Part shown: piece after piece, positions 1 to 64,000 of the stretch
How positions within the stretch are numbered: the first letter of the stretch is position 1
Layout of the letters: each line of letters starts with the position of its first letter
Origin: a virus
Lineage: Duplodnaviria; Caudoviricetes
DNA: 64,000 nt
Reading direction: 5' to 3' (one strand)
IMG/VR virus record: IMGVR_UViG_3300005200_000008
Span: 25,931 to 89,930 of that record
Made by a program: the position numbers and the translations under genes
Notes under the pieces: generated by a model
What the model was told of the DNA's origin: nothing
The model's database searches: none
Seen by the model: the letters and a program-made list of their open reading frames with translations, nothing else

Positions 1-576
1 TATATTTTTCATCTGCCGTTCTACTTCGGCATCAACGTCTTTTAACATACCCATCTTCTTGGCTGTTTCCAGTTTCAGCCATTTTTGAAACTTATCCGAT
101 TCGCACAGCCTCTTAAAAGCCCTCTCGCGGTTCGCCTTCTGACTCCGCTCCTCCTGACAGGTTGCCATAGCCCCCGACTTCGGATGGTGTATGCGGCAAG
201 CCATCTCACGCTTGTTTCTATTTTGACCACCTTTACCCTCGCCGTTATAGTACTCGACAACAAAATCACCGGCATCCTTCGACAAAGAGAATATCAATTT
301 GTTTTCTGATTTTTCTTTACTCATTTAGTTTATTTGCCTCGCAATTATGCCTTACCACAGCAGACCCTAAATATTTTGTATCTCTATAAAAATAATCTCC
401 GTCGCTAAACATATTAAGATGTGCTACAATTTTATTCACATACTCATCTGTCGGTTCTGCCTCAGTCTCATAACTAATAAACAATTTTTCACCAGGAATA
501 GCATTATCTCCAAACGCATTCATAAAGTTACAAACTCTGCGATTACACTGAAATACTAAAAATTTATGCCTATAAA

Positions 577-945
577 TCATTCCTCCTCCGGATTCCAATC
601 ATCAGGTGGCGGTACAGGCGGATCGGCAATAACAATTAAATTATTCGGTCTCCAACATTTCGTTTGAAACCAACGATATTCAAGCCAAAAATATTTAACA
701 GGCTCTTGCTTATAATTAAAATTATTTCTATCCCGAAACCTAACCCACACCAACCCATTATCAGAATACGATTTCCCTGTACGTTTCTCATACTCTGAAG
801 GAGTTTCGTAATCAGGTATTAATTCCATTTCTCCATGACTCAAATTGAACGGGCAACACATACCGTCATCGAATAATTCTGTAGTGTCAATACCTTCGCC
901 GATTTCAAACTTCATTCCGCATTTTTTGCAGTAATATTTGCCCAT
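577..945 (-). CDS. hypothetical phage protein with N-terminal Cys motif
   Basis: 122-aa ORF with CKKC and CCP motifs, co-oriented with the replication operon. Confidence 0.5.
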   Translation of the reverse strand: MGKYYCKKCGMKFEIGEGIDTTELFDDGMCCPFNLSHGEMELIPDYETPSEYEKRTGKSYSDNGLVWVRFRDRNNFNYKQEPVKYFWLEYRWFQTKCWRPNNLIVIADPPVPPPDDWNPEEE

Positions 946-959
946 AATGCCTCTTTTCT

Positions 960-1514
960 TTATTCCGTCTTGGCTGCCATTATCTGACTGTTTTTCAGCA
1001 GATACTCATACGCCGTCGCCTCCGTATATTTCCTGTCTTCAAGCAGTTCAAGAAATTTAAGCACCGGCATATAAAGCAGTTTGTATACTGTTTTAACGCC
1101 GGTGCTTACTTCACGCAGAACCAGGGTATTATTATTCAACCCTGTACGGATAATGATATACTTGTTGCTTATTTTCTTTTTACCCGACTGCTCCATTACT
1201 TCGGTAAGCGTTTTTCCCTTATTCAAAAGGGACATCACTTCATCGGCAGGCAACGGCACGGTTTCCTCAGTAATCTTTTCCAGTTGCGGGTACAGAATAT
1301 CTTCGCACTTCCCGATTACAATCCGAACATTCTCCTCCTCGGAAAGGGCGGGATCAAGTTTTATCTCCATTACGTCGCCGGGGTCTGTAAACACCCCGAC
1401 ATAATCAAGACCGAGGATATACGAAATATCGCACGGCGCCGAATCTGCGAAATAATGCCGCAGCCGCCGGTCAAAATCGGTTTGATTAAACAGGATTACC
1501 GATGAGACCAGCAT
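960..1514 (-). CDS. hypothetical protein
   Basis: 184-aa ORF abutting the sliding clamp gene. Confidence 0.5.
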   Translation of the reverse strand: MLVSSVILFNQTDFDRRLRHYFADSAPCDISYILGLDYVGVFTDPGDVMEIKLDPALSEEENVRIVIGKCEDILYPQLEKITEETVPLPADEVMSLLNKGKTLTEVMEQSGKKKISNKYIIIRTGLNNNTLVLREVSTGVKTVYKLLYMPVLKFLELLEDRKYTEATAYEYLLKNSQIMAAKTE

Positions 1515-2621
1515 CTACGCGCTATCCTTAATCCTCGAATAGATGATATGCGTCGAATTATCGCCGACGATTGAAAAAACAAGAGGCGGCTTTTTAAAAT
1601 CAACGGCAATCTCCACAACCGCGTCTTTGGGATTGGGAAGGCACGAAAGGATATTTTTCAGCCACATGGCCGACACCCAAATCTTATTGCCTTTGAAATA
1701 GGAAGTATCGGCCGCCTCGCTATAGGGAATGTGGCGCGAAATGATATTCCCGTCCTCGGTCTTTATTTCCAAAGACGTTGCGTTGAAAATAAACTGGAGC
1801 CTCTGCTGTACGACATTGGATACGAACGGCAAAAAGAACTGTATCATATTGCTCAGAGCGTTTTTGTTCAGCCTGACGCTGTATTCGGATTGATAGTTCG
1901 CCCTAAAAGCGTCGCCGCCGATTTCTTCCGGCAGGAACAATTCGCGGTTGACGGGGAACTGCATGGTAACGTCGGTGGCGATAATCCAAATGCAGTTTTC
2001 ATCAATCTTAATTTTCGGCTCATCCAGATCTTCAATGACAAGGATTTCCCACACGTTGCGAGGCAATATAAGATTGTCGTTTATATCGACTCCCGACAGG
2101 ACTTCCTCGTACATCCTCAGTTTCTCGAAACCGATCATGCTGCCATTACGAACGAACACGCCGTCAAGATTTTTCGCACCGTCTGGAGAAGTGAATACGC
2201 TCGCCCGGCGAATGCAGGGAATATAATCCTTATTCAGGGCGATAGCATCGCTAAAATCAATATCAAACTTCGGAAGCTCAAAGTCGTCGGGGTCGGTGTA
2301 GGCAATCTGAAACGAATCGCCGCTTTCATGCCTAAAGACGTAGCAGTCTTTCTTGTCTTTATCCTTTTTAATTTCCACATCGAGAAGCGACACGGCCTCC
2401 GCGACCGCGATAAAACTCAAAGCGTTCACGCAGAACGGCTTCACGTTTGAATCGTAGTCGGTAACGGGCATGGTAACTTTCCCGAATCCGCGATTGGAAC
2501 CGAAATAAATGCACTGCCCTTCAAAGTCCAGATACAGACTGCTGAATTGCGGATGGCTCGTATCGACAAACTTGGTAATAAGTTTGCTGTAATGCTTTAA
2601 CTCTCTGACATCAATCCTCAT
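1515..2621 (-). CDS. DNA polymerase III beta-like sliding clamp
   Basis: 368 aa (beta-clamp size), LDGVF-type motif, adjacent to clamp loader. Confidence 0.6.
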   Translation of the reverse strand: MRIDVRELKHYSKLITKFVDTSHPQFSSLYLDFEGQCIYFGSNRGFGKVTMPVTDYDSNVKPFCVNALSFIAVAEAVSLLDVEIKKDKDKKDCYVFRHESGDSFQIAYTDPDDFELPKFDIDFSDAIALNKDYIPCIRRASVFTSPDGAKNLDGVFVRNGSMIGFEKLRMYEEVLSGVDINDNLILPRNVWEILVIEDLDEPKIKIDENCIWIIATDVTMQFPVNRELFLPEEIGGDAFRANYQSEYSVRLNKNALSNMIQFFLPFVSNVVQQRLQFIFNATSLEIKTEDGNIISRHIPYSEAADTSYFKGNKIWVSAMWLKNILSCLPNPKDAVVEIAVDFKKPPLVFSIVGDNSTHIIYSRIKDSA

Positions 2622-2784
2622 AAATCCTCCTAATAACCTTTTTCTTCAAGTATTTTTTCCACGGTTTCCCGAACCTTCGGCTCGTAAAATTTTCTATATT
2701 CAGCTTCCTTAACTCCTTTAATCAGGAAATAAGAAAAGATAAACGCGACGATTATCGACACCACGATAAGCAAAACCCCTTTCA

Positions 2785-3873
2785 TTACCTCATCCTTTTA
2801 GACGGCATCTCCGGCGCAACAGCCCCCTGTTTAAAGACTTCCGACAGCCTACAGAAGAAGTACGAAGATTTGAACGCCATGCCAAGATTTTTTTCAACAT
2901 CGGCATAAACCGAAAATATCTGTGAAAGCCTGGGTTCCTGCTTTTCAAACTTTGCGTAATGCTCCGATTTCCAGTCAGCATCGGTAGTTTTTGTTCTGAG
3001 ATATATCAAGCAGTCCATGAGAAACCGGTAAGACGAGAAAAAGAATTCCCTCGCGTCAAGTTTTTTTATTTCTTCAAAAACCTTCACGTCGCCCGTAGCC
3101 ACGGAGAACATAATGTCGGCCAACTTGTTGAGGGAAATCAGCCCGAACTCGCGGCCTATATCCTCGGCGGTGTAAAACCCTCCGGCAAGGCAGCGCTCGA
3201 ATATCTGAATCGACATTCGCACCGAACCCTCGGAGTTCTCCGCAATGGTAAAAAGCCCCTGTTCGACAAAAGCGTCGGGAACTTCGAGTTTCTTACGCTC
3301 GATTATATTAAAGAGGTTTGTGGCAATATCAGTAACACTAGGCGACCTGAACGTATAGAGCAGCCCCCTCGACCTTATCGACTTGTCAAATGCGTCGGGG
3401 TTCATGGTGCAAAGAATAATGTAAGTATCCAGGCGCTTCTTTTCCAAAAGTTTTAAGGTAATGCCCTTGCTTGTTTTTGAAAGTTCCTGAGCTTCGTCAA
3501 TAATCATTACAGTTTTGCCACCGAACAGAGAAGCAGAACCGGCGGTATCTTCCAGTTCCAGCACCTGCTCTTTCGACATCCTGCTCGCATCAAAAAACGA
3601 CGTATTCCTGCCGTACCTTTCAGACAGGATAGCCTTGCTTTCAGGGCTTTCAGGATTGGGATCGCAATGGGTAGCTTTTTTAATCGGCTGCGGGTCGTTT
3701 ATTAAGGCGGCCACAATGTTGGCAAGCGTTGTTTTGCCGGTGCCTGATTCCCCGGCGAAAATCATTACCGAAGGAAAATCGCCGGTAAGCGACCTTTTCT
3801 TAAATTCGTTAATTATTCCTTTTTGGCCGCATATTTCGTCCAAAGAGAACGGCCTGTCGTTAATCGCAATCAT
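2785..3873 (-). CDS. clamp loader, DnaX gamma/tau-like AAA+ ATPase
   Basis: Walker A GESGTGKTT, Walker B IIDEAQ, LKLLE and IRSR motifs. Confidence 0.85.
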   Translation of the reverse strand: MIAINDRPFSLDEICGQKGIINEFKKRSLTGDFPSVMIFAGESGTGKTTLANIVAALINDPQPIKKATHCDPNPESPESKAILSERYGRNTSFFDASRMSKEQVLELEDTAGSASLFGGKTVMIIDEAQELSKTSKGITLKLLEKKRLDTYIILCTMNPDAFDKSIRSRGLLYTFRSPSVTDIATNLFNIIERKKLEVPDAFVEQGLFTIAENSEGSVRMSIQIFERCLAGGFYTAEDIGREFGLISLNKLADIMFSVATGDVKVFEEIKKLDAREFFFSSYRFLMDCLIYLRTKTTDADWKSEHYAKFEKQEPRLSQIFSVYADVEKNLGMAFKSSYFFCRLSEVFKQGAVAPEMPSKRMR

Positions 3874-4552
3874 TTTTATTTTTTCTCCGCTCGATCATTG
3901 ATTTTTATTTGAATAAAATTAGTTAAATTATCCAAACCTATACTTATCATAACAAACATTAAACCTATCAAAGCGAGAGGCCACAATACGCACAACGGTT
4001 TTAATAATTCAAAATCTGAATTAAAAATATACACATTGCCTATCAAACTGATTCCTATATAGACAATCGAACCAATAAACAAATAACCTAAAATAGAAAA
4101 AATAATTATCATCATTCCGCTACCTCTTTTAGTAATTCCGCAAGAGCGTTTTCATGGTATTTAACATTTTTTTCTGCCGATATTTCAGACATAGTTAGTC
4201 TCAGACCTTCATTCTTTTTTAAATTCCCCTTAGTCCTGCGTTCCAAATTATCTGCGATAACCTTTTTAAGACGGCTTTTTGCGGCACTTAATAATCTACG
4301 TTCTCTTTTTATTTGCTCTTTAACATCAATCATTTTTTACCTCAAAACGATATCGACCTTTAACAAAACAAACCCTAAACTTTGTTAATTGCTGACCCGC
4401 CTTTTTACTATTGTCTGGATAAAAAATACTCCAAATAGTACCGTCATCATTAGGCTTCAAAATATACGGTTCGGAACTGCACCAGTACTTACCGATACAT
4501 TCCGTAATCTTTTCAAGACTTGACGCGGAGCCTATTAACCGATATTCTTTGC

Positions 4553-4966
4553 TCATAATAATTTAAAATCCTTTGTCATCTCATCAATGACTTCCGCATC
4601 CCACGGGCCGATTGCTATACAAGTTATTGTCGGTTCATTAAAAACGGTAGTACCGTTATCTTTAATTAATTTATAAGGTATTCCTTGAACTTTAGCCTTT
4701 TCTTCTAATACAAACAAATCGTCAACAGTTTGACATTTCAGTACAATCTTGGCAAAATCTCCCGAAAGCCATTCATGTACCGGCAACGGAACATCCATTT
4801 CATAATGATACACGCCCCCACTATCAGTTCCATAGCCACGAGTGTTACTCATAAAAGTCAAAATCGCTCCCATAGAAGCGTGGGCGACTTGGGCCGCCGT
4901 CTTACCTTTCGGCATATTCAAATCGTTACGAACAATTATTGATTGCTTATATTTATACACGCCCAT
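4553..4966 (-). CDS. pth2: peptidyl-tRNA hydrolase, PTH2 family
   Basis: KQ-IIVR-DL-M-KGK-AAQVAHA, KIVLK, DNG-T, TCIAIGP, ending KLL. Confidence 0.9.
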   Translation of the reverse strand: MGVYKYKQSIIVRNDLNMPKGKTAAQVAHASMGAILTFMSNTRGYGTDSGGVYHYEMDVPLPVHEWLSGDFAKIVLKCQTVDDLFVLEEKAKVQGIPYKLIKDNGTTVFNEPTITCIAIGPWDAEVIDEMTKDFKLL

Positions 4967-5230
4967 ACCTACACCCCTGAATATTTATAATTCAAGCCAA
5001 TAAATCTTTTATTTTATTAACTGCCGAATTTCCATAATTGTTTCTTAAAACATCAGCCATCGATTCTCCATTGTCTTCATAATCCCCAAACTGCTCATGG
5101 AGCCAATCGTCAAATTTCCCCATGTCGATAATCGGCTTTTTCATAATCATCATCAGCATACCATCAAGATAAGGATTAAGAGATATTCCAAACGTGTCAT
5201 GGAAAAATTTATGAGCATTAACAAGCGTCA

Positions 5231-5422
5231 TTATTCATCCACCTTTACACGGTTATTCCATGCGGCGACTGCTTCCTCTTTTGTTTTATAATGCCCACTA
5301 CTGGATTTACATTTCTGACAAAAAACCCAATGAGTATCAAACGATGTATCACGAGTAACTATTACATTATCCCCATCCCCACCGCAAAACGGGCAGGACT
5401 TTAATTCTTTATTATCCGTCAT
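5231..5422 (-). CDS. Lar-family restriction alleviation-like Zn-finger protein
   Basis: LKSCPFCGG...VFCQKC...EEAVAAWNNR. Confidence 0.65.
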   Translation of the reverse strand: MTDNKELKSCPFCGGDGDNVIVTRDTSFDTHWVFCQKCKSSSGHYKTKEEAVAAWNNRVKVDE

Positions 5423-5720
5423 TTTCCAACCTCAAAAGCCTGTCAAGTTCGGCGGCGATTAACGCACCCGCTTTTTCAAGTTCGCGGATGCGGTTATCTG
5501 GCGTAGGTTTCCACCATTGACTTTCCCAGGGCCATAACATTTTAACAAAGTCAATATTTATGGCATTTTTCCATAAATGGAAATCTCTTTCTGGCAAAGC
5601 ATAACAAGCGGCGGCATATGCTAATGCTCCGGTGCCAAAATTATCATCATGCTTCGCCGTCCAGCCTTCTTCCTCAATCTGTCGTTGCCGTTCTGCGGCT
5701 ATAAGTTCGACCCCTGTCAT
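5412..5720 (-). CDS. conserved phage hypothetical protein
   Basis: IAAERQRQ...HDD...AAACYA...WPW...ELEKAGALIAAELDR pattern common in phages. Confidence 0.55.
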   Translation of the reverse strand: MTGVELIAAERQRQIEEEGWTAKHDDNFGTGALAYAAACYALPERDFHLWKNAINIDFVKMLWPWESQWWKPTPDNRIRELEKAGALIAAELDRLLRLENDG

Positions 5721-6199
5721 AATTATCCTCGTTTATCCTTCGCTTATTCTTTCAAGTGCAAAGATATAACAAGCTGATCTTTTATAACTCCGGTAAGCAC
5801 TGTCCTAAATGCTTCTTCCGCAGTTCGTTGATTTGTCCAAGGGTCTGCAACACACTTTTTCGCACTGTCCACCGCCAAGTCATGCAAATCAATGCCGCGC
5901 AATTCTTTTTCTACGGTTTCCTTGATTGCCTGCATTGTCCATTCTTTGATATCCTCACGGGTTATACCCAATTCATTGACCATGAAATTGCGGAATATTT
6001 TATATTTGTTATCACTCATTTTAATCTCCCTCTGCCCGACCGGAGGCGCAGGAGACGGCGCTGCCGGTCTTTTATCTATAGGTCTCGGCTGCGGCTGTTT
6101 CCTGTTATCACCCATAATAAATCTCCTAAAATACGGCATACTTCAAAGTACCCCCGGTATGCCAGCGGAAGGAGGCGCGTGAACAATCGCGCTGGTACT

Positions 6200-7150
6200 T
6201 TAAGCAACCAACTTGGAAAATACTTTATTGATCCTCTGGCTGTCGGTTATGAACTTTGCCGAATGGGGGCTTTCAAGCGAAGCGGAATTCGTAAACAGGT
6301 TGTACACGTCCCACAACTGCGTATCGTCAACGACATTGACGGACGTGCTGATATATTCGGGCTTCAAGTCGGGTTCTTCAAGAAGCACGGCCTTTAGCGG
6401 CGGTTCTTTTTTGCCTTCGATTTCTTTGGTGATTTCGACTTTGCCGTCTTTTTCTAGGGCGGCAAGAACCCTCTTGCGGAGGGAAAGGGAGAACGCCTTT
6501 ACGGAGAATATGTCCTTGTACCGTTCGGAAAGCGACACCTTATCCAAGTCGCGGTACATCGCGGAGATATTTTCCAAATCGTCCAGCACCTTCGCAATCT
6601 GGGCGCTGATGCCGGTCTGCTGCAAACGCGACCAGTTATGGCAGTTCATTCTAAAACCCGAAACGCCCCCCGCCTGAACAATCGCTCCGTTGGAGCATAC
6701 AAACCGGTACGTGCCGACATGGAGTTCCAGCGCCGGCCGCCAGCCGTTGTAACTCGCCCTCATAATGAGCATGGGCGAAATGCTCTTGCCGTCGGGCGCG
6801 TTGACCTCGACACCGAGCATATACTGTTGGAAAAGCGCCTTCGACTTTGTTTCGATTTCCGAGCGGAAAAGTTTGTAATCAACATCCACCGCGTCAAGTT
6901 GGGTATTAACCCAATCCATCGCGTCAGGATAGGGAATGAACGGACGGTTGGCGTTGACCTCGCCCAAGCGGGTAAAATCCTTATCGCCCGGCATTTTGCA
7001 GGAAATCAATTTAAACTTTGAAGACAACCCGTTTTCGTCGGAGTGCAGATCTTCCCGCTTCACCTCGAAAGCGCACTTAGCCTTTTCCTCGGCGAAATCC
7101 AGTTCTTTAACATCAGACCATGACAATATCGACATAGCATACCTCCACAT
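6200..7150 (-). CDS. DUF932-like phage protein
   Basis: G-YRFVCSNG motif preceded by ASYNG; CGGAAGT motif upstream. Confidence 0.55.
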   Translation of the reverse strand: MWRYAMSILSWSDVKELDFAEEKAKCAFEVKREDLHSDENGLSSKFKLISCKMPGDKDFTRLGEVNANRPFIPYPDAMDWVNTQLDAVDVDYKLFRSEIETKSKALFQQYMLGVEVNAPDGKSISPMLIMRASYNGWRPALELHVGTYRFVCSNGAIVQAGGVSGFRMNCHNWSRLQQTGISAQIAKVLDDLENISAMYRDLDKVSLSERYKDIFSVKAFSLSLRKRVLAALEKDGKVEITKEIEGKKEPPLKAVLLEEPDLKPEYISTSVNVVDDTQLWDVYNLFTNSASLESPHSAKFITDSQRINKVFSKLVA

Positions 7151-7204
7151 TTTACAAGCCCTTCTCCAGGGAAAGGCACAATTCCTTATACTAAAGACTT
7201 CCGA

Positions 7205-8203
7205 TTAAGAACCGGATAAGCTCAAAGAAGGGTTGGATTTTTTAGAGAACAAACCAACATCGTCTATCAAAAACTCGTTAAAAGGCCGGGAATTCCCGAT
7301 AGCCTGAATAAGTTCCTGCCTCGTGCCGTCCCCGGGGTCTTTACCGGGGATAACGGCTACCCTGAAATCGCCGGGATAGAATTCTTCAAACGCCTTTATC
7401 GGCTTCCTGCCAGCTTCGTCATCGTCAATAAACAAAATAATATCGTCGAACTCTTTAAGCATTTCTTTTTGGCGTTCTCTCATGTTTATGCCGAACGTGC
7501 AAGTAACATTCGCGGTCACCCACTGCCATATTTTATGAACATCCATAACGCCCTCAACCACAATAAGGGTTTCGTTCATATTCAAATTATCACGGTTAAA
7601 AATAAAATCTACGGAAGTATCTATCGGGTATAAAACTTTTTTCGACTGTTCCCGCGTATAATCCCTGCCTTCAACAGCCTTTACAAGCCCTTCGTCTTTA
7701 TACGGTATTACAAGCCGCTCGCTCCAGGGAACGCCGTTGACCCTGCCGTTTACCAGCGCTTTGAATTCAAACACGTCGATAAAACTGTCTTCAATGCTTC
7801 TGGAATCGCAGTATTCCTTCGCCTTCGGAACATCGCACACGGGCAAGAGTTCGCCGTCAATGTCAACAAGCGTGTCCTGGCTTAAACTTTGGGATTTATT
7901 CTTCTGCCGGTTTTGCAGAACCTTTATCGCCACGTCATGCTGAGGATTGAACATCGTCAGCGACAGGCTTAATTTGCCGTCCCATTCGGCATTCGTTAAA
8001 TCTTTGTAAAAATGCGGGAACGACCGTTCCGTCGCGCAGGAAAAACATTTGAAATATCCGTTATCTTTGTAAATAACCGCCGAAGGGTTTCGGTCGTCGT
8101 GGTACGGGCATTTTAACTGGAGATATTTACCGGCAACCCTGTACTTTACGCCTGAAGCATGGAGAAGCATTTTAATTTCTTCAAGTTCAGGGTTGCGGTA
8201 CAT
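7205..8203 (-). CDS. dnaG: DNA primase (CHC2 Zn finger plus TOPRIM)
   Basis: CPYHDDRNPS...CFSC, VVEGVMD, FIDDDEAG, KDPGD. Confidence 0.85.
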   Translation of the reverse strand: MYRNPELEEIKMLLHASGVKYRVAGKYLQLKCPYHDDRNPSAVIYKDNGYFKCFSCATERSFPHFYKDLTNAEWDGKLSLSLTMFNPQHDVAIKVLQNRQKNKSQSLSQDTLVDIDGELLPVCDVPKAKEYCDSRSIEDSFIDVFEFKALVNGRVNGVPWSERLVIPYKDEGLVKAVEGRDYTREQSKKVLYPIDTSVDFIFNRDNLNMNETLIVVEGVMDVHKIWQWVTANVTCTFGINMRERQKEMLKEFDDIILFIDDDEAGRKPIKAFEEFYPGDFRVAVIPGKDPGDGTRQELIQAIGNSRPFNEFLIDDVGLFSKKSNPSLSLSGS

Positions 8204-9165
8204 TCTTAATGTTTATTTTCCGGCATATCCAGTTTGCCGGCGCCCTTGCCGCTCGGCGCTTTCACGTCCTTGGGCGTAACATGGTCTTCAATAACTTCGA
8301 GACGGCCTTCGTCATACCAGCCGGAACCGTTGTCATCTTTCTTGTTTTTGTCGTCTACCTTAGCCATAAGGCAGACGGTGTTACAGCCGTAAAGATGAAC
8401 GGCAACGGCAGTCGCAACGCCCACAAACTCCGTAACCTTGTCACGGCACAACTTTCCGAGAAGCGAACAATCAACCTCCCGAACGTCCTTTTTCTTACCG
8501 ACACTCATTTTCTTCTCCTTCCAAAAAATATAAGCAACCCGCAGGGTCTTGCTTTATAAATCAGTCCTTACGGCTTTCAATTTTCTTGAAACCTTGGACA
8601 AGCCGGATTCAATATCGCTCAAATCGAATTTTTTAAATAATTTTTCGACATCGCAAACCGCATCTTTAACCGTTTTTCTGAAAGTCTCGATTTCTTCTGA
8701 AAAATTCTTAATTGTTTGCTCGGCATCATCGATAACATCGTTGAAATCTTCCTTGGCCTCGTCTATGCTTTCTATAATTTTCATTTCGTCAAGGAAATCG
8801 TTATACTCGCGGTTGATGACTTCCAAAATAAAATCTTCAAGTTCGCTTTTATCAATTTTGTGTTTTTTCGCAAAGCACTCCGTTTCGTACATATTCAAAC
8901 TGTTAATCCGATTTATCTTATCCATGCACAGGCTCCTTATACGAACATTCGACAGTCCCAGACCAGCCGCCGCGTTTTGTATTGGTTGTTTTGCGGTTGA
9001 ACTGGCATTTTCCGCATACGACCGAACCTACCTTTACGGGCTTGTCAGCTCCGCAACCGTAAGGGCAGGAAGTACTTAAACCGTATTTATTCCTTCTGTA
9101 AGAAATTATCCTGTTGTAGGGAATTACCGTGCTTTTCATAACTTTGCGGGGGGGGGGTAATTGGG

Positions 9166-9615
9166 TTACTCATCCTTTTTATCACCCTTTTCGCCGGAGA
9201 TTTTTTCTTCCAAGACTTCCCCATCCGCATAATCGGAGACGTTAATACGTGTTTCTTCAACCGGCTTGACAAGTCTTGAATGGCTGTTCAAATCAGGACG
9301 GAATTCGACATGCTCCGCGACTATCAGAATTTTTGACTGCGGTTTTCCGTCTTCGCCGTTGAAGCGATCCTGCCGAAGCCTGCCGACTACGCGAAGCCCT
9401 TGACCTTTTTTCCCTCTGCCATGACAGGATTCTCCCATTTTACCCCAGACTTCTACGGTGAAAAAAGAAACTTCTCTTTCAATAACGTCTCCGATTCTAA
9501 AATAACGGTTCGAGGCTACCCTTAATTCACAGACAGAATTGCCTTTCGGAGTGGTGCGAATTTGCGGGTCTCTTACTAAATTACCCTCGATTAGGACACT
9601 ATTCAAATTGTTCAT
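9166..9615 (-). CDS. ssb: single-stranded DNA-binding protein
   Basis: LNSVLIEGNLVRDP...SFFTVEVWG...VVGRLRQDR OB-fold motifs. Confidence 0.9.
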   Translation of the reverse strand: MNNLNSVLIEGNLVRDPQIRTTPKGNSVCELRVASNRYFRIGDVIEREVSFFTVEVWGKMGESCHGRGKKGQGLRVVGRLRQDRFNGEDGKPQSKILIVAEHVEFRPDLNSHSRLVKPVEETRINVSDYADGEVLEEKISGEKGDKKDE

Positions 9616-10244
9616 TCCACATCTCCCATTTCAAATACCAACGGGCATTCCTTACGGCACTGCTCGTACAAAGGTATCATCAGCCTCCGCATATCGGGAT
9701 GGGCCGCCTTGCTGATAGCCCTCAGCCTGAATATGTGCCGCCATTCCCTAAAGTTCGCTTTAACGACAATCTCCGTTTTTACGCAGTTTGGAAGTACTGA
9801 TCTGGCCATTTGTGGCGTCCAGTTATTTGTCTTTAACAAATGGAGATAAAACTCTTCTGCATTACGACAACTTTCCTCCCATACCCCGCCGCTCGGAAGA
9901 TCACCGCCAGGCTGAATAAACGTTAATTCATTGCCGAATTTATCCTGACTGTAATTGCAGTACCTTGTGCTTTCCTGCACGAAGGAACAAAGCCGGTGCC
10001 TTACAATTTCATGGGTAATTCCGCGATCCGTAACAAGCCTCACCGTCATGGAACCGAATTCAATAACTGCTTCGTGACCGCGCCCGATAATCATTTTTAT
10101 AAACTTCTCATAACTGTCAAGGGTCATATGATCTTCGCTTTTATACGCGGTACGGCCGGCTTCTTCAATAAGCCGGCATTCATTACGCCATTCTTCTTCC
10201 GTGGCAGGAAACAGTATTTTATGGCTTTGCTTGACAATCTTCAT
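9612..10244 (-). CDS. thyX: FAD-dependent thymidylate synthase
   Basis: GHEAVIEF, RGITHEIVRHRLCSFVQESTRY, ARSVLP, AHPDMR. Confidence 0.92.
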   Translation of the reverse strand: MKIVKQSHKILFPATEEEWRNECRLIEEAGRTAYKSEDHMTLDSYEKFIKMIIGRGHEAVIEFGSMTVRLVTDRGITHEIVRHRLCSFVQESTRYCNYSQDKFGNELTFIQPGGDLPSGGVWEESCRNAEEFYLHLLKTNNWTPQMARSVLPNCVKTEIVVKANFREWRHIFRLRAISKAAHPDMRRLMIPLYEQCRKECPLVFEMGDVE

Positions 10245-10547
10245 AATTTAACTCCCTTTGCTATCTAAATAATAACTTCCGGCTCTCGCCCTTAATTTTC
10301 AATTTATTTGATTAAATCCCAACGTACAGGACGAAGCCGGCAACCGGGTATCCATATTTTTTTCGGTGCATCATATACCTGAATTTTTTGTATTCCTCAT
10401 ATGCGGGTTTTGATAATTTATACCATGACGATTTTGAAATACTGTCTTGTTCCAAAACCTCCCTGTATAAATTTGGATAGTGTTTTTTCGCCATTCTATG
10501 AATATCGTCGTTGAATATTATTTGCACCGAACAAGTTTTTTTCTCTT

Positions 10548-12659
10548 TCATGCAGCAACCCCTCCCGTAAACGTGAGAACTTGGGCGCCGAATTCGTTTT
10601 CAAGAAGTTCCCGCGTCTGCTCCTTATGGCTTACAATCAAAATTTGATCAAACAGTTTCAGACTGTCGCCGACGGTCTGATAAAACAGCATGGAATTCTT
10701 TTGGCTCGCGGCTGAATCCACTTCGTCCATCATTAAAGTTCGATTGTTTTGTACCCTGGACAAAGCCCATTTCCACGCCAAAGAAAATATGGATTTCTCG
10801 TACCCCGATGCCATGCCAGCGTCCATGCCTTTCGGCCCGTAAACCATGCGCAGGGCGTTTTTCTTGTCTTCCAGTTTCACGGTATACCGGCCGCTGTAGG
10901 TTTTACGCAGGAAGTCGTTCATCGACGTTTCCAAATCCTTGACGATTTTCGATATAACAAAAACAGGGAATTCGTTTTTAAGTATTTTAACGCAGGATTC
11001 CAATTCAGCGACCTCACGGGACACTTCCTGCAATTCAGTATCGAGACGTTTTATTTCCGTTTCATCGGTCTTCTTTTGCTTTGCGGTTTGTTCGTTCTGC
11101 TTAATAGCGGTTTCGCGCTCAGTCCTTACATCCTGATAATTGTCAATTTTCGATTTATTTTCTTTTGCAAGGGCTTGAACCTTCTCCAGTTTCCCCGCAG
11201 GATTTTCCACGGTAACAGCCTTCGCTTTATTCAACAAATCTTCTGTCTTGGCAAGGGAATTTCTTTTTTCTTCCAACAGGCTTTCCAGAATGGCAATTTC
11301 AGACTTTCCGGCTTCCGTCAGTTTTTTAAGATTTTCCGTTTCGCCGGAAAGCGCCGATTTCAAAGACTCCACCGAAGCCCTAGTCTCGCGCAAGTCGGAT
11401 TCATAATTTTGCGCCATCAATTCCCGCTCATGGATAAGTTTTGTTTTTCGGTCTTTATTTTCCTGATTGGTTTTGCTCAACTGGTTTATGCGTTCAGCCT
11501 CTTTTTCCAATACAAGTATGGACGCATATAACTCATTTTCCCTAACCGCATATTTATCCAGTTCCTTCTTCCGTTCCGCAACGGCAGCCTCGTCCTGGGG
11601 AAGTTTCTGACCGCAGGTCGGGCATACGTCGGAAACGGACAGTTCTTTTATTTTTCCCTTCACCACGCCCAATTCGGTTTTCGCTTTATTAAACGAATCC
11701 TGATCAAATTCAGGAACCCGCACAATTTTAATTTCGGCTATCTGCGCATCTTTGGCGGCAAGGCAGGTTGTTTTATTTGCCTCAATCAATTTTATTTCTT
11801 TTTCACCGGAATCAATCTCGATTTCCAACAGTACCGTTCGCTTTTTGCTTTCCAACGGCAGGGACTCCAGCGATTTCTTTTTTTCTTCGACCTGTTTACC
11901 GCACTGGTCTATTTCTTTTCTTGTTTTGTCTGCCTGAACGGTCAAATCGCCGACGGTCTTTATCGCGGTTTCATACTGCTCTTGCTCGGCTTTTAATTTT
12001 CCGATCTGCTCCATATTGGCAGAATACGCCGCCTGTAGCGCGTCGTATTCTTTTTCAGTCATAGGCAGTTCGGGAACGGGGGCATCTTCATATTTCTTAC
12101 TGCGCAAAATATTCAACTGCGTATTCAGCGCTGTTGTTTTTTTGCCGAGGGCGGCAAGGCTGTCGGCGATATTCTGCTGTTGGTTCTTGAATTCCAAATC
12201 GTATATCCGTTTCAGGTATTCCCGGCGGTCTGCCGGTTTAACGGTAACGACATCGATCTGCTGTTCAAGCGAAAGCATCGCCGCTTTAATGAGTTCCTGA
12301 TCGAATATCTTTTTAAGGTAATCCTTCGCTTCCTGACCGACGCGCACGTTATCGGGTGCCGACTTGTCAATAATCTGGCGTTCGGCTGTTTTAGAGCGCA
12401 CGTTATATTTCACGGTAACGTTGTACTGACGGCCTAAATGCTCGAAGTCAATATTTATTTCAAATTCATCGGCGTTCCAGTTTACATAATCGACCAGGGA
12501 ACCTTCATAGGAATCAAACAAGGCAAGGACAATCGCCTTGAATACGGTTGATTTTCCGTTTCCGTTCTCCCCGGAAAGAATAAAAATGCCCTTCCCGAAC
12601 CGGCGGTCAAAACTGCTGATACAGCCGAAGTTTTTGAGTTTGATATTATTAATTATCAT
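10548..12659 (-). CDS. SbcC/gp46-like SMC recombination ATPase
   Basis: GENGNGKST Walker A, long coiled coil, CPTC zinc hook, ASGYE signature, MMDE Walker B. Confidence 0.85.
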   Translation of the reverse strand: MIINNIKLKNFGCISSFDRRFGKGIFILSGENGNGKSTVFKAIVLALFDSYEGSLVDYVNWNADEFEINIDFEHLGRQYNVTVKYNVRSKTAERQIIDKSAPDNVRVGQEAKDYLKKIFDQELIKAAMLSLEQQIDVVTVKPADRREYLKRIYDLEFKNQQQNIADSLAALGKKTTALNTQLNILRSKKYEDAPVPELPMTEKEYDALQAAYSANMEQIGKLKAEQEQYETAIKTVGDLTVQADKTRKEIDQCGKQVEEKKKSLESLPLESKKRTVLLEIEIDSGEKEIKLIEANKTTCLAAKDAQIAEIKIVRVPEFDQDSFNKAKTELGVVKGKIKELSVSDVCPTCGQKLPQDEAAVAERKKELDKYAVRENELYASILVLEKEAERINQLSKTNQENKDRKTKLIHERELMAQNYESDLRETRASVESLKSALSGETENLKKLTEAGKSEIAILESLLEEKRNSLAKTEDLLNKAKAVTVENPAGKLEKVQALAKENKSKIDNYQDVRTERETAIKQNEQTAKQKKTDETEIKRLDTELQEVSREVAELESCVKILKNEFPVFVISKIVKDLETSMNDFLRKTYSGRYTVKLEDKKNALRMVYGPKGMDAGMASGYEKSIFSLAWKWALSRVQNNRTLMMDEVDSAASQKNSMLFYQTVGDSLKLFDQILIVSHKEQTRELLENEFGAQVLTFTGGVAA

Positions 12660-13329
12660 TGAGTTTTACTCCCTGCCACATTGATTTAATATCATCGGGC
12701 TTTACGTTCATTTCAGAAAAAATATTGGAGAGAGCAATCGAAGAAAGGCTGGAACGGGGGCGGCGGCTAGAAGACTCTAATTGAATTCTGTCAAACGTAT
12801 ATTCGGTCAACAGTTCAAGCGCCCTTTTATGCAAATCGCGGTGCAGCAGGGCAACCTTATAATCTTTGGTATAACGTTCAAGAACGTTAAATGATGCTTC
12901 GGTTATGAAATCATCCTCCGGCTTTTTAATAATACGAAGAAGCCGTCTTTGCAATTTTGTTTTTAATTCTTCCAATTCTTTCATTTTCTTTTCATACGGC
13001 GGTATCAAGCCCTCAATAACAAATCTTTTTAATTCGCTATCAAGCGGGTGTCCTTCCGGCACTTTGTCGGCTACTTCGTAAAAAATCGCAAACGCCAGAT
13101 CTTTCGCCTCTTTATCAAAATCAATAGATGCGATGCCGTACAAATCGTAAGTGTCGCGCTGCTTTTTGTCAGACAGAATTTCAAACGCTTTCTTAATTTC
13201 GACAAAGACCTTGGAATCGCCGCTCTCTTTGTTGTCAGGATGATACTTCTTGGATAATACGCGGAAAGCGTTTTTTATCTGCTCCTTGGTGGCGGTTTCG
13301 TCTATTCCCAAAGTCTTATACGGGTTCAT
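12649..13329 (-). CDS. DnaJ-domain protein
   Basis: NPYKTLG...KKYHPD...AFEILSD...YD J-domain with HPD motif. Confidence 0.85.
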   Translation of the reverse strand: MNPYKTLGIDETATKEQIKNAFRVLSKKYHPDNKESGDSKVFVEIKKAFEILSDKKQRDTYDLYGIASIDFDKEAKDLAFAIFYEVADKVPEGHPLDSELKRFVIEGLIPPYEKKMKELEELKTKLQRRLLRIIKKPEDDFITEASFNVLERYTKDYKVALLHRDLHKRALELLTEYTFDRIQLESSSRRPRSSLSSIALSNIFSEMNVKPDDIKSMWQGVKLNDN

Positions 13330-14025
13330 ATATAGGACTTCCGGCTTTTACTTGTGAAAGCTCAAGCAGTTTTTCTTTTTCTTGATTTTTTAGCCAAAGT
13401 TTTCACGTATTCTTCCCGCTCGAATTCGGCGCACTCAGCCGCGATTTTAATTATCTCGCTATCCGACAGACCGCTGAAATCACAGCACGGAAAACAAGAT
13501 CTGTACCCTGTACTGGATATCGCTTCCCCGTAAAAATCAAAATGAGGCATGGTAGGCGTAATATAATGAAAACGCACTTTAACGGCAGCGCCGTCTTTTA
13601 ATGAAATATCGAAATTCAATTCAGAACTTCCCGCCCTCGGAAGCGGTTCCGGCTGAAACAATTCTGTTTGAAAATTATCACGCATAGTTTAACCTTACAA
13701 AGAATCGCTTGAAACAGTATTTATTTCATTAGCAATTATTTCCGCAATCATCATTTCAATTTCATCGTTAAATCTTACCTGCGCGTTGCGTATCATATTT
13801 ATCTTCTCCCTGTTGCTATATCCTGTATGATTATAGGCAGTTTCTATTTCTTTCGCTCTTTCGACTATATACATTGCCCCTCCAACCCCTTTCGGGGTAC
13901 TGGTTTCTAAACAGGCGTTCCCTGTATCCACCGCGATCCCACCTTCACGCTGCCGTCTGAGGGAACAGACTCCCGGATACCCATCCTGTACCATTGCCGC
14001 AGGCCAGCTACGGTTGGTTTTCCCT

Positions 14026-14098
14026 TTACCCCAAGTGGATTTGAACCACTAACCCGCAGATCCAAAATCTGCTGCTCTACCGATTGAGCTACAGGGTA
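14026..14098 (-). tRNA. tRNA-Gln(TTG)
   Basis: cloverleaf: TACCCTG/TGGGGTA acceptor, GCAGA-TTTTGGA-TCTGC anticodon arm, AGTGG-TTCAAAT-CCACT T arm. Confidence 0.85.
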
Positions 14099-14121
14099 TT
14101 AAACAGCATTAGTAGAGACAT

Positions 14122-14226
14122 GGATAAAAGGCGGGAGTCGAACCCGCTCTGGAGACTCTGGGTTTACACGCCATTGTGTACTGTCCCGATACGCCTTCCC
14201 GTGCTTCCGTTACACTACAATCCTCC
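14122..14226 (-). ncRNA. tRNA-like element with enlarged anticodon domain
   Basis: D-like arm GTG-TAACGGAAG-CAC and T arm GCGGG-TTCGACT-CCCGC, but about 45 nt where the anticodon arm should be and an irregular acceptor stem. Confidence 0.4.
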
Positions 14227-14325
14227 AACCCGTCTTTCCGGGTCGCCAATGGATAATTTATACTTACCGCAACCTCGCGGGCCGTACATTAAGGACTTCC
14301 GACTCTTTATAGAAAAAGCTCAAAA

Positions 14326-15231
14326 TTATTCGGTTACTATTTGGGCATCGTCGGCTTTTGCCAACTGCTCCAGACGAACCATAGTACGCTCGATCTTCTG
14401 CAAATCTTCGGCGCTGTATTTGCTGTAAGCCTTTTTGATTTCGTCGTCTTTGTCGGGCGGCCTGCTGACATCCTGGAATATCGACGGCGCGTTCGGAACC
14501 GGCTTGAATATCGACAAAATGCTTTCTGCGGCGATATTGCTTTCGTGGCTCAAAGCGCGGTATAAAGTCATAAGGTCTTCAAAATTCATGCCGCCCGCTT
14601 CAAGTTGGGTTTGGAACTGCTGGTATACCAACTCTTGAAGGTCGTCTTTTTTCTTGATAATGCCAACCCTGTCTTTGAAAAATTGCAGAAGATTTTGTTT
14701 CAAATCTTCATACGGGTCTAAACCTGCAATCCGTAACGCATCATTTTTCAGATGACGGTCTTCCAGCGCCCCCGCTAATTTTCTCGCCTCGTCCTGTACT
14801 TCAGCCATTGTTTTATCCTCCCTCGAAACAGCCTGTAGTTTCTGAGCAAAATCATTATCCATGTTTTTTATTCTTCTGCTTATTGCGATTGAATTAAATT
14901 CAAACGGCACCAGTTCGTGTATTTCAGCCCAATCCTTATCCTCGATTTTTTTGTAATAATAGCAAAGCGTTAAAATAATCGCTTCCTTCAAATCAAGGCT
15001 TGACGGAAACCTTATAGTCCTGCCGCTTAACAGATGGGTAAGCCTGATAAAATTTTCCAGACCGAGAAGCCGGTATATATCGCTCACGTCGGCTATGTTG
15101 GCCGACGACTGGAATACAATACTCAGTATTTGAAACAGCGGGTCTTTCTGCGCTTCCGGCTTCGCCTTAAAAATATCCCTGAGTTGCTGTTCGTACAAAG
15201 TATTGGGCGATTCAAAAAAATCTCCAGCCAT
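14326..15231 (-). CDS. Mor-like activator N-terminal part joined to a second helical domain (internal RBS and ATG at 14808)
   Basis: LLGLENFIRL...GRTIRFP resembles Mor-type proteins; GGAGG-spaced internal ATG. Confidence 0.35.
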   Translation of the reverse strand: MAGDFFESPNTLYEQQLRDIFKAKPEAQKDPLFQILSIVFQSSANIADVSDIYRLLGLENFIRLTHLLSGRTIRFPSSLDLKEAIILTLCYYYKKIEDKDWAEIHELVPFEFNSIAISRRIKNMDNDFAQKLQAVSREDKTMAEVQDEARKLAGALEDRHLKNDALRIAGLDPYEDLKQNLLQFFKDRVGIIKKKDDLQELVYQQFQTQLEAGGMNFEDLMTLYRALSHESNIAAESILSIFKPVPNAPSIFQDVSRPPDKDDEIKKAYSKYSAEDLQKIERTMVRLEQLAKADDAQIVTE

Positions 15232-16074
15232 TTACGCCGCCTCGGATAAACTTTGCAGACGCTGGTAAATAACCAGTTCCCCTTTTTCCACAAAATCCCT
15301 GACTTCGTTACCGGCTATTTCATAGAAGCCGTTCATTGCCCTGTCATTGCGGATAACCAGTTTGTTGTGCAGCCCAATAAGGTAAAGAATTGCCGTCGCT
15401 TCGCTTCTGGTATTTTCTTTAATGATGGATGCCGTTTTTTCAACCAGCCCGCACAGTTCGGCGCCAAGGTCTCTTTCAATTTTATGGTCATGCTCGAACT
15501 TATTATTAATAGTAAGCGTTTCCTCTACAAGATCGCCGTCGTCATTCAGTCTCGCTTCTATCTTGCTTATCGTTTCACCAAATTCGGTATCGTCGCCGAT
15601 GATGTACTGCATGGAATACGTCTGGTCGTTCTCCTTGTCGCTGTATGCCTCGTTTTTGCACAAACGCTTTAAGTAACCGCCGAAACTGATCTTCATGCGG
15701 TGGTCGGGCGTTTTCATAATAACCTCGATAAGCCTGGTAGCGGCATCGTTGGCTTTTTCCTGCAAATTGCCCTGCGACAAGCAGGCTTTCCCTTTGAGCA
15801 GCATTTTAATTAGGTTTTCCGCATACTCGACCATGACGGGGAACATCTTGCCACCGAGGATTCGCGTACTGCCGGTCTTTTCAAAATCGGCGATAAATTC
15901 GTCCTGTAATTTGAAAAGTTTATATTCGATTGGCGGTTTTGAATAATATTTATCCCCACAACCAGGACATACTTCCGGAGCGAGACCTCTCTCCCATTCT
16001 ACTTTTATACCGCAGCATTCGGTTTTCTCAATACGAAAAATTATTTTACCGTTATCAATTATTTTTTCCGACAA
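15232..16074 (-). CDS. possible sigma-like transcription factor with Zn-ribbon
   Basis: CC...CPGC motif plus region-2-like SFGGYL helix; weak resemblance only. Confidence 0.3.
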   Translation of the reverse strand: MSEKIIDNGKIIFRIEKTECCGIKVEWERGLAPEVCPGCGDKYYSKPPIEYKLFKLQDEFIADFEKTGSTRILGGKMFPVMVEYAENLIKMLLKGKACLSQGNLQEKANDAATRLIEVIMKTPDHRMKISFGGYLKRLCKNEAYSDKENDQTYSMQYIIGDDTEFGETISKIEARLNDDGDLVEETLTINNKFEHDHKIERDLGAELCGLVEKTASIIKENTRSEATAILYLIGLHNKLVIRNDRAMNGFYEIAGNEVRDFVEKGELVIYQRLQSLSEAA

Positions 16075-16577
16075 TTTTTTGTCCCCACCAAAAAATTAAT
16101 CCTGCGATTGATCAGAACTTCAGGTCTGAATGATACCAGATCCCGCAGGTTATACGCAAATCCTTGCTTAATATATTCTTCAAGTTGAGCTTTCGTTATG
16201 CTTTTCTGTTCAAGATTAAAAATGAATTCCGGATCAAAAACAAAAAAATAATAACTTTTTCTCGATACCCAAATCCCCAGAATAATGCCGGTTTCCTTGT
16301 TCAAAGATTTTAATTTAAGCAGATTGGCAAACTGGTGTTCTTCAACCCGCGCTTTTGAAAAACAGGCTATTTTATTTTTTATTAATTTGGATTCATAAAA
16401 AAAGGCGAACCCCGGGAAGGCGGCAAAACCGTCAAACGGCCGCTTGCCGGCAAACTCGGTGTCCCTGAATACGGGGTCTGGTATTTTATAAGCAAAGCCC
16501 CCCGCATTCGTAAACAGGTTTACTAAATCGGTATTGAACTTTCTTTCATCCATACACCTAAATAGGCGGGGTTCCAA
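16059..16577 (-). CDS. PD-(D/E)XK nuclease, Holliday junction resolvase-like
   Basis: KIPD...PFD...FYESK...EHQ motif order. Confidence 0.6.
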   Translation of the reverse strand: MEPRLFRCMDERKFNTDLVNLFTNAGGFAYKIPDPVFRDTEFAGKRPFDGFAAFPGFAFFYESKLIKNKIACFSKARVEEHQFANLLKLKSLNKETGIILGIWVSRKSYYFFVFDPEFIFNLEQKSITKAQLEEYIKQGFAYNLRDLVSFRPEVLINRRINFLVGTKNCRKK

Positions 16578-16617
16578 AACGCCCGTTATGACATTTTTTA
16601 TATATTTGTAAGCGCAA

Positions 16618-17577
16618 TCAGGAAAATAATTGCGTCTGGCATAAGCCCTGGCGTATTTTCTTTATTCGCAAGTTGGCAAGTTTGACATATTTGGGATTGA
16701 TTTCAATGCCCACATAGCCACGCCCTTCTTTTAAGGCGACCGCCGCCGTCGTGCCGCTGCCCAAAAACGGGTCTAAAACTATACCGCCTTTCCTGCTTCC
16801 CGCCATAATGCAGGGGCGAATCAGATCGGGAGGAAACACCGCGAAATGAGCGCCTTTGTAGGGCTTTGTCGTTACCGTCCATACATCCCTTCGATTGCGC
16901 GTTACGACAGGTTCTGTACGACCCCCCCCCGCGTGTTCTTGTTTTCTGCGCCCGCTGTTCACCCTCATCACTCCCTTACTTCCCCTCGGCGGGTTCGGGT
17001 CTCCATTAACGGCGGGTTCCTTTACGGCATCGTTGTCAAAATAATAACGCGGCGACTTGCTCAGAAGAAAAATGTATTCATGGGCTTTCGTACACCGATC
17101 GGTTACGCTTTCGGGCATGGAATTGGTTTTATGCCATATAATATCCTGCCTCAAATACCATCCGTCGGCACGAAGGGCGAAAGCCAGCATCCACGGAACG
17201 CCGATAAGGTCTTTCGACTTGCAATTAGGTGTTTTGACTTTAGTGGTTGCGACAGCGCCGAGCATACCCTTACTCGTTCCCTGTTTGTATTTTTTCGCGT
17301 TTTCAGGATACGCCGCGCCGCCTTTGCCGCTTCCGGCATAACTGTCGGCTATGACTATCCACAAAGTGCCGTCATCCCGAAGAACGCGCTTTACTTCACG
17401 GAAAACTTCAACCAATTTGGCAATATACTCGTCGGGCGTTTCTTCAAGCCCTATCTGGCCGTTTATACCGTAGTCTCGCAGGCCAAAATAAGGCGGCGAC
17501 GTAACGCACGTATCGATTATGCCGTCAGGCAGCGTCTTTAATCCTTGCAATACGTCCGATGTAATTATTTCCTGCAT
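16618..17577 (-). CDS. DNA N4-cytosine/N6-adenine methyltransferase
   Basis: TSPPYF catalytic motif, HFAVFP, VLDPFLGSGTT, YVGIE. Confidence 0.9.
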   Translation of the reverse strand: MQEIITSDVLQGLKTLPDGIIDTCVTSPPYFGLRDYGINGQIGLEETPDEYIAKLVEVFREVKRVLRDDGTLWIVIADSYAGSGKGGAAYPENAKKYKQGTSKGMLGAVATTKVKTPNCKSKDLIGVPWMLAFALRADGWYLRQDIIWHKTNSMPESVTDRCTKAHEYIFLLSKSPRYYFDNDAVKEPAVNGDPNPPRGSKGVMRVNSGRRKQEHAGGGRTEPVVTRNRRDVWTVTTKPYKGAHFAVFPPDLIRPCIMAGSRKGGIVLDPFLGSGTTAAVALKEGRGYVGIEINPKYVKLANLRIKKIRQGLCQTQLFS

Positions 17578-17583
17578 AACCCG

Positions 17584-17955
17584 TCACTTTTTTTCTTCTG
17601 CCTTTACTTCTGGCCTGTCGTCTTTGGGGCATTTCAATAATATGCTTTGTTCCCAGTCAATGCCGAATTTCCGGCACATCATAGGACGGTGTTCATACAC
17701 CTTGCAGAATGTTTTGCCATCTTCGCCGGTTCCCATAAACGGGCATATCATATCCTTCGGGTTCATATTGTCTACGCCGTGGCTTGCTTTCTTTACGATA
17801 GACCTGACAAAATACGCGGTATGCCCCTCAACTTTTTGTTTTACGAAAGTAACATGGAGTTTATGCGCGATTCGCATAACGGCCTTATATTCGCTTTTTT
17901 CCCAAGGCACAAGACCGCAGCACCGACCGCATCGTTTACAGACAAATTCAGCCAT
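17584..17955 (-). CDS. YkgJ-family Cys-cluster protein
   Basis: CKRCGRCC, CPF, CKVYEHRPMMCRKF. Confidence 0.8.
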   Translation of the reverse strand: MAEFVCKRCGRCCGLVPWEKSEYKAVMRIAHKLHVTFVKQKVEGHTAYFVRSIVKKASHGVDNMNPKDMICPFMGTGEDGKTFCKVYEHRPMMCRKFGIDWEQSILLKCPKDDRPEVKAEEKK

Positions 17956-18291
17956 TTTCTATATTCCTTTTTTCCTTATTCCTTTTTTCCTTGTATTTTC
18001 TTATCTTTTCCAGCATCGGTCTCGCTTCGTCTTCGGGTAATTGGGAGATGAGCCATTCATCAAGCGGTTTGCCCAACAACCATTCCGGCACGAGACCGGC
18101 GGGTATCATATTACGAGCTTCTTTACTTTTTCGTTTCACCCGACCAACATCCCATACCGTTAAATTTTTTTACTTGCCAACCGCAGGAACATTTATCTTT
18201 AGCCGTACCGTTCCCGCCTCGGTCACATTCAGAACAGGCAGTCCATTTCATACCGTTTTTATCCGTGTAACTATGTTTTTTTCCGCTCATA

Positions 18292-18642
18292 CTAAATAAC
18301 TTCCGGTCTGCGGTTGGCGATATCGAATGTATTCGCGTTTTTTACCAGTTCTTTGAGATATTGCGGATATTTTTTCTTTGTCAGTTTGTGATTAACAAGC
18401 CATAACTCAAACGCCGCGTAATGGAGGTATCGCCGGGCATCTTTTATCGCTTCAAATGACAGGTTCTCCAGGGCGAACGCATAGCGTTCTTTGGCGGCGA
18501 TTACGTCACGGAACCTTCGTTTGCAGTTTCTTTGGTTTGTCTGGTCTTTGGCAAAGGAAGATGAAACCTCCGTTTTCCCGGAGAGGTCTCTCATTAAAGA
18601 ATCTATTTCGTCTTGGGATAATTGCTCTGCAAAAGCCGCCAT
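18292..18642 (-). CDS. protein with N-terminal FliM-like CheY-binding peptide
   Basis: begins MAAFAEQLSQDEIDSLM; compare [10 protein letters not shown] in the FliM at 58221. Confidence 0.6.
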   Translation of the reverse strand: MAAFAEQLSQDEIDSLMRDLSGKTEVSSSFAKDQTNQRNCKRRFRDVIAAKERYAFALENLSFEAIKDARRYLHYAAFELWLVNHKLTKKKYPQYLKELVKNANTFDIANRRPEVI

Positions 18643-18645
18643 AAT

Positions 18646-18671
18646 AAAAAAGGCGGGATTTTACCCGCCTT
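18646..18671 (-). terminator. intrinsic terminator
   Basis: AAGGCGGG/CCCGCCTT stem followed by a T run on the minus strand. Confidence 0.55.
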
Positions 18672-19524
18672 CGTTACGGGCCGCCAGACTCCGCTATCCA
18701 GCGGCCGCCGGCTAAATCATCACATAATAAATATCGTCATTTTTTGTTCCGACGCTTTAGAGCAGCCCGAAACGGGCATCACCTCCTGCGTCGAAAAAAC
18801 GCCAACGGTATTCGGGGTAGCGATAACACAACTGCCGCCTATAATCGCGTCGGGCAGCGTATATTCGCTTAAAACGGTATAAATTATAATTCCCTCATAA
18901 TTGACAACCGCTTCACGGCTGGCAATATCCGCAAAAACGGCGCCGGTTTCAAAAAGACCCGGGCCGTTGTTATGAACCGGCAGCGCGAAAGCGAAAACGG
19001 CTCCCATTACCAATCCCATCAAAAGCAGAATCAGCAATTTCTTCATGCAGACCTCCATCTGTTTAAGATACATAAATAGGCATATTTGTTTTCGCCCTGT
19101 GTATAAGGACTTTCAGTTAGGGCGAAGAATTTGCTTCTTTTATTTTCTTAATCCTAGCTTTCGCCCAACGGATAAAAAGTTCGGCCTGAAATTCGTATTT
19201 TTTAAGGATAGGAGGGCTTTTCCCGCCCTTAGAATTGTTTTCGGCGCTTTTTACGGCAAGTTCTACGCCCGTATTCCAATCCACGCTGTTTTGTTTTTCC
19301 GAGGGGCTGACCGCCGACCACCCGAACGATTCGTCATCGACCAGTATAACCATAACGCCCAAACGTTTCCCGCGATTTTCCTGACGGAAAACCGTGCCGT
19401 TAATTACTTTTTTACGCCCGGGGTAGCCTTCCCGTATGTAGCGTATCAAAACTTTATTAGGATCAAAATTCATTGCGCCCTCCAATTTGCTTTATACAAA
19501 GGACTTCCGCTCGGAGGAACTCGT

Positions 19525-20214
19525 TTATTCTTTTACAGCAATGATATTGTTCAATACGGCGATAATTTTTGATATTTCCGCAAGTTTGCGTTCTTTCTCA
19601 ATTTTTTCAAGGACGGCAGAAAGTTTTATGATACGGGATTCCTTGATAAACTCGGAAAACGTCATATCGTTTTCCAGGGAAGGGTCTGGGTTTGTCTCGT
19701 ATACAAAAACCGCATCGCCGCCGAAATAAGATTCAAGTTTTTTGAAAGTTGACACCACGGCGGTAAGTTTTTCAGTTTTTTCGATTGTTTTCCTGCCGAC
19801 GGCGACCGTATGAGGGGGTAGGAAAACATCGTCTTTCAGTTCCGTGCCGGAACTTATGAAAGAGAACTCGCCAATCTTACACCGCCTTCCCAGTATAGCC
19901 TTTTTTTGAATAACGGAGTGCCTGCCGATGGAGACATCGGGGGCGACAATTACACCGTTTTCAACGACGGTATGCGTGCCGATAGACGAGCCTTTGCCGA
20001 AAAAACAATATTCCCCAATCGTTACGGCATCTTCAATGTAGCAGTCTTTTTCAAAAACCGTATTTTTGCCGACGTATATTCTATGAATGAGAAGCTTCTG
20101 GAAAATATCTTTTTCTTCCGTTCCGGTTGGAACCCATTGCGGCGGGGATTTTTTATTCGGCTTGCTATCCGCAGTTTCCAAAACGTAAATCATCGGTTTT
20201 TTCATTATCGGCAA
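19525..20214 (-). CDS. hexapeptide-repeat (left-handed beta-helix) protein
   Basis: VTIGEY-CFFGKG-SSIGTH-TVVENG-VSIGRH-SVIQKK-CKIGEF repeats. Confidence 0.75.
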   Translation of the reverse strand: MPIMKKPMIYVLETADSKPNKKSPPQWVPTGTEEKDIFQKLLIHRIYVGKNTVFEKDCYIEDAVTIGEYCFFGKGSSIGTHTVVENGVIVAPDVSIGRHSVIQKKAILGRRCKIGEFSFISSGTELKDDVFLPPHTVAVGRKTIEKTEKLTAVVSTFKKLESYFGGDAVFVYETNPDPSLENDMTFSEFIKESRIIKLSAVLEKIEKERKLAEISKIIAVLNNIIAVKE

Positions 20215-20344
20215 GAACTGTAAAAAAATCTATGCTTCGCGCCGCCGCCCTTTCCTAAATTTTAATTATTAAATTTAAAGACAGATCTAAAATAAATTTA
20301 TTTTAAAACAGAAGCTATAATTTATTTTTTTAATCTATACTATG

Positions 20345-20680
20345 AGGAAACGGTGAAGTGTACACACCTAGCCCATAGGATGAACCGTTTTTTCGACGTT
20401 CATCGCTCTGAGCAGGCGTGCCAGAGGTTCCATGAGTCTAACGGAGCCGTGCGACACTGGTTACCCGTTGTGCGGGATTTACTTGCTTTGGCGATTGAGC
20501 AGACCCAACGCTTTCATCCCTCGCCCACTTTGGCCGGTAACCATCCAAACCTTTGCCAAGACCATCCCAAGCAGGGTATCCCGGTGTGGTCTTTTAAGCC
20601 GAACTGCACCCACGGGGGCTAGACCTTCGATGCAGAACGCGGGATTTCTCCCGTTATCCCTGAGAAATGGGATAAACTTA
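20345..20680 (-). ncRNA. candidate structured ncRNA of about 330 nt, family unknown
   Basis: multiple perfect 7-8 bp complementary pairs in a GC-richer intergenic block downstream of a CGGAAAT promoter-like motif. Confidence 0.45.
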
Positions 20681-20809
20681 TACTAATGATTTCCGGGTGA
20701 ATCAGACTCGTGATAGATATTTGGGAAAAAATTTTTATTTTTTTTCTGTGTTAGCTGCAATTCTACCAACCTTCCTAAAAAGTTTCACGGGAAACCGGAA
20801 GTTATTAGT

Positions 20810-22525
20810 ATGGGCGAAACATCAAATAAAATTCAAGTGCTGAAGAACGACGGGCAGGATTTTGAGTGGTATCCGACTACCCCCGAAATTATGAAAGCTA
20901 TGAAAGATGATTTATGGAAGTATCTTCAAAGCCATGAAAGGGATTATGATGCCCGAAGAAAAGAAAACATTGAAATACGCACCGATTCCGAATATGTCGG
21001 AAAGCGGGAAAAAATAACGCATAGGCTGGAGATTGGCTCATTTTTGGATATCGGCGCCGGCGACGGGCGCGTCCTCGATTTGTTTGACGCAGACAAAAAA
21101 TACGGCATTGAAATCGCAAGGGCGCAGGCAGACGACCTTATTCGCAGGGGCATTTTTATAATCGGGCGAAATTATTGGGACGTGTCATTATGCGAACAGT
21201 ATTTTTCCCTTATATACAGCAACCCTCCCTTTTCGCAGTTTGAGCGTTGGGTAAATAAGATTCTTGTCGATTGTAATTTTTGCGTTCTTTACCTTGTAAT
21301 GCCGGTGCGCTGGCAAAACAAAGAAGAAATTATGAGGGAAATGAAACGCTATGAAGCGACCATTGTCGGCGAATTTGATTTTTCAAATGCCGACAGGGAA
21401 GCGCGTGGAAGGGTAAATCTTGTTCGTGTAAACGCGCCGTGGGAAAAAATTGAAGACGGCGAAGGCGGGAAACGCAGGTATGAGTATTACCAGCAGACAG
21501 TCGAAGATGCCTTTGAACGTTTTGTAAAAGAACAAATTGCCGACTTTGAAGAAAAGCCGGATTTAAGTTGGGAGGAAGAACGAGAACAGGGGCTTGCCCT
21601 GAAACAAACGCCTATTGACCAACTTATATCTGATTATGACCGTGAAAGGGAAAATCTTGGCAGCGCGTTTAAGGCTATTGGAAAACTTGACCCGCAGATT
21701 ATAAAACTTCTGGGGCAGGATAAGAAATCCATGCTGGAAATAATAAAAAAATCCATTGAAGGATTGAAATCAAAATATTGGAGAGCGGCTTTTGGCAAAC
21801 TTGAACCGGTGCGTAAACGGATGACGCATGAAACCCGCAGAAGAATATTTCAGAACATTGAAGAATTCCGCACTCTCGATTTTAACGCCGATAACGTTTA
21901 TTCGATTGTAATTTGGATTATCAATAATTCCAATATCGGCATACTAGATCAGATTGGCGAAGTTTTTGACAAGATGACAACGCCCGAATATATAGAGGCT
22001 TACGTGTCAAACAAACACTGGGTAAAGAGCGATTGGCGAAATGCTAAGGATGCCAGGGATAATTGGAGATACAGTAAACTGCCGTCGCGTTGGAAATTGG
22101 GGCTTGATTACCGCATTGTTGTTCAGGCTCATAACCAACACACATACGATTCAATGGGCAGATATACTGTTGTTGATGATTTTATTGTTATCTGCGGTAA
22201 TCTCGGATTTCCTATCGCTGATAGAGAACCGAGATATGACATACATCAATCTGAGCAAAGATTTTTTACCGAAGACGGTGAATTGGCGTTTACAATGAGA
22301 TATTATACCGGCAACCATAACGCGCATTTAAAAATAAACAAAAAACTTTTAATGAAATTCAACATTGAAGTTGCGAAAATACGCAAATGGATGTCTGCTC
22401 CTGACGATGTTGTTGAAGAATACTCTGTTCCGAAAGATGAAGCGGTCAGGTTGTGGAACAGCGGTATTGCCCTTTTGGGAAATAATGATGTAAATATGCT
22501 GGAATACAAGGGTGAAACTAAATGA
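20810..22525 (+). CDS. class I SAM methyltransferase (DUF4942-like)
   Basis: DFEWYPT, LDIGAGDG, NPPF motifs. Confidence 0.7.
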   Translation: MGETSNKIQVLKNDGQDFEWYPTTPEIMKAMKDDLWKYLQSHERDYDARRKENIEIRTDSEYVGKREKITHRLEIGSFLDIGAGDGRVLDLFDADKKYGIEIARAQADDLIRRGIFIIGRNYWDVSLCEQYFSLIYSNPPFSQFERWVNKILVDCNFCVLYLVMPVRWQNKEEIMREMKRYEATIVGEFDFSNADREARGRVNLVRVNAPWEKIEDGEGGKRRYEYYQQTVEDAFERFVKEQIADFEEKPDLSWEEEREQGLALKQTPIDQLISDYDRERENLGSAFKAIGKLDPQIIKLLGQDKKSMLEIIKKSIEGLKSKYWRAAFGKLEPVRKRMTHETRRRIFQNIEEFRTLDFNADNVYSIVIWIINNSNIGILDQIGEVFDKMTTPEYIEAYVSNKHWVKSDWRNAKDARDNWRYSKLPSRWKLGLDYRIVVQAHNQHTYDSMGRYTVVDDFIVICGNLGFPIADREPRYDIHQSEQRFFTEDGELAFTMRYYTGNHNAHLKINKKLLMKFNIEVAKIRKWMSAPDDVVEEYSVPKDEAVRLWNSGIALLGNNDVNMLEYKGETK

Positions 22526-22870
22526 TGACAGAATTTGAATATAGTTCCATGACGCTTGAAGAATTGGAATTCTATCTTCCGATAACCGTTCAGCGTAGCG
22601 AAAAGAGAGAAAGGCTTTGTTCTGATTGCAAACAAAGTTTTGCGGAAGTAACGGTTAATTACGAACAGCGTCTTTTTCGGTCGGATGATTACGGCATTCA
22701 TGGTTTGTCCAACCAGAGAAAAAAACGCTGGTATGAAATATCGTATATTAAAGCGTTTTCTGATATACCGTTGTTTAGAACGGAGCGGTATTATAATTTT
22801 AAGGACGCTTTGATAGAAGCCCATAAAAGGCTTGACGAAATGGGGTTAAAGTCAAGGGAGGATTACAAAA

Positions 22871-24034
22871 ATGCTTCTGAGGGGTAAATACTGCGAAGCG
22901 GTTATTCATACCGATTTTGTGGAAAACGAGGCGATCTCTCAGATTATCAATATATTGAACCAGCCCATGATGGAGGGCGTAAAAGTCAGAATTATGCCTG
23001 ACGTTCATGCCGGAGCTGGCATCTGTATCGGGTATACCGCCACGCTGAATGATTATGTCGTGCCTAACTTTATCGGCGTTGATATCGGCTGCGGTTTGAC
23101 GGGTTTACCGTTGGGGAAACTGACTTCCGACCAGATTAATTTTCAGGGGTTGGATGATCATATCCGGAAAACTATCCCGTCGGGAACCAGCGTTCATCAA
23201 AAAGTATTGACTGACAGGATACACGGAGTATTTGACGGCGCTAAAATTATTAATGACCATTTTCTTGATTTTTCGGAATTCTGTAATTTTTTAGTCGATA
23301 CCTGCAAAGAAATAGGGATTGATTACGGCAGGGTGTTAGCGGCTATCGGGTCTTTAGGCGGCGGCAATCATTTTATTTCCATTGACCGGGGGGCTGAGGG
23401 GGATTGCTATTTGGTGGTTCATTCAGGTTCGAGAAATTTTGGTAAATGCGTTGCCGAGTATTATCAGAAAAAAGCGGCAAAAGGACAAAAGAGTACCGGC
23501 CTTGAATACCTCGAAGGTATCAACAAAGATCGTTATTTGGCATGGATGGAATTCGCTCAGATGTACGCCGCCTTAAACCAGCGCGTGATTATTGATCTTA
23601 TCGGTGATTTTTTTTCCGTTTCCCGCGATGATAATATGCTGATTGAGTCTGTTCACAATTATATCAGTTTCAAGGATAAGATAATACGGAAAGGCGCCAT
23701 TTCAGCAAACGATGGCGAAATGATAATGATACCGCTTTCTATGGCTGACGGCATTTTGTATTGCCAGGGTAAAGGAAATTCTGAATGGAATTGTTCTGCC
23801 CCGCACGGCGCGGGCCGATTGATGTCAAGATCGAAGGCGAAGCAGTCAATATCTTTGGACGACTACCGCAGGCGCATGGAGGAAGCCGGCGTATGGAGTT
23901 CGTGCGTAGGAACCGAAACGCTTGACGAATCCCCGCAGGCTTATAAAGACCCGGAGATGATTTCAGAAGCGGTTGGGGACACGGCAGAAATAATCGACCA
24001 TTGGAAAGAAATTTATAATTTTAAGGCGGCATGA
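22871..24034 (+). CDS. rtcB: RNA ligase RtcB
   Basis: MPDVHAG, GVDIGCG, GSLGGGNHF, HSGSR, HNY, SAPHGAGR, ESPQAYKD. Confidence 0.95.
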   Translation: MLLRGKYCEAVIHTDFVENEAISQIINILNQPMMEGVKVRIMPDVHAGAGICIGYTATLNDYVVPNFIGVDIGCGLTGLPLGKLTSDQINFQGLDDHIRKTIPSGTSVHQKVLTDRIHGVFDGAKIINDHFLDFSEFCNFLVDTCKEIGIDYGRVLAAIGSLGGGNHFISIDRGAEGDCYLVVHSGSRNFGKCVAEYYQKKAAKGQKSTGLEYLEGINKDRYLAWMEFAQMYAALNQRVIIDLIGDFFSVSRDDNMLIESVHNYISFKDKIIRKGAISANDGEMIMIPLSMADGILYCQGKGNSEWNCSAPHGAGRLMSRSKAKQSISLDDYRRRMEEAGVWSSCVGTETLDESPQAYKDPEMISEAVGDTAEIIDHWKEIYNFKAA

Positions 24035-24534
24035 TTATGACCAAAAATTTGTATCGCGGAAAACCGGTAGCCGGGACTGTTTCCGAGCCTTGGGTATACG
24101 GCGCTTATTACAGACACGAGCCTCCCCTTATTGCTTTCGGAGAACAGAAGGAAAAAATTAAGCCGTTTATTGTCAGAACGGCGTTTGCCGACTGGAATAT
24201 GCCGAGGCAAGCCGAGCATGTTCCAATCGTGGAAGGAAGCCAGGGGCAGTTTACAGGACTTTTTGCGGTTGAAAGCCATCGCGGAGAAAAAGAGGAAGAT
24301 TTGATGATCTTCGAGGGCGATATTCTTGATTTTGAAGACAACCATAAAACCCGTTTGGTAATTTTTGATCAAGGCAGTTTTCAAGTACTTTGGAGCGGTG
24401 GTTTTTCGCCGTTAAGGTATACGCTTACACGCGATAACCTCTCTCTGAGGGCAAAAATTATCGGAGATAAAACTTATAATTTTGATTTAATTAAAGGCAT
24501 CAAACTGTATGAAAGTTTTCTCGGAACGACTTAA
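24031..24534 (+). CDS. YopX-family protein
   Basis: LYRGK...WVYG...GQFTG...IFEGDIL...IIG. Confidence 0.7.
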   Translation: MIMTKNLYRGKPVAGTVSEPWVYGAYYRHEPPLIAFGEQKEKIKPFIVRTAFADWNMPRQAEHVPIVEGSQGQFTGLFAVESHRGEKEEDLMIFEGDILDFEDNHKTRLVIFDQGSFQVLWSGGFSPLRYTLTRDNLSLRAKIIGDKTYNFDLIKGIKLYESFLGTT

Positions 24535-24838
24535 ATTAGCGCGGCAGTTACGGCATATGACACAATCGGAGTTGGAGAAAAAGGCGGGGATATTCCGCAC
24601 TTCGGTTGCCCAGTTTGAATTGGGAAGCCGGGCGCCGTCGTTGAATTCGTTCGCAAAATTGGCTAAGGCTTTGAATGTAAGCGCAGACTACTTTCTCGGC
24701 ATTAGCGACGTTCCCGAAGCCGTTACGTCGCATACCGTAATGGCGAAGGCGATCAATACACTGTCTCTTAACGATCTTGAAATTATGGAAGGACTGGTAG
24801 ATATTCTGCTGAAGCGTAACGCGGGGCGTGTTATCTGA
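24509..24838 (+). CDS. XRE-family helix-turn-helix regulator
   Basis: RLKLARQLRHMTQSEL...AQFELGSRAPS...ALNVSADYFLG. Confidence 0.9.
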   Translation: MKVFSERLKLARQLRHMTQSELEKKAGIFRTSVAQFELGSRAPSLNSFAKLAKALNVSADYFLGISDVPEAVTSHTVMAKAINTLSLNDLEIMEGLVDILLKRNAGRVI

Positions 24839-24930
24839 TAAAATGTTATGGAAAATGTTTTCTGTAATTCATTATGCGGTAAGGAATTACGGCTTATTTG
24901 TCATTCAAAATGTTTGGTAAAATGTAAAAA

Positions 24931-25019
24931 AATGTCCTAGCAACCGGAGGCAATCCCGATGGTTGAGCGTATGAGACATACGCCCGGCGGCAGCCAATCC
25001 CGCCCCTCTGCTGGACATT
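24931..25019 (-). ncRNA. cloverleaf small RNA resembling C4 antisense RNA
   Basis: terminal stem plus three hairpins with GATTGG and GGATTG loops; TTGACA upstream at 25046-25051. Confidence 0.4.
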
Positions 25020-25663
25020 ATAAATATCTCATAAAAATACGATTGTGTCAAGCCCTATTTTTATATGTTGGTGTTTCAGGAATCGCAGTCAAATGACTGG
25101 CTTGAAAAAGCTATCGCCCAGAGCATTGCAAACGGCTCTATGGAAATTGTATGGAATCCCGATAAAGCGGCCATAAACCCGAAACTCAGGAAGGAACTCG
25201 ATAAGTATATGAAAAACGCCAAAAAGAAACCCTAGCCAGGGCGCAGATTGATTACCTTCTTTATCCTGTTGAAATCCTGTTCCGTAAATTCCTTTTTGAC
25301 GCCCTCTACGATAAAAGTATACGGGAACGCCGGCCGCTTGGTTCTTTTTGAAAAAAGGGCGTGCCTCCCTGGATTGCCGTCTGCGTCTGGATATTCGGCA
25401 TAATATGTGCCGTGCTGGTAAACGATTGAAAATCCGTCAAATTCAAAAGATTTCGATAATTCCACTTCTGGGGCGCTGCCGAATACGGGGTCGTCTGGAT
25501 TGTACGGTATGCCGTTTTTATCCCCTGTTATGAGTTCGCTCCAATCCTCGTAAAATTTGCGTTTTTCATGTTCCGAAAAGGTTTTGGGCATTATCTTATA
25601 TTATCGGCTAAACTGCGGTTTTTTGCTATTGACAATTCAAATACCAGCTTTTAATCTTGAAAC

Positions 25664-26338
25664 ATGAGAAAGGTATTGTTTGTTGCGTTTATTTTAACCA
25701 GGTTTTGGGCGTTCGGGCAAAGCGAGGACAGTTTCGCTATTTTGCAGGGCAAAGACGGCGGTATAACCGTTACCGGCTACACCGGCTCCCAAAAGGAAAT
25801 TGTAATCCCTGAGAAGATAAGCGGTCTGCCGGTAACCATAATCGGGAAGAACGCTTTCAGCAATAAAAGTTTGACAAAGGTTTCTATTCCCCGCACTGTC
25901 ACAATGGTTGACGAAAGGGCTTTTGCCGGTAACGCGATTACCGAAGTAACTATTGCTAACGGCGTAAAAGTAATTTGGAACGAGGCGTTTGCCGACAACC
26001 AGATAAAAAGCATAACGCTTCCAAACTCCATAACCGACGTGGGCGGTTCGGCTTTCCGCAATAATAAAATTACATCGGTCGTATGGCCGGCTAGTCTGGA
26101 TTTTGTGCGTATCGGCGTATTCCAGAATAATCCTGTAGAGACCGTTACCTTCGGCGGCGCCAAAACAATATCCGACAGGTCGTTTGAGGGTTCCGATATT
26201 TCATCTATTACCATAGCCAAGGATGTTTTAATTAATATCGAATCGGGGCTGGACAGGTCGTTTATCAATTTTTACAATAGCAACGGAAAACGTGCAGGCA
26301 CCTACATCAAAAACAACCGCATTTGGTCGGCAAAGTAA
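25664..26338 (+). CDS. exported BspA/TpLRR-type leucine-rich repeat protein
   Basis: signal peptide, ITVTGYTGS...IPEKISGLPVTIIG, repeated AF-N-IT-VTI-N units. Confidence 0.85.
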   Translation: MRKVLFVAFILTRFWAFGQSEDSFAILQGKDGGITVTGYTGSQKEIVIPEKISGLPVTIIGKNAFSNKSLTKVSIPRTVTMVDERAFAGNAITEVTIANGVKVIWNEAFADNQIKSITLPNSITDVGGSAFRNNKITSVVWPASLDFVRIGVFQNNPVETVTFGGAKTISDRSFEGSDISSITIAKDVLINIESGLDRSFINFYNSNGKRAGTYIKNNRIWSAK

Positions 26339-26437
26339 TTTTATAATTTTCCCATTTTAATTTATTTTCTCTTTATAAAAAGCGCTTCCAAGTCGGAAGT
26401 ACTTAGTATAACCTTTGCCTATTTCAACGGAGGGCTT

Positions 26438-26653
26438 ATGAGTTACGAAGATGAAGATGATGACGATTTTGATAATGCCGGCTGTTATTACAAGGACGAG
26501 GATCTGGAAGATGAGGACTTTGACGATGAAGATGAGGATGATGACAGCGAGGATGACTTCGATGAAGACGACTTTGACGAGGACGATGAGGACGACAGCG
26601 ACTATGATGAAGACGAATATGACGATGATGATTCCGAGGATTATGACGGGTAG
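26438..26653 (+). CDS. hyperacidic small protein
   Basis: 49 of 71 residues are D/E; GGAGGG RBS and CGGAAGT motif upstream. Confidence 0.65.
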   Translation: MSYEDEDDDDFDNAGCYYKDEDLEDEDFDDEDEDDDSEDDFDEDDFDEDDEDDSDYDEDEYDDDDSEDYDG

Positions 26654-26683
26654 ATTTAAGGCTTATGCCTGAAAATAAAATTA

Positions 26684-26902
26684 ATGTTTGGAGGATTTTT
26701 TATGGAAGGAACGCTTGAAACCTGCAAAATGAGCAGAACCAGAATGAACGTTTCCACTACGGCCAAAGGTCTGGTTCAGTGGGAAGTTACCGCCGAGTAC
26801 GAAAGCCCTGAAGAAGCGGCGAAAGCCCTGTCCGAGGCTATCGACAAAGTTCGGGAAGTAATCAAAGGCAAAGGGTTGACCGAAGCCAGTGCCGCCGCTT
26901 AA
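26684..26902 (+). CDS. hypothetical protein (likely start 26702)
   Basis: GGAGG RBS before MEGTLE; followed by terminator. Confidence 0.55.
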   Translation: MFGGFFMEGTLETCKMSRTRMNVSTTAKGLVQWEVTAEYESPEEAAKALSEAIDKVREVIKGKGLTEASAAA

Positions 26903-26920
26903 ACCGAATTTCAAAAAAAG

Positions 26921-26949
26921 AAAAGCCCTGCGGCGTGCAGGGCTTTTTT
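26921..26949. terminator. bidirectional intrinsic terminator
   Basis: AAAAGCCCTGC-GGCGT-GCAGGGCTTTTTT between convergent genes. Confidence 0.7.
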
Positions 26950-26972
26950 AATGCTCATTTTTTGCTGACGGC

Positions 26973-27071
26973 TTATTTCTTTTTTGCCGTTGTTTTCTTT
27001 GCTGCGGTTTTTTTGGCTGCGGGCTTTTTAGCCGCAGGTTTCTTTTCGGCGGTTTTCTTTGCTGCTGGCAT
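26973..27071 (-). CDS. 32-aa histone H1-like Lys/Ala peptide (not in ORF track)
   Basis: MPAAKKTAEKKPAAKKPAAKKTAAKKTTAKKK-stop, with AGGAGAG RBS. Confidence 0.7.
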   Translation of the reverse strand: MPAAKKTAEKKPAAKKPAAKKTAAKKTTAKKK

Positions 27072-27138
27072 TTAATCTCTCCTTTTAATAAAAGATGTTA
27101 TTATTATCGGCTTATTATTTGAATTTATTTAATAGGGA

Positions 27139-27540
27139 CTATGCTGTGGGAAGATTTGATAAGACGGAACTGTCTAAAGGGAAGGATTTTGTCAATCCTT
27201 CTACGATATTCAATGCCACTTTTTTTCCTTCGTCGTTGAGGTTTTCCGCTGCGTAGGCAATTTGAATCGATATACTTGAAATTTTTGACATATTTCGATC
27301 TTTCCCGTCTATGAAGTATTCCATAGATATGCCGAGATAGTTGCATATGTCATAAGCCTCTTTAATGTTAGGAAGTGTATCGTTCTGTACTTGTTTGTTG
27401 AGGGTTTGCTGTATTATGCCTACGTTTCTGGCTAATTCTGTTAGAGTTATCTTTCTTTTTTTAATTTCGTCATCTATTCGTTGCCAACATTCAAGCATAT
27501 CTTCGTATTTTTTACTCGGTTTTTCAGCTTTTTTGGGCAT
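27139..27540 (-). CDS. XRE/CI-like repressor
   Basis: ITLTELARNVGI-QQTLN...LPN...ICNYLGISMEYF; divergent from the sigma factor gene. Confidence 0.8.
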   Translation of the reverse strand: MPKKAEKPSKKYEDMLECWQRIDDEIKKRKITLTELARNVGIIQQTLNKQVQNDTLPNIKEAYDICNYLGISMEYFIDGKDRNMSKISSISIQIAYAAENLNDEGKKVALNIVEGLTKSFPLDSSVLSNLPTA

Positions 27541-27592
27541 AATTCATTTTCGACTGGTTTCAAAAAAAATACAACTTTTTTCGTAAAAGCTC

Positions 27593-27646
27593 TTGACAGA
27601 TACAACCGATGTTGTATATAATGAGATATATACAACGAAAGTTGTA
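27593..27646 (+). promoter_or_regulatory. sigma70 promoter overlapped by two palindromic operators
   Basis: TTGACA at 27593, TATAAT at 27617; TACAAC-N4-GTTGTA at 27601-27616 and 27631-27646. Confidence 0.7.
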
Positions 27647-27794
27647 TGGCATTGAATGGCTTAAAAGGGCTGGAAGACTTTTAAGCCGGTTAAACGGCGG
27701 CTCCGAGGCGTCTTCCAGCGCTAAGGAGCATTTTTTATGGGAATCGCAGGAAGCCGCAGGCTGCCTGAAATTATATTCCAATGAGGTGTGTGAA

Positions 27795-28457
27795 ATGGAA
27801 AAGGTAGGATCAAACCAAGTAGCCCAAAGTCAGCCAGAGACTGAATTCTCCATTGTGTGCCGCGCCAAAAACGGCGACCAGGACGCTGTTGAATGGATAT
27901 GGCGCAAGTACAGGAAACTCATGGTCGGCATGATCGGCAAGTACTGGTGGTATCACCGACTTTCCGAAGGGGAAATGGAAAGCGAAGCAACTATGGCTAT
28001 GCTACACAAACTTGAGATATTTAAGCCTGAGAGGGTTAAGAAATCTCCCGAAGAATGGGAGTTTAAGTATATGCTTATCAACGCGGCGTACCATTGCCGG
28101 AGCCGTCTCAAAACGGCGGCAAAAAGGAAACAAGAAGAAGACGGCGAATCTTTTGAGGAAATCGAGGAGTATTCGCATGATAGAACAATGTTGAAGGATA
28201 TGGTTGTAAACAACGAACACCAATATTATGTTTATAACCCCGAAGACATTGCAATCCGCAGCATGGACGAAACGCCGGAAGAAAAAGCGGAGCGCTTAAT
28301 GTCAATGTTGACGCCAATTCAAAAAACGTTGCTTGAACTCCGCAGGAAAGAAATGACGGTACAGGAAATAGCGGATCACATGGGTTGGGGTTTTACCAAA
28401 GTACGCAAACAGATTGTACAGGCCCGCGAACTCGCGCATGTCGTTTTCGGGGTGTAG
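27795..28457 (+). CDS. sigma-70-family (ECF-like) RNA polymerase sigma factor
   Basis: RAKNGDQDAVE-IWRKY region 2, LTPIQK...MTVQEIADHMG region 4 HTH; GAGGTG RBS. Confidence 0.75.
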   Translation: MEKVGSNQVAQSQPETEFSIVCRAKNGDQDAVEWIWRKYRKLMVGMIGKYWWYHRLSEGEMESEATMAMLHKLEIFKPERVKKSPEEWEFKYMLINAAYHCRSRLKTAAKRKQEEDGESFEEIEEYSHDRTMLKDMVVNNEHQYYVYNPEDIAIRSMDETPEEKAERLMSMLTPIQKTLLELRRKEMTVQEIADHMGWGFTKVRKQIVQARELAHVVFGV

Positions 28458-28459
28458 TT

Positions 28460-29455
28460 ATGAACGGAAAAAAAGCCGCAATCTTTCATATAGACCTTGA
28501 CGGTTTGGGGTGTGCCGTTCTCGAAAAACTTTATCACAAACAACTTGGTTTTGATGAAGTTTATTACCTTGATTACGGGTGGGAAGAAGATTTGGAAGTG
28601 GTCGGCAAACTGTCGCAGTATGCGGAATTGGTGTTTGCCGATATGTCGTGTTCCGAAATGCAATTTGACTGGTGGAAGACGACGGAAATGGCGGTTACTA
28701 TTTATGACCACCACGAATCCGCAAAACCGCTTCAAGACAAGCCTGGTTGTACTATCGATGAAACAAGATGTGGTACTAAAATATTTTGGGACGAGTATGT
28801 ACTTCCGCGCATTGGGCGCTACCGCCCTATTGTAAAAGATTTTATTGATTTAGTTCAAACGTATGATCTTTGGCAACTGGATGATCCGTTATGGCCGAAG
28901 GCGCTTGATTTGAACAGGGTACTGTACAAATACGCCTGTTGGAATGCGGCTGAATTTGAAAACAAGCACGAACGCTTTTTCAACTCCATACTGCGAAAAC
29001 TTATTAATGACAAAGAATTTTTATTCAACTCAACCGAACTGCGGTATATTGCGGAAAGCAAAGAGAAAGAGGAAGAAGCGTACCAGAGGGCTTTAAGCAC
29101 TTTGAAGATACGGAAAGACCACTGGGGCAGAACGTTCGGCGTGTTTTTGGCATGGGGGAAAATATCCATAGTCGCAAGCCGTCTGCTGTATGAAACGCCG
29201 GGGATGCCGAAATTTGACTATGTTATTGCCGTGCAAGATTACAACAAAGAATACGGCAAACTTAGTATTCGCGCAAGGCGGGGCGGTGATTTTTATTGTA
29301 CGGATTTGGGGCTGTTTAACGGCCACGTCGAAGCCTCCGGCTGCACTTTAACTCCCGATCAGGCTTTGCGCCTATATAATCAGGATGTTTGTTTTCGATA
29401 CAAAAGGGAAATCAAAAATGAGGAAGACATTTTTATCGAAAGCGCAGCTGCCTGA
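28460..29455 (+). CDS. DHH/DHHA1 phosphoesterase
   Basis: HIDLDG, FADMS, YDHH, SIR, GH..ASG motifs. Confidence 0.85.
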   Translation: MNGKKAAIFHIDLDGLGCAVLEKLYHKQLGFDEVYYLDYGWEEDLEVVGKLSQYAELVFADMSCSEMQFDWWKTTEMAVTIYDHHESAKPLQDKPGCTIDETRCGTKIFWDEYVLPRIGRYRPIVKDFIDLVQTYDLWQLDDPLWPKALDLNRVLYKYACWNAAEFENKHERFFNSILRKLINDKEFLFNSTELRYIAESKEKEEEAYQRALSTLKIRKDHWGRTFGVFLAWGKISIVASRLLYETPGMPKFDYVIAVQDYNKEYGKLSIRARRGGDFYCTDLGLFNGHVEASGCTLTPDQALRLYNQDVCFRYKREIKNEEDIFIESAAA

Positions 29456-30578
29456 ACGTATGGAGGCTAGTTTATGAAATTTAATACAAGTCCGATACCC
29501 AAGAGGGTTTTTAAGGGTATCTTTGAAATTATCGAGTATGTTAGGGAACTGACCGGCGAAAACGATCTTTCCGGTATACCAGATCGCATAAATCTTAAAG
29601 CAATTTCCATCGACCTTAAAGAATCGTGGGTTATTTTCTCGGCCTGTGCTGATGATAAAATGCCGGTTTATATTCAAACTCTCGTAAAAAATAATAACGT
29701 CGTTCAGGGGTCTGTTCATTGCGGTAACGAAGGCGCGGAGCCGGTAAAAGGCGGGTTTTCGTTTGATATTTTTATAGATTTGTTCCGCGATGTTCGGCGA
29801 ATTGAAGAATTCGTTGATACCGTTAAAGGTGCCGACGGCAGTGATATCCGGCAGGTTGTGATTGCGGTATATTTGAATAACGAAGATATGCGGATTACGA
29901 TATTGAAAGAGGGAGAAGTAAAGGATGCTCCGGTAATCGAAGCGCCTGTTCAACCTGAAAATCCTGTCATTGAAGAAACGCCCGACGAATCAGAAACTAA
30001 TTCTGATAATTCAGATGATGAAAATGAAGATGACGAAAATCCCGCATGGCCGTAAAACAAGGATTACAAATTAACTGTATTTTCTTAATATACAGTCTAT
30101 CCATTCCGGTATTTCCTGCGGTAATTTGAATCTTTGCATTATCTCGGAAAAAGGTACTTGAAATAATTTTTGTTTTTGATTGCTGGTTAATGCGGTAAGA
30201 GTAAATAAAAAAGTAGTCCATTGCTTGTATTGGATGGGATTTTCCTGTTTTGCCAAAGCGTCAGTATATTCGTCTACAATATTTCTTATATTGATTCCCC
30301 ACTGTTTTGTTTGAATTTTTTTAATTTTATTTTCAGCGAATAAACCGATAATAATATATTTTCCTTCTTTGTACTGATAAGGTCTGAGGTCAAAAGAATC
30401 TTTTCTGTACCGTTTGTGGTAATTTGGCAGGGTGTGGTCTGATATTCGTATGGTGTATGTTTTGTTTTTAATACTGAATAAAATATACTTGGAATCCGAT
30501 GAAGCGGTTTTGCTTTTCTTTACGGTACATATTACCGCGTATTTGTTTATAATGTCAACAAGGAATTTTGCCAGTTTG

Positions 30579-31046
30579 TCAATTTTCGATTTTCCGAGTT
30601 GTGCGGAATTGTTTATAGGCTTCATATACCGGCTTAACTCCAAAATGCAGATTTAGTTTCGGGAACGTCTCCTCTTTTACCCATCCGGCTTTGCTGAATT
30701 CGTGTGAAATTTTCAGCCTTATGTGGGCATCAGTCACGTATATGAAAGTTTTCCATTGGAATAACGGCGCCTTGATTTCGTACTCGTCAATGTATTGAGC
30801 TTTCAAAGTAGCAAGTTTTACGCCTGTTTCTTCGTAGAATTCCCTCCATGCCGTGTGCAGCGCGTTTTCTTTCGGTTCCGCACTCCCGCCTGGGAAAGTC
30901 CATAATCCTTTGCCCGGGTGGTATGCTCGTTTTCCAAGGAAAACGCTGAATGCCCCTTTGGGTTCTTCGCGGAATAACGCTATTCCCGCACCCTTATAGC
31001 CGATGCGTTCATAAAAAGATTGTAGTTCCTCATTAAATAGGATCAT
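30579..31046 (-). CDS. NUDIX hydrolase
   Basis: FPGGSAEPKENALHTAWREFYEETG Nudix box. Confidence 0.9.
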   Translation of the reverse strand: MILFNEELQSFYERIGYKGAGIALFREEPKGAFSVFLGKRAYHPGKGLWTFPGGSAEPKENALHTAWREFYEETGVKLATLKAQYIDEYEIKAPLFQWKTFIYVTDAHIRLKISHEFSKAGWVKEETFPKLNLHFGVKPVYEAYKQFRTTRKIEN

Positions 31047-31115
31047 GCGTATTATTTAGGACTTCCGGTATTGTTTTGGGAGTTGCCGTAAGGTGTGTTT
31101 TTCGAATTCATTTAC

Positions 31116-31868
31116 TTACCACCATTTAAAAACAAAATGTCCGATAGCCCAAAAACCGCCCGTTACAGCTACAGTACCCACGCCAGTCCAGGTCATTGTT
31201 GAATTATCCGTCATAATGCCCTGTGTTATTAAAGGAACCCCTACGCCGAAGCCCACGCTGCCGAAAGCAAAACTGATAGCCGATCCACGCCGGGCTTTTG
31301 ACACTTCCTGCCGGAGCAGGATAATGTTCGCTTCCGCAAGTTTAGCCTTCTGAAAAATCGAATTGTTCTCGTCAAGCAATGCCAGCGCCCCTTCTTCGGA
31401 GTCTTGGATACGTTCAAGGGCGCAGGCCAAGTTCCATTCTAAGTTGTCGATTATCCTCTTTAATTCCTGCAACGAGTTCATCAATGCGGTATTGTCTTCT
31501 CTCAAGCCTCTCGATAATGTCTGTAGTGTCGTCCACTGTGTTTTCAAACTTTGCAAGTCGGTCATCTGATCGTTGAGCAATTTCAGCAATTCGTCCTCGT
31601 TCGGTTCGGAGTTCTCTTGCGTCGTCAACGGCTGATTCGACGTTTCTTCGGAGTTCAGCATTATTGTTCTGTAACTTAACAATGGTATCCCGTTGAGATT
31701 CCACAAGTTCAACCAATTCGCTTCCCCCGGCTTCGTCAACAACGGATCGAAGGGCGACGTATTTATTGTAAAAACAGATTCCGGCAACGGTTCCGCCGAC
31801 AGCCCATGCAAGCAGAACAGCCAGAACAATAAACTTAAAACGGTTAATTTTGGCTTGGCTGGTTTCAT
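31116..31868 (-). CDS. candidate spanin-like protein overlapping 31414-31872
   Basis: N-terminal signal-like stretch, coiled coil, C-terminal hydrophobic segments, in lysis cassette. Confidence 0.4.
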   Translation of the reverse strand: MKPAKPKLTVLSLLFWLFCLHGLSAEPLPESVFTINTSPFDPLLTKPGEANWLNLWNLNGIPLLSYRTIMLNSEETSNQPLTTQENSEPNEDELLKLLNDQMTDLQSLKTQWTTLQTLSRGLREDNTALMNSLQELKRIIDNLEWNLACALERIQDSEEGALALLDENNSIFQKAKLAEANIILLRQEVSKARRGSAISFAFGSVGFGVGVPLITQGIMTDNSTMTWTGVGTVAVTGGFWAIGHFVFKWW

Positions 31869-31872
31869 TCAT
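31414..31872 (-). CDS. candidate i-spanin (TM plus coiled coil)
   Basis: N-terminal TM helix then heptad-rich domain, downstream of holin and endolysin. Confidence 0.5.
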   Translation of the reverse strand: MNETSQAKINRFKFIVLAVLLAWAVGGTVAGICFYNKYVALRSVVDEAGGSELVELVESQRDTIVKLQNNNAELRRNVESAVDDARELRTERGRIAEIAQRSDDRLAKFENTVDDTTDIIERLERRQYRIDELVAGIKEDNRQLRMELGLRP

Positions 31873-31881
31873 AACCCATCC

Positions 31882-32214
31882 TTATTTTTTGAATCCGGCA
31901 GCCGCGCTTACGATTCCTTTTATGTCTTCCCAAGTCGTGAAAAATAAAAGGATTATGCACGATACTAAAAAAGCAATGCACGGTATGAACATTGGAATAA
32001 AAACTTTCCAATCGATAGAAGCGGCCGCGTTTACGGCGGCAGCCGCTTCAGTAGCCGGTGTTTCAACCGGAGTAACGGCTTTCAGAATGATAATCAGCGC
32101 GAAAACAGCCGCGCCGATAGCCGACAGCAGGCAAAGCGCCGCCGCTAACCGCCTCATTGACAACGGCCCGGGAGTTCCGTCTTCTTTATTCGCTTCTCTT
32201 AAAAAACTAAACAT
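31882..32214 (-). CDS. putative holin
   Basis: 110 aa with two TM segments, directly after the amidase. Confidence 0.55.
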   Translation of the reverse strand: MFSFLREANKEDGTPGPLSMRRLAAALCLLSAIGAAVFALIIILKAVTPVETPATEAAAAVNAAASIDWKVFIPMFIPCIAFLVSCIILLFFTTWEDIKGIVSAAAGFKK

Positions 32215-32806
32215 TTAAAGCCTCCAATAATTTGTTTACCCGTTCTTTAAATTCCGTAAAGAGGGCGGGATTATTTGTCCAAAGCCGGGGGCAGTCTTTC
32301 CACCCCACAATTTCATGGTGGGTGGTTAAAGCGTCTGCCGGCAGTTTGTTCCGGTGCAGAATGTCGGCGGCAAGTTCTGCGGCGGCTTGCAAAGTCGCTT
32401 CGCTGAAATCGCCGGGGTTGTTGTTGAGATGGCTCATTTCGATTCCGATGGAGAAAAAGTTCGGCGTTATCCAGTATCCGTTCGGCGTTTTTCCGGCAAA
32501 CGCTTCGGGCCCAAGCAGCGCCCTTGCCTTATCGGTGTATATCCGTCCCGATGCGGGATCGGCTTGTGATGATCCGACATGGTAGCCGATTTCGTTCTCA
32601 GGTAGCGTCTGCATGACGGTTCCGTCGGTGCCGATCACGTAGTGGGCAGATCCTATCGCTTGTTCGCTTTCCCACCAACTTCTTGTATTAACCGGTTTCT
32701 GGTTTGGCGCCGCCAGCCAGTGCATGACAATCATTTTCAATTTGATTATCTTTTCGCCGGGGCGGTTTTTCTTTCCCAAGGTAAGTAAGTTTTCAGTTAT
32801 GTTCAT
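32207..32806 (-). CDS. N-acetylmuramoyl-L-alanine amidase (endolysin)
   Basis: IVMHW, SAHYVIG, YHVG, SIGIE, HHEIVGWKDCP. Confidence 0.9.
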   Translation of the reverse strand: MNITENLLTLGKKNRPGEKIIKLKMIVMHWLAAPNQKPVNTRSWWESEQAIGSAHYVIGTDGTVMQTLPENEIGYHVGSSQADPASGRIYTDKARALLGPEAFAGKTPNGYWITPNFFSIGIEMSHLNNNPGDFSEATLQAAAELAADILHRNKLPADALTTHHEIVGWKDCPRLWTNNPALFTEFKERVNKLLEALNV

Positions 32807-33155
32807 CTTTGCCTTCTCCTTCTCTTTTGTAAAATTTGTCGCCTGTCAGTTCAAAAAGGATGTTGTCTATTTTCGCTTTCGCGTTAATGGCGGGTTCTCT
32901 GTATTTTTCAATGTTGTAAAACATATTTCTTATAAGATTTATATGTTCATATAATTCTTTGAGGTCAGAAATTAGTTTTTCAGTTTCGTAGGTCATTGTT
33001 ATTTTCCTTAAAGAACCGCTATATTACCAACGGGCATTGTTGAAAGATCAGCTTTTATTACGCCCTGCATTATTCTTTCTGTCTCTGAAATAAATAGGGA
33101 ATTTTGAATTAAAAACTTAAATTGCGGGGTCGCGCCTATTTATTCGGAGATATAA

Positions 33156-33938
33156 GTGGCCAAAATACCGTCAGTCGGAGCCGTTAAAGATTACGTCAAA
33201 AATTTCACCGCAAAACTACGGGCATTCCGAAAATGGGATAAAGATTTCCAATATGAGCCTGATGACCCTACTTATTACAGGGGGAAATTCTACTACGCGA
33301 ATCCCGACAACCCGCCTGATAAAGGGCAAGACCCTGAAAGCTTTATAGACCGTTGGAATTTAATGACCGGCGGGGGTGAAGGCGGCGCGGTTCAGACGAT
33401 ACGCCGCAGGATAAAGGTTGCGCGTCCGGGGGTTAAGGTTCTGAACATTAAAAACGATCTTAACCTTTCCGAAAGCCTTCAATACCGCATTACTCCCGTG
33501 CTTGCTTCAAACTATCAGTATTTCCGGCATATTTTCGTGGAACGGCGCGGGGATGATTTGTGGATTTATCTGTATTCGGATACCGAGCCGTACACTTATC
33601 CCCGCATTGGCTATCTTTACGGTTCCACCGTCGGAACCAATGTAAAAATCGGGAGCAAACTGGTAGGCACTTTTTACCTCGGCAGGGTTCGCCCCGTTGA
33701 GGAAATCCCGCCTCCGTTGGAAACAGAACTGGTGGTCGGCGCGGAACTTATAGTCGGCCAGTTTATTGTCGGTTATGTTCCTGAACCTGAAAAAAATATT
33801 GTGATGGTCGGCGATCTTATCGTCGGGCTGTTTATTGTCGGTCAGAAAATGCAGGAGGAGGAAGATGTCGAGGAAGAAACGCCCGACGAGGAACTCCCGG
33901 GCATTTTTATAGATTTATTTATCCAGAGGGAGGTTTAA
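33156..33938 (+). CDS. putative tail fibre-associated protein
   Basis: first gene of the operon containing the Mtd-like adhesin; LVVG-LIVG-FIVG repeat. Confidence 0.35.
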   Translation: MAKIPSVGAVKDYVKNFTAKLRAFRKWDKDFQYEPDDPTYYRGKFYYANPDNPPDKGQDPESFIDRWNLMTGGGEGGAVQTIRRRIKVARPGVKVLNIKNDLNLSESLQYRITPVLASNYQYFRHIFVERRGDDLWIYLYSDTEPYTYPRIGYLYGSTVGTNVKIGSKLVGTFYLGRVRPVEEIPPPLETELVVGAELIVGQFIVGYVPEPEKNIVMVGDLIVGLFIVGQKMQEEEDVEEETPDEELPGIFIDLFIQREV

Positions 33939-33940
33939 CT

Positions 33941-34228
33941 GTGGTAGGTATTCCGCAAACTATCAACACGAAGCAGGATTGGCTCAATACGTTTAATTAC
34001 GTCGCCGCCGATGCTTTGAACGTTGATAAGAAAAAACAATTTGTTTCTTCGCTGAAAGCTCTTAAAAGTACCGGTTCCATGCTCGTACTGAAATCAGGCG
34101 CGGCGAAAAAAGATCCGGAGGATCAGACCCCAGAAGATTTTGAATCGGTCATAGACCCGAATTCTTCTTTGGCTAGGTCTGGTCTCACCATTGCCGACAT
34201 TGACGCGATGATCGCCCAGTTGTCATAA
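33941..34228 (+). CDS. hypothetical tail fibre accessory protein
   Basis: 95-aa ORF between tail-associated gene and Mtd-like gene. Confidence 0.4.
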   Translation: MVGIPQTINTKQDWLNTFNYVAADALNVDKKKQFVSSLKALKSTGSMLVLKSGAAKKDPEDQTPEDFESVIDPNSSLARSGLTIADIDAMIAQLS

Positions 34229-34242
34229 AAAGGAGAGTTACA

Positions 34243-35439
34243 ATGCTTCAAAGATTTATTCTGGACAATGTAAGCCGCGCCGACGATGCTTTGTTCAGTA
34301 ACATGCTGAATTATTCTGTCAAGGACAGCGTTATCCTTGCCAAGAAAAATCCGTTCAGTTATACGCAAAACGTTTTGCTGGTAAAGGCGAGCAATATTTT
34401 AACGCTGAAAAACAGCCTTTGGAAAAGTTATATTCTGACCGACGATGTGGAACTGACGGTCGCCAATTTAGACCAAGGCTCCACTTTCCAAGTCGGGAAG
34501 GATTATTACGTTTACCTGGTTGACGACGGCAATACGAACGGTAAATTCCTTATCAGCCTTAACAGCACGTTCCCGCAGGGTTATACCGCAGAGAACACCC
34601 GGAAAATCGGCGGTTTCCATTACGGGCATATTCGTGCGGTTTCTTCTGACTGGGTGCCGGTTGATCCTTCCGGTGTGAAATACGGCACCGGTAGCAACGG
34701 CTGGCAGAAAAACGTTACCGTCGGCATTGTGCCGAACAGCGTGTGGGATCTGAATAACCGTCCCAAATGCGCCCCCGAAGGCATGGTCAAGGTCGGGAAC
34801 CTGTGGCTCGATATTTATATAGCGAGCGCCGAGGAAGCCATTGCCGTGGAAGGCGATGCGACCCTTGGGGCGGTTACGACCGGCAAACTTCAATCCAAAT
34901 ACGGCCAGATCCCCGTCACCGGTACTGAAAAATTGACGTGGTATTCTTTCCAGGAACTCGCCGCAAGAGTCGGAAAGCGTCTCCCCTCCTATGGAGAGTG
35001 GATCGGTGCGGCTTTCGGAAATCCCGGCGGTCAGGATGCCGCCGATGATTACGGCTGGACGAAAACAGCCAACACAGCCCGCGCCAGAACGGGTTGTCGT
35101 GTGGATAATACAACCGGGGAATACAGCGCCGGAGCGGGTATAAAACCCTATGCTATCAGTGCTTATAACCTTGTGGATTGTGTCGGCAATGTTTGGGAGT
35201 GGCTGGACGAATTTTCATATCGTCAAGACGGAAATGCGGCTGGTTGGACATGGCGTAATGTTTTGGGTGCTGATAAAGGTCAGGCACATTTATACAATGA
35301 TGTTGGTCTCGTTGCTTTACTTGCCGGTGGCCGCTGGAACGATGGCGTGAGTTGTGGTTCTCGTGCCGTGGATGCGGCCGATTATCCCTGGTACTCGTAC
35401 TCGAGCCACGGTGGGCGTCTCGTCTGTGATAGCCTGTAG
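34243..35439 (+). CDS. Mtd-like tail adhesin with C-type lectin fold; DGR target
   Basis: RKIGGFH, PEGMV, KRLPS..EW, DCVGNVWEW, GG.W...CGSR motifs; 3' end is a VR. Confidence 0.88.
   Translation: MLQRFILDNVSRADDALFSNMLNYSVKDSVILAKKNPFSYTQNVLLVKASNILTLKNSLWKSYILTDDVELTVANLDQGSTFQVGKDYYVYLVDDGNTNGKFLISLNSTFPQGYTAENTRKIGGFHYGHIRAVSSDWVPVDPSGVKYGTGSNGWQKNVTVGIVPNSVWDLNNRPKCAPEGMVKVGNLWLDIYIASAEEAIAVEGDATLGAVTTGKLQSKYGQIPVTGTEKLTWYSFQELAARVGKRLPSYGEWIGAAFGNPGGQDAADDYGWTKTANTARARTGCRVDNTTGEYSAGAGIKPYAISAYNLVDCVGNVWEWLDEFSYRQDGNAAGWTWRNVLGADKGQAHLYNDVGLVALLAGGRWNDGVSCGSRAVDAADYPWYSYSSHGGRLVCDSL
35325..35430 (+). repeat. DGR variable repeat (VR)
   Basis: 106-nt match to TR with 14 mismatches, all opposite TR adenines. 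Confidence 0.95.
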
Positions 35440-35450
35440 TCTGAAATCTG

Positions 35451-35487
35451 AATTTCTGGTTTCTGCCAATCACGGAAACCAGAAATT
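35451..35487 (+). promoter_or_regulatory. DGR post-VR hairpin/cruciform
   Basis: AATTTCTGGTTTC / GAAACCAGAAATT 13-bp inverted repeat 20 nt after VR. Confidence 0.7.
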
Positions 35488-35604
35488 TAGTTCAGAAAAA
35501 AACGTAGAAATCGATCAATTTAAAAACTAACCGGAAATTCTTTTATAGGTAAGCTTTATTAATTTTTAAGATTCCCCCTCGTAAATTCATAAAACGGGGG
35601 AAAT

Positions 35605-35988
35605 TTGCCTATTTCTTATAGCAAGGAGGTTTTTACGGCAAATAACAATTTTATCCTATTGCAAAAAGCAGAGGACTTCGCCGACTATTTTTTTCCGATA
35701 GTAGACAGGTTCCCAAAATATGAAAAATTTGCTCTTTGCACGGAAATTAAAAATGATTGTTATTCATTAATCCGGCTTATTTATTTAATGAATAAAGTCC
35801 GTGATAAAAAAGAACGTTTGATGAAGCTTGAAGAAATAGACTCCTATATCGCATTGATTAGGTTTCTTATTCGTCATAGTTACAACAGAAAATACCTCGC
35901 CATGAACAGCTACGAGACAGCCGGAAAGATGATTGACGAGGTAGGACGCATTATCGGTGCGTTCATAAAGGAGTGCAATACAAATTAA
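35605..35988 (+). CDS. avd: DGR accessory protein Avd
   Basis: 127 aa, FPKYEKFAL, EVGRIIG; located between target gene and TR. Confidence 0.85.
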   Translation: MPISYSKEVFTANNNFILLQKAEDFADYFFPIVDRFPKYEKFALCTEIKNDCYSLIRLIYLMNKVRDKKERLMKLEEIDSYIALIRFLIRHSYNRKYLAMNSYETAGKMIDEVGRIIGAFIKECNTN

Positions 35989-35990
35989 TA

Positions 35991-36096
35991 CGGTGGCAAC
36001 TGGAACAATGGCGTGAATTGTGGTTCTCGTGCCGTGAATGCGAACAATTATCCCTGGAACACGAACACGAACAACGGTGGGCGTCTCGTCTGTGAT
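35991..36096 (+). repeat. DGR template repeat (TR)
   Basis: AAC/AAT-rich copy of VR, 26 adenines. Confidence 0.95.
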
Positions 36097-36243
36097 GGTA
36101 ATAATTTTGGAGACAATGGTTATTACGGTAATCATTGCAGTGATAGAAAATTACTATCAGATTGCAGTCCTTGTCTGAGTGGCAAAAATATGAGGGCATC
36201 CTTCTTACGAGTCGGATGCCGTTTTTTTCCTATTTAGTGTGGT

Positions 36244-37275
36244 ATGAAAGCGTATAAAGATGTTTATGAATTTTCAAATTTATATTCTGCATACCTGCAA
36301 TCGAGAAAACATAAAAGGTATCACGAAGAAATCCTTGAATTTACATATAATCTTGAACCGAATCTGCTTCAAATCCAAAGAGAATTAAAAGAGAAAACTT
36401 ATCGGGTAGGCAGATACCGGCCTTTTACCGTATATGAGCCGAAGCAAAGATTGGTTGTCGCGTTGCCGTTCCGTGATCGTATTGTGCAGCACGCGGTATG
36501 TAATATAATCGGCGACGAACTTGATAGGCGTATGATTTACGATTCTTACGCTTGTCGTACCGGAAAAGGTATGCACGGCGCGGCTAAGCGCGTATCTACT
36601 TTTATATCAAATCATAATAACAATTATTTTTTGAAACTGGATATTAAATCTTATTTTGCTTCGGTTAATCAGGATATACTTATTAACATTTTGGAAAGGT
36701 ATATTTCAGATCCCGATATAATGAATTTGCTTAAAATAATTATTCATAGCCGGTATGAAATCGGCATTCCTATAGGTAATCTTTGTAGCCAGTTTTTCGC
36801 AAACCTTTATTTGAATGATATGGATTATTACGCAAAACAAACTTTGAAATTGCAGTATTACGTCAGGTATATGGATGATATGGTCATCATTCATCCCGAT
36901 AAAAAGTACCTGCGCCAAGTGTGGCTCGATATGGAGAAATTTGCCAACGAACGCCTTGCTTTGCAACTTAATTCAAAATCGCATATCGGCAGGATTGCAG
37001 ACGGTATCGAATTTGTGGGTTATCGCATTTTTCGCGGTTACCGCCTGGTTAAAAAGCAGTCGCTTATGCGTATGAAGAAAAAATATATGGCTTGGGTGCA
37101 TGGCAAAAAAAGCGATGCGAAGTATTTCGCCTCGGTGGGTTCTTGGATGGGTCACTGTCTGGATACCGATAGCCACAGGTTTGTCGAGAAAATCATGCTG
37201 GACAGCCTATATTATAGTATGGAGAAAACAAAAAATCTTCAACAAAAACTCAAAGAACATAAGCTCATAAGATGA
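36244..37275 (+). CDS. DGR reverse transcriptase
   Basis: FRDRIVQHA, LKLDIKSYF, GIPIGNLCSQ, YVRYMDD. Confidence 0.95.
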   Translation: MKAYKDVYEFSNLYSAYLQSRKHKRYHEEILEFTYNLEPNLLQIQRELKEKTYRVGRYRPFTVYEPKQRLVVALPFRDRIVQHAVCNIIGDELDRRMIYDSYACRTGKGMHGAAKRVSTFISNHNNNYFLKLDIKSYFASVNQDILINILERYISDPDIMNLLKIIIHSRYEIGIPIGNLCSQFFANLYLNDMDYYAKQTLKLQYYVRYMDDMVIIHPDKKYLRQVWLDMEKFANERLALQLNSKSHIGRIADGIEFVGYRIFRGYRLVKKQSLMRMKKKYMAWVHGKKSDAKYFASVGSWMGHCLDTDSHRFVEKIMLDSLYYSMEKTKNLQQKLKEHKLIR

Positions 37276-37362
37276 ACAACCGGAAGTCTTTATATATCGG
37301 TAGTTCGGCCGCCATTCCGCAGGCGGTCGGAAATGCCAAGATAAAATTTATGGAGGTGTCAA

Positions 37363-38727
37363 ATGACACAATCGGAAAAGTTCCAAAAAGCGGTTACGAA
37401 AAGCCGCGAAGAACAAGCAGCGAGAGATTCTAAGGGTAGCGGAGGCGGTTTTACCAAAATAATTTATGCCCCGCTTATCACCAATGCGAACCGGGCGTTC
37501 CGGTTTACGGGCCTTCCCCATAGCGTAAGGGAAAAACCGACCGATTCAAAGCGCGTTCACATAGCGCAGATTATCGGCGACGATGGGAAGAAATTCTTCG
37601 TCAACGGCCCCGATCCTGAAACGAACAAAAGCTGGATTTTGTACAGGATCATCAACAAGGTTCTGTCCTACACATGGGACGATCAGACGCCGAACCCGAA
37701 AACGGGCAAAAAGGGTATGAGGGTTTACAACTACATCACTACCCATCCCGCGATTTTTAACATGGTCAACAAAAACGGAAATCCAGGAAACGACTTTGAA
37801 AAAGGCTGGAATTTTTCGCCCACGATTTTGACCAATGTAATCGACCGCGCTGACATGGCCTACCACCGGGAAAACAAAAAACTCAAGGTGTTGTCGAAGA
37901 AAGTATCGACCACCGCAAAAGGCGACTCGTGGTATGATCGCGGCTATCCCGAAATGCTGTACAACCTTATCATGGACGATATTGTTGCAAACTTTGGTGA
38001 TTGGGAAGATTACGATCTTGTTATTTTCAAGAAAGAAAAACTTCCGTTCTACAAAGTTTTCCACGGCGTTGAGGATTCCAGGCATTTCGCCGACGTTGCC
38101 GAACTTATGTCCCTTATAGGAAAGGGCAAAATGACCGCCGAGGAAAGAACATGGGCGGGGTGGGATTTCGACGCGCTGTTTGCCGTTACCCCCTGTATCA
38201 GAATTCAGAAGAACCTCGGTGACAGTATCCGGCGTATCAGCAAGGAACTGAAAACCCCCTTCGATGAGGAACTTGCCGAATTGGTCGAAAAAGAGGAAGC
38301 CGAGAAATCGGCGAGGAAAGATCAGGATTCTGTCTCGCAGCCTACAGGCGCGAGTGGATCGAAACAGGATGAAGATATCCCCGATGACGTGGGTAACGAA
38401 TCTTCCGAAGAAGAACAAGCGCAGGAAGAACAGCCTGCCGTCGCTTCCGAGCCGGTTCAGCAGCCGGTACAAAGGGTACGGCAGGGGCAAAGCCCCGCGC
38501 CGAAGGTGGATGTCGATAAGATATTGCACAACCCCAAATACAAAGGGGCGCATCTGCTTACCCCCGCCGAAAAAGCGTGGATTACCGGAGTGGATGAAAA
38601 CGGCACAATCCTTTGGTCTCCCGAAGCCGGCGAACTGCTTCCAGACGCCGAAAATCAGGATCAGTATGTGCCTGAAAAGGTGCATTGCAATCCGTATAAC
38701 GGGCGCGTCTACGAACAGGCGGCTTAA
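37363..38727 (+). CDS. possible phage ssDNA-binding protein (gp32-like) with acidic tail
   Basis: architecture and acidic low-complexity C-terminal region only. Confidence 0.35.
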   Translation: MTQSEKFQKAVTKSREEQAARDSKGSGGGFTKIIYAPLITNANRAFRFTGLPHSVREKPTDSKRVHIAQIIGDDGKKFFVNGPDPETNKSWILYRIINKVLSYTWDDQTPNPKTGKKGMRVYNYITTHPAIFNMVNKNGNPGNDFEKGWNFSPTILTNVIDRADMAYHRENKKLKVLSKKVSTTAKGDSWYDRGYPEMLYNLIMDDIVANFGDWEDYDLVIFKKEKLPFYKVFHGVEDSRHFADVAELMSLIGKGKMTAEERTWAGWDFDALFAVTPCIRIQKNLGDSIRRISKELKTPFDEELAELVEKEEAEKSARKDQDSVSQPTGASGSKQDEDIPDDVGNESSEEEQAQEEQPAVASEPVQQPVQRVRQGQSPAPKVDVDKILHNPKYKGAHLLTPAEKAWITGVDENGTILWSPEAGELLPDAENQDQYVPEKVHCNPYNGRVYEQAA

Positions 38728-38736
38728 CCTGAAATA

Positions 38737-38770
38737 AAAAGGCGCTATCCTGAAAGATAGCGCCTTTTTT
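38737..38770 (+). terminator. intrinsic terminator
   Basis: AAAAGGCGCTATC-CTGAAA-GATAGCGCCTTTTTT. Confidence 0.75.
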
Positions 38771-38784
38771 ACGCCTATTTTTAT

Positions 38785-40893
38785 GTGGAAACTACTCTTG
38801 CCAGTCCCGATGCCCCGTTTCTAATTCAAGATTTAACGCAAGGCGATGAATCGGTCGCCAAGCGTGAATTGTTTGAAAATCTTAATGAAGACGATATTGT
38901 TGCCGGTCTTAAAGTTATCAAAAATGATTTAAGCCTCAGTGAATCTACAAAAGCCGAAATATACGCGAACCTTTGGAGAATAAATTATAAACAGCGCCCT
39001 CCGACCATTGAGGAATTCCTGACCGAAGACTGGGTGGGGCCGATGTGCGAATCGCTATATCCCCATGCCCGTAATATCTTAATCGACTTTTGGAAGCAGG
39101 GTTCTCCCTATAGAAATCTGATTATGGCTATGGCAATCGGCACCGGAAAATCCACCATATCGGCCATTCATAATCTGTTTGTCACGACGCAGTTGTTTCT
39201 TATGCGTAACCCGAAAAAGTTTTTCGGTCTGGCCCCGTCAACAAGCGTTGTACAGGCTCTTATATCTTTTTCTATGGAGAAGGCAGAACAGTTATTGTTG
39301 CAGCCGTTTTTACAGATCTTGCTTACGTCGAAGCGGTATCACAGGGTAAAGCAGGAAGAACATTTGCAAAGGCATCAGGAAGACAATCCCGACAAAGTGT
39401 GCTGGACTACGGCGGGGCGTATCGGCAAACTCCAGTTTCCGAACGACATACACTATATAATCGCCTCCACCCCTTATCAATTATTAGGCTTGAATCTTAT
39501 TCACGCGACGCTTTCCGAGATTTCGTTTTTTATCGAGCGCGGTCTCTCTCCCGATTATATATGGCGTATATTTCAGGACTGTAAAGGCCGTATTCAGGCA
39601 AGGTTTGGCGCTGATAAGCGTCTGTGCGGCGTAGTACTTGATTCATCCCCCAACGATATAGATGCCAGCCCGATAGATAAATATATATTCAATGGCGAAG
39701 CGTCAAAAGACCCTAAAAATTACGTGGTTACCGGTTCGCAGTGGAAGATGTTTGAACAGGATCCGGAATTAAAAAGGATAAAAGAGAACTATCCGATATA
39801 CGCAAAGACGAAAGAAACGTTCAAAGTGTTTCGGGGAAGTTCCACGCTGCCCGCCGAAATTGTTACCGACGAAAGGGCGAAGGAATTCCCCGCCGATGAA
39901 ATACAGGAAACCCCTATCGACCTTTTAACGATCTATAAAGAAAATACGACAAAATGCGTGAAGGATTACGGCGGTTGGCCGGCAGGCACTACTGACAAAC
40001 TTATTCAGGAAACAAGCCTTATTGAAAACATATTTACCCCCCAATTAAAAAACTTTTACACTTATATTTACGCGCCTTCGACAAAATCCGCGAAAGAACT
40101 GTTATGGAACCAGGTCAGGGATAAATTCTTTATTAAGATTGGCGAGCGCAGGTACGAGTTCTACCGTTCGCCCCGTGAATTAAGGTGGCTGCATTTTGAC
40201 CAAGCCGAAACAGGCGATATTGCGGGTATCGTGGCTTCGCATCCGGAGTACGATATGGAGAAAAAGGAAATTATAATCGTCCATGATTTTACTATCGCCA
40301 TATCTCCCGGCAAAGGAAGGATAAACCTTGATGCCATTCGCACGTTTCCCGAAGACTTGCGGGATAAAGGCGGTATGGCTATTCAAAAAATCACATTCGA
40401 CCATTACGAAGCGGCGACAACATTGCAGTATCTGAAAGGACAGGGATTTGACGCGGAGCATTTTTCGGTCGATACTGACAAAAAGCCTTATTTGGATTAT
40501 GTGGCGTTAATAAATACCGGCAGGGTAAAATCTGGAAGAAATATATTTTTGAAAAACAATTTGAAATCAATCCGTGAAGTTCCTGTCGGTTCCAACAGCA
40601 AAAAAACAAAAATAGATCACCTTATTGGAAAAAATGTTTATGAAGACGGCGCCGATTGGGAACTTAGTTTAATGGGAATGAACGCGAAAGACGTAAGCGA
40701 CTGCGGTGCGGCGACGGCGTTCCTCATTATAAACAATTATAAGGGAGTACCCCGTTACACATGGAAGGATATTGTTGTAAAGAATGAAATTCCAACTCCG
40801 CAGAAATCGGAAAATAATGAAGCCTTCAAAGAAGCGTACCGTTCGCAAATGCGCGAGAATTTACAGGCGCTTGGGCTTTATATAAAAACTTAA
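38785..40893 (+). CDS. terminase large subunit
   Basis: AIGTGKST Walker A, C-terminal nuclease HFD...DIAG, TFDHYE, KDVSD motifs; likely GTG start. Confidence 0.8.
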   Translation: METTLASPDAPFLIQDLTQGDESVAKRELFENLNEDDIVAGLKVIKNDLSLSESTKAEIYANLWRINYKQRPPTIEEFLTEDWVGPMCESLYPHARNILIDFWKQGSPYRNLIMAMAIGTGKSTISAIHNLFVTTQLFLMRNPKKFFGLAPSTSVVQALISFSMEKAEQLLLQPFLQILLTSKRYHRVKQEEHLQRHQEDNPDKVCWTTAGRIGKLQFPNDIHYIIASTPYQLLGLNLIHATLSEISFFIERGLSPDYIWRIFQDCKGRIQARFGADKRLCGVVLDSSPNDIDASPIDKYIFNGEASKDPKNYVVTGSQWKMFEQDPELKRIKENYPIYAKTKETFKVFRGSSTLPAEIVTDERAKEFPADEIQETPIDLLTIYKENTTKCVKDYGGWPAGTTDKLIQETSLIENIFTPQLKNFYTYIYAPSTKSAKELLWNQVRDKFFIKIGERRYEFYRSPRELRWLHFDQAETGDIAGIVASHPEYDMEKKEIIIVHDFTIAISPGKGRINLDAIRTFPEDLRDKGGMAIQKITFDHYEAATTLQYLKGQGFDAEHFSVDTDKKPYLDYVALINTGRVKSGRNIFLKNNLKSIREVPVGSNSKKTKIDHLIGKNVYEDGADWELSLMGMNAKDVSDCGAATAFLIINNYKGVPRYTWKDIVVKNEIPTPQKSENNEAFKEAYRSQMRENLQALGLYIKT

Positions 40894-40905
40894 CGGGTGT
40901 CTGAT

Positions 40906-41538
40906 TTATAATTTTCCTAATTTTCGTCTGATTCTTAATGAAATTCTTCCGAAACCCCGATTTCTTGATCCAGTAGTAGATAATTGACTATTACAGTTTG
41001 GACAAACTAATCTTAAATTACTATGAAGGTGGTTTCTCCAATTTCCATCAATATGATCGAGAATAAAACCTAATGTTTTATTATTCCATAAATTTGAAAT
41101 ACCGCATATTGAACAGGAATAATTTTGTTCTTCTAAAATAGCTTTTTTAAAAAGACCTTTATATACCATATTTAATTCTTCATTTTCATAACTTACTTCT
41201 TTTGATACATCACTTCCTGATTTCCAACGTTTTAAAATATCGTTGTATTTGCTTAATTTTTTGTCTTTTTTAATTTTAATACATGATGAGCATAATTGTT
41301 GATTTCTGTTAGCTTCTCTTGTTTTTAATAAATTTCCACAAGAACAGTATTTGGGTTTATATGCTGGATTTTTTAATTGAATAAATTCAAGGCGTTTATC
41401 ATTAGCCCACGATTTTTGAAGATCGATTCTTTTATTTGCACATGATCTTGAACAAAATTGTGGTGTCTTTTTTCGTAATTTTCTAGACTTTCTATAATCG
41501 TCAGTAAATTCTTTTCCACAACATTTACAGATAAACAT
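40906..41538 (-). CDS. HNH endonuclease
   Basis: CSICG...LDHIDGNWRNH...NLRLVCPNCNSQ. Confidence 0.9.
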   Translation of the reverse strand: MFICKCCGKEFTDDYRKSRKLRKKTPQFCSRSCANKRIDLQKSWANDKRLEFIQLKNPAYKPKYCSCGNLLKTREANRNQQLCSSCIKIKKDKKLSKYNDILKRWKSGSDVSKEVSYENEELNMVYKGLFKKAILEEQNYSCSICGISNLWNNKTLGFILDHIDGNWRNHLHSNLRLVCPNCNSQLSTTGSRNRGFGRISLRIRRKLGKL

Positions 41539-41584
41539 TATTTGTCTCTATAAATGACTTCCGAATTGATTAATATTTATTCAA

Positions 41585-41657
41585 TGCCAGAGATGGGAAT
41601 CGCACCCATGACAAACGGATTTTCAATCCGTTGCTCTACTAGCTGAGCTACCCCGGC
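41585..41657 (-). tRNA. tRNA-Phe(GAA)
   Basis: GCCGGGG/CTCTGGC acceptor, ACGGA-TTGAAAA-TCCGT. Confidence 0.9.
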
Positions 41658-41662
41658 GAATC

Positions 41663-41733
41663 TGAGCATAGATGGACTCGAACCATCCTGAGTGGATTAA
41701 AAGTCCACGGCAGAACCTCTCTGCAATATGCTC
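41663..41733 (-). tRNA. tRNA-Lys(TTT)
   Basis: GAGCATA/TATGCTC acceptor, GTGGA-CTTTTAA-TCCAC. Confidence 0.88.
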
Positions 41734-41739
41734 ATTCTA

Positions 41740-41826
41740 CGGAACCGACAGGAATCGAACCTGCGAGTCGTATCCCTACGAACTACGGTTTTCGAGACCG
41801 TTTCCCATGCCAACTGGGTCAGTTCC
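41740..41826 (-). tRNA. tRNA-Ser(CGA)
   Basis: ACGGT-CTCGAAA-ACCGT, long variable arm, G73. Confidence 0.9.
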
Positions 41827-41833
41827 ATTAAGA

Positions 41834-41915
41834 CGGAAGGGGTGGGTTCCGACCCCACGCGCCCGAAAGCGACGGTTTAGCAAACCGCCCGTTTTGCCAA
41901 TTCACGCACCCTTCC
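41834..41915 (-). tRNA. tRNA-Ser(GCT)
   Basis: GCGGT-TTGCTAA-ACCGT, long variable arm, G73. Confidence 0.85.
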
Positions 41916-41925
41916 AAAAAAGCAT

Positions 41926-41959
41926 AAAAAAGGCGATAAACCGATGAGGTCTATCGCCT
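41926..41959 (-). terminator. attenuator terminator upstream of tRNA-Ser/Ser/Lys/Phe
   Basis: AGGCGATAGACC-TCATC-GGTTTATCGCCT-TTTTT. Confidence 0.85.
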
Positions 41960-41988
41960 AAAATTACATACCTAATTCTTATGTATGC

Positions 41989-42078
41989 TTAGACGACACC
42001 TCCGTTGAAATCGCTATGATCGCAACTAAACGATTTGGGTGAGAAGAATGAAGGTTTGGACGGCTTCAAAACATACAT
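41989..42078 (-). CDS. Ser/Lys/Phe-rich leader peptide (29 aa)
   Basis: MYVLKPSKPSFFSPKSFSCDHSDFNGGVV-stop; ATG 6 nt after the -10 box. Confidence 0.75.
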   Translation of the reverse strand: MYVLKPSKPSFFSPKSFSCDHSDFNGGVV

Positions 42079-42084
42079 AATCAT

Positions 42085-42113
42085 ATTGTCTCAAAAAATA
42101 CTTTTTTTGTCAA
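42085..42113 (-). promoter_or_regulatory. sigma70 promoter for leader A
   Basis: TTGACA-17 bp-GACAAT (TGn-extended). Confidence 0.7.
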
Positions 42114-42139
42114 GAGTATTTTTGAATAATTTTTAAAAA

Positions 42140-42225
42140 TGGGCAGGGAGGGATTCGAACCCCCATGTTTAGCACGCGGCAACTGATTTACAGTCAGCCC
42201 CCTTCACCAATTTGGATACCTGCCC
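42140..42225 (-). tRNA. tRNA-Tyr(GTA)
   Basis: GGGCAGG/CCTGCCC, GCTGA-CTGTAAA-TCAGT, long variable arm. Confidence 0.9.
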
Positions 42226-42229
42226 GTTG

Positions 42230-42302
42230 CTCCCGCAGAGGGACTTGAACCCCCAACCAACGGATTAACAATCCGCTGCTCTGCCGATTGAGCTACACGG
42301 GA
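42230..42302 (-). tRNA. tRNA-Asn(GTT)
   Basis: TCCCGTG/TGCGGGA, GCGGA-TTGTTAA-TCCGT. Confidence 0.9.
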
Positions 42303-42310
42303 ATAAAAAT

Positions 42311-42383
42311 AGCGGGAGGGGAAATCGAATCCTCAACATGACACTTTTGAGGTGTCCCTCTCTTCCAGATTGGAGTATCCCGC
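42311..42383 (-). tRNA. atypical tRNA with CAA anticodon (Leu by anticodon; short variable loop)
   Basis: GACAC-CTCAAAA-GTGTC; 6-bp acceptor GCGGGA/TCCCGC, U discriminator, irregular T stem. Confidence 0.55.
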
Positions 42384-42389
42384 CATATA

Positions 42390-42471
42390 TGCACAAGAGA
42401 GGACTTGCACCTCCACGCCCGAAGGCATTAGTTTCTAAGACTAACGCGGCTCCTAATTACGCCACTTGTGC
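42390..42471 (-). tRNA. tRNA-Leu(TAG)
   Basis: GCACAAG/CTTGTGC, TTAGT-CTTAGAA-ACTAA, long variable arm, A73. Confidence 0.9.
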
Positions 42472-42494
42472 TTAAAATCAACATTTTGGCAAAT

Positions 42495-42530
42495 AAAAAA
42501 GGCGGTTGCCCTTTATAGAGGACAACCGCC
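42495..42530 (-). terminator. attenuator terminator upstream of tRNA-Leu/Leu/Asn/Tyr
   Basis: GGCGGTTGTCC...GGGCAACCGCC-TTTTTT. Confidence 0.85.
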
Positions 42531-42559
42531 TTTTCATCCGGCTATGGATTATACCGAAT

Positions 42560-42640
42560 TCAGACTTGTCCCCTAAAATGGTAATAATAATTACCGAGGT
42601 TGAGGAATAATGAATTCAGGCACAAAACTTTCCGTTTCAT
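42560..42640 (-). CDS. Leu/Asn/Tyr-rich leader peptide (26 aa)
   Basis: MKRKVLCLNSLFLNLGNYYYHFRGQV-stop; ATG 6 nt after the -10 box. Confidence 0.75.
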   Translation of the reverse strand: MKRKVLCLNSLFLNLGNYYYHFRGQV

Positions 42641-42646
42641 ATTGCT

Positions 42647-42675
42647 ATAATACTAAAATTATAATTGTTTGTCAA
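42647..42675 (-). promoter_or_regulatory. sigma70 promoter for leader B
   Basis: TTGACA-17 bp-TATTAT. Confidence 0.75.
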
Positions 42676-42820
42676 GTGTCTTATTTAATATTTTTATTTT
42701 TTTTCAAAAAAACCTATTTTAACGATCCTCCTTTTTGTCAACGGCATTTCCGGGCAGGGTGCCGTTGACGCTTTTATTATAAAACCGGAAGTCCTTTATT
42801 ATAGGGAGGGTTGTATTTTT

Positions 42821-43495
42821 ATGAAGTTATTTACAGTTTTATTATGCTTTTTTACATTGCTGGTTACCTCATATTCTTTTTACAGTTCTGAAATTGTTTT
42901 ACCTTTTAAATTTGCTTGCGAACTGGAAAATATGACAGTTGTCGAGGATAAGCTTCTGTCCGTTAATTCCGATTTTATTGACGAAGGGTACGATTTGGAC
43001 GGCATTGTTTTATATATTAAAGAACAGTGCCACTTGGTAGGCGTAAATTACTCTTTTGCCGTTGCTTTACTGCGGGAAGAAAATTCTGCATTTTTCGGAT
43101 TGCTTGAAGGCGGGACAGTTTGCGAATATGCGTTTGAAACGTGCCACAACAATCTTGATAATGCTTCGGAAGTTGCTTCCCGCGATCTTGGCTTGTGGCA
43201 GTTAAATGACAGTTATTTGTGGGATGATTTTGTTCCAAGGCATTGGCACGGTAAAACCGATTTCGATTGGAAAAATCCGTATCATAGCACGTATGTAGCC
43301 GTTCGTCATATTAATTGGCTGTATAACGTAATTCAAGACAACTGGATTGCAAAAGGAATTCCGCAGTTTCAAAATACGTTGTATTGGGAAACGGCGATTG
43401 CTTACAATGCCGGCGTTACAAGAGTTTTAAACAAAGATATTCCTGCTTCCGCTTTAGATTACGCTTCCCGTGTCATGGAAAAGTTTTTTGAATAA
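42821..43495 (+). CDS. SLT-type lytic transglycosylase
   Basis: ALLREEN catalytic Glu, DLGLWQLN, NPY, AIAYNAG; N-terminal hydrophobic segment. Confidence 0.8.
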   Translation: MKLFTVLLCFFTLLVTSYSFYSSEIVLPFKFACELENMTVVEDKLLSVNSDFIDEGYDLDGIVLYIKEQCHLVGVNYSFAVALLREENSAFFGLLEGGTVCEYAFETCHNNLDNASEVASRDLGLWQLNDSYLWDDFVPRHWHGKTDFDWKNPYHSTYVAVRHINWLYNVIQDNWIAKGIPQFQNTLYWETAIAYNAGVTRVLNKDIPASALDYASRVMEKFFE

Positions 43496-43506
43496 CCTAT
43501 TTCCCT

Positions 43507-44010
43507 ATGGGGATGTACGATAAGATCAACGGCTCTCAGGTCGGCGTTCAGAGAAAGCTTTTTGATTATTCTGTCCAGACTAACGGGCGAACGGTCGAAA
43601 TGACGCGCATAAGCGTTGATTCGGACATATGGGGGAATGAAGACCGTACCCCTCTTTCCCAGGATGTAATTACCGCCGTAGTGCATTTCCCGCCCGGGGA
43701 ACTTCCAATCCTGCGGTTTCGTGAAGCGGGATCGGAATCAGTGGCAAATTCTTCCTTGTTTTTTTATGACGTTCTCCCTGTCGAAGTATATTTTCAATTC
43801 AAAGACAGGGTGGAAAAGGATGATATTTTTTATTTTACCGTTGATGACGAGACTGATAAAAAACTGCCGATTATCCTTAAAGTCGCTGAATTGGCCGGCG
43901 CTGTCACTACCGCTGTAATTTGGAAAAAATATTTATGTACGCCCGTCACCGGTTTGCATGAATTGGAAAAAGAAGTTGCCGACAGGGTATTGGAAAAAAT
44001 AAAGACATGA
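43507..44010 (+). CDS. putative head-tail joining/neck protein
   Basis: position at the start of the structural operon. Confidence 0.35.
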   Translation: MGMYDKINGSQVGVQRKLFDYSVQTNGRTVEMTRISVDSDIWGNEDRTPLSQDVITAVVHFPPGELPILRFREAGSESVANSSLFFYDVLPVEVYFQFKDRVEKDDIFYFTVDDETDKKLPIILKVAELAGAVTTAVIWKKYLCTPVTGLHELEKEVADRVLEKIKT

Positions 44011-44957
44011 GAAACGAACGCGCAGTTAGATTAAAAAAACTTCTCCAACTCGATAATCTTCCCCGCGTGTATTTTGCGAGAGTGATTGGGATTGCGGCAT
44101 ATACTATTTATTTTATTTTTTATGACACGAAAAGACCGTATGTAAATATAACGACCGCCGAGGCGCATAAGAAAGAATTTCCCGCCGTTACGCCGTTTAA
44201 CGGAACCGATAGGCTGTCGCTTACCATTCTCAGGCCGATTGAGGAATTCCACGGCATTTTCGCAGGTTCGATTTTCGTGCGGGTTGATATGAGTGGCAGA
44301 TTCGGCAATACCCGCCAGTATTACCGGGAGCGGCGCGGGATCGCGTTAATTGAAGACATGACGCTTAAAGACTTCAAAAGCGCGGCGGCAATTTCGGCGT
44401 TTACTCAGCGCCATCGGCGAATAAGAAAAGCGTATCTTACCGGAAACCAGATAAAGTATACGAGGCTGGTAAACTGCCTGATTGATCAGCAGGAGGATTG
44501 GGTTCTGTTTGAATTCCTGTCAATCGCAACGCCGAATACCATTCAGAAAAAAGAAGCAGACCCGTTTGCCAATTTTTCTCTTAAATATGACCCTTCAAAA
44601 TTATATGAACTGAAAATAAGGCTTGACGGTTTTTTTACGTGGCTTTTGGGAACGTTGCCGGAAGGCCAGGCCGTGGCAAAGAAGGATTTGCTGGACGCGA
44701 TGAATATTTGTGCCATTAAAGTATGGAGTTCAAGTCCCGCGTTTCATTGGCAGGGGCATAATTACAATATATCTCAACTTGGGGCGGCGCTTTATCCGAC
44801 GAATATCGCGCCGAAGCTCTGGAACCAGCCGCATTTGCATGGCGAAGACGCTTTTCTCGATAAACATCTGGCAAACCTATTTATGAGTATAGATTTTTAC
44901 GCGCAGCAAATGGCTCAGGCTCTTAATAAGAAGCTTAAAGCCAACCATATTATTTAA
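44007..44957 (+). CDS. hypothetical virion morphogenesis protein
   Basis: 316-aa ORF in structural operon. Confidence 0.4.
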   Translation: MRNERAVRLKKLLQLDNLPRVYFARVIGIAAYTIYFIFYDTKRPYVNITTAEAHKKEFPAVTPFNGTDRLSLTILRPIEEFHGIFAGSIFVRVDMSGRFGNTRQYYRERRGIALIEDMTLKDFKSAAAISAFTQRHRRIRKAYLTGNQIKYTRLVNCLIDQQEDWVLFEFLSIATPNTIQKKEADPFANFSLKYDPSKLYELKIRLDGFFTWLLGTLPEGQAVAKKDLLDAMNICAIKVWSSSPAFHWQGHNYNISQLGAALYPTNIAPKLWNQPHLHGEDAFLDKHLANLFMSIDFYAQQMAQALNKKLKANHII

Positions 44958-45367
44958 GGAGAAGCCAAATGGTATACGCTTATCGTTCAAAAAACACGAG
45001 TGATCAGGGCAGGGTTATTGAAGGGTTCGGCATACGGCGAACATGGCAGTATTCGTCTGACCCGAAAGTGAAGGTTCTTTCAAAGTGGTCTCCCAAGGTC
45101 GTTCTTTTGGAAGCTAACGACATTACTTCGTTGAAAGCGTTAATCAACAAGTATGAGAAGGAAACCAAAGGAGAACCCGCAGGGGAATCCCCCGACTCGT
45201 CTGGGCAGCCCGGTTCTGGCGAAAGGGTGCTGCAAACCAAACTTAACGCCATGAATTTGTCGGAATTAAAACAGTTTGCTAAGGAAAAGGGGCTTCCCGA
45301 AGCGGAGTACAGCGCCTATACCCGGTCGAAACTTATCGAATATCTGCTTTTGGCGGTGAATGAGTAA

Positions 45368-46183
45368 ATGGATGACGTTTTCAAAGTCAAGGGAAACCCG
45401 TTTTACAAAAAAACATTTTATTCAACGCTTTTTTCGACCAATATTGCCGTTTACCGTCATTTGGCCGAGACCGTTTTTGACGGTGACCTCAACCGTATAG
45501 TATGGGCTTCCAACGAGAGAACTTTTAGAAAACGTCAGGAACAGGTTACAAAACGCAATGATGCCTTTATCGGCACTTTGGATTTGCCTTACTGCTCTTT
45601 CCGGCTTGCCCAAGACGGTATTGAAGGTAAAGCTCAAAACCGCCAATGGTTTAACCAAGCGTTGAACGTCGAGGGCGAATGGACTGAGGAACTTGGGCGA
45701 AAAGTCAGGCTTACACCCGCGCAGTTGCGGTATGAAGGCGTTGTCTGCTTGCAGCATGATACCGATGTGTATTGGCTGCAACAGCTTTTATTGTGGCAGT
45801 CCAGTAATGAAATAATTCTCAAACCGACGTTGGAAACGACGGGCGATGACGGAAAGCCCCGTGAAATTCAAAATATTGCGATACTTACCCTTACCCCCCA
45901 CATGAATACCCGTTTCTCAGAAGTGGATTGGATGCAGAACAATAAAATACAGGCAATCGATATGGATATCCAGATTGATACTTACCTTCTTATGGATAAC
46001 AGAGCCGGCTACTGGCTCACAAAATCCTCCATGCTTAAATTTGCCGAAGACACCCTGCCTCAGTTCGGCGTTCGCAGAAACAAGGACGGCACTACCGAAG
46101 ATTTGGGAGTTATCGACAATTCCGCTCTCGAAAACGAAGACCTTGAAGAAATAATCAAAACCGAGATTTTCAACGATTCCTAG
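45368..46183 (+). CDS. putative tail completion protein
   Basis: immediately upstream of tail sheath gene. Confidence 0.4.
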   Translation: MDDVFKVKGNPFYKKTFYSTLFSTNIAVYRHLAETVFDGDLNRIVWASNERTFRKRQEQVTKRNDAFIGTLDLPYCSFRLAQDGIEGKAQNRQWFNQALNVEGEWTEELGRKVRLTPAQLRYEGVVCLQHDTDVYWLQQLLLWQSSNEIILKPTLETTGDDGKPREIQNIAILTLTPHMNTRFSEVDWMQNNKIQAIDMDIQIDTYLLMDNRAGYWLTKSSMLKFAEDTLPQFGVRRNKDGTTEDLGVIDNSALENEDLEEIIKTEIFNDS

Positions 46184-46237
46184 TTTTTCATAATCGCTCC
46201 CCTATTTTTCTATGACTGCTTTATAAGGGGAAAAATT

Positions 46238-48070
46238 ATGGATTCCTGGAGAATAATTGTAAATCTTATTAATCGCTCAAACAGTATTAAAAGCCCTCCT
46301 CCTAGCGGTATGGGGGCTTTGGTCATTCCCGCCGTTCGCGGCAAAGGAAAGCCGGTAAAAATTCACAAAGGACAGACATCGAGAATTTTACAGCTTTACG
46401 GAAGTGAAACTTACCATGTGCTTGAAGCAATCGCCTATAACGACAAATACCCGCTTTGGATTTGCGCTCCGCATAAAAACGGTATTTTCAGCGCACTGCT
46501 TCTGACTAATGACGGCCTCGCGCCGATTACCGTCCTGAGCGATGATGTCGATTTCACGGCGCTGCTTACGTCTGCGTCAATGGGCAAAGGGCAGGACGGC
46601 GTGAAGATGTACGCGGTAACGCTTCCTTACGCCGACAAACTGACGAAGGCGCGTAGGCTGTCTTTAATGGTCGGCGGCGTGATGAACGAATTAACCGTTA
46701 GCGATAGCGGCGATCCCGACGTGCTTAACGTAGTGTGTCCTCTCGGCACCGGCACCCTCAATACCGATACCGGCCAGTTGGAATTTGAATTTACTAACGA
46801 ACCCGGCGTTGGAATTCCCATTTATACCCGGTACGAGGTGGATATTTCCGGCATTGCCTATGCCGTTTTCGGCATGGCGTTTCCGTGCGAAGACTTCCTC
46901 GGTTTTTCGGTCAACAAAACGGAAAAAGGAAACAACCTGAGCATCTCCCTTGCCGAAAAGAGCAACGGCGTTTATTCAAGATTGCCTAACTTCCCGATGG
47001 AAGTGTCTTTGAAGAAGGGAATGAAGAACGATGCCGGCAAAGTAATTTTTATCGGCGAAATGCTGAAAGATCACGATTTGATTTTTGCGAAAGTCAATGC
47101 CAAGAAACCTTTCGATATTTCGCTATGGGATGCCGGGGAAACCGCTTATACCGACTTTACTGGCGGCAACAGGGGCGATGAAGTTACCGGCGTTGAATTG
47201 ACGAAAGGCTGGATGGAATTCAAATCCTTGCGTAAATATCCCGCCGACATTTATTTCGATACGACAGGCGAGCAGGCTGTTAAAGCCGCGATGATCGCGC
47301 TCCGCAACGGGCCGATACCGTATAAACGGTTCCTTGCTCCGGTTGCGGTAGGATTCCCCAACGTGGACGACGTTCTGGCGATAGAAGGCTTGCCTTCAAA
47401 CCGTGGTTTGAGCGTGTTCTGGGGAGCCGCTTATATACAGAACCCGTATGCTCCTACTGGCGATTTGCTGTCTACGCTTATGGGCGAAGTCGCCGCCAAA
47501 TTTGCCGATGCCTTGGTGTTCTCTTATGGCGGCCGCGCCGTTTCGTGGAGTGATGAAAACAATGTCGGCGGCCAGTTGACTGGTGGCCGTATTATTTCGT
47601 TCCTATATGACGCAGATCCCGTGACGGAACTGAAAGACATGGACAAGAAACGGATTAACCCGATTGTCCAGCACGAATTATTCGGCCCGATGATCGCTTC
47701 GCGGCGCACTACCGACACGTCGGAAAGCGATTATTCGTATACCGACTATTCGGCTATCGTGGACTACTGCGTGGAACGCCTGGTCAACGAAGTCCTTCCG
47801 TATCAGATCACCAAATTTAACGACGATATTCATCGCGCAGACGTCGCTACCCGTTCCGAACTTATCATCAAACCGCTTACCGTGCCGCCTAACAACGTAA
47901 TCAGGGAGTACGCCATTAAATGTGATGCGGAAAACAATGATGACGAGGTAATGGCCCGTCAGGAATTCATTCTTACGGTCGGCATCAAGGTTACCCCGAA
48001 ATCCGAGATGGTCATTCTTAACTTCATCAACGCGGGTCAGACAATGCGCGTTGAGGAACTGGTGAAATAA
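46238..48070 (+). CDS. tail sheath protein
   Basis: 610 aa, C-terminal INPIV...CDAENN...QEF...VGIKVTP-SE-VILNF sheath-type motifs. Confidence 0.75.
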   Translation: MDSWRIIVNLINRSNSIKSPPPSGMGALVIPAVRGKGKPVKIHKGQTSRILQLYGSETYHVLEAIAYNDKYPLWICAPHKNGIFSALLLTNDGLAPITVLSDDVDFTALLTSASMGKGQDGVKMYAVTLPYADKLTKARRLSLMVGGVMNELTVSDSGDPDVLNVVCPLGTGTLNTDTGQLEFEFTNEPGVGIPIYTRYEVDISGIAYAVFGMAFPCEDFLGFSVNKTEKGNNLSISLAEKSNGVYSRLPNFPMEVSLKKGMKNDAGKVIFIGEMLKDHDLIFAKVNAKKPFDISLWDAGETAYTDFTGGNRGDEVTGVELTKGWMEFKSLRKYPADIYFDTTGEQAVKAAMIALRNGPIPYKRFLAPVAVGFPNVDDVLAIEGLPSNRGLSVFWGAAYIQNPYAPTGDLLSTLMGEVAAKFADALVFSYGGRAVSWSDENNVGGQLTGGRIISFLYDADPVTELKDMDKKRINPIVQHELFGPMIASRRTTDTSESDYSYTDYSAIVDYCVERLVNEVLPYQITKFNDDIHRADVATRSELIIKPLTVPPNNVIREYAIKCDAENNDDEVMARQEFILTVGIKVTPKSEMVILNFINAGQTMRVEELVK

Positions 48071-48081
48071 GGAGTATTCAA

Positions 48082-48606
48082 ATGATTGAAAGCGTTTACA
48101 AACAGGGTGACGATGCCTTACAGAATATGGCTGAACTTCAATTCCCCGTATTCAATCTATTCGGCTTGGCTGATCCTCTTAAATTCCGTACAACCCAGAT
48201 CAGCATTCCCGAATATACGGTCGGTATGTACGAAGTCCACTGGAAGACCCAAAAGTTCGAGAAGCCTTCCGGCAAAGACGAATCGCCTAAAAACATGACG
48301 TTCACTTTCCGTATAGACAAATACTATACGGTTTACAAAGCGCTCATGGCGTGGTGGCAGTTTATCTGTAACTCCGATTCGGGGGCGATGGCCGAAGACG
48401 TTGGAGCCGTTACCGGAACGTCGAACATACGGTGCGATTTCCAAGTGCGGTGCGTTGACAGTAACAACGTAACCACGACCGAAGGCTGGAAATTTATCGG
48501 CGCGTGGATCAAAGGCATTCAGGGCGTTGAATTTGACCAGACGACCGGCGATCCTATCATGTGCCAGGTAACAATGTCCTACGTTAAAGCTGTGCCGCAG
48601 TTTTAA
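48082..48606 (+). CDS. tail tube protein
   Basis: 174 aa after sheath, WWQF, GAW...VEFD...VTMSY tube-like pattern. Confidence 0.7.
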   Translation: MIESVYKQGDDALQNMAELQFPVFNLFGLADPLKFRTTQISIPEYTVGMYEVHWKTQKFEKPSGKDESPKNMTFTFRIDKYYTVYKALMAWWQFICNSDSGAMAEDVGAVTGTSNIRCDFQVRCVDSNNVTTTEGWKFIGAWIKGIQGVEFDQTTGDPIMCQVTMSYVKAVPQF

Positions 48607-48617
48607 TCTTAAAAATA

Positions 48618-48645
48618 AGGCTCCCTTCGCGGGGAGCCTATTTTT
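48618..48645 (+). terminator. intrinsic terminator
   Basis: AGGCTCCC-TTCGCG-GGGAGCCT-ATTTTT. Confidence 0.65.
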
Positions 48646-48651
48646 GTATAT

Positions 48652-49737
48652 ATGTCGATTGATGCCGTTTTCAAAGATACGAATATAGCCCTCAAAACTC
48701 TATGGGAAGCGGTCTTGCTTGATCAGGACGGCGGGGAGATTGCGTGGACGAAGCCGCTTATAACGGCGGTATCTACGCCGAGGCTGAAACTTACTTTGAA
48801 CCCGGTTGACGGCGGCGCCAACAAAGCATATGTCGGTTACGAACTTCCCGACAACATATCTCTCACCATGTATGAAACGGCAGACCGGAAAGTCGAGAAG
48901 TATTTAGACGGCTGGATGTTCGGCCCTAACGGTGTATTTAACAAAGAAACGGGGCAGTTCAGAAAACGCGATAAGACGAAGGTAACCAATATTTACCGGG
49001 GGTTGAAATTTATCACTACCGTTTGGACTAACGATACTTCCGGCAAGGATACCGGCGTAGGGTTGCAGGAAAACAATCAGGAGATAAAGGATGTCGGTTT
49101 AGAGTTACAAGAAAACAATCAGGAAATACAGGAAATAATCATAAAAAAAGTAGAGAAAATAGCAGGAAGGATTCTTAATTTTAAAGAAATTGAAGAAGTC
49201 GGAATTTATACCGGGAATATATTGAACAGCCCCGCAGGAATGCAGGCGCGTATTTTAAAAATACAGCAGATACTTCCGCAATTAACCGCTATCGCTGCGC
49301 AGGCGGCTAATCAGGTTCTTGGTATTGTCCCCGGTATGTTCATGCCGAGGGTTGTTATACCGCCTCCGTTAATAGTGGTTCCTGCTGTTAAACCGAAAAT
49401 AATTGCACCGAAAATATCTACGCGAACCGAACGTTCCGCAATATCTTCAAAAATAGATGAAGAACAGATTTCTTTGCGTAAACAGGTGAGTACGTCTAAA
49501 GGAAATTCAAAACAATCTTTGTCGGAAGCAAGTACGTCTAAAGAAAATTCAAAACAAGCCTTGCCGGAAGGAAGCAAGATAAAAACTTACGAACATAAAG
49601 AGAAACGTGTGTCTGTTACAACGTATACCTGTGCTATAGAGGGTTACGAGCCGTCGTCTTACGACTATGAAAGCGGAGGGGCTGTGACTTATACGGTCAA
49701 CCTTTCGACGCTGAATTATAGAACTGCTTACAGTTAG
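48652..49737 (+). CDS. tube-like/baseplate protein with low-complexity insert
   Basis: tube-like N- and C-terminal ends around duplicated LQENNQEI and STSK.NSKQ repeats. Confidence 0.4.
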   Translation: MSIDAVFKDTNIALKTLWEAVLLDQDGGEIAWTKPLITAVSTPRLKLTLNPVDGGANKAYVGYELPDNISLTMYETADRKVEKYLDGWMFGPNGVFNKETGQFRKRDKTKVTNIYRGLKFITTVWTNDTSGKDTGVGLQENNQEIKDVGLELQENNQEIQEIIIKKVEKIAGRILNFKEIEEVGIYTGNILNSPAGMQARILKIQQILPQLTAIAAQAANQVLGIVPGMFMPRVVIPPPLIVVPAVKPKIIAPKISTRTERSAISSKIDEEQISLRKQVSTSKGNSKQSLSEASTSKENSKQALPEGSKIKTYEHKEKRVSVTTYTCAIEGYEPSSYDYESGGAVTYTVNLSTLNYRTAYS

Positions 49738-49758
49738 AAAATTTTAGGGAGGATTGTT

Positions 49759-50763
49759 ATGCCTGAAAAAGAAGGAATTTCTTTGGACAAAGTGGATTCA
49801 AAAACTCTGTACGGTAAAAAGGGAACGGAGAGGAAAAAAGTTGTTGCCGTAAATAACGGCAAAATGGAAGAAGATTCGGTGTGCGAAGTAAAATTCTGCA
49901 CGAGCGGGAAACTGTCGGCACCGGAGGTGCTTCATTTTTACGATTACAACATGATGTCTGCCCAGTTGATTTCCGAACTGGCTTCAAAAGACAACTATAT
50001 GCCCCTCATTATCAAGATTTTGAATTCGATGGTGGTAGAGGATTTTGATTGCGGTCTGCTGCACATTGAAGAAATCAAAGAAGTGTTGCTGAACGTATAC
50101 GCGAAATGGTGGGGGCCGCTGCTTCACGATTTCCCGTATTTTTTGAAACCCGAACTTGAAGGGGATGCCCTGCTTGATAAGGCAAATATAAGTTACGCGG
50201 AAATACCGATTGCGAATTTGAAGATTAAGCCCCTGCCTTCGCACATCGCGGAACCGATAAATATTTCCCATAACGGCACGACTGTTAAATTCATTTTTCC
50301 GAGATCGCAGATTAGCGGGATAACGGACGAAGCGATGAAGGTAAGGTTTGCCGAACAGGAACAAAGGTTCTTTAAAACGAAGCAGATGGTAAAGGCGAAG
50401 AAAACGGAGGATGTGCCGGTCGCCGAGTTGGAAGAATATCAGGAATATCTTGCGGAGAGGGCCGAATGGAAACTGCTTCTGACCCGGGCGCAGTGGATTT
50501 ACGCCGTGAACGACGATGTTTTTGAAACTTTGGAGGATCAGGTTAATGCGCTGAAAACAAACAAGTGCATTAGCATGAGACATTTTGAACTTTATAACAA
50601 GTTCCTTGAAAACGAAGGCGCGTTTGGTTTGCAGGACGAGGTAGAATTCTACAGTGATGTCCTTGACCAAAAGGTAAAGCGCCCCTTTCGATTTCGCACC
50701 TATAACCTTATTCCATCGCTGGACTCCAAACGGGATGATGAGAACAAGATATCTTTTGGCTAA
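49759..50763 (+). CDS. baseplate hub/tail assembly chaperone-like protein
   Basis: precedes tape measure gene. Confidence 0.45.
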   Translation: MPEKEGISLDKVDSKTLYGKKGTERKKVVAVNNGKMEEDSVCEVKFCTSGKLSAPEVLHFYDYNMMSAQLISELASKDNYMPLIIKILNSMVVEDFDCGLLHIEEIKEVLLNVYAKWWGPLLHDFPYFLKPELEGDALLDKANISYAEIPIANLKIKPLPSHIAEPINISHNGTTVKFIFPRSQISGITDEAMKVRFAEQEQRFFKTKQMVKAKKTEDVPVAELEEYQEYLAERAEWKLLLTRAQWIYAVNDDVFETLEDQVNALKTNKCISMRHFELYNKFLENEGAFGLQDEVEFYSDVLDQKVKRPFRFRTYNLIPSLDSKRDDENKISFG

Positions 50764-50914
50764 ACAATTCGGCTGGACGTGGGAACAATTTAAGCATACC
50801 GAAGCGCATTATATACGCCAATACATCTCGTCTATACAGAAGGATAAACAGACCTTTAGTATGGGAGACCCCCGAGCTTCCCACGAGCGTATGAAATCCA
50901 GAGGATTGCTGTAG
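50735..50914 (+). CDS. small +1-frame ORF (59 aa) overlapping the 3' end of 49759-50763
   Basis: MMRTRYLLAKQFGWTWEQF...; fills the gap before the tape measure gene. Confidence 0.5.
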   Translation: MMRTRYLLAKQFGWTWEQFKHTEAHYIRQYISSIQKDKQTFSMGDPRASHERMKSRGLL

Positions 50915-50932
50915 TGGAGAACCTATTAATAT

Positions 50933-53900
50933 ATGGCCGCTGAAAAAAAAGATATGCCGGAGGGATTAACCAGGCTTCCCGAAGAATATCAGACAACTAA
51001 CGAAGGCATAGAACGCCTTATTTCCCTTATTGCCAAAACCGATGCCGATTCCAAAAAGCAGGTTACGGCTTTGGCGAAGGAATACCGCAAAGAGATACTC
51101 AAAATTGTCAGCGATCAGGATAAAGTTCAAAAAGAAGTCGCCCATTACATAGTCGAACTTAAAAAGGCGGGAGCTACCGATAAAGAAATTTCCGCGTACT
51201 TGCAAAAAAACGGTAAATTAAAAACCGGCGAAGAAGAACTTTCAAGAGCGATGAAAGATATGCAGGACAAACTTTCTTCAATGGCCGATTCAACCAAGTT
51301 TAAAACCGAAGAAGACCGCAAACTTGCGGAACGTCAGGCAAAAACGCTGGAAAAATACTTTAAGGATAAAGAGAAGCCGAAATCGCAGTCATGGGTGGGT
51401 GAAAAAGCAAAGGCGGCTAAAGAAGAAACCGGCGGCGCTTTAAAAGACAGCCTTGCAAAAGGTCTCGGTGTCGGTTTTCAGACAATGCTCGGCCCTTTGC
51501 GTCTGATAGTCGATCCTATCCTCAAACTCGGCGGCACGGATTCGCTTTCACTGTTTGATAAAATAATTGAGAAATCGAGGGATTCCGAAGCGGCGCGTAA
51601 CGAGGATATGATTGACCGCTTTAGCGATTTGAATGATCTTTACAGCGAGGAAGAAGAACGAAAAAAAGAAGAAAGAAAAAACGGGAAGAAAAAATCTGTT
51701 TCCAAGCGTGAAGATAATGTAGATGAATTGCTTGGGGACGTTCGTGAGACGCTTTCTGATAATAAAAAACAAAAAACCGTAAAAAAGAAACCTAAAAAAA
51801 GCAAGGCTGCCGATGATGAATTGTTTCCTGCGCCTATGCCGGAGACGAAGCGTGAAGATAATGTAGATGAATTGCTTGGGGATAACGCCGGCACTCTGGT
51901 CGATCTTGTTACTGAAATCCGCAATATGCTTTCCGATTCAGAAACCGAACATACGGATTTGGCAAAGCCTGACGACACGCCCCCGATAAAAATGCCTTTA
52001 GAAAAAAGCGAAAAATCATTTGATGATTTATTGGATGAAAATAAAACTCCCGGTATTTTTGACGACGGAAAAGAAACGGAAAGCCTTGAAGGTTTAATGG
52101 ACTACATTCAGCCTACCCGCAGCGCGTTGCTGAAACAGGGCGGCGTGATTGGCGCCGCCGCGATTTTTCTTGCCGATTTGCTTACATCGGGGGAAGGGAA
52201 AGGGCTGGAAGCCGAAGGTGAAGAAGGGGGCGGTTTTAATTTTTTTGGAGGCATACCCGGCGGCGTGAAAGGCTTTGTAACAAAAATGCTTCCCGCATTA
52301 AAGGTTGCCGTACCGTTTGCGGTTGCCGCCGCTGGAGCGGCGATGGTAGCCGGAGGGCTGCATTTACAAAAAAGGGACACTGCCGATGCAAAAAAATACG
52401 CAGATAAAGGCAGATATGGAAAAGCTACTGAAACATTTTTACTCGGCGACAGCGAACGGGTAACAGAAGAGAATGCTAATTCCGAATTAGGCAGGGCTGT
52501 TGGCAAAAATACGTTAATGGTCGGCGGCGCTGGATTGGCGGTTGCAGGCGGCGCGGGTATAGCCGCGATGGGAAGCACGGTTGCCGCAGGCGGCGGTATA
52601 GCCGCGATGGGCGGTCTCGGCGCGGCTGCGGGGGCGGCAGGCACGGCGGGTTTAGCCGCAGTGGGGGCGGTGGTGCCTCCGGTTTTAATTGCGGCCGCGA
52701 TTGTGGCTGCCGCGACTGCCGTGGCGAAAGGAACGCAGGAAGCGTACAAACTCGAATATGATAAAAATGCCGCTTCGATACAAAAAGAACTCAACCGCGT
52801 TCTTTTAGACGAGGAAGCGCCGTTTCTGAAGCGCGTTGGCGCGGGATTCAAAAGTGATTGGAGGGCGCTTACATCTACTCTTGCCGGCGGGATACGCGGT
52901 ATTACTAATGTAGTCGATGTGGAAACAGAACGACAGTTTCAGAACCAGTTGGATACGCTACGAAAAGAGGCTGACGAAGGCAATGCCGAAAGTGCGCGTC
53001 TTTATGAAATTATGAGCCAGCAAAGTTTTCGTGAAATGACGGAGAAAGAAAAAGAACGTCTGTTAAGAAGCGAAGGTTTATACGGAGCCTATGTCGAAGT
53101 TGTTGATAAATGTGAAACGAGTTTTTGGGAAAAACTTAAAATAGCGGCAAAGGCGGGTTTGAAAGGTATTCAGAACGCCGCCAATACAGTAAACGAGAGC
53201 ATGAAAGGAAGAATGACGGCTGAATGGGAAAATGAAACGCTGAAAGGAATGGATGATACTTTAAGAAAAGACCCAGAACGTGTGGAACGACTTAAAAACA
53301 GCGATGCGTATCAGAAAGCCCTTGAAGACGGCGGCGATCCCTTAAAAGCCATGCAGGAAGCGTTTCTTGACGAAGAACGCCAAATGGCAATGGCATCGGG
53401 AGACCTTGATACGAACGGCATGGTCGTTAGTCTTTTTGATAAAGTAAAACTCGGCTTCAAGTCGTTTACCGATATTTCTGACGAAGCGATAAGACAATCA
53501 ACCGAATTTGATACGCGGAGGCTGCAACTTCTTGCTGAAGGAAAAAGCGCGGAAGAAGCAGATCAGCAGGCAATGGAGGAACAGCGCGAACTTTTGAATA
53601 ACCAGATGAATCTCCGGTTGAAACAGACAAAAGAATACAAAGAAGCGTTTAAGAAGGCGCTTGAAGAAGGAAAGGATTTAAAGACCGCCGAACGCGAGGC
53701 GTTGGCTAAAACAAAACAGAATACGAGAAATCTGAGGTCTTTTGGCGAAACTTTAAGTGAAGGTTTAAGAGGGCTTTGGGACGGCGCACGGGGTTTGGGT
53801 ACTCGTATATGGGATTGGGTTTCAGGCAGGGGCGGTTCTTCTACTCCCGCTCCTGCCGCTCCCGATACCGAAATCCATGACGGCATTGTCTATAAAGACG

Positions 53901-54163
53901 GCAAAGTAATTGCCGTTGACGACGACGATCACATTATCGCTACGAAAAACGAGCCTTTTATCGGCGACAAGGAAGTTCGGCAAGCCGATGCCGTGCCGGT
54001 AACGCCGGTAGTAGAAAATAAATTCTCCGACGTGAACATAGTGGACGTTCTGACAAAAATATTAAACGCGCTTGATAATAAAAACTTTAGCCCGACTATT
54101 AACAATGTAAGCGAGGATAGCGGCATGAGTTTTGACGGTTTGCGTATGGCGGGGGTTTTGTAA
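50933..54163 (+). CDS. tape measure protein
   Basis: 1076 aa, helical, Gly/Ala-rich hydrophobic core, IHDG...K.EP C-terminal motif. Confidence 0.7.
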   Translation: MAAEKKDMPEGLTRLPEEYQTTNEGIERLISLIAKTDADSKKQVTALAKEYRKEILKIVSDQDKVQKEVAHYIVELKKAGATDKEISAYLQKNGKLKTGEEELSRAMKDMQDKLSSMADSTKFKTEEDRKLAERQAKTLEKYFKDKEKPKSQSWVGEKAKAAKEETGGALKDSLAKGLGVGFQTMLGPLRLIVDPILKLGGTDSLSLFDKIIEKSRDSEAARNEDMIDRFSDLNDLYSEEEERKKEERKNGKKKSVSKREDNVDELLGDVRETLSDNKKQKTVKKKPKKSKAADDELFPAPMPETKREDNVDELLGDNAGTLVDLVTEIRNMLSDSETEHTDLAKPDDTPPIKMPLEKSEKSFDDLLDENKTPGIFDDGKETESLEGLMDYIQPTRSALLKQGGVIGAAAIFLADLLTSGEGKGLEAEGEEGGGFNFFGGIPGGVKGFVTKMLPALKVAVPFAVAAAGAAMVAGGLHLQKRDTADAKKYADKGRYGKATETFLLGDSERVTEENANSELGRAVGKNTLMVGGAGLAVAGGAGIAAMGSTVAAGGGIAAMGGLGAAAGAAGTAGLAAVGAVVPPVLIAAAIVAAATAVAKGTQEAYKLEYDKNAASIQKELNRVLLDEEAPFLKRVGAGFKSDWRALTSTLAGGIRGITNVVDVETERQFQNQLDTLRKEADEGNAESARLYEIMSQQSFREMTEKEKERLLRSEGLYGAYVEVVDKCETSFWEKLKIAAKAGLKGIQNAANTVNESMKGRMTAEWENETLKGMDDTLRKDPERVERLKNSDAYQKALEDGGDPLKAMQEAFLDEERQMAMASGDLDTNGMVVSLFDKVKLGFKSFTDISDEAIRQSTEFDTRRLQLLAEGKSAEEADQQAMEEQRELLNNQMNLRLKQTKEYKEAFKKALEEGKDLKTAEREALAKTKQNTRNLRSFGETLSEGLRGLWDGARGLGTRIWDWVSGRGGSSTPAPAAPDTEIHDGIVYKDGKVIAVDDDDHIIATKNEPFIGDKEVRQADAVPVTPVVENKFSDVNIVDVLTKILNALDNKNFSPTINNVSEDSGMSFDGLRMAGVL
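51704..51882 (+). repeat. 35-bp exact direct repeat within tape measure gene
   Basis: AAGCGTGAAGATAATGTAGATGAATTGCTTGGGGA at 51704 and 51848. Confidence 0.9.
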
Positions 54164-54846
54164 TGGCGGCAGAATATAATCACATAACCGTTCCCGCAGG
54201 ATCAACCATAACCATTGCCAACCATGAGGGTGAGTATATTGCCGGGGGAGCGTTACTTGAAGATTATACCATTTCTTTAAGTTCCGAATTCGGGCAGTTG
54301 ATTGATTCGGGAAGCAACGATGCGTTTACCGCTTTGGGCGGCGCGTTGAAATCAATGTCGGGCGGCCGCTTCGGTTTTTCATCGCAGTTTAAACAGATGG
54401 GATTCCAAATTTGGAAGGGGACGGAGCCGATACAGTTACAATTCAGTTTGGAATTCCACTATACCTATGATGCCCATGCCGAGGTCGTAGTGCCTATCCG
54501 CAATCTCAGCAAACTGCCGTTGCCGGGCGACGGCCCTTTCGGTAACCTGATACCCCCGGGGCCTTCTGTTCTGGAAGCCATATCGGGGACGAACGCTTCA
54601 AACGTGCCTCCGAACGGCGAGTCGCCCCCTCCCGCAGAAATCGATCAGGAATCGACAAAAAGGACTGCCGATACTTACGTGAATATCAGAGTCGGCAATA
54701 TGCTGTTCATGGGCTGTATTGTAAAGAGTGCGGAGCCTACTTTCAGTAAATATGTTGATGAGGGAAATTCGCCGATTTACGGCAGGGTCGCTATTACGGC
54801 GATTACGATGTATACCGCTACAAAAGAATCTCTTGATCGCTGGTAA
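54163..54846 (+). CDS. putative baseplate/tube initiator protein
   Basis: follows tape measure gene; L.PPGP motif. Confidence 0.45.
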   Translation: MAAEYNHITVPAGSTITIANHEGEYIAGGALLEDYTISLSSEFGQLIDSGSNDAFTALGGALKSMSGGRFGFSSQFKQMGFQIWKGTEPIQLQFSLEFHYTYDAHAEVVVPIRNLSKLPLPGDGPFGNLIPPGPSVLEAISGTNASNVPPNGESPPPAEIDQESTKRTADTYVNIRVGNMLFMGCIVKSAEPTFSKYVDEGNSPIYGRVAITAITMYTATKESLDRW

Positions 54847-55351
54847 AGATAAATAAAAAATTAATTATGCGGCAGAATATGAACCGTCTGTTTTGACTGC
54901 ATCACAAAATAAAAAGACATATAATCGGTTTCCTTATCTTCGGCGAATTCGGCATTAACGATATTTTTGGGGTATAAGTAGAAACTGTTGTAGGCTGAAA
55001 TCGTATTTTGAAACATAATTCTCTGGCTTTCAATTTTTACTTTATTAAAAATACCGTCCATTTCGGTATTATCGTTTCCTGAAAAACTTAAATGCACTCT
55101 GAAACCTTTATTCTTTTTTATCCAGTCTATGAACATACCGTACACGTCTTTAGGCGATACCGCAGTATATTCGATTTTTTCCTGTAACGGTTTATCGTTT
55201 CGCGGTTGTTCGTTAAACACCAACATATAAAAATAGGTCTCGATTTTAAGGAATAGATAAAATCTTTTAAGCCGATATCATACGTGAAATAAACCTGTCG
55301 GAAGTACTTAATGCAGGGTTGCGGCAGTTATGCGGTTCCCTACACACCTCG

Positions 55352-55384
55352 AAAGCCGGGTATTTATGATGCCCGGCTTTTTTT
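55352..55384 (+). terminator. intrinsic terminator ending a short transcript
   Basis: AAAGCCGGGTAT...ATGCCCGGCTTTTTTT, about 45 nt after the CGGAAGT motif at 55299. Confidence 0.7.
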
Positions 55385-55430
55385 GAAAAAAAAAGAGCTA
55401 ATGCCGAAAAGTATCGGAAGTCCTTATTAG

Positions 55431-55495
55431 TGGGATGCTGAAGAACGGGGTTACTTAATTTGGGTTTAACATTCCCCGCTTGCTGCTCGCTCCCA
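55431..55495 (+). ncRNA. minimal Y-like RNA upstream of Ro60
   Basis: GGGA-T-GCTGAAG ... CTCGC-TCCC bulged helix plus inner CGGGG/CCCCG stem. Confidence 0.6.
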
Positions 55496-55556
55496 AATTT
55501 TAATCGCCCCCCCCCCCGCAATAGCGGGTGCGGTCGAAAGTATCAAGGAGTGAATT

Positions 55557-56924
55557 ATGGCCTCTACGAATACGAGGGTGCGCAATACCCGTAAAACGCA
55601 TGAAGGCGGCCCGGCTTCGATAATCAAGCCGTTGGAGCAACTTAAACGTTCCGTTATGTCGTGCTTGTTGTGGGAAGATTCTTTTTACGAGGACGGCGTA
55701 TCCATTGCCGACCGCGTAAAGGAACTCGTCGGGAAAGTGTCCGAGGAGGAAGCGCGGCAGGTTCTTTTCGATGCGAAGTTTAAGTCGAAACTCCGGCATA
55801 TGCCGTTGTATCTGCTGACTATTCTGGCCGAAAAGAAATGGCTGAAAAAGGACGACGTAGCCAGGGTCTGCACCCGCGTTGATGACATGACCAAACTTTT
55901 GTCGCTGTATTGGAAGGACGGCAAAAAACCGTTAAGCCACCAGTTGATTAAGGGCTTGGCTCAGGCAATCCCTACGTTTGACGAATACAAACTGGCGAAG
56001 TATAACCGCTCCAAGGCGGTGAAACTCAGGGACGTGTTCCGCATTGCAAGGCCGAAGCCGGCAAACGAAGCGCAGTCTGCCCTCTGGAAACGGGTCGTCG
56101 CCGATGAATTGAAAGTTCCTGATACGTGGGAAGTCGCCATTAGCGCCTGCGGCAGTGATAACCAGAAGAAGGCTCAGGAATTTACCCGGCTGCTGACTGA
56201 AAAAGTTCGTGACGAGGAAACCGGCAAAGAGTTCAACAAACTCGGTGATCTGGCTTTTCTTCGCAACATACGGAAGATGAAGGAAGTCGGCGTTGAGGAA
56301 GATTTGATTCGTAAATCTTTTGAAGACCGGAAATGGGGGTGGATTATCCCTTACCAGTTCATTACCGCCGCTTCGCACAATCCGGTTTTTGAGGACGTAC
56401 TGGAAAACGCGATGTACAAATGCCTGGGCGAACAGGAACCTATTGAAGATAAGGCCGCCCTGCTGGTTGACGTGTCAGGTTCGATGGACAGCAAAATTTC
56501 CGACAAGTCGGAAGTCAAGCGTTACGATGTCGCTATCAGCCTTGCTATTCTGCTCCGCGAAATCTGCAAGGACGTGAAACTGTATACTTTTGACAATGAA
56601 CTTCATGTTATCCCGCCACGGCGCGGTTTCGCCCTGCGTGATACGATACGCAAGCAGGTAGGCGGCGGGACGAGTATGTGGAGCGCGGCAAGAGGCGCCG
56701 CGAAAGATCGGCGCAACAGGGTAATGGTGATTATCACCGACGAGCAGACGCAGGATAGCGGCAGGTATTCAGATGCCAATGCCGATCTGCTGGTAATCAT
56801 CAACGTCGCTTCTTATGAGAACGGCGTAGGCTACGAAAAAGGTTGTGTTCACATCAATTCTTGGTCTGACAATATCGTAGATTATCTGCGGGAACTTTTG
56901 AAAAATATGGAATTTGTAGTTTAA
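55557..56924 (+). CDS. Ro60/TROVE-domain RNA-binding protein with vWA domain
   Basis: KTHEGG, LWEDSFYE, LRHMP, TWEV..S, LVDVSGSM MIDAS, GGTSM, ITDEQ. Confidence 0.93.
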   Translation: MASTNTRVRNTRKTHEGGPASIIKPLEQLKRSVMSCLLWEDSFYEDGVSIADRVKELVGKVSEEEARQVLFDAKFKSKLRHMPLYLLTILAEKKWLKKDDVARVCTRVDDMTKLLSLYWKDGKKPLSHQLIKGLAQAIPTFDEYKLAKYNRSKAVKLRDVFRIARPKPANEAQSALWKRVVADELKVPDTWEVAISACGSDNQKKAQEFTRLLTEKVRDEETGKEFNKLGDLAFLRNIRKMKEVGVEEDLIRKSFEDRKWGWIIPYQFITAASHNPVFEDVLENAMYKCLGEQEPIEDKAALLVDVSGSMDSKISDKSEVKRYDVAISLAILLREICKDVKLYTFDNELHVIPPRRGFALRDTIRKQVGGGTSMWSAARGAAKDRRNRVMVIITDEQTQDSGRYSDANADLLVIINVASYENGVGYEKGCVHINSWSDNIVDYLRELLKNMEFVV

Positions 56925-56990
56925 ACTTGGGAGGGGATTTAAAAATAAATAAATTTTTTATTGGGAGGTAATTGAAACTGTAACGTTTTG

Positions 56991-57124
56991 TGGTAGGTAG
57001 GCAAATGGTAAAGCCGAAGGTAATAAAAAGAGCCTGTGCGTTTCTTGCTCCTGAAAAGGATGTCGTAGTGTAGGAATTCTTAATCAGGAACCTTTGTTTG
57101 ATGGTTCAAGTCCATCCCTACCAA
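56991..57124 (+). ncRNA. tRNA-Y chimera 1 (68-nt insert in place of the anticodon loop)
   Basis: TGGTAGG/CCTACCA acceptor, D and T arms, AAGGT/ACCTT stem enclosing CTTGC-TCC...GGA-T-GTCGTAG. Confidence 0.7.
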
Positions 57125-57455
57125 AAAAGGCTTTTGGTTAAAAAATAGCAAGTTGAGCCTGAAAGGTTAATAACCTTTTAAATCAATTCCGGTGAACGTG
57201 TGGTTCAGCCTACACTTGGTGTTATTGACTTGGCTATCTAACCCGCACTACTGGAGTGCGGGTATGTCTTGAATACATCGGGGAGTAGGGGTTAATCGGG
57301 TAGGTATAAGTTACGGTGCGTTGGAGTTCGGAGCGTGCAAGGTTTGAATCACTACACCCCGCCAGCGATGAGTATGCCAATACCGAGCTAAATCCGGCAG
57401 TCAAGGCAGTAAGAGTAATCTTACTGCCTTGGCTGTACTAGACAATTCGTTAATT

Positions 57456-57525
57456 AGGGTGCTGACAAAGCAGGGTTTCATATTCATTTGGAGAATAACC
57501 AGATCCCTGTTTGACACTTGCCCCT
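57456..57525 (+). ncRNA. minimal Y-like RNA
   Basis: AGGG-T-GCTGAC ... CTTGC-CCCT plus GCAGGG/CCCTGT stem. Confidence 0.55.
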
Positions 57526-57537
57526 ATTTATATATTA

Positions 57538-57640
57538 GGGAGTGTTGCCTAGTTGGTAAGGCAATCTTTTTTCAATCCTTACTCTCGCAAGAGATGTCGG
57601 CGAAAAGAGATACATATTAGTTCAAATCTAATCACTCCCG
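57538..57640 (+). ncRNA. tRNA-Y chimera 2
   Basis: GGGAGTG/CACTCCC acceptor; insert CTTAC-TCTC-GCAA-GAGA-T-GTCGGCG. Confidence 0.7.
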
Positions 57641-57641
57641 T

Positions 57642-57754
57642 AGGGTGCTGTAGGCGCCGGTTACATAGGTAAATAATTTTTTTTGAAAAAATTTAGCGGG
57701 TTCAAGTCCCGCAAGCCCTTCGGGGTCAGCCGGTGCCGCCTCTCGCCCCTTTTT
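57642..57754 (+). ncRNA. YrlA-like RNA
   Basis: AGGG-T-GCTGTAG ... CTCGC-CCCT-TTTT; internal T arm GCGGG-TTCAAGT-CCCGC and UUCG-closed stem. Confidence 0.65.
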
Positions 57755-57760
57755 ACATGG

Positions 57761-57890
57761 GAAAGCGTAGCTCAGTTGGTAGAGCAATAGCAAAAATGTT
57801 CTTTCGTTGCTTTTTACTCCTACGGGATGTTGTAGACGAGAGTTACTTAATCAGGGCTGTGGGTCATTGGTTCGAGTCCAATCGTTTTCC
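57761..57890 (+). ncRNA. tRNA-Y chimera 3
   Basis: GAAAGCG/CGTTTTC acceptor, canonical D and T arms; insert TTTAC-TCC-TACG-GGA-T-GTTGTAG. Confidence 0.7.
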
Positions 57891-58122
57891 TGAAGGAGTT
57901 TTATTATGAAAATTACGAAAGCGCAGAACCCATACAATGTAAAAATCGGGCAGGTATGGGCAGACAGGGATTCTTCCCGTAAAAATACGTTTGTAATTAA
58001 AAGGTTGCTTATTGATAAAGACGGGCTGGGATTCGCTCTAGTATTCCGTGAAAAAACTAGAGCAAAAACATGGATTAGGCTTAATCGGTTTAACAAGTAT
58101 TTTAAAAAATAGATTTTTTTAT

Positions 58123-58194
58123 GCGTTATAGGTGTTGATGGATACACGCCGGTCTTCCAAACCGGAGTAAACGGATCGTTACCGTTATGACGCT
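58123..58194 (+). tRNA. tRNA-Gly(TCC)
   Basis: GCGTTAT/ATGACGC, CCGGT-CTTCCAA-ACCGG, U73; T loop ATCGTTA. Confidence 0.8.
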
Positions 58195-58220
58195 TGTAGG
58201 AGAGGGGCCTATTTAATTAA

Positions 58221-59246
58221 ATGACAGAAGTTTTAAGCCAGGACGAAATCGATCAGTTGCTTACTGCCATATGCGCAGGCAATGACGAGCCAGAAGATCA
58301 TCGCCCCGCAAGAGACAGTAGAAAAATAAAAATCTATGATTTTAGGCGCCCTGATAAATTTTCAAAAGAACAGATCAGAACAATCTCTATAATGCACGAA
58401 ACTTTTGCCCGTCTGACAACTACCACTCTTTCAACGCAACTCCGCAGTATGGTTCATGTCCATGTCGCTTCGGTAGACCAATTAACCTACGAGGAGTTTA
58501 TCCGTTCAATACCGACCCCCACGACGTTGGCTATAATCAATTTAGACCCGCTCAGAGGGAATGCCATTCTTGAAATTGATCCCGCCATAACTTTTTCCAT
58601 TATCGACCGAATTTGCGGCGGCCGTGGAGAAGGAAATAAATGCCAGCATGAAATGACCGACATCGAGCAGTCGCTCATGGAAGGGATAATTATTCGACTA
58701 TTGGCAGATGTGAGGGAGGCTTGGACTACCGTTATCGACCTTCGCCCCCGCCTTGGGCAGATCGATACGAACCCGCAGTTCGCACAGATTGTACCCCCTA
58801 CCGAAATGGTCGTCCTTGTTACCCTGGAAACAAAAGTGGGCGATGTGGAAGGGCTGATGAACATTTGCATACCCTACATAGCAATCGAGTCTATAATGGG
58901 TAAATTATCCGCTACTTACTGGTATCACGGCAACAGAGCGGGGCGCGACGAGAATACGGTTGTTGACATCATTAACCATATAGACGAAATGAGTACCACT
59001 ATAGTTGCCGAAGTCGGCAGGGTTGACGTTCCTGTCAGAGACATACTTGCCATTAAGCCCGGCGATGTTTTCAAACTGCCTGTTAAGCAGAATTCCGATT
59101 TACTGGTTAGGGTTGAAGGCAGGCCGAAGTTTGCCTGCCGTCCCGGTATATCGGGGGCTAATAAGGCGATGCAAATCGTAAATAAAATAAATTACTTTCA
59201 AGGAGACGACTATGGCGAACAGCAAGAAGACGGATGCGGCGAATAA
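58221..59246 (+). CDS. fliM: flagellar motor switch protein FliM
   Basis: [51 protein letters not shown]-terminal SPOA domain. Confidence 0.95.
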
Positions 59247-59577
59247 TGCTGAAAAGGTACAGAATATACAATTCCCCAGTTTAATACCCGGCCGGCGCGG
59301 AGATGATGCCGACCGTAGCAATATCGGCCTTCTCATGGATGTCCCTATGGAGATGTCCGTAGAACTTGGGCGTACCCGCAAATTGGTGAAAGAAATCCTT
59401 GCAATGGGGGAAGGCACAATCATCGAATTGGACAAACTTGCCGGAGAGCCTGTTGACGTTCTTGTAAACCAGAGGCTTGTAGCCAAAGGCGAGGTTGTGG
59501 TTATTGACGAGAATTTCGGAGTTCGCATTACCGAAATTGTTTCCCCCGGTTTGCTCCAGCCTGCGGTTTCCGAATAG
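59212..59577 (+). CDS. fliN: flagellar motor switch protein FliN (FliY C-terminal-like)
   Basis: [15 protein letters not shown]...[17 protein letters not shown]...[18 protein letters not shown]. Confidence 0.93.
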
Positions 59578-59585
59578 GAGAAGAA

Positions 59586-60800
59586 ATGGTTTATTACGCC
59601 ATTATTATATCTATTGCCGGTCTTTTGATAGCGTTTTTTATAGCCAGTTATGTTATCGGGCGTAAAAAAAATAAGAATGAAAAACTTCCAGAACAGGATA
59701 AAATAGAGCCGCTTTCAATAACTAAAGACCTTATAAGCGAACAGCCGAAAAATGCTGCCCAACTTATTAGAACCTGGCTTGTGGACAAATCACAAAGCGG
59801 TTGTATGGAATATACCGCTATTCAAAAAGCGGCTATATTTTTTATTACCGTCGGTATTGAGTATTCCTCAATGATATTCCAATATATGCGCGAAGATGAA
59901 ATTGAAACCGTAGTATTTGAAATAACAAGAATTGAATCTGTCGGTTATAATCAGAAATGCGCGATATTAAACGAATTCAATGAATTAATGGAAGCGGGTA
60001 ATCTTGTTTCTAACGGCGGTATTGAGTATGCCCGGGAACTGTTGGAAAAATCGTTAGGCTGTCAAAAAGCAATAGATATTCTTAATCGTTTAACATCCGG
60101 TTTGCAGATACGCCCTTTTGACTTTATACGCCGCGCCGACCCTTCGTACCTTATAAATTTTATCCAGCAGGAACACCCGCAGATTATAGCCCTTATTCTT
60201 TCGCATTTGGAACCGAGCAAGGCTTCTAAAATTTTGGAAAATTTACCGCACGAAGTACAAAGCGATGTCGCACGGCGCATTGCGATAATGGACAGAACAA
60301 GCCCTGAAACATTGCGGGAAATAGAGCGGGTACTCGAAAGGAAACTTTCAACCCTGTCAAGCGAAGATTACGCTACCGTCGGCGGCGTGGAAAGCATTGT
60401 GGAAATCCTCAATTTGGTTGATCGCGCTTCGGAGAAGCAGATTATTGAATCGTTAGAAGACGAAGACCCCGAACTTGCCGAAGAAATTAAAAAACGGATG
60501 TTTGTGTTTGAAGACATTATTATGCTGGACGATCAAGCTGTTCAGAAGTTTATGCGGGAAGTGGATACGCCGGAACTTGCCAAAGCCTTGAAAACAGTCG
60601 ATTCGGAAGTGCAAAACAAAATATTCAACAACATGAGCAAAAGCGCCGCCGCTTCGCTCAGGGAAGATATAGAGCATATGGGGCCTGTTCGCTTAAAAGA
60701 CATTGAAGAAGTCCAACAGAAAATTGTCTCAATAATCAGGCATTTGGAAGACGAAGGCGAGATTGTTATTTTAAGAGCCGGCGAAGACGAACTTGTATAA
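59586..60800 (+). CDS. fliG: FliG with N-terminal TM helix and FliF-C-terminal-like segment
   Basis: QKAAIF, GGIEYARELL, EHPQIIALILSHL, GGVESIVEIL, MFVFEDI, GPVRLKD; N-terminal YYAIIISIAGLLIAFFIA and PKNAAQLIRTWL. Confidence 0.92.
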   Translation: MVYYAIIISIAGLLIAFFIASYVIGRKKNKNEKLPEQDKIEPLSITKDLISEQPKNAAQLIRTWLVDKSQSGCMEYTAIQKAAIFFITVGIEYSSMIFQYMREDEIETVVFEITRIESVGYNQKCAILNEFNELMEAGNLVSNGGIEYARELLEKSLGCQKAIDILNRLTSGLQIRPFDFIRRADPSYLINFIQQEHPQIIALILSHLEPSKASKILENLPHEVQSDVARRIAIMDRTSPETLREIERVLERKLSTLSSEDYATVGGVESIVEILNLVDRASEKQIIESLEDEDPELAEEIKKRMFVFEDIIMLDDQAVQKFMREVDTPELAKALKTVDSEVQNKIFNNMSKSAAASLREDIEHMGPVRLKDIEEVQQKIVSIIRHLEDEGEIVILRAGEDELV

Positions 60801-60909
60801 ACGTTCAAAAATTTTCAACGGTTTATCGGCTTTTCCGTGATTTGATCGGAAGTCCTTATTAATGGCTATAATTTTCTCTTTAATCAAAAGTATCGGAGTT
60901 AATAGGTAA

Positions 60910-61677
60910 ATGGATAAAATCGGCCCTTGTAAAAAATGCGGAGGGACTAATTATTTCGCAAAACACGTCGGCAAAGAAGACGGTTATTTGAACGACGAAA
61001 GCTATAAAATAAAATGTCGTTCCTGCGGTCATATAGTCGTGTCCGAAGTCTCGGCCGAAAATGCTATTAAAGAATGGAACACATGGGAAACCGGGCCTGA
61101 ACTGCCGCCAGACCCGAACATACCAATATCCCCTGACGGTAAATTTCAAATATACAGGGTGCAAGTAAAGCGTGAAGGCGTACACAAAATTATATACGTC
61201 GTGCCGTGTACGGCAGATTCTACCGGCCACGGCGATACGCTTCACGACGATTTGCAAGAAGCGATAAAGGTAGCAGATTTTAACCGCAAAAAAGCCGAAG
61301 AAAGGGAAAAGAGGGAAGCCGAAGAAAAAATCAACAGGGTGAAGCGCATAGAAGAACAGAAAAAACGCGAGTATATGTACGGTTTCGGCGACGATCTTCC
61401 CCCTATCAGGAAAGGGAAAATTATACAGCATATGCAGAAGGTATGGAATTTTACGGAAGCCTCGATAAACAAAACCATGACCATGAAGGATTTCATTCAT
61501 TTTGTATACCTTCAAGGCAATCCTGAAATGAAAATAATAACGGAAAAATATGATGCCCGGGGGCATGAACGGGCGGAGCCGAAACTTACTTATTGCATAA
61601 ACCGAACAGAGGTCGGAAAAATCGCTTACGATTATTTGCAATACCTTATTAAAAACAAAATAAAGGTAGAGGGCTGA
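60910..61677 (+). CDS. hypothetical protein with Lar-like Zn finger
   Basis: PCKKCGG...KCRSCG...AIKEWN. Confidence 0.5.
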   Translation: MDKIGPCKKCGGTNYFAKHVGKEDGYLNDESYKIKCRSCGHIVVSEVSAENAIKEWNTWETGPELPPDPNIPISPDGKFQIYRVQVKREGVHKIIYVVPCTADSTGHGDTLHDDLQEAIKVADFNRKKAEEREKREAEEKINRVKRIEEQKKREYMYGFGDDLPPIRKGKIIQHMQKVWNFTEASINKTMTMKDFIHFVYLQGNPEMKIITEKYDARGHERAEPKLTYCINRTEVGKIAYDYLQYLIKNKIKVEG

Positions 61678-61679
61678 TT

Positions 61680-62297
61680 TTGAATTTGCCGGGTTCCGCG
61701 CTTTCAGGCGGCAAGTCAACAAGCCGCGAGCGCGTCAAGGATGATTTTTATGCTACCCCGATAGAAGCGACATTGGCGTTACTTGATCATGAAACTTTTA
61801 CAGGTTCTATATTGGAACCCGCCTGCGGCCAGGGGCATATTGTTAAAGCGCTGAAAATGAGATACCCGGGCGCGATGATCCGCAGTTCAGATTTGGTATT
61901 AAGGGATGATGTTTTTAATTTATCAAATACGCAGGAATACGGTTTATTTTTAGAAGCCGATTTTTTAGGGAATACGTTTTTTACCGGCTGCATTGATAAC
62001 GTTATAACAAACCCGCCGTTTTCGCTTGCTCAGTCGTTTATTGAAAAGGCTCTTGATGTCGCAAGAATGAAAGTTGCCATGTTCTGTAAAATCCAACTTC
62101 TCGAAGGCGTAGCGAGAAAAGATATGTTTGAGAATACGCCGCTTAAAACGGTTTATGTTTTCAGCAAGCGGGTTAATCCTTTAAGAAACGGGGAAGAACT
62201 TGACGAGAACGGAAAACCCTGGGCGAGTACCATGTGCTTCGCTTGGTTCGTATGGGATAAGGAATACAAACACAAGCCCGTAATCGAATGGATTTAA
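61680..62297 (+). CDS. phage N6-adenine DNA methyltransferase-like protein
   Basis: DDFYATP, ILEPACGQGH, VITNPPF, FAWFVW; TTG start. Confidence 0.8.
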   Translation: MNLPGSALSGGKSTSRERVKDDFYATPIEATLALLDHETFTGSILEPACGQGHIVKALKMRYPGAMIRSSDLVLRDDVFNLSNTQEYGLFLEADFLGNTFFTGCIDNVITNPPFSLAQSFIEKALDVARMKVAMFCKIQLLEGVARKDMFENTPLKTVYVFSKRVNPLRNGEELDENGKPWASTMCFAWFVWDKEYKHKPVIEWI

Positions 62298-62304
62298 TGT
62301 AAAG

Positions 62305-62829
62305 ATGAAGCAGGCAATTATCAACTATGCAAAAAATGAAAAGTCCGATCATTTTATAACGCCTGCTTACGCGATAACGCCTCTGCTCCCTTACATACCG
62401 AAGCATTGGAAGATCTGGGAATGTACCGATACGAAAGGCGACAGCCTTATACCGGATATACTGCGGGAGCGTGGGTGCGACGTTGTATCTACGGGAATGG
62501 ACAAATTGAATTTTCTTTTTGACAAGCCCGATTTCGATTTTGACTGCATTATTACAAACCCGCCTTATACGTTAAAAGACGAATTTATCAAACAGTGTTA
62601 CCGGTATAAAAAGCCCTGGGCGATGCTCATGCCTTTGACTACTTTGGAAGGCGTGGAAAGGGGTAAGTGGTTCGGTTTTTACGGTATAGAACTTTTGGTT
62701 TTTGACAAGCGGGTTGAATTTGTGGGAGGGGGCGCGTGTTGGTTTTCTACAGGCTGGTTCTGCCATAATATTTTGCCGGAAAAACTTATGTTTGTCAACC
62801 TTGAAAAGCCAAAAAAAGAAAGGCTTTAG
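62305..62829 (+). CDS. phage adenine methyltransferase-like protein
   Basis: DHFITP, IWECTD, IITNPPY. Confidence 0.75.
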   Translation: MKQAIINYAKNEKSDHFITPAYAITPLLPYIPKHWKIWECTDTKGDSLIPDILRERGCDVVSTGMDKLNFLFDKPDFDFDCIITNPPYTLKDEFIKQCYRYKKPWAMLMPLTTLEGVERGKWFGFYGIELLVFDKRVEFVGGGACWFSTGWFCHNILPEKLMFVNLEKPKKERL

Positions 62830-62890
62830 AATTTGGAAAATTATGTGATGTGTTTCAGCTTTTTTATTTTTTAATCGGAAGTCCTTATGT

Positions 62891-64000
62891 ATGGATCGGA
62901 AAATAATCTATCAGGTAGAATCTGGCTCCCAACTGTACGGCACGTCTACGCCGGCTTCCGACACCGATTATTCCTCGGTTTTCATGCCTACGCCTTATGA
63001 TTTGTTTTCGCTTCAAAAATGCGAGTACATAGACAACAGCACCAAGAACTCGGCAAGTAACCGGCGCAATACCGCCGACGACGTGGACGATCAAATGTAT
63101 TCGATAAGCCGGTATCTCCATCTTGTTTTAAACGGCAATCCGAACCTGATAGAAATTCTTTTTTGCAATAAGCCGGTTATTGAAGAACCGGTATTTACCG
63201 AAATAAAAAAGAATTATCAAAAACTGCTATCCAAAAGGATTTATGATTCGTTTACCGGTTTTGCCATAAGCCAGAGAAGGAAACTGGAATATAAAGCCCT
63301 GCGTTTTGGCCAGTTGAGAAAAACTTTAAAATGGCTTGAAGAAAACAGATCGGCGGTTGTCGCGGATCCGTCTGCCCAAATGAGCTTGGAAGACGCCGAT
63401 ACGCTCAATTCAATGCTTTCCGAATACAAGGGTGATAAAAGCAACAAACAGCATTTCCATGAAAATCTGCCTTGGAAAATAATTTATGAGAAAATTAAAA
63501 AGGAATATGAAACCTACGGTTGGCGTGTAAAAACAGACACGTTTGAAACGCTCGGTTATGACGTGAAATTCGCTTCCCATGCCATACGGCTTTTCCATGA
63601 AGGGAAACAACTCATGCTGACCGGCAGATTGGAGTTTCCTATTACTGGTCAGCCTTACGACGATATTATGTCTATTCGGCGCGGTGAAGTTTCACTGGAA
63701 TCTTTTTACAACGTTTGCGACCGCTATGAAGAAGAGAACCGGCAAGCGAAAGAAAAGTCAATCCTTCCCGAACAGGCAGATTGGAAATGGGCGAACCAAT
63801 ATCTTGTTGACACGCTGGAAAAGCATATTGTACGCCTGTCGAAATTTGGCGACAAGCCGAATTGCTGGAATTGCAAATTTTCAGAAGAGACCGGCAACGA
63901 GGTATGGCCTATCAGATGTAAGGTTCCGGGATTAAATCCTGTTAATATCCGAAAAAACGCGAAAATTCTTCAAGAAGGAGAGTATTGCCGGGGTTTTGCA
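62891..64000 (+). CDS. DNA polymerase beta-superfamily nucleotidyltransferase (runs off window end; not in ORF track)
   Basis: MDRKIIYQVESGSQLYGTSTPASDTD, NGNPNLIEILF, GYDVKFASHAIRL; no stop before base 64000. Confidence 0.85.
   Translation, partial: MDRKIIYQVESGSQLYGTSTPASDTDYSSVFMPTPYDLFSLQKCEYIDNSTKNSASNRRNTADDVDDQMYSISRYLHLVLNGNPNLIEILFCNKPVIEEPVFTEIKKNYQKLLSKRIYDSFTGFAISQRRKLEYKALRFGQLRKTLKWLEENRSAVVADPSAQMSLEDADTLNSMLSEYKGDKSNKQHFHENLPWKIIYEKIKKEYETYGWRVKTDTFETLGYDVKFASHAIRLFHEGKQLMLTGRLEFPITGQPYDDIMSIRRGEVSLESFYNVCDRYEEENRQAKEKSILPEQADWKWANQYLVDTLEKHIVRLSKFGDKPNCWNCKFSEETGNEVWPIRCKVPGLNPVNIRKNAKILQEGEYCRGFA

Follow-up and report, generated by a model that had tools for sequence, protein, structure and literature searches.

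A phage gene joining the C-terminal end of FliF to a complete FliG in a large phage of termite-gut spirochaetes

A phage gene lying after phage copies of fliM and fliN (59586-60800, + strand) encodes, from the N- to the C-terminus, a hydrophobic helix (residues 2-25), a basic stretch, two short helices (residues 42-66) and a complete FliG. The DNA analysed (hereafter referred to as the window) is a 64,000-nucleotide stretch of an IMG/VR virus record (IMGVR_UViG_3300005200_000008, positions 25,931 to 89,930). The architecture of the fusion, with an anchor, a FliF tail and FliG, confirms the original prediction, which had described a FliG ORF opening with a transmembrane helix, a basic stretch and a FliF-like helix; all three are present, as residues 2-25, RKKNKNEK and ISEQPKNAAQLIRTWL, respectively. 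We interpret the protein as a natural phage fusion of the end of FliF with full-length FliG, forming membrane-tethered switch units outside the basal body that compete with the motors of the host, a reading that we would trust and doubt in about equal measure. Such a fusion is probably able to lodge in the membrane in the absence of a flagellar base and to disturb the swimming of the infected cell.

The source of the window is a large phage of termite-gut spirochaetes. In addition to the genes described here, the window contains a tail sheath gene, a tail protein, RtcB, 10 tRNAs and a weak terminase-like match (phrog_17415, E = 5e-7). The phage FliM scored 364 bits with TIGR01397 (cut-off 219.6) and shared 62-67% identity with its counterparts in three spirochaete genomes. 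The phage FliN scored 108 bits with TIGR02480 (cut-off 84); its match to the 376-position FliY model is confined to positions 267-372, the C-terminal FliN domain, and it lacks the N-terminal (CheC-like) part of the host-type FliY. The 90 kb of the record, about 42% of the phage genome, yielded no stator, export or other partner genes; further flagellar genes may be encoded in the remainder. A scan of positions 57800-61000 for promoters and terminators yielded no more candidates than expected from shuffled sequences. The features of the locus are listed in Table 1.

Table 1. Positions in the window of the fusion gene, its parts and the neighbouring phage genes
Feature	Position	Strand	Basis
fliM, 341 aa, with CheY-binding N-terminal peptide and GGxG loop	58221..59246	+	Pfam FliM and FliMN_C
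fliN, 121 aa, overlapping fliM by 35 nt	59212..59577	+	Pfam FliMN_C
Shine-Dalgarno AGGAG	59576..59580	+	Sequence reading; 5 nt upstream of ATG 59586, 8 nt past fliN stop
Whole fusion gene (membrane anchor, FliF tail and FliG), 404 aa	59586..60800	+	Pfam, NCBIfam, ORF reading
Predicted transmembrane helix, residues 2-25, N-out/C-in, at FliF TM2 position	59589..59660	+	Charge pattern, AlphaFold, tblastn colinearity
Basic stop-transfer stretch and disordered linker, residues 26-41	59661..59708	+	pLDDT <50 at residues 26-39
FliF C-terminal tail, two helices (residues 42-52 and 54-66), core AAQLIRTWL	59709..59783	+	Homology searches; pLDDT about 90
Junction, residues 67-76, including non-conserved M74	59784..59813	+	Alignments, host junction reading
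FliG_N, residues 77-178, most diverged domain	59814..60119	+	Pfam
FliG_M, residues 187-260; EHPQ (60171-60182) and Arg160 equivalent kept	60144..60365	+	Pfam, alignment
FliG_C with torque helix, residues 288-395; Lys264, Asp288 (as Glu), Asp289 and Arg297 equivalents kept	60447..60770	+	Pfam, alignment
Ser353 codon, at E. coli FliG Arg281 position	60642..60644	+	Alignment

Several searches showed the two short helices preceding FliG to be homologues of the tail with which spirochaete FliF binds FliG. The motif ISEQPKNAAQLIRTWL occupies residues 50-65, and the core of the tail, AAQLIRTWL, is identical to that of the host FliF. A phmmer search of all PDB sequences with residues 1-85 returned two matches only, both to FliF C-termini (12dr_A and 5tdy_A), and a BLASTP comparison with the C-terminal 140 aa of Leadbettera azotonutricia FliF gave an E-value of 2e-8. 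An HMM trained on 80 FliF tails from spirochaetes matched the phage tail with an E-value of 6.7e-6, and no unrelated sequence among 2467 ORFs scored below 0.39. A profile from three such N-termini, searched against 5.8 billion sequences, recovered true FliF proteins (P0276, E = 1.3e-4). The FliF homology anticipated within the first 80 residues is thus located in the tail helices. Pfam and NCBIfam, the models of which stop short of the tail, assigned no FliF family to residues 1-85, giving only weak matches to unrelated membrane segments, and a word-based search with residues 1-80 alone recovered only the fusion protein itself. The description of the protein as a “mini-FliF” also held: at most one residue lies upstream of the membrane helix, the fusion protein had no Pfam or NCBIfam FliF match for the ring-building domains (RBM1-3) at E-values of up to 10, and there was no match to PF01514 (FliF) in the 90-kb record.

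Residues 2-25 form a 24-residue hydrophobic stretch without charges (mean Kyte-Doolittle value of 2.27 over residues 2-23), modelled as a helix by AlphaFold (pLDDT about 80), with no charge ahead of it and RKKNKNEK directly after it (residues 26-33). This helix is predicted to insert into the membrane, with FliG in the cytoplasm. A cleavable signal peptide was considered and rejected, as the n-region has no positive charge, there is no AxA-type site and the basic cluster follows the hydrophobic stretch. The position, order and positive-inside topology of the anchor fit TM2 of FliF, and tblastn alignments were colinear through the host TM2 at two loci (L031 and L073). The sequence similarity itself was not significant (E = 0.12 with a TM2 HMM, and 141 of 500 shuffled sequences scored equally well), and we therefore regard the anchor as a candidate TM2 by position, order and topology, without claiming homology. 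The proposal that only the last transmembrane helix and the FliG-binding helix of FliF had been kept consequently stands on significant homology for the tail and in a positional sense only for TM2. The linker separating the two is about 16 residues long in the phage protein, versus about 45-50 residues in the host FliF.

The FliG core was 77% identical to Treponema/Leadbettera FliG and scored 431 bits with NCBIfam TIGR00207 (fliG; cut-off 226.7, residues 75-402). The Pfam E-values for FliG_N, FliG_M and FliG_C were 4e-38, 1e-32 and 6e-45, respectively, and matches to FliG structures in the PDB reached 5e-80. FliG_N was 66% identical to its host counterparts, versus 96% between hosts. Alignment with E. 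coli FliG revealed a complete FliM-binding EHPQR motif (equivalents of E125, H126, P127, Q128 and R160) and the retention of four of the five torque charges (K264, R281, D288, D289 and R297 in E. coli), the exception being the R281 equivalent, Ser353, which is an arginine in 118 of 118 host FliGs. The contact between Arg281 and MotA Glu98 is reported to be the most critical for torque and stator-channel activation (PMC7564593), and the replacement of this residue by serine, as read from the alignment, argues against a fully productive stator interface. One such change need not abolish motor function, since Salmonella R281V strains still swim (PMC7564593).

Host loci provide a source for this arrangement. 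In 53 of 80 such loci, fliG was in frame with fliF and was separated from it by the fliF stop codon and at most two further codons. The tblastn alignments of the phage protein crossed the host fliF stop (query residues 34-404, extending to 6/7-404 in L031 and L073), and the fusion protein was colinear with the host “FliF TM2-to-end plus FliG”. At the sequence level, the gene descends from a contiguous in-frame fliF-fliG junction of termite-gut Treponema, an origin established by these alignments. The fusion would have arisen through the loss of the stop codon and the fliG start, with all of FliF upstream of TM2 absent. At most residues 1-66 derive from FliF, and the junction takes the place of the extreme C-terminus of FliF, its stop codon and roughly the first 20 residues of the host FliG, a Lys-rich segment. 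The phage gene and the host fliE-fliF-fliG-fliH operon (Treponema/Leadbettera, e.g. L002 and L031) have in common the FliG core, AAQLIRTWL and the order of parts, with a membrane helix at the TM2 position followed by linker, tail and FliG. The phage version differs from the host pair in being a single polypeptide devoid of TM1 and of all periplasmic ring-building domains, with a shorter linker, no Lys-rich FliG N-terminus and a serine at the Arg281 position; it adjoins fliM-fliN, whereas the host fliG adjoins genes of the fliE/fliH operon, and the phage copy is fast-evolving.

Translation is likely to begin at the first ATG (59586). This start is favoured over the internal methionine, M74 (ATG at 59805), because it is preceded by a good Shine-Dalgarno site, M74 is not conserved, and the N-terminal extension is conserved in five proteins and has a dN/dS of 0.34. 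The internal ATG has no Shine-Dalgarno site, and its position reads V-D-Y-T or A-D-Y-T in relatives. The five proteins retain both the extension and an ATG right at the hydrophobic helix, with 31-39% identity in that part; the dN/dS value was obtained for one unsaturated pair (P0123 versus P0273; 99 codons, dS of 0.29), for which the FliG core gave 0.15. Neither of the two conditions named as speaking against the original prediction, a lack of FliF homology in the first 80 residues and a start at the internal methionine, was supported by the analysis.

In two AlphaFold models, the tail helices (pLDDT about 90) packed with FliG_N into one FliG_M-like domain. Residues 1-105 of a 143-residue model (pTM 0.65), consisting of the tail and the first part of FliG_N, superposed on FliG_M/FliG_C domains with Z-scores of 10-12 and an rmsd of 1.6-2.6 Å; the solved FliG_N chains 5TDY_B and 5WUJ_B span only residues 34/37-105. 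A Foldseek search with the full-length model retrieved FliG structures only and was uninformative on the tail. The modelled tail and FliG_N agree with the published co-folded FliFC:FliGN domain (PMC7355467), suggesting that the tail binds FliG_N in cis and consistent with the idea of a “self-chaperoned” FliG. The complexes from T. maritima (PDB 5TDY) and H. pylori (PDB 5WUJ) contain the same two partners, and the model reproduces the FliG_M-like domain of the crystal structure; in those complexes the partners are two chains in trans, whereas in the phage protein they are covalently linked by an 11-residue loop.

A FliF tail in cis was found in 13 proteins, of which five also have the anchor; members of the family are usually encoded next to FliM-FliN genes. 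Members with informative context were mostly on phage contigs, and some adjoined T4-like portal genes. The tail motif was present in all 13, with P0140 and P0196 counted as members by motif and position only, their putative tails giving no significant match to the host-tail HMM (E = 0.62 and 17, respectively). EHPQ and Arg160 were kept in 12 of the 13, the exception reading ERPQ. The equivalent of Arg281, Asp289 or Arg297 was lost in six of the 11 members with a torque helix, versus none of 118 hosts; five members retained every torque charge, so this loss is no rule of the family. End branches were 0.16-0.34 long, versus at most about 0.03 in hosts, and the family FliG evolves about ten times faster than the host FliG. 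Variants included fusions of FliM to FliN and of FliM to FliF tail-FliG, and additional C-terminal domains about 100 residues long. The long branches, diverged FliG_N, replacement of Arg281 by serine, charge losses in six of 11 members and retention of EHPQ point to a function other than torque. IMG/VR scans with the protein and an alignment revealed no other viral locus, a result constituting weak evidence of rarity, given the few peptide patterns used and the possible exclusion of the source record itself. A tblastn search of 50,697 GenBank phage records gave five matches, with no phage FliF-tail-FliG among them: the top match was MT835480.1, an unverified “Bacteriophage sp.” contig with an ordinary bacterial flgC-fliE-fliF-fliG-fliH-fliI operon, and the others are short Listeria fragments matching query residues 140-404 only. 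A literature search for phage-encoded FliG, FliM or FliN retrieved no relevant paper, and no description of a FliF-tail-FliG fusion was found in the literature searched.

FliG must co-fold with the FliF tail to enter the motor, and this contact is thought to be how the MS ring templates the C-ring one-to-one; each MS ring has 34 FliF tails, each binding one FliG (PMC7355467). In the phage protein, the N-terminal helix would enter the inner membrane, leaving FliG facing the cytoplasm, and the tail would fold back onto FliG_N, rendering the protein stable and complete without an MS ring, by which it could not then be templated. FliG_M may still bind FliM, given the intact EHPQR motif, and the fusion, together with the phage FliM and FliN, would assemble into switch-complex units tethered to the membrane away from the basal body. 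These units, themselves unlikely to generate torque, would most likely compete with host motors for FliM, FliN/FliY, CheY-P, FliG or stator units, and we infer an effect on host motility, with swimming changed or stopped during infection. The original prediction had suggested a decoy C-ring or the capture of MotA stators as possible roles. The identity of the tail core to that of the host implies that the phage FliG_N could bind the host FliF tail, and the phage tail the host FliG, and the incorporation of the fusion into host motors is conceivable. The family constitutes a natural experiment, in which phages have repeatedly kept the FliF-FliG contact on their own FliG, with or without the anchor and with FliM/FliN beside it, and the fusion is a ready minimal construct for studying the action of FliG, FliM and FliN uncoupled from the MS ring. 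It points to a means of phage control over host motility and chemotaxis absent from the literature searched, and the loss of stator charges with retention of the FliM-binding motif yields a testable prediction as to which interactions matter to the phage.

We consider it unlikely that the three genes instead sustain motility, with the phage FliM, FliN and FliG joining host motors so that the cell swims on after host expression falls, and the cis tail and anchor serving only to stabilise FliG and place it by the MS ring. All three proteins score above curated equivalog cut-offs and have kept the CheY-binding peptide, the GGxG loop, EHPQR and four of the five torque charges; the shared tail core makes exchange in trans conceivable, and the cis tail alone need not block function, since engineered full-length fusions of FliF and FliG retain function in Salmonella (PMC4768692). 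However, a FliG groove filled by its own tail, in a protein with no ring-building FliF domain, leaves no obvious docking site, the phage FliN lacks the CheC-like part of FliY, and evolution at about ten times the host rate with repeated losses of stator charges would be unexpected for a spare part. Less probable still is a separate phage assembly, in which the fusion polymerises on the membrane, each tail binding the next FliG_N, to form with FliM/FliN a ring or array for a use other than swimming, such as MotAB proton flow or a membrane scaffold. The trend in the family to single-chain, self-contained complexes (FliM-FliN and FliM-FliF tail-FliG fusions, extra domains) and the natural non-flagellar FliF-FliG fusions of Chlamydiaceae (PMC4768692) fit such an assembly, but the 90 kb contain no stator, export or other partner gene, the ring-building motif is absent and the stator-activating arginine has been lost from the fusion protein. 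We are slightly more doubtful again that phages build a rotor-like assembly without an MS ring, rod or export gate, its subunits chaining through trans tails, recruiting FliM/FliN and engaging the host MotAB; if they do, the phage would directly control proton flow or a membrane-bound mechanical device, going beyond the titration of motor parts. Finally, a by-product of gene capture, in which the phage acquired a stretch of host DNA running from within fliF to the fliG end and the leftover of FliF is carried as tolerated ballast or goes untranslated, would account for the colinearity with the host junction and for an anchor without significant similarity to anything, but is very improbable in view of the extension and ATG retained in five such diverged proteins, the in-frame shortening of the linker, the dN/dS of the unsaturated pair, the tail motif in every family member and the strong Shine-Dalgarno site ahead of the first ATG.

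Competition of membrane-tethered switch units with host motors, the reading that we prefer, has a counterpart in YcgR and EpsE, small FliG-binding effectors that brake or disengage the motor. The suggested outcome is similar, with motility altered through the FliG/stator interface or switch complex; the sequences are unrelated, and the phage protein is a modified rotor copy. Fusions of the end of FliF in frame to the start of FliG, as in the phage protein, are known as spontaneous or engineered full-length fusions in Salmonella (Francis 1992; Thomas 2001, as cited in PMC4768692 and PMC7355467) and in Vibrio alginolyticus (PDB 8Z4D/8Z4G; PMC10941966, PMC11481574). These proteins keep the whole of FliF and form MS rings supporting flagella, whereas the phage protein, reduced to the tail and a helix at the position of the last membrane helix, is unable to build an MS ring. 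The Chlamydiaceae FliF-FliG fusion (Bergeron 2016, PMC4768692) is likewise a natural single chain outside a normal flagellar operon. In that protein, a pair of membrane helices brackets a reduced periplasmic region containing RBM2, and the FliG part is limited to a FliG_M-like region (PMC4768692), whereas the phage protein has a single membrane helix, lacks a periplasmic region and contains complete FliG_N, FliG_M and FliG_C domains; the former is chromosomal and unaccompanied by FliM/FliN, the latter phage-borne and beside them. The Vibrio fusion chain 8z4d_1 aligned with the phage protein across the junction, from query residue 42 onwards.

The window makes up the right-hand end (64 kb) of an IMG/VR virus record that is 89.9 kb long and an estimated 42% complete, and contains genes for a tail sheath, a tail protein, an SbcC-like nuclease and RtcB, a weak terminase-like match and ten tRNA genes. 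The + strand at 58221-60800 encodes three flagellar switch proteins (table); the third, the fusion protein, has the domain content of a true FliG and is FliF in its tail only. The phage FliM retains both the CheY-binding peptide and the GGxG loop, with 62-67% identity to its host counterparts. The available part of the phage genome (the 89.9-kb record) has no gene for MotA, a receiver domain, FliH or the FliF ring, and no ring-building FliF domain is present in the fusion protein, in agreement with the original prediction of a protein lacking the MS-ring part. In the window, fliM and fliN are separate genes overlapping by 35 nt (59212-59246) in different frames. In related phages, FliM is joined to the same FliN domain (81% identity to the window FliN across 69 residues) in a single ORF of 450-454 aa (L001 8640-9992; L094 8627-9991; L095 6379-7740). 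The phage FliN aligns with positions 267-372 only of the 376-position FliY model, and an origin in a gene of FliY type would mean that the N-terminal portion was dropped.

Features of the window, with the segments of the fusion protein in order from its N-terminus
Feature	Position	Strand	Description
RtcB RNA ligase gene	22871-24034		
Ro60-like TROVE/vWA protein gene	55557-56924		
tRNA-Gly(TCC) gene	58123-58194		ends 26 nt upstream of the fliM start codon
fliM	58221-59246	+	341 aa; TIGR01397, 364 bits
fliN	59212-59577	+	121 aa; TIGR02480, 108 bits; matches the C-terminal domain of FliY only
Fusion ORF	59586 (ATG, putative start)-60800	+	404 aa
Uncharged hydrophobic stretch	residues 2-25 of fusion		
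Basic stretch	directly after hydrophobic stretch		RKKNKNEK
Linker	between basic stretch and tail motif		short, acidic/basic
Tail motif	after linker, ahead of junction		ISEQPKNAAQLIRTWL
Junction	between tail motif and FliG_N		ten residues
FliG	residues 75-402 of fusion		full FliG; TIGR00207, 431 bits; Pfam FliG_N, FliG_M and FliG_C all present
RlaP-type nucleotidyltransferase gene	62891-64000		

For the 76 residues ahead of the FliG core, the sequence agrees exactly with the original reading. The first ATG was taken as the probable start of translation: it lies 8 nt past the fliN stop codon and has an upstream AGGAG at 5-nt spacing. No AGGAG-type site precedes the internal ATG (M74), and the M74 position is occupied by Val or Ala in the three relatives aligned (P0003, P0123 and P0273), which argues for translation of the membrane segment rather than initiation at the internal Met. 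These three proteins and P0274, all from other metagenomes, have the same beginning: a Met followed by a hydrophobic run of about 21-27 residues, then a basic cluster, a linker and the tail motif. Identity in the extension falls to 31-39% among relatives, with in-frame changes in length, and the overall plan is retained. For P0123 and P0273, the only pair close enough for unsaturated counts (dS 0.29), dN/dS was 0.34 in the extension (99 codons) and 0.15 in the FliG core. We regard a functionless relic of capture as very improbable.

The N-terminus had been attributed to FliF. This attribution was borne out for the tail, which is FliF by its sequence matches; the case for the membrane helix as TM2, the second FliF membrane helix, is positional. 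A phmmer search with residues 1-85 against all PDB sequences gave two matches only, both to FliF: one to residues 547-567 at the C-terminal end of chain 12dr_A, the other to 5tdy_A, the FliF peptide in the FliFC:FliGN co-crystal from T. maritima. When the whole fusion protein was aligned with 8z4d_1, a FliF-FliG fusion chain from Vibrio, the alignment began at residue 42 and crossed the junction. Residues 34-68 matched the last 35 residues of FliF from Leadbettera azotonutricia (E 2e-8), in which fliG lies 3 nt downstream of fliF. An HMM of the FliF tail, built from 80 spirochaete fliF-fliG loci, matched the window N-terminus (E 6.7e-6) and several relatives (3e-3 to 1e-13), with no unrelated sequence below E 0.39 among 2467 six-frame ORFs. 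When 5.8 billion proteins were searched with a profile of three anchored N-termini, the matches comprised more fusions as well as genuine FliF proteins (P0276, E 1.3e-4). For the helix, tblastn alignments to two host loci started at query residue 6 or 7 and stayed colinear across host TM2, tail and stop codon into FliG, and the charge pattern (none ahead of the helix, a basic cluster behind it) is the topology signal of FliF TM2. The TM2 HMM match did not reach significance (E 0.12), and in a shuffle test 141 of 500 shuffled sequences aligned equally well.

The full-length AlphaFold2 model, based on a 29-sequence alignment, comprised a helix at residues 2-25 (pLDDT ~80), disorder at 26-39, tail helices at 42-52 and 54-66 (pLDDT ~90) and the three FliG domains (mean pLDDT 82; pTM 0.39, as expected with flexibly linked domains). 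A second model was obtained for residues 38-180 (pTM 0.65). Its residues 1-105, corresponding to the two tail helices and the first part of FliG_N, superposed on FliG_M and FliG_C domains, including the FliG_M structures 3HJL (100-192) and 8WIW (97-190), with Z 10-12 and rmsd 1.6-2.6 Å over 84-92 residues. In 5TDY and 5WUJ, where the FliF peptide is a separate chain, the solved FliG_N spans model residues 34/37-105 only. FliG_N co-folded with the FliF tail takes a FliG_M-like fold (PMC7355467), and the agreement of the model with this co-fold supports binding of the tail to FliG_N in cis, as anticipated in the proposal of a self-chaperoned FliG.

The FliG core is 77% identical to the FliG of termite-gut Treponema and Leadbettera, and in the trees the fusion groups with the rest of the tail-bearing proteins, within or next to the clade formed by Treponema FliGs encoded beside fliF. 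At 53 of the 80 host loci (L010-L089), the two genes share a reading frame and are separated only by the stop plus 0-2 codons. The sequence at the phage junction resembles the outcome of a small deletion that kept the frame and would have taken away the very end of FliF, the stop codon and about 20 residues from the Lys-rich N-terminus of FliG; a remnant of this Lys-rich stretch is still visible in relatives such as P0274. In the simplest history, the captured host DNA would have begun shortly before TM2 and run to the fliG end, after which the stop would have been lost and the linker shortened. The cassette was assembled by the phage lineage, because fliM and fliN come from a host operon other than that of fliG. 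At the 53 in-frame loci, one stop-codon change or read-through would suffice for a full-length FliF-FliG fusion in the hosts themselves.

An exhaustive phmmer search of 1.84 billion cluster representatives with residues 1-180, combined with the profile search above, identified 13 proteins with the FliF tail motif immediately ahead of FliG. Five are anchored (the window protein, P0003, P0123, P0273 and P0274), five have the tail only (P0127, P0128, P0198, P0275 and P0278) and three carry a FliM middle domain ahead of the tail (P0139, P0140 and P0196). Where the context is informative, this family sits mostly on phage DNA. P0003 and P0274 lie on 52-65-kb contigs, with a gene for a FliM-FliN fusion on one side and a T4-like portal gene on the other, and RtcB and DnaJ genes close by; P0273 has the same left-hand synteny, and P0198 is found among phage-like replication and lysis genes. 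P0128 (L004) adjoins a FliM-FliMN_C gene on a short contig of small unannotated genes, and P0140 (L005), whose sample name (AustNasuHG) suggests a Nasutitermes hindgut, is on a similar contig, where FliM is not encoded separately because its domain forms part of P0140 itself. P0139 is on a 69-kb bacterial-looking contig, which is GC-rich and has ordinary bacterial metabolic genes rather than phage genes, with no flagellar operon around P0139. The FliM middle domain, FliF-tail-like helix and FliG form one chain in P0139 (L006 10001-11782), P0140 (L005 4074-5879) and P0196 (L008 7051-9333). An extra C-terminal region of about 100 residues past the normal FliG end, absent from the window protein, was found in four of the five tail-only proteins (P0128, P0275, P0278 and P0198) and in P0003 (L001 11270-11605); its recurring pattern (…RRFK…RLL…L.….V..AQNEI…) is reminiscent of the last FliG_C helices. 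No such tail-bearing fliG was found in bona fide phage records of GenBank/INPHARED. At least positions 37188-50285 of GenBank MT835480.1, the best match in this search, resemble a bacterial chromosome rather than a phage.

Host FliGs of the same clade are 91-99.7% identical to each other, versus 66% identity between the window protein and host FliGs in FliG_N and 81% in FliG_M and FliG_C. End branches of the tail-bearing proteins were 0.16-0.47 long (leaving out the compositionally deviant P0139 and P0198), versus no more than ~0.03 for host branches. The equivalents of the FliM-binding EHPQ and Arg160 were retained in 12 of the 13 members. MotA-facing charges were lost in six of the 11 members containing the domain, versus none of 118 host FliGs (two Arg positions). 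The equivalent of Arg281 is Ser in the window protein (Ser353) and P0275, Ala in P0198 and Asp in P0140; Arg297 is replaced by Cys in P0198, by Leu in P0140 and by His in P0123 and P0273, and Asp289 by Ala in P0123. In Salmonella, the contact of Arg281 with MotA Glu98 is reported as the most critical for torque and stator-channel activation, Asp289-MotA Arg90 positions the stator, and R281V strains retain swimming (PMC7564593).

The fusion would be a self-sufficient FliG, tethered to the membrane through a helix of its own and carrying its own FliF tail to complete the N-domain, and would therefore be independent of the MS ring and not templatable by it. FliM binding should persist and, through FliM, provide reach to FliN and CheY-P; with the phage FliM and FliN, switch-complex units should form away from the basal body. 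We give about an even chance to a role in which the fusion disturbs host motility or chemotaxis by competing for FliM, FliN/FliY, CheY-P, FliG or stators. This role is favoured because the fast evolution, the concentration of divergence in FliG_N, the repeated erosion of the stator interface and the drift towards single-chain complexes fit selection for the binding of switch components, not for flagellar rotation. The use of the cassette as a spare part keeping infected cells swimming appears unlikely, and a separate assembly specified by the phage slightly more so. Trans interactions with host FliF or FliG are possible, because the core of the tail is identical to that of the host, and could serve interference or incorporation alike.

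Salmonella has given rise to full-length FliF-FliG fusions, and others were engineered in Vibrio (PMC4768692, PMC7355467, PMC10941966, PMC11481574). These proteins retain the whole of FliF and give working or ring-forming rotors, whereas the window fusion lacks the MS-ring part. A short FliF joined to a FliG_M-like region occurs naturally in Chlamydiaceae (PMC4768692). No description of a phage-encoded FliG, FliM or FliN was found in the literature searched, and the fusion is best filed as a new phage-borne form of the FliF-FliG fusion theme, without the MS-ring part and with its own FliM and FliN. The tRNA-Gly(TCC) gene and the switch cassette may share a transcript, or the cassette may be transcribed directly after the tRNA. 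The TROVE/vWA, RtcB and RlaP-type genes, near tRNA genes, look like a set for RNA repair or RNA quality control.
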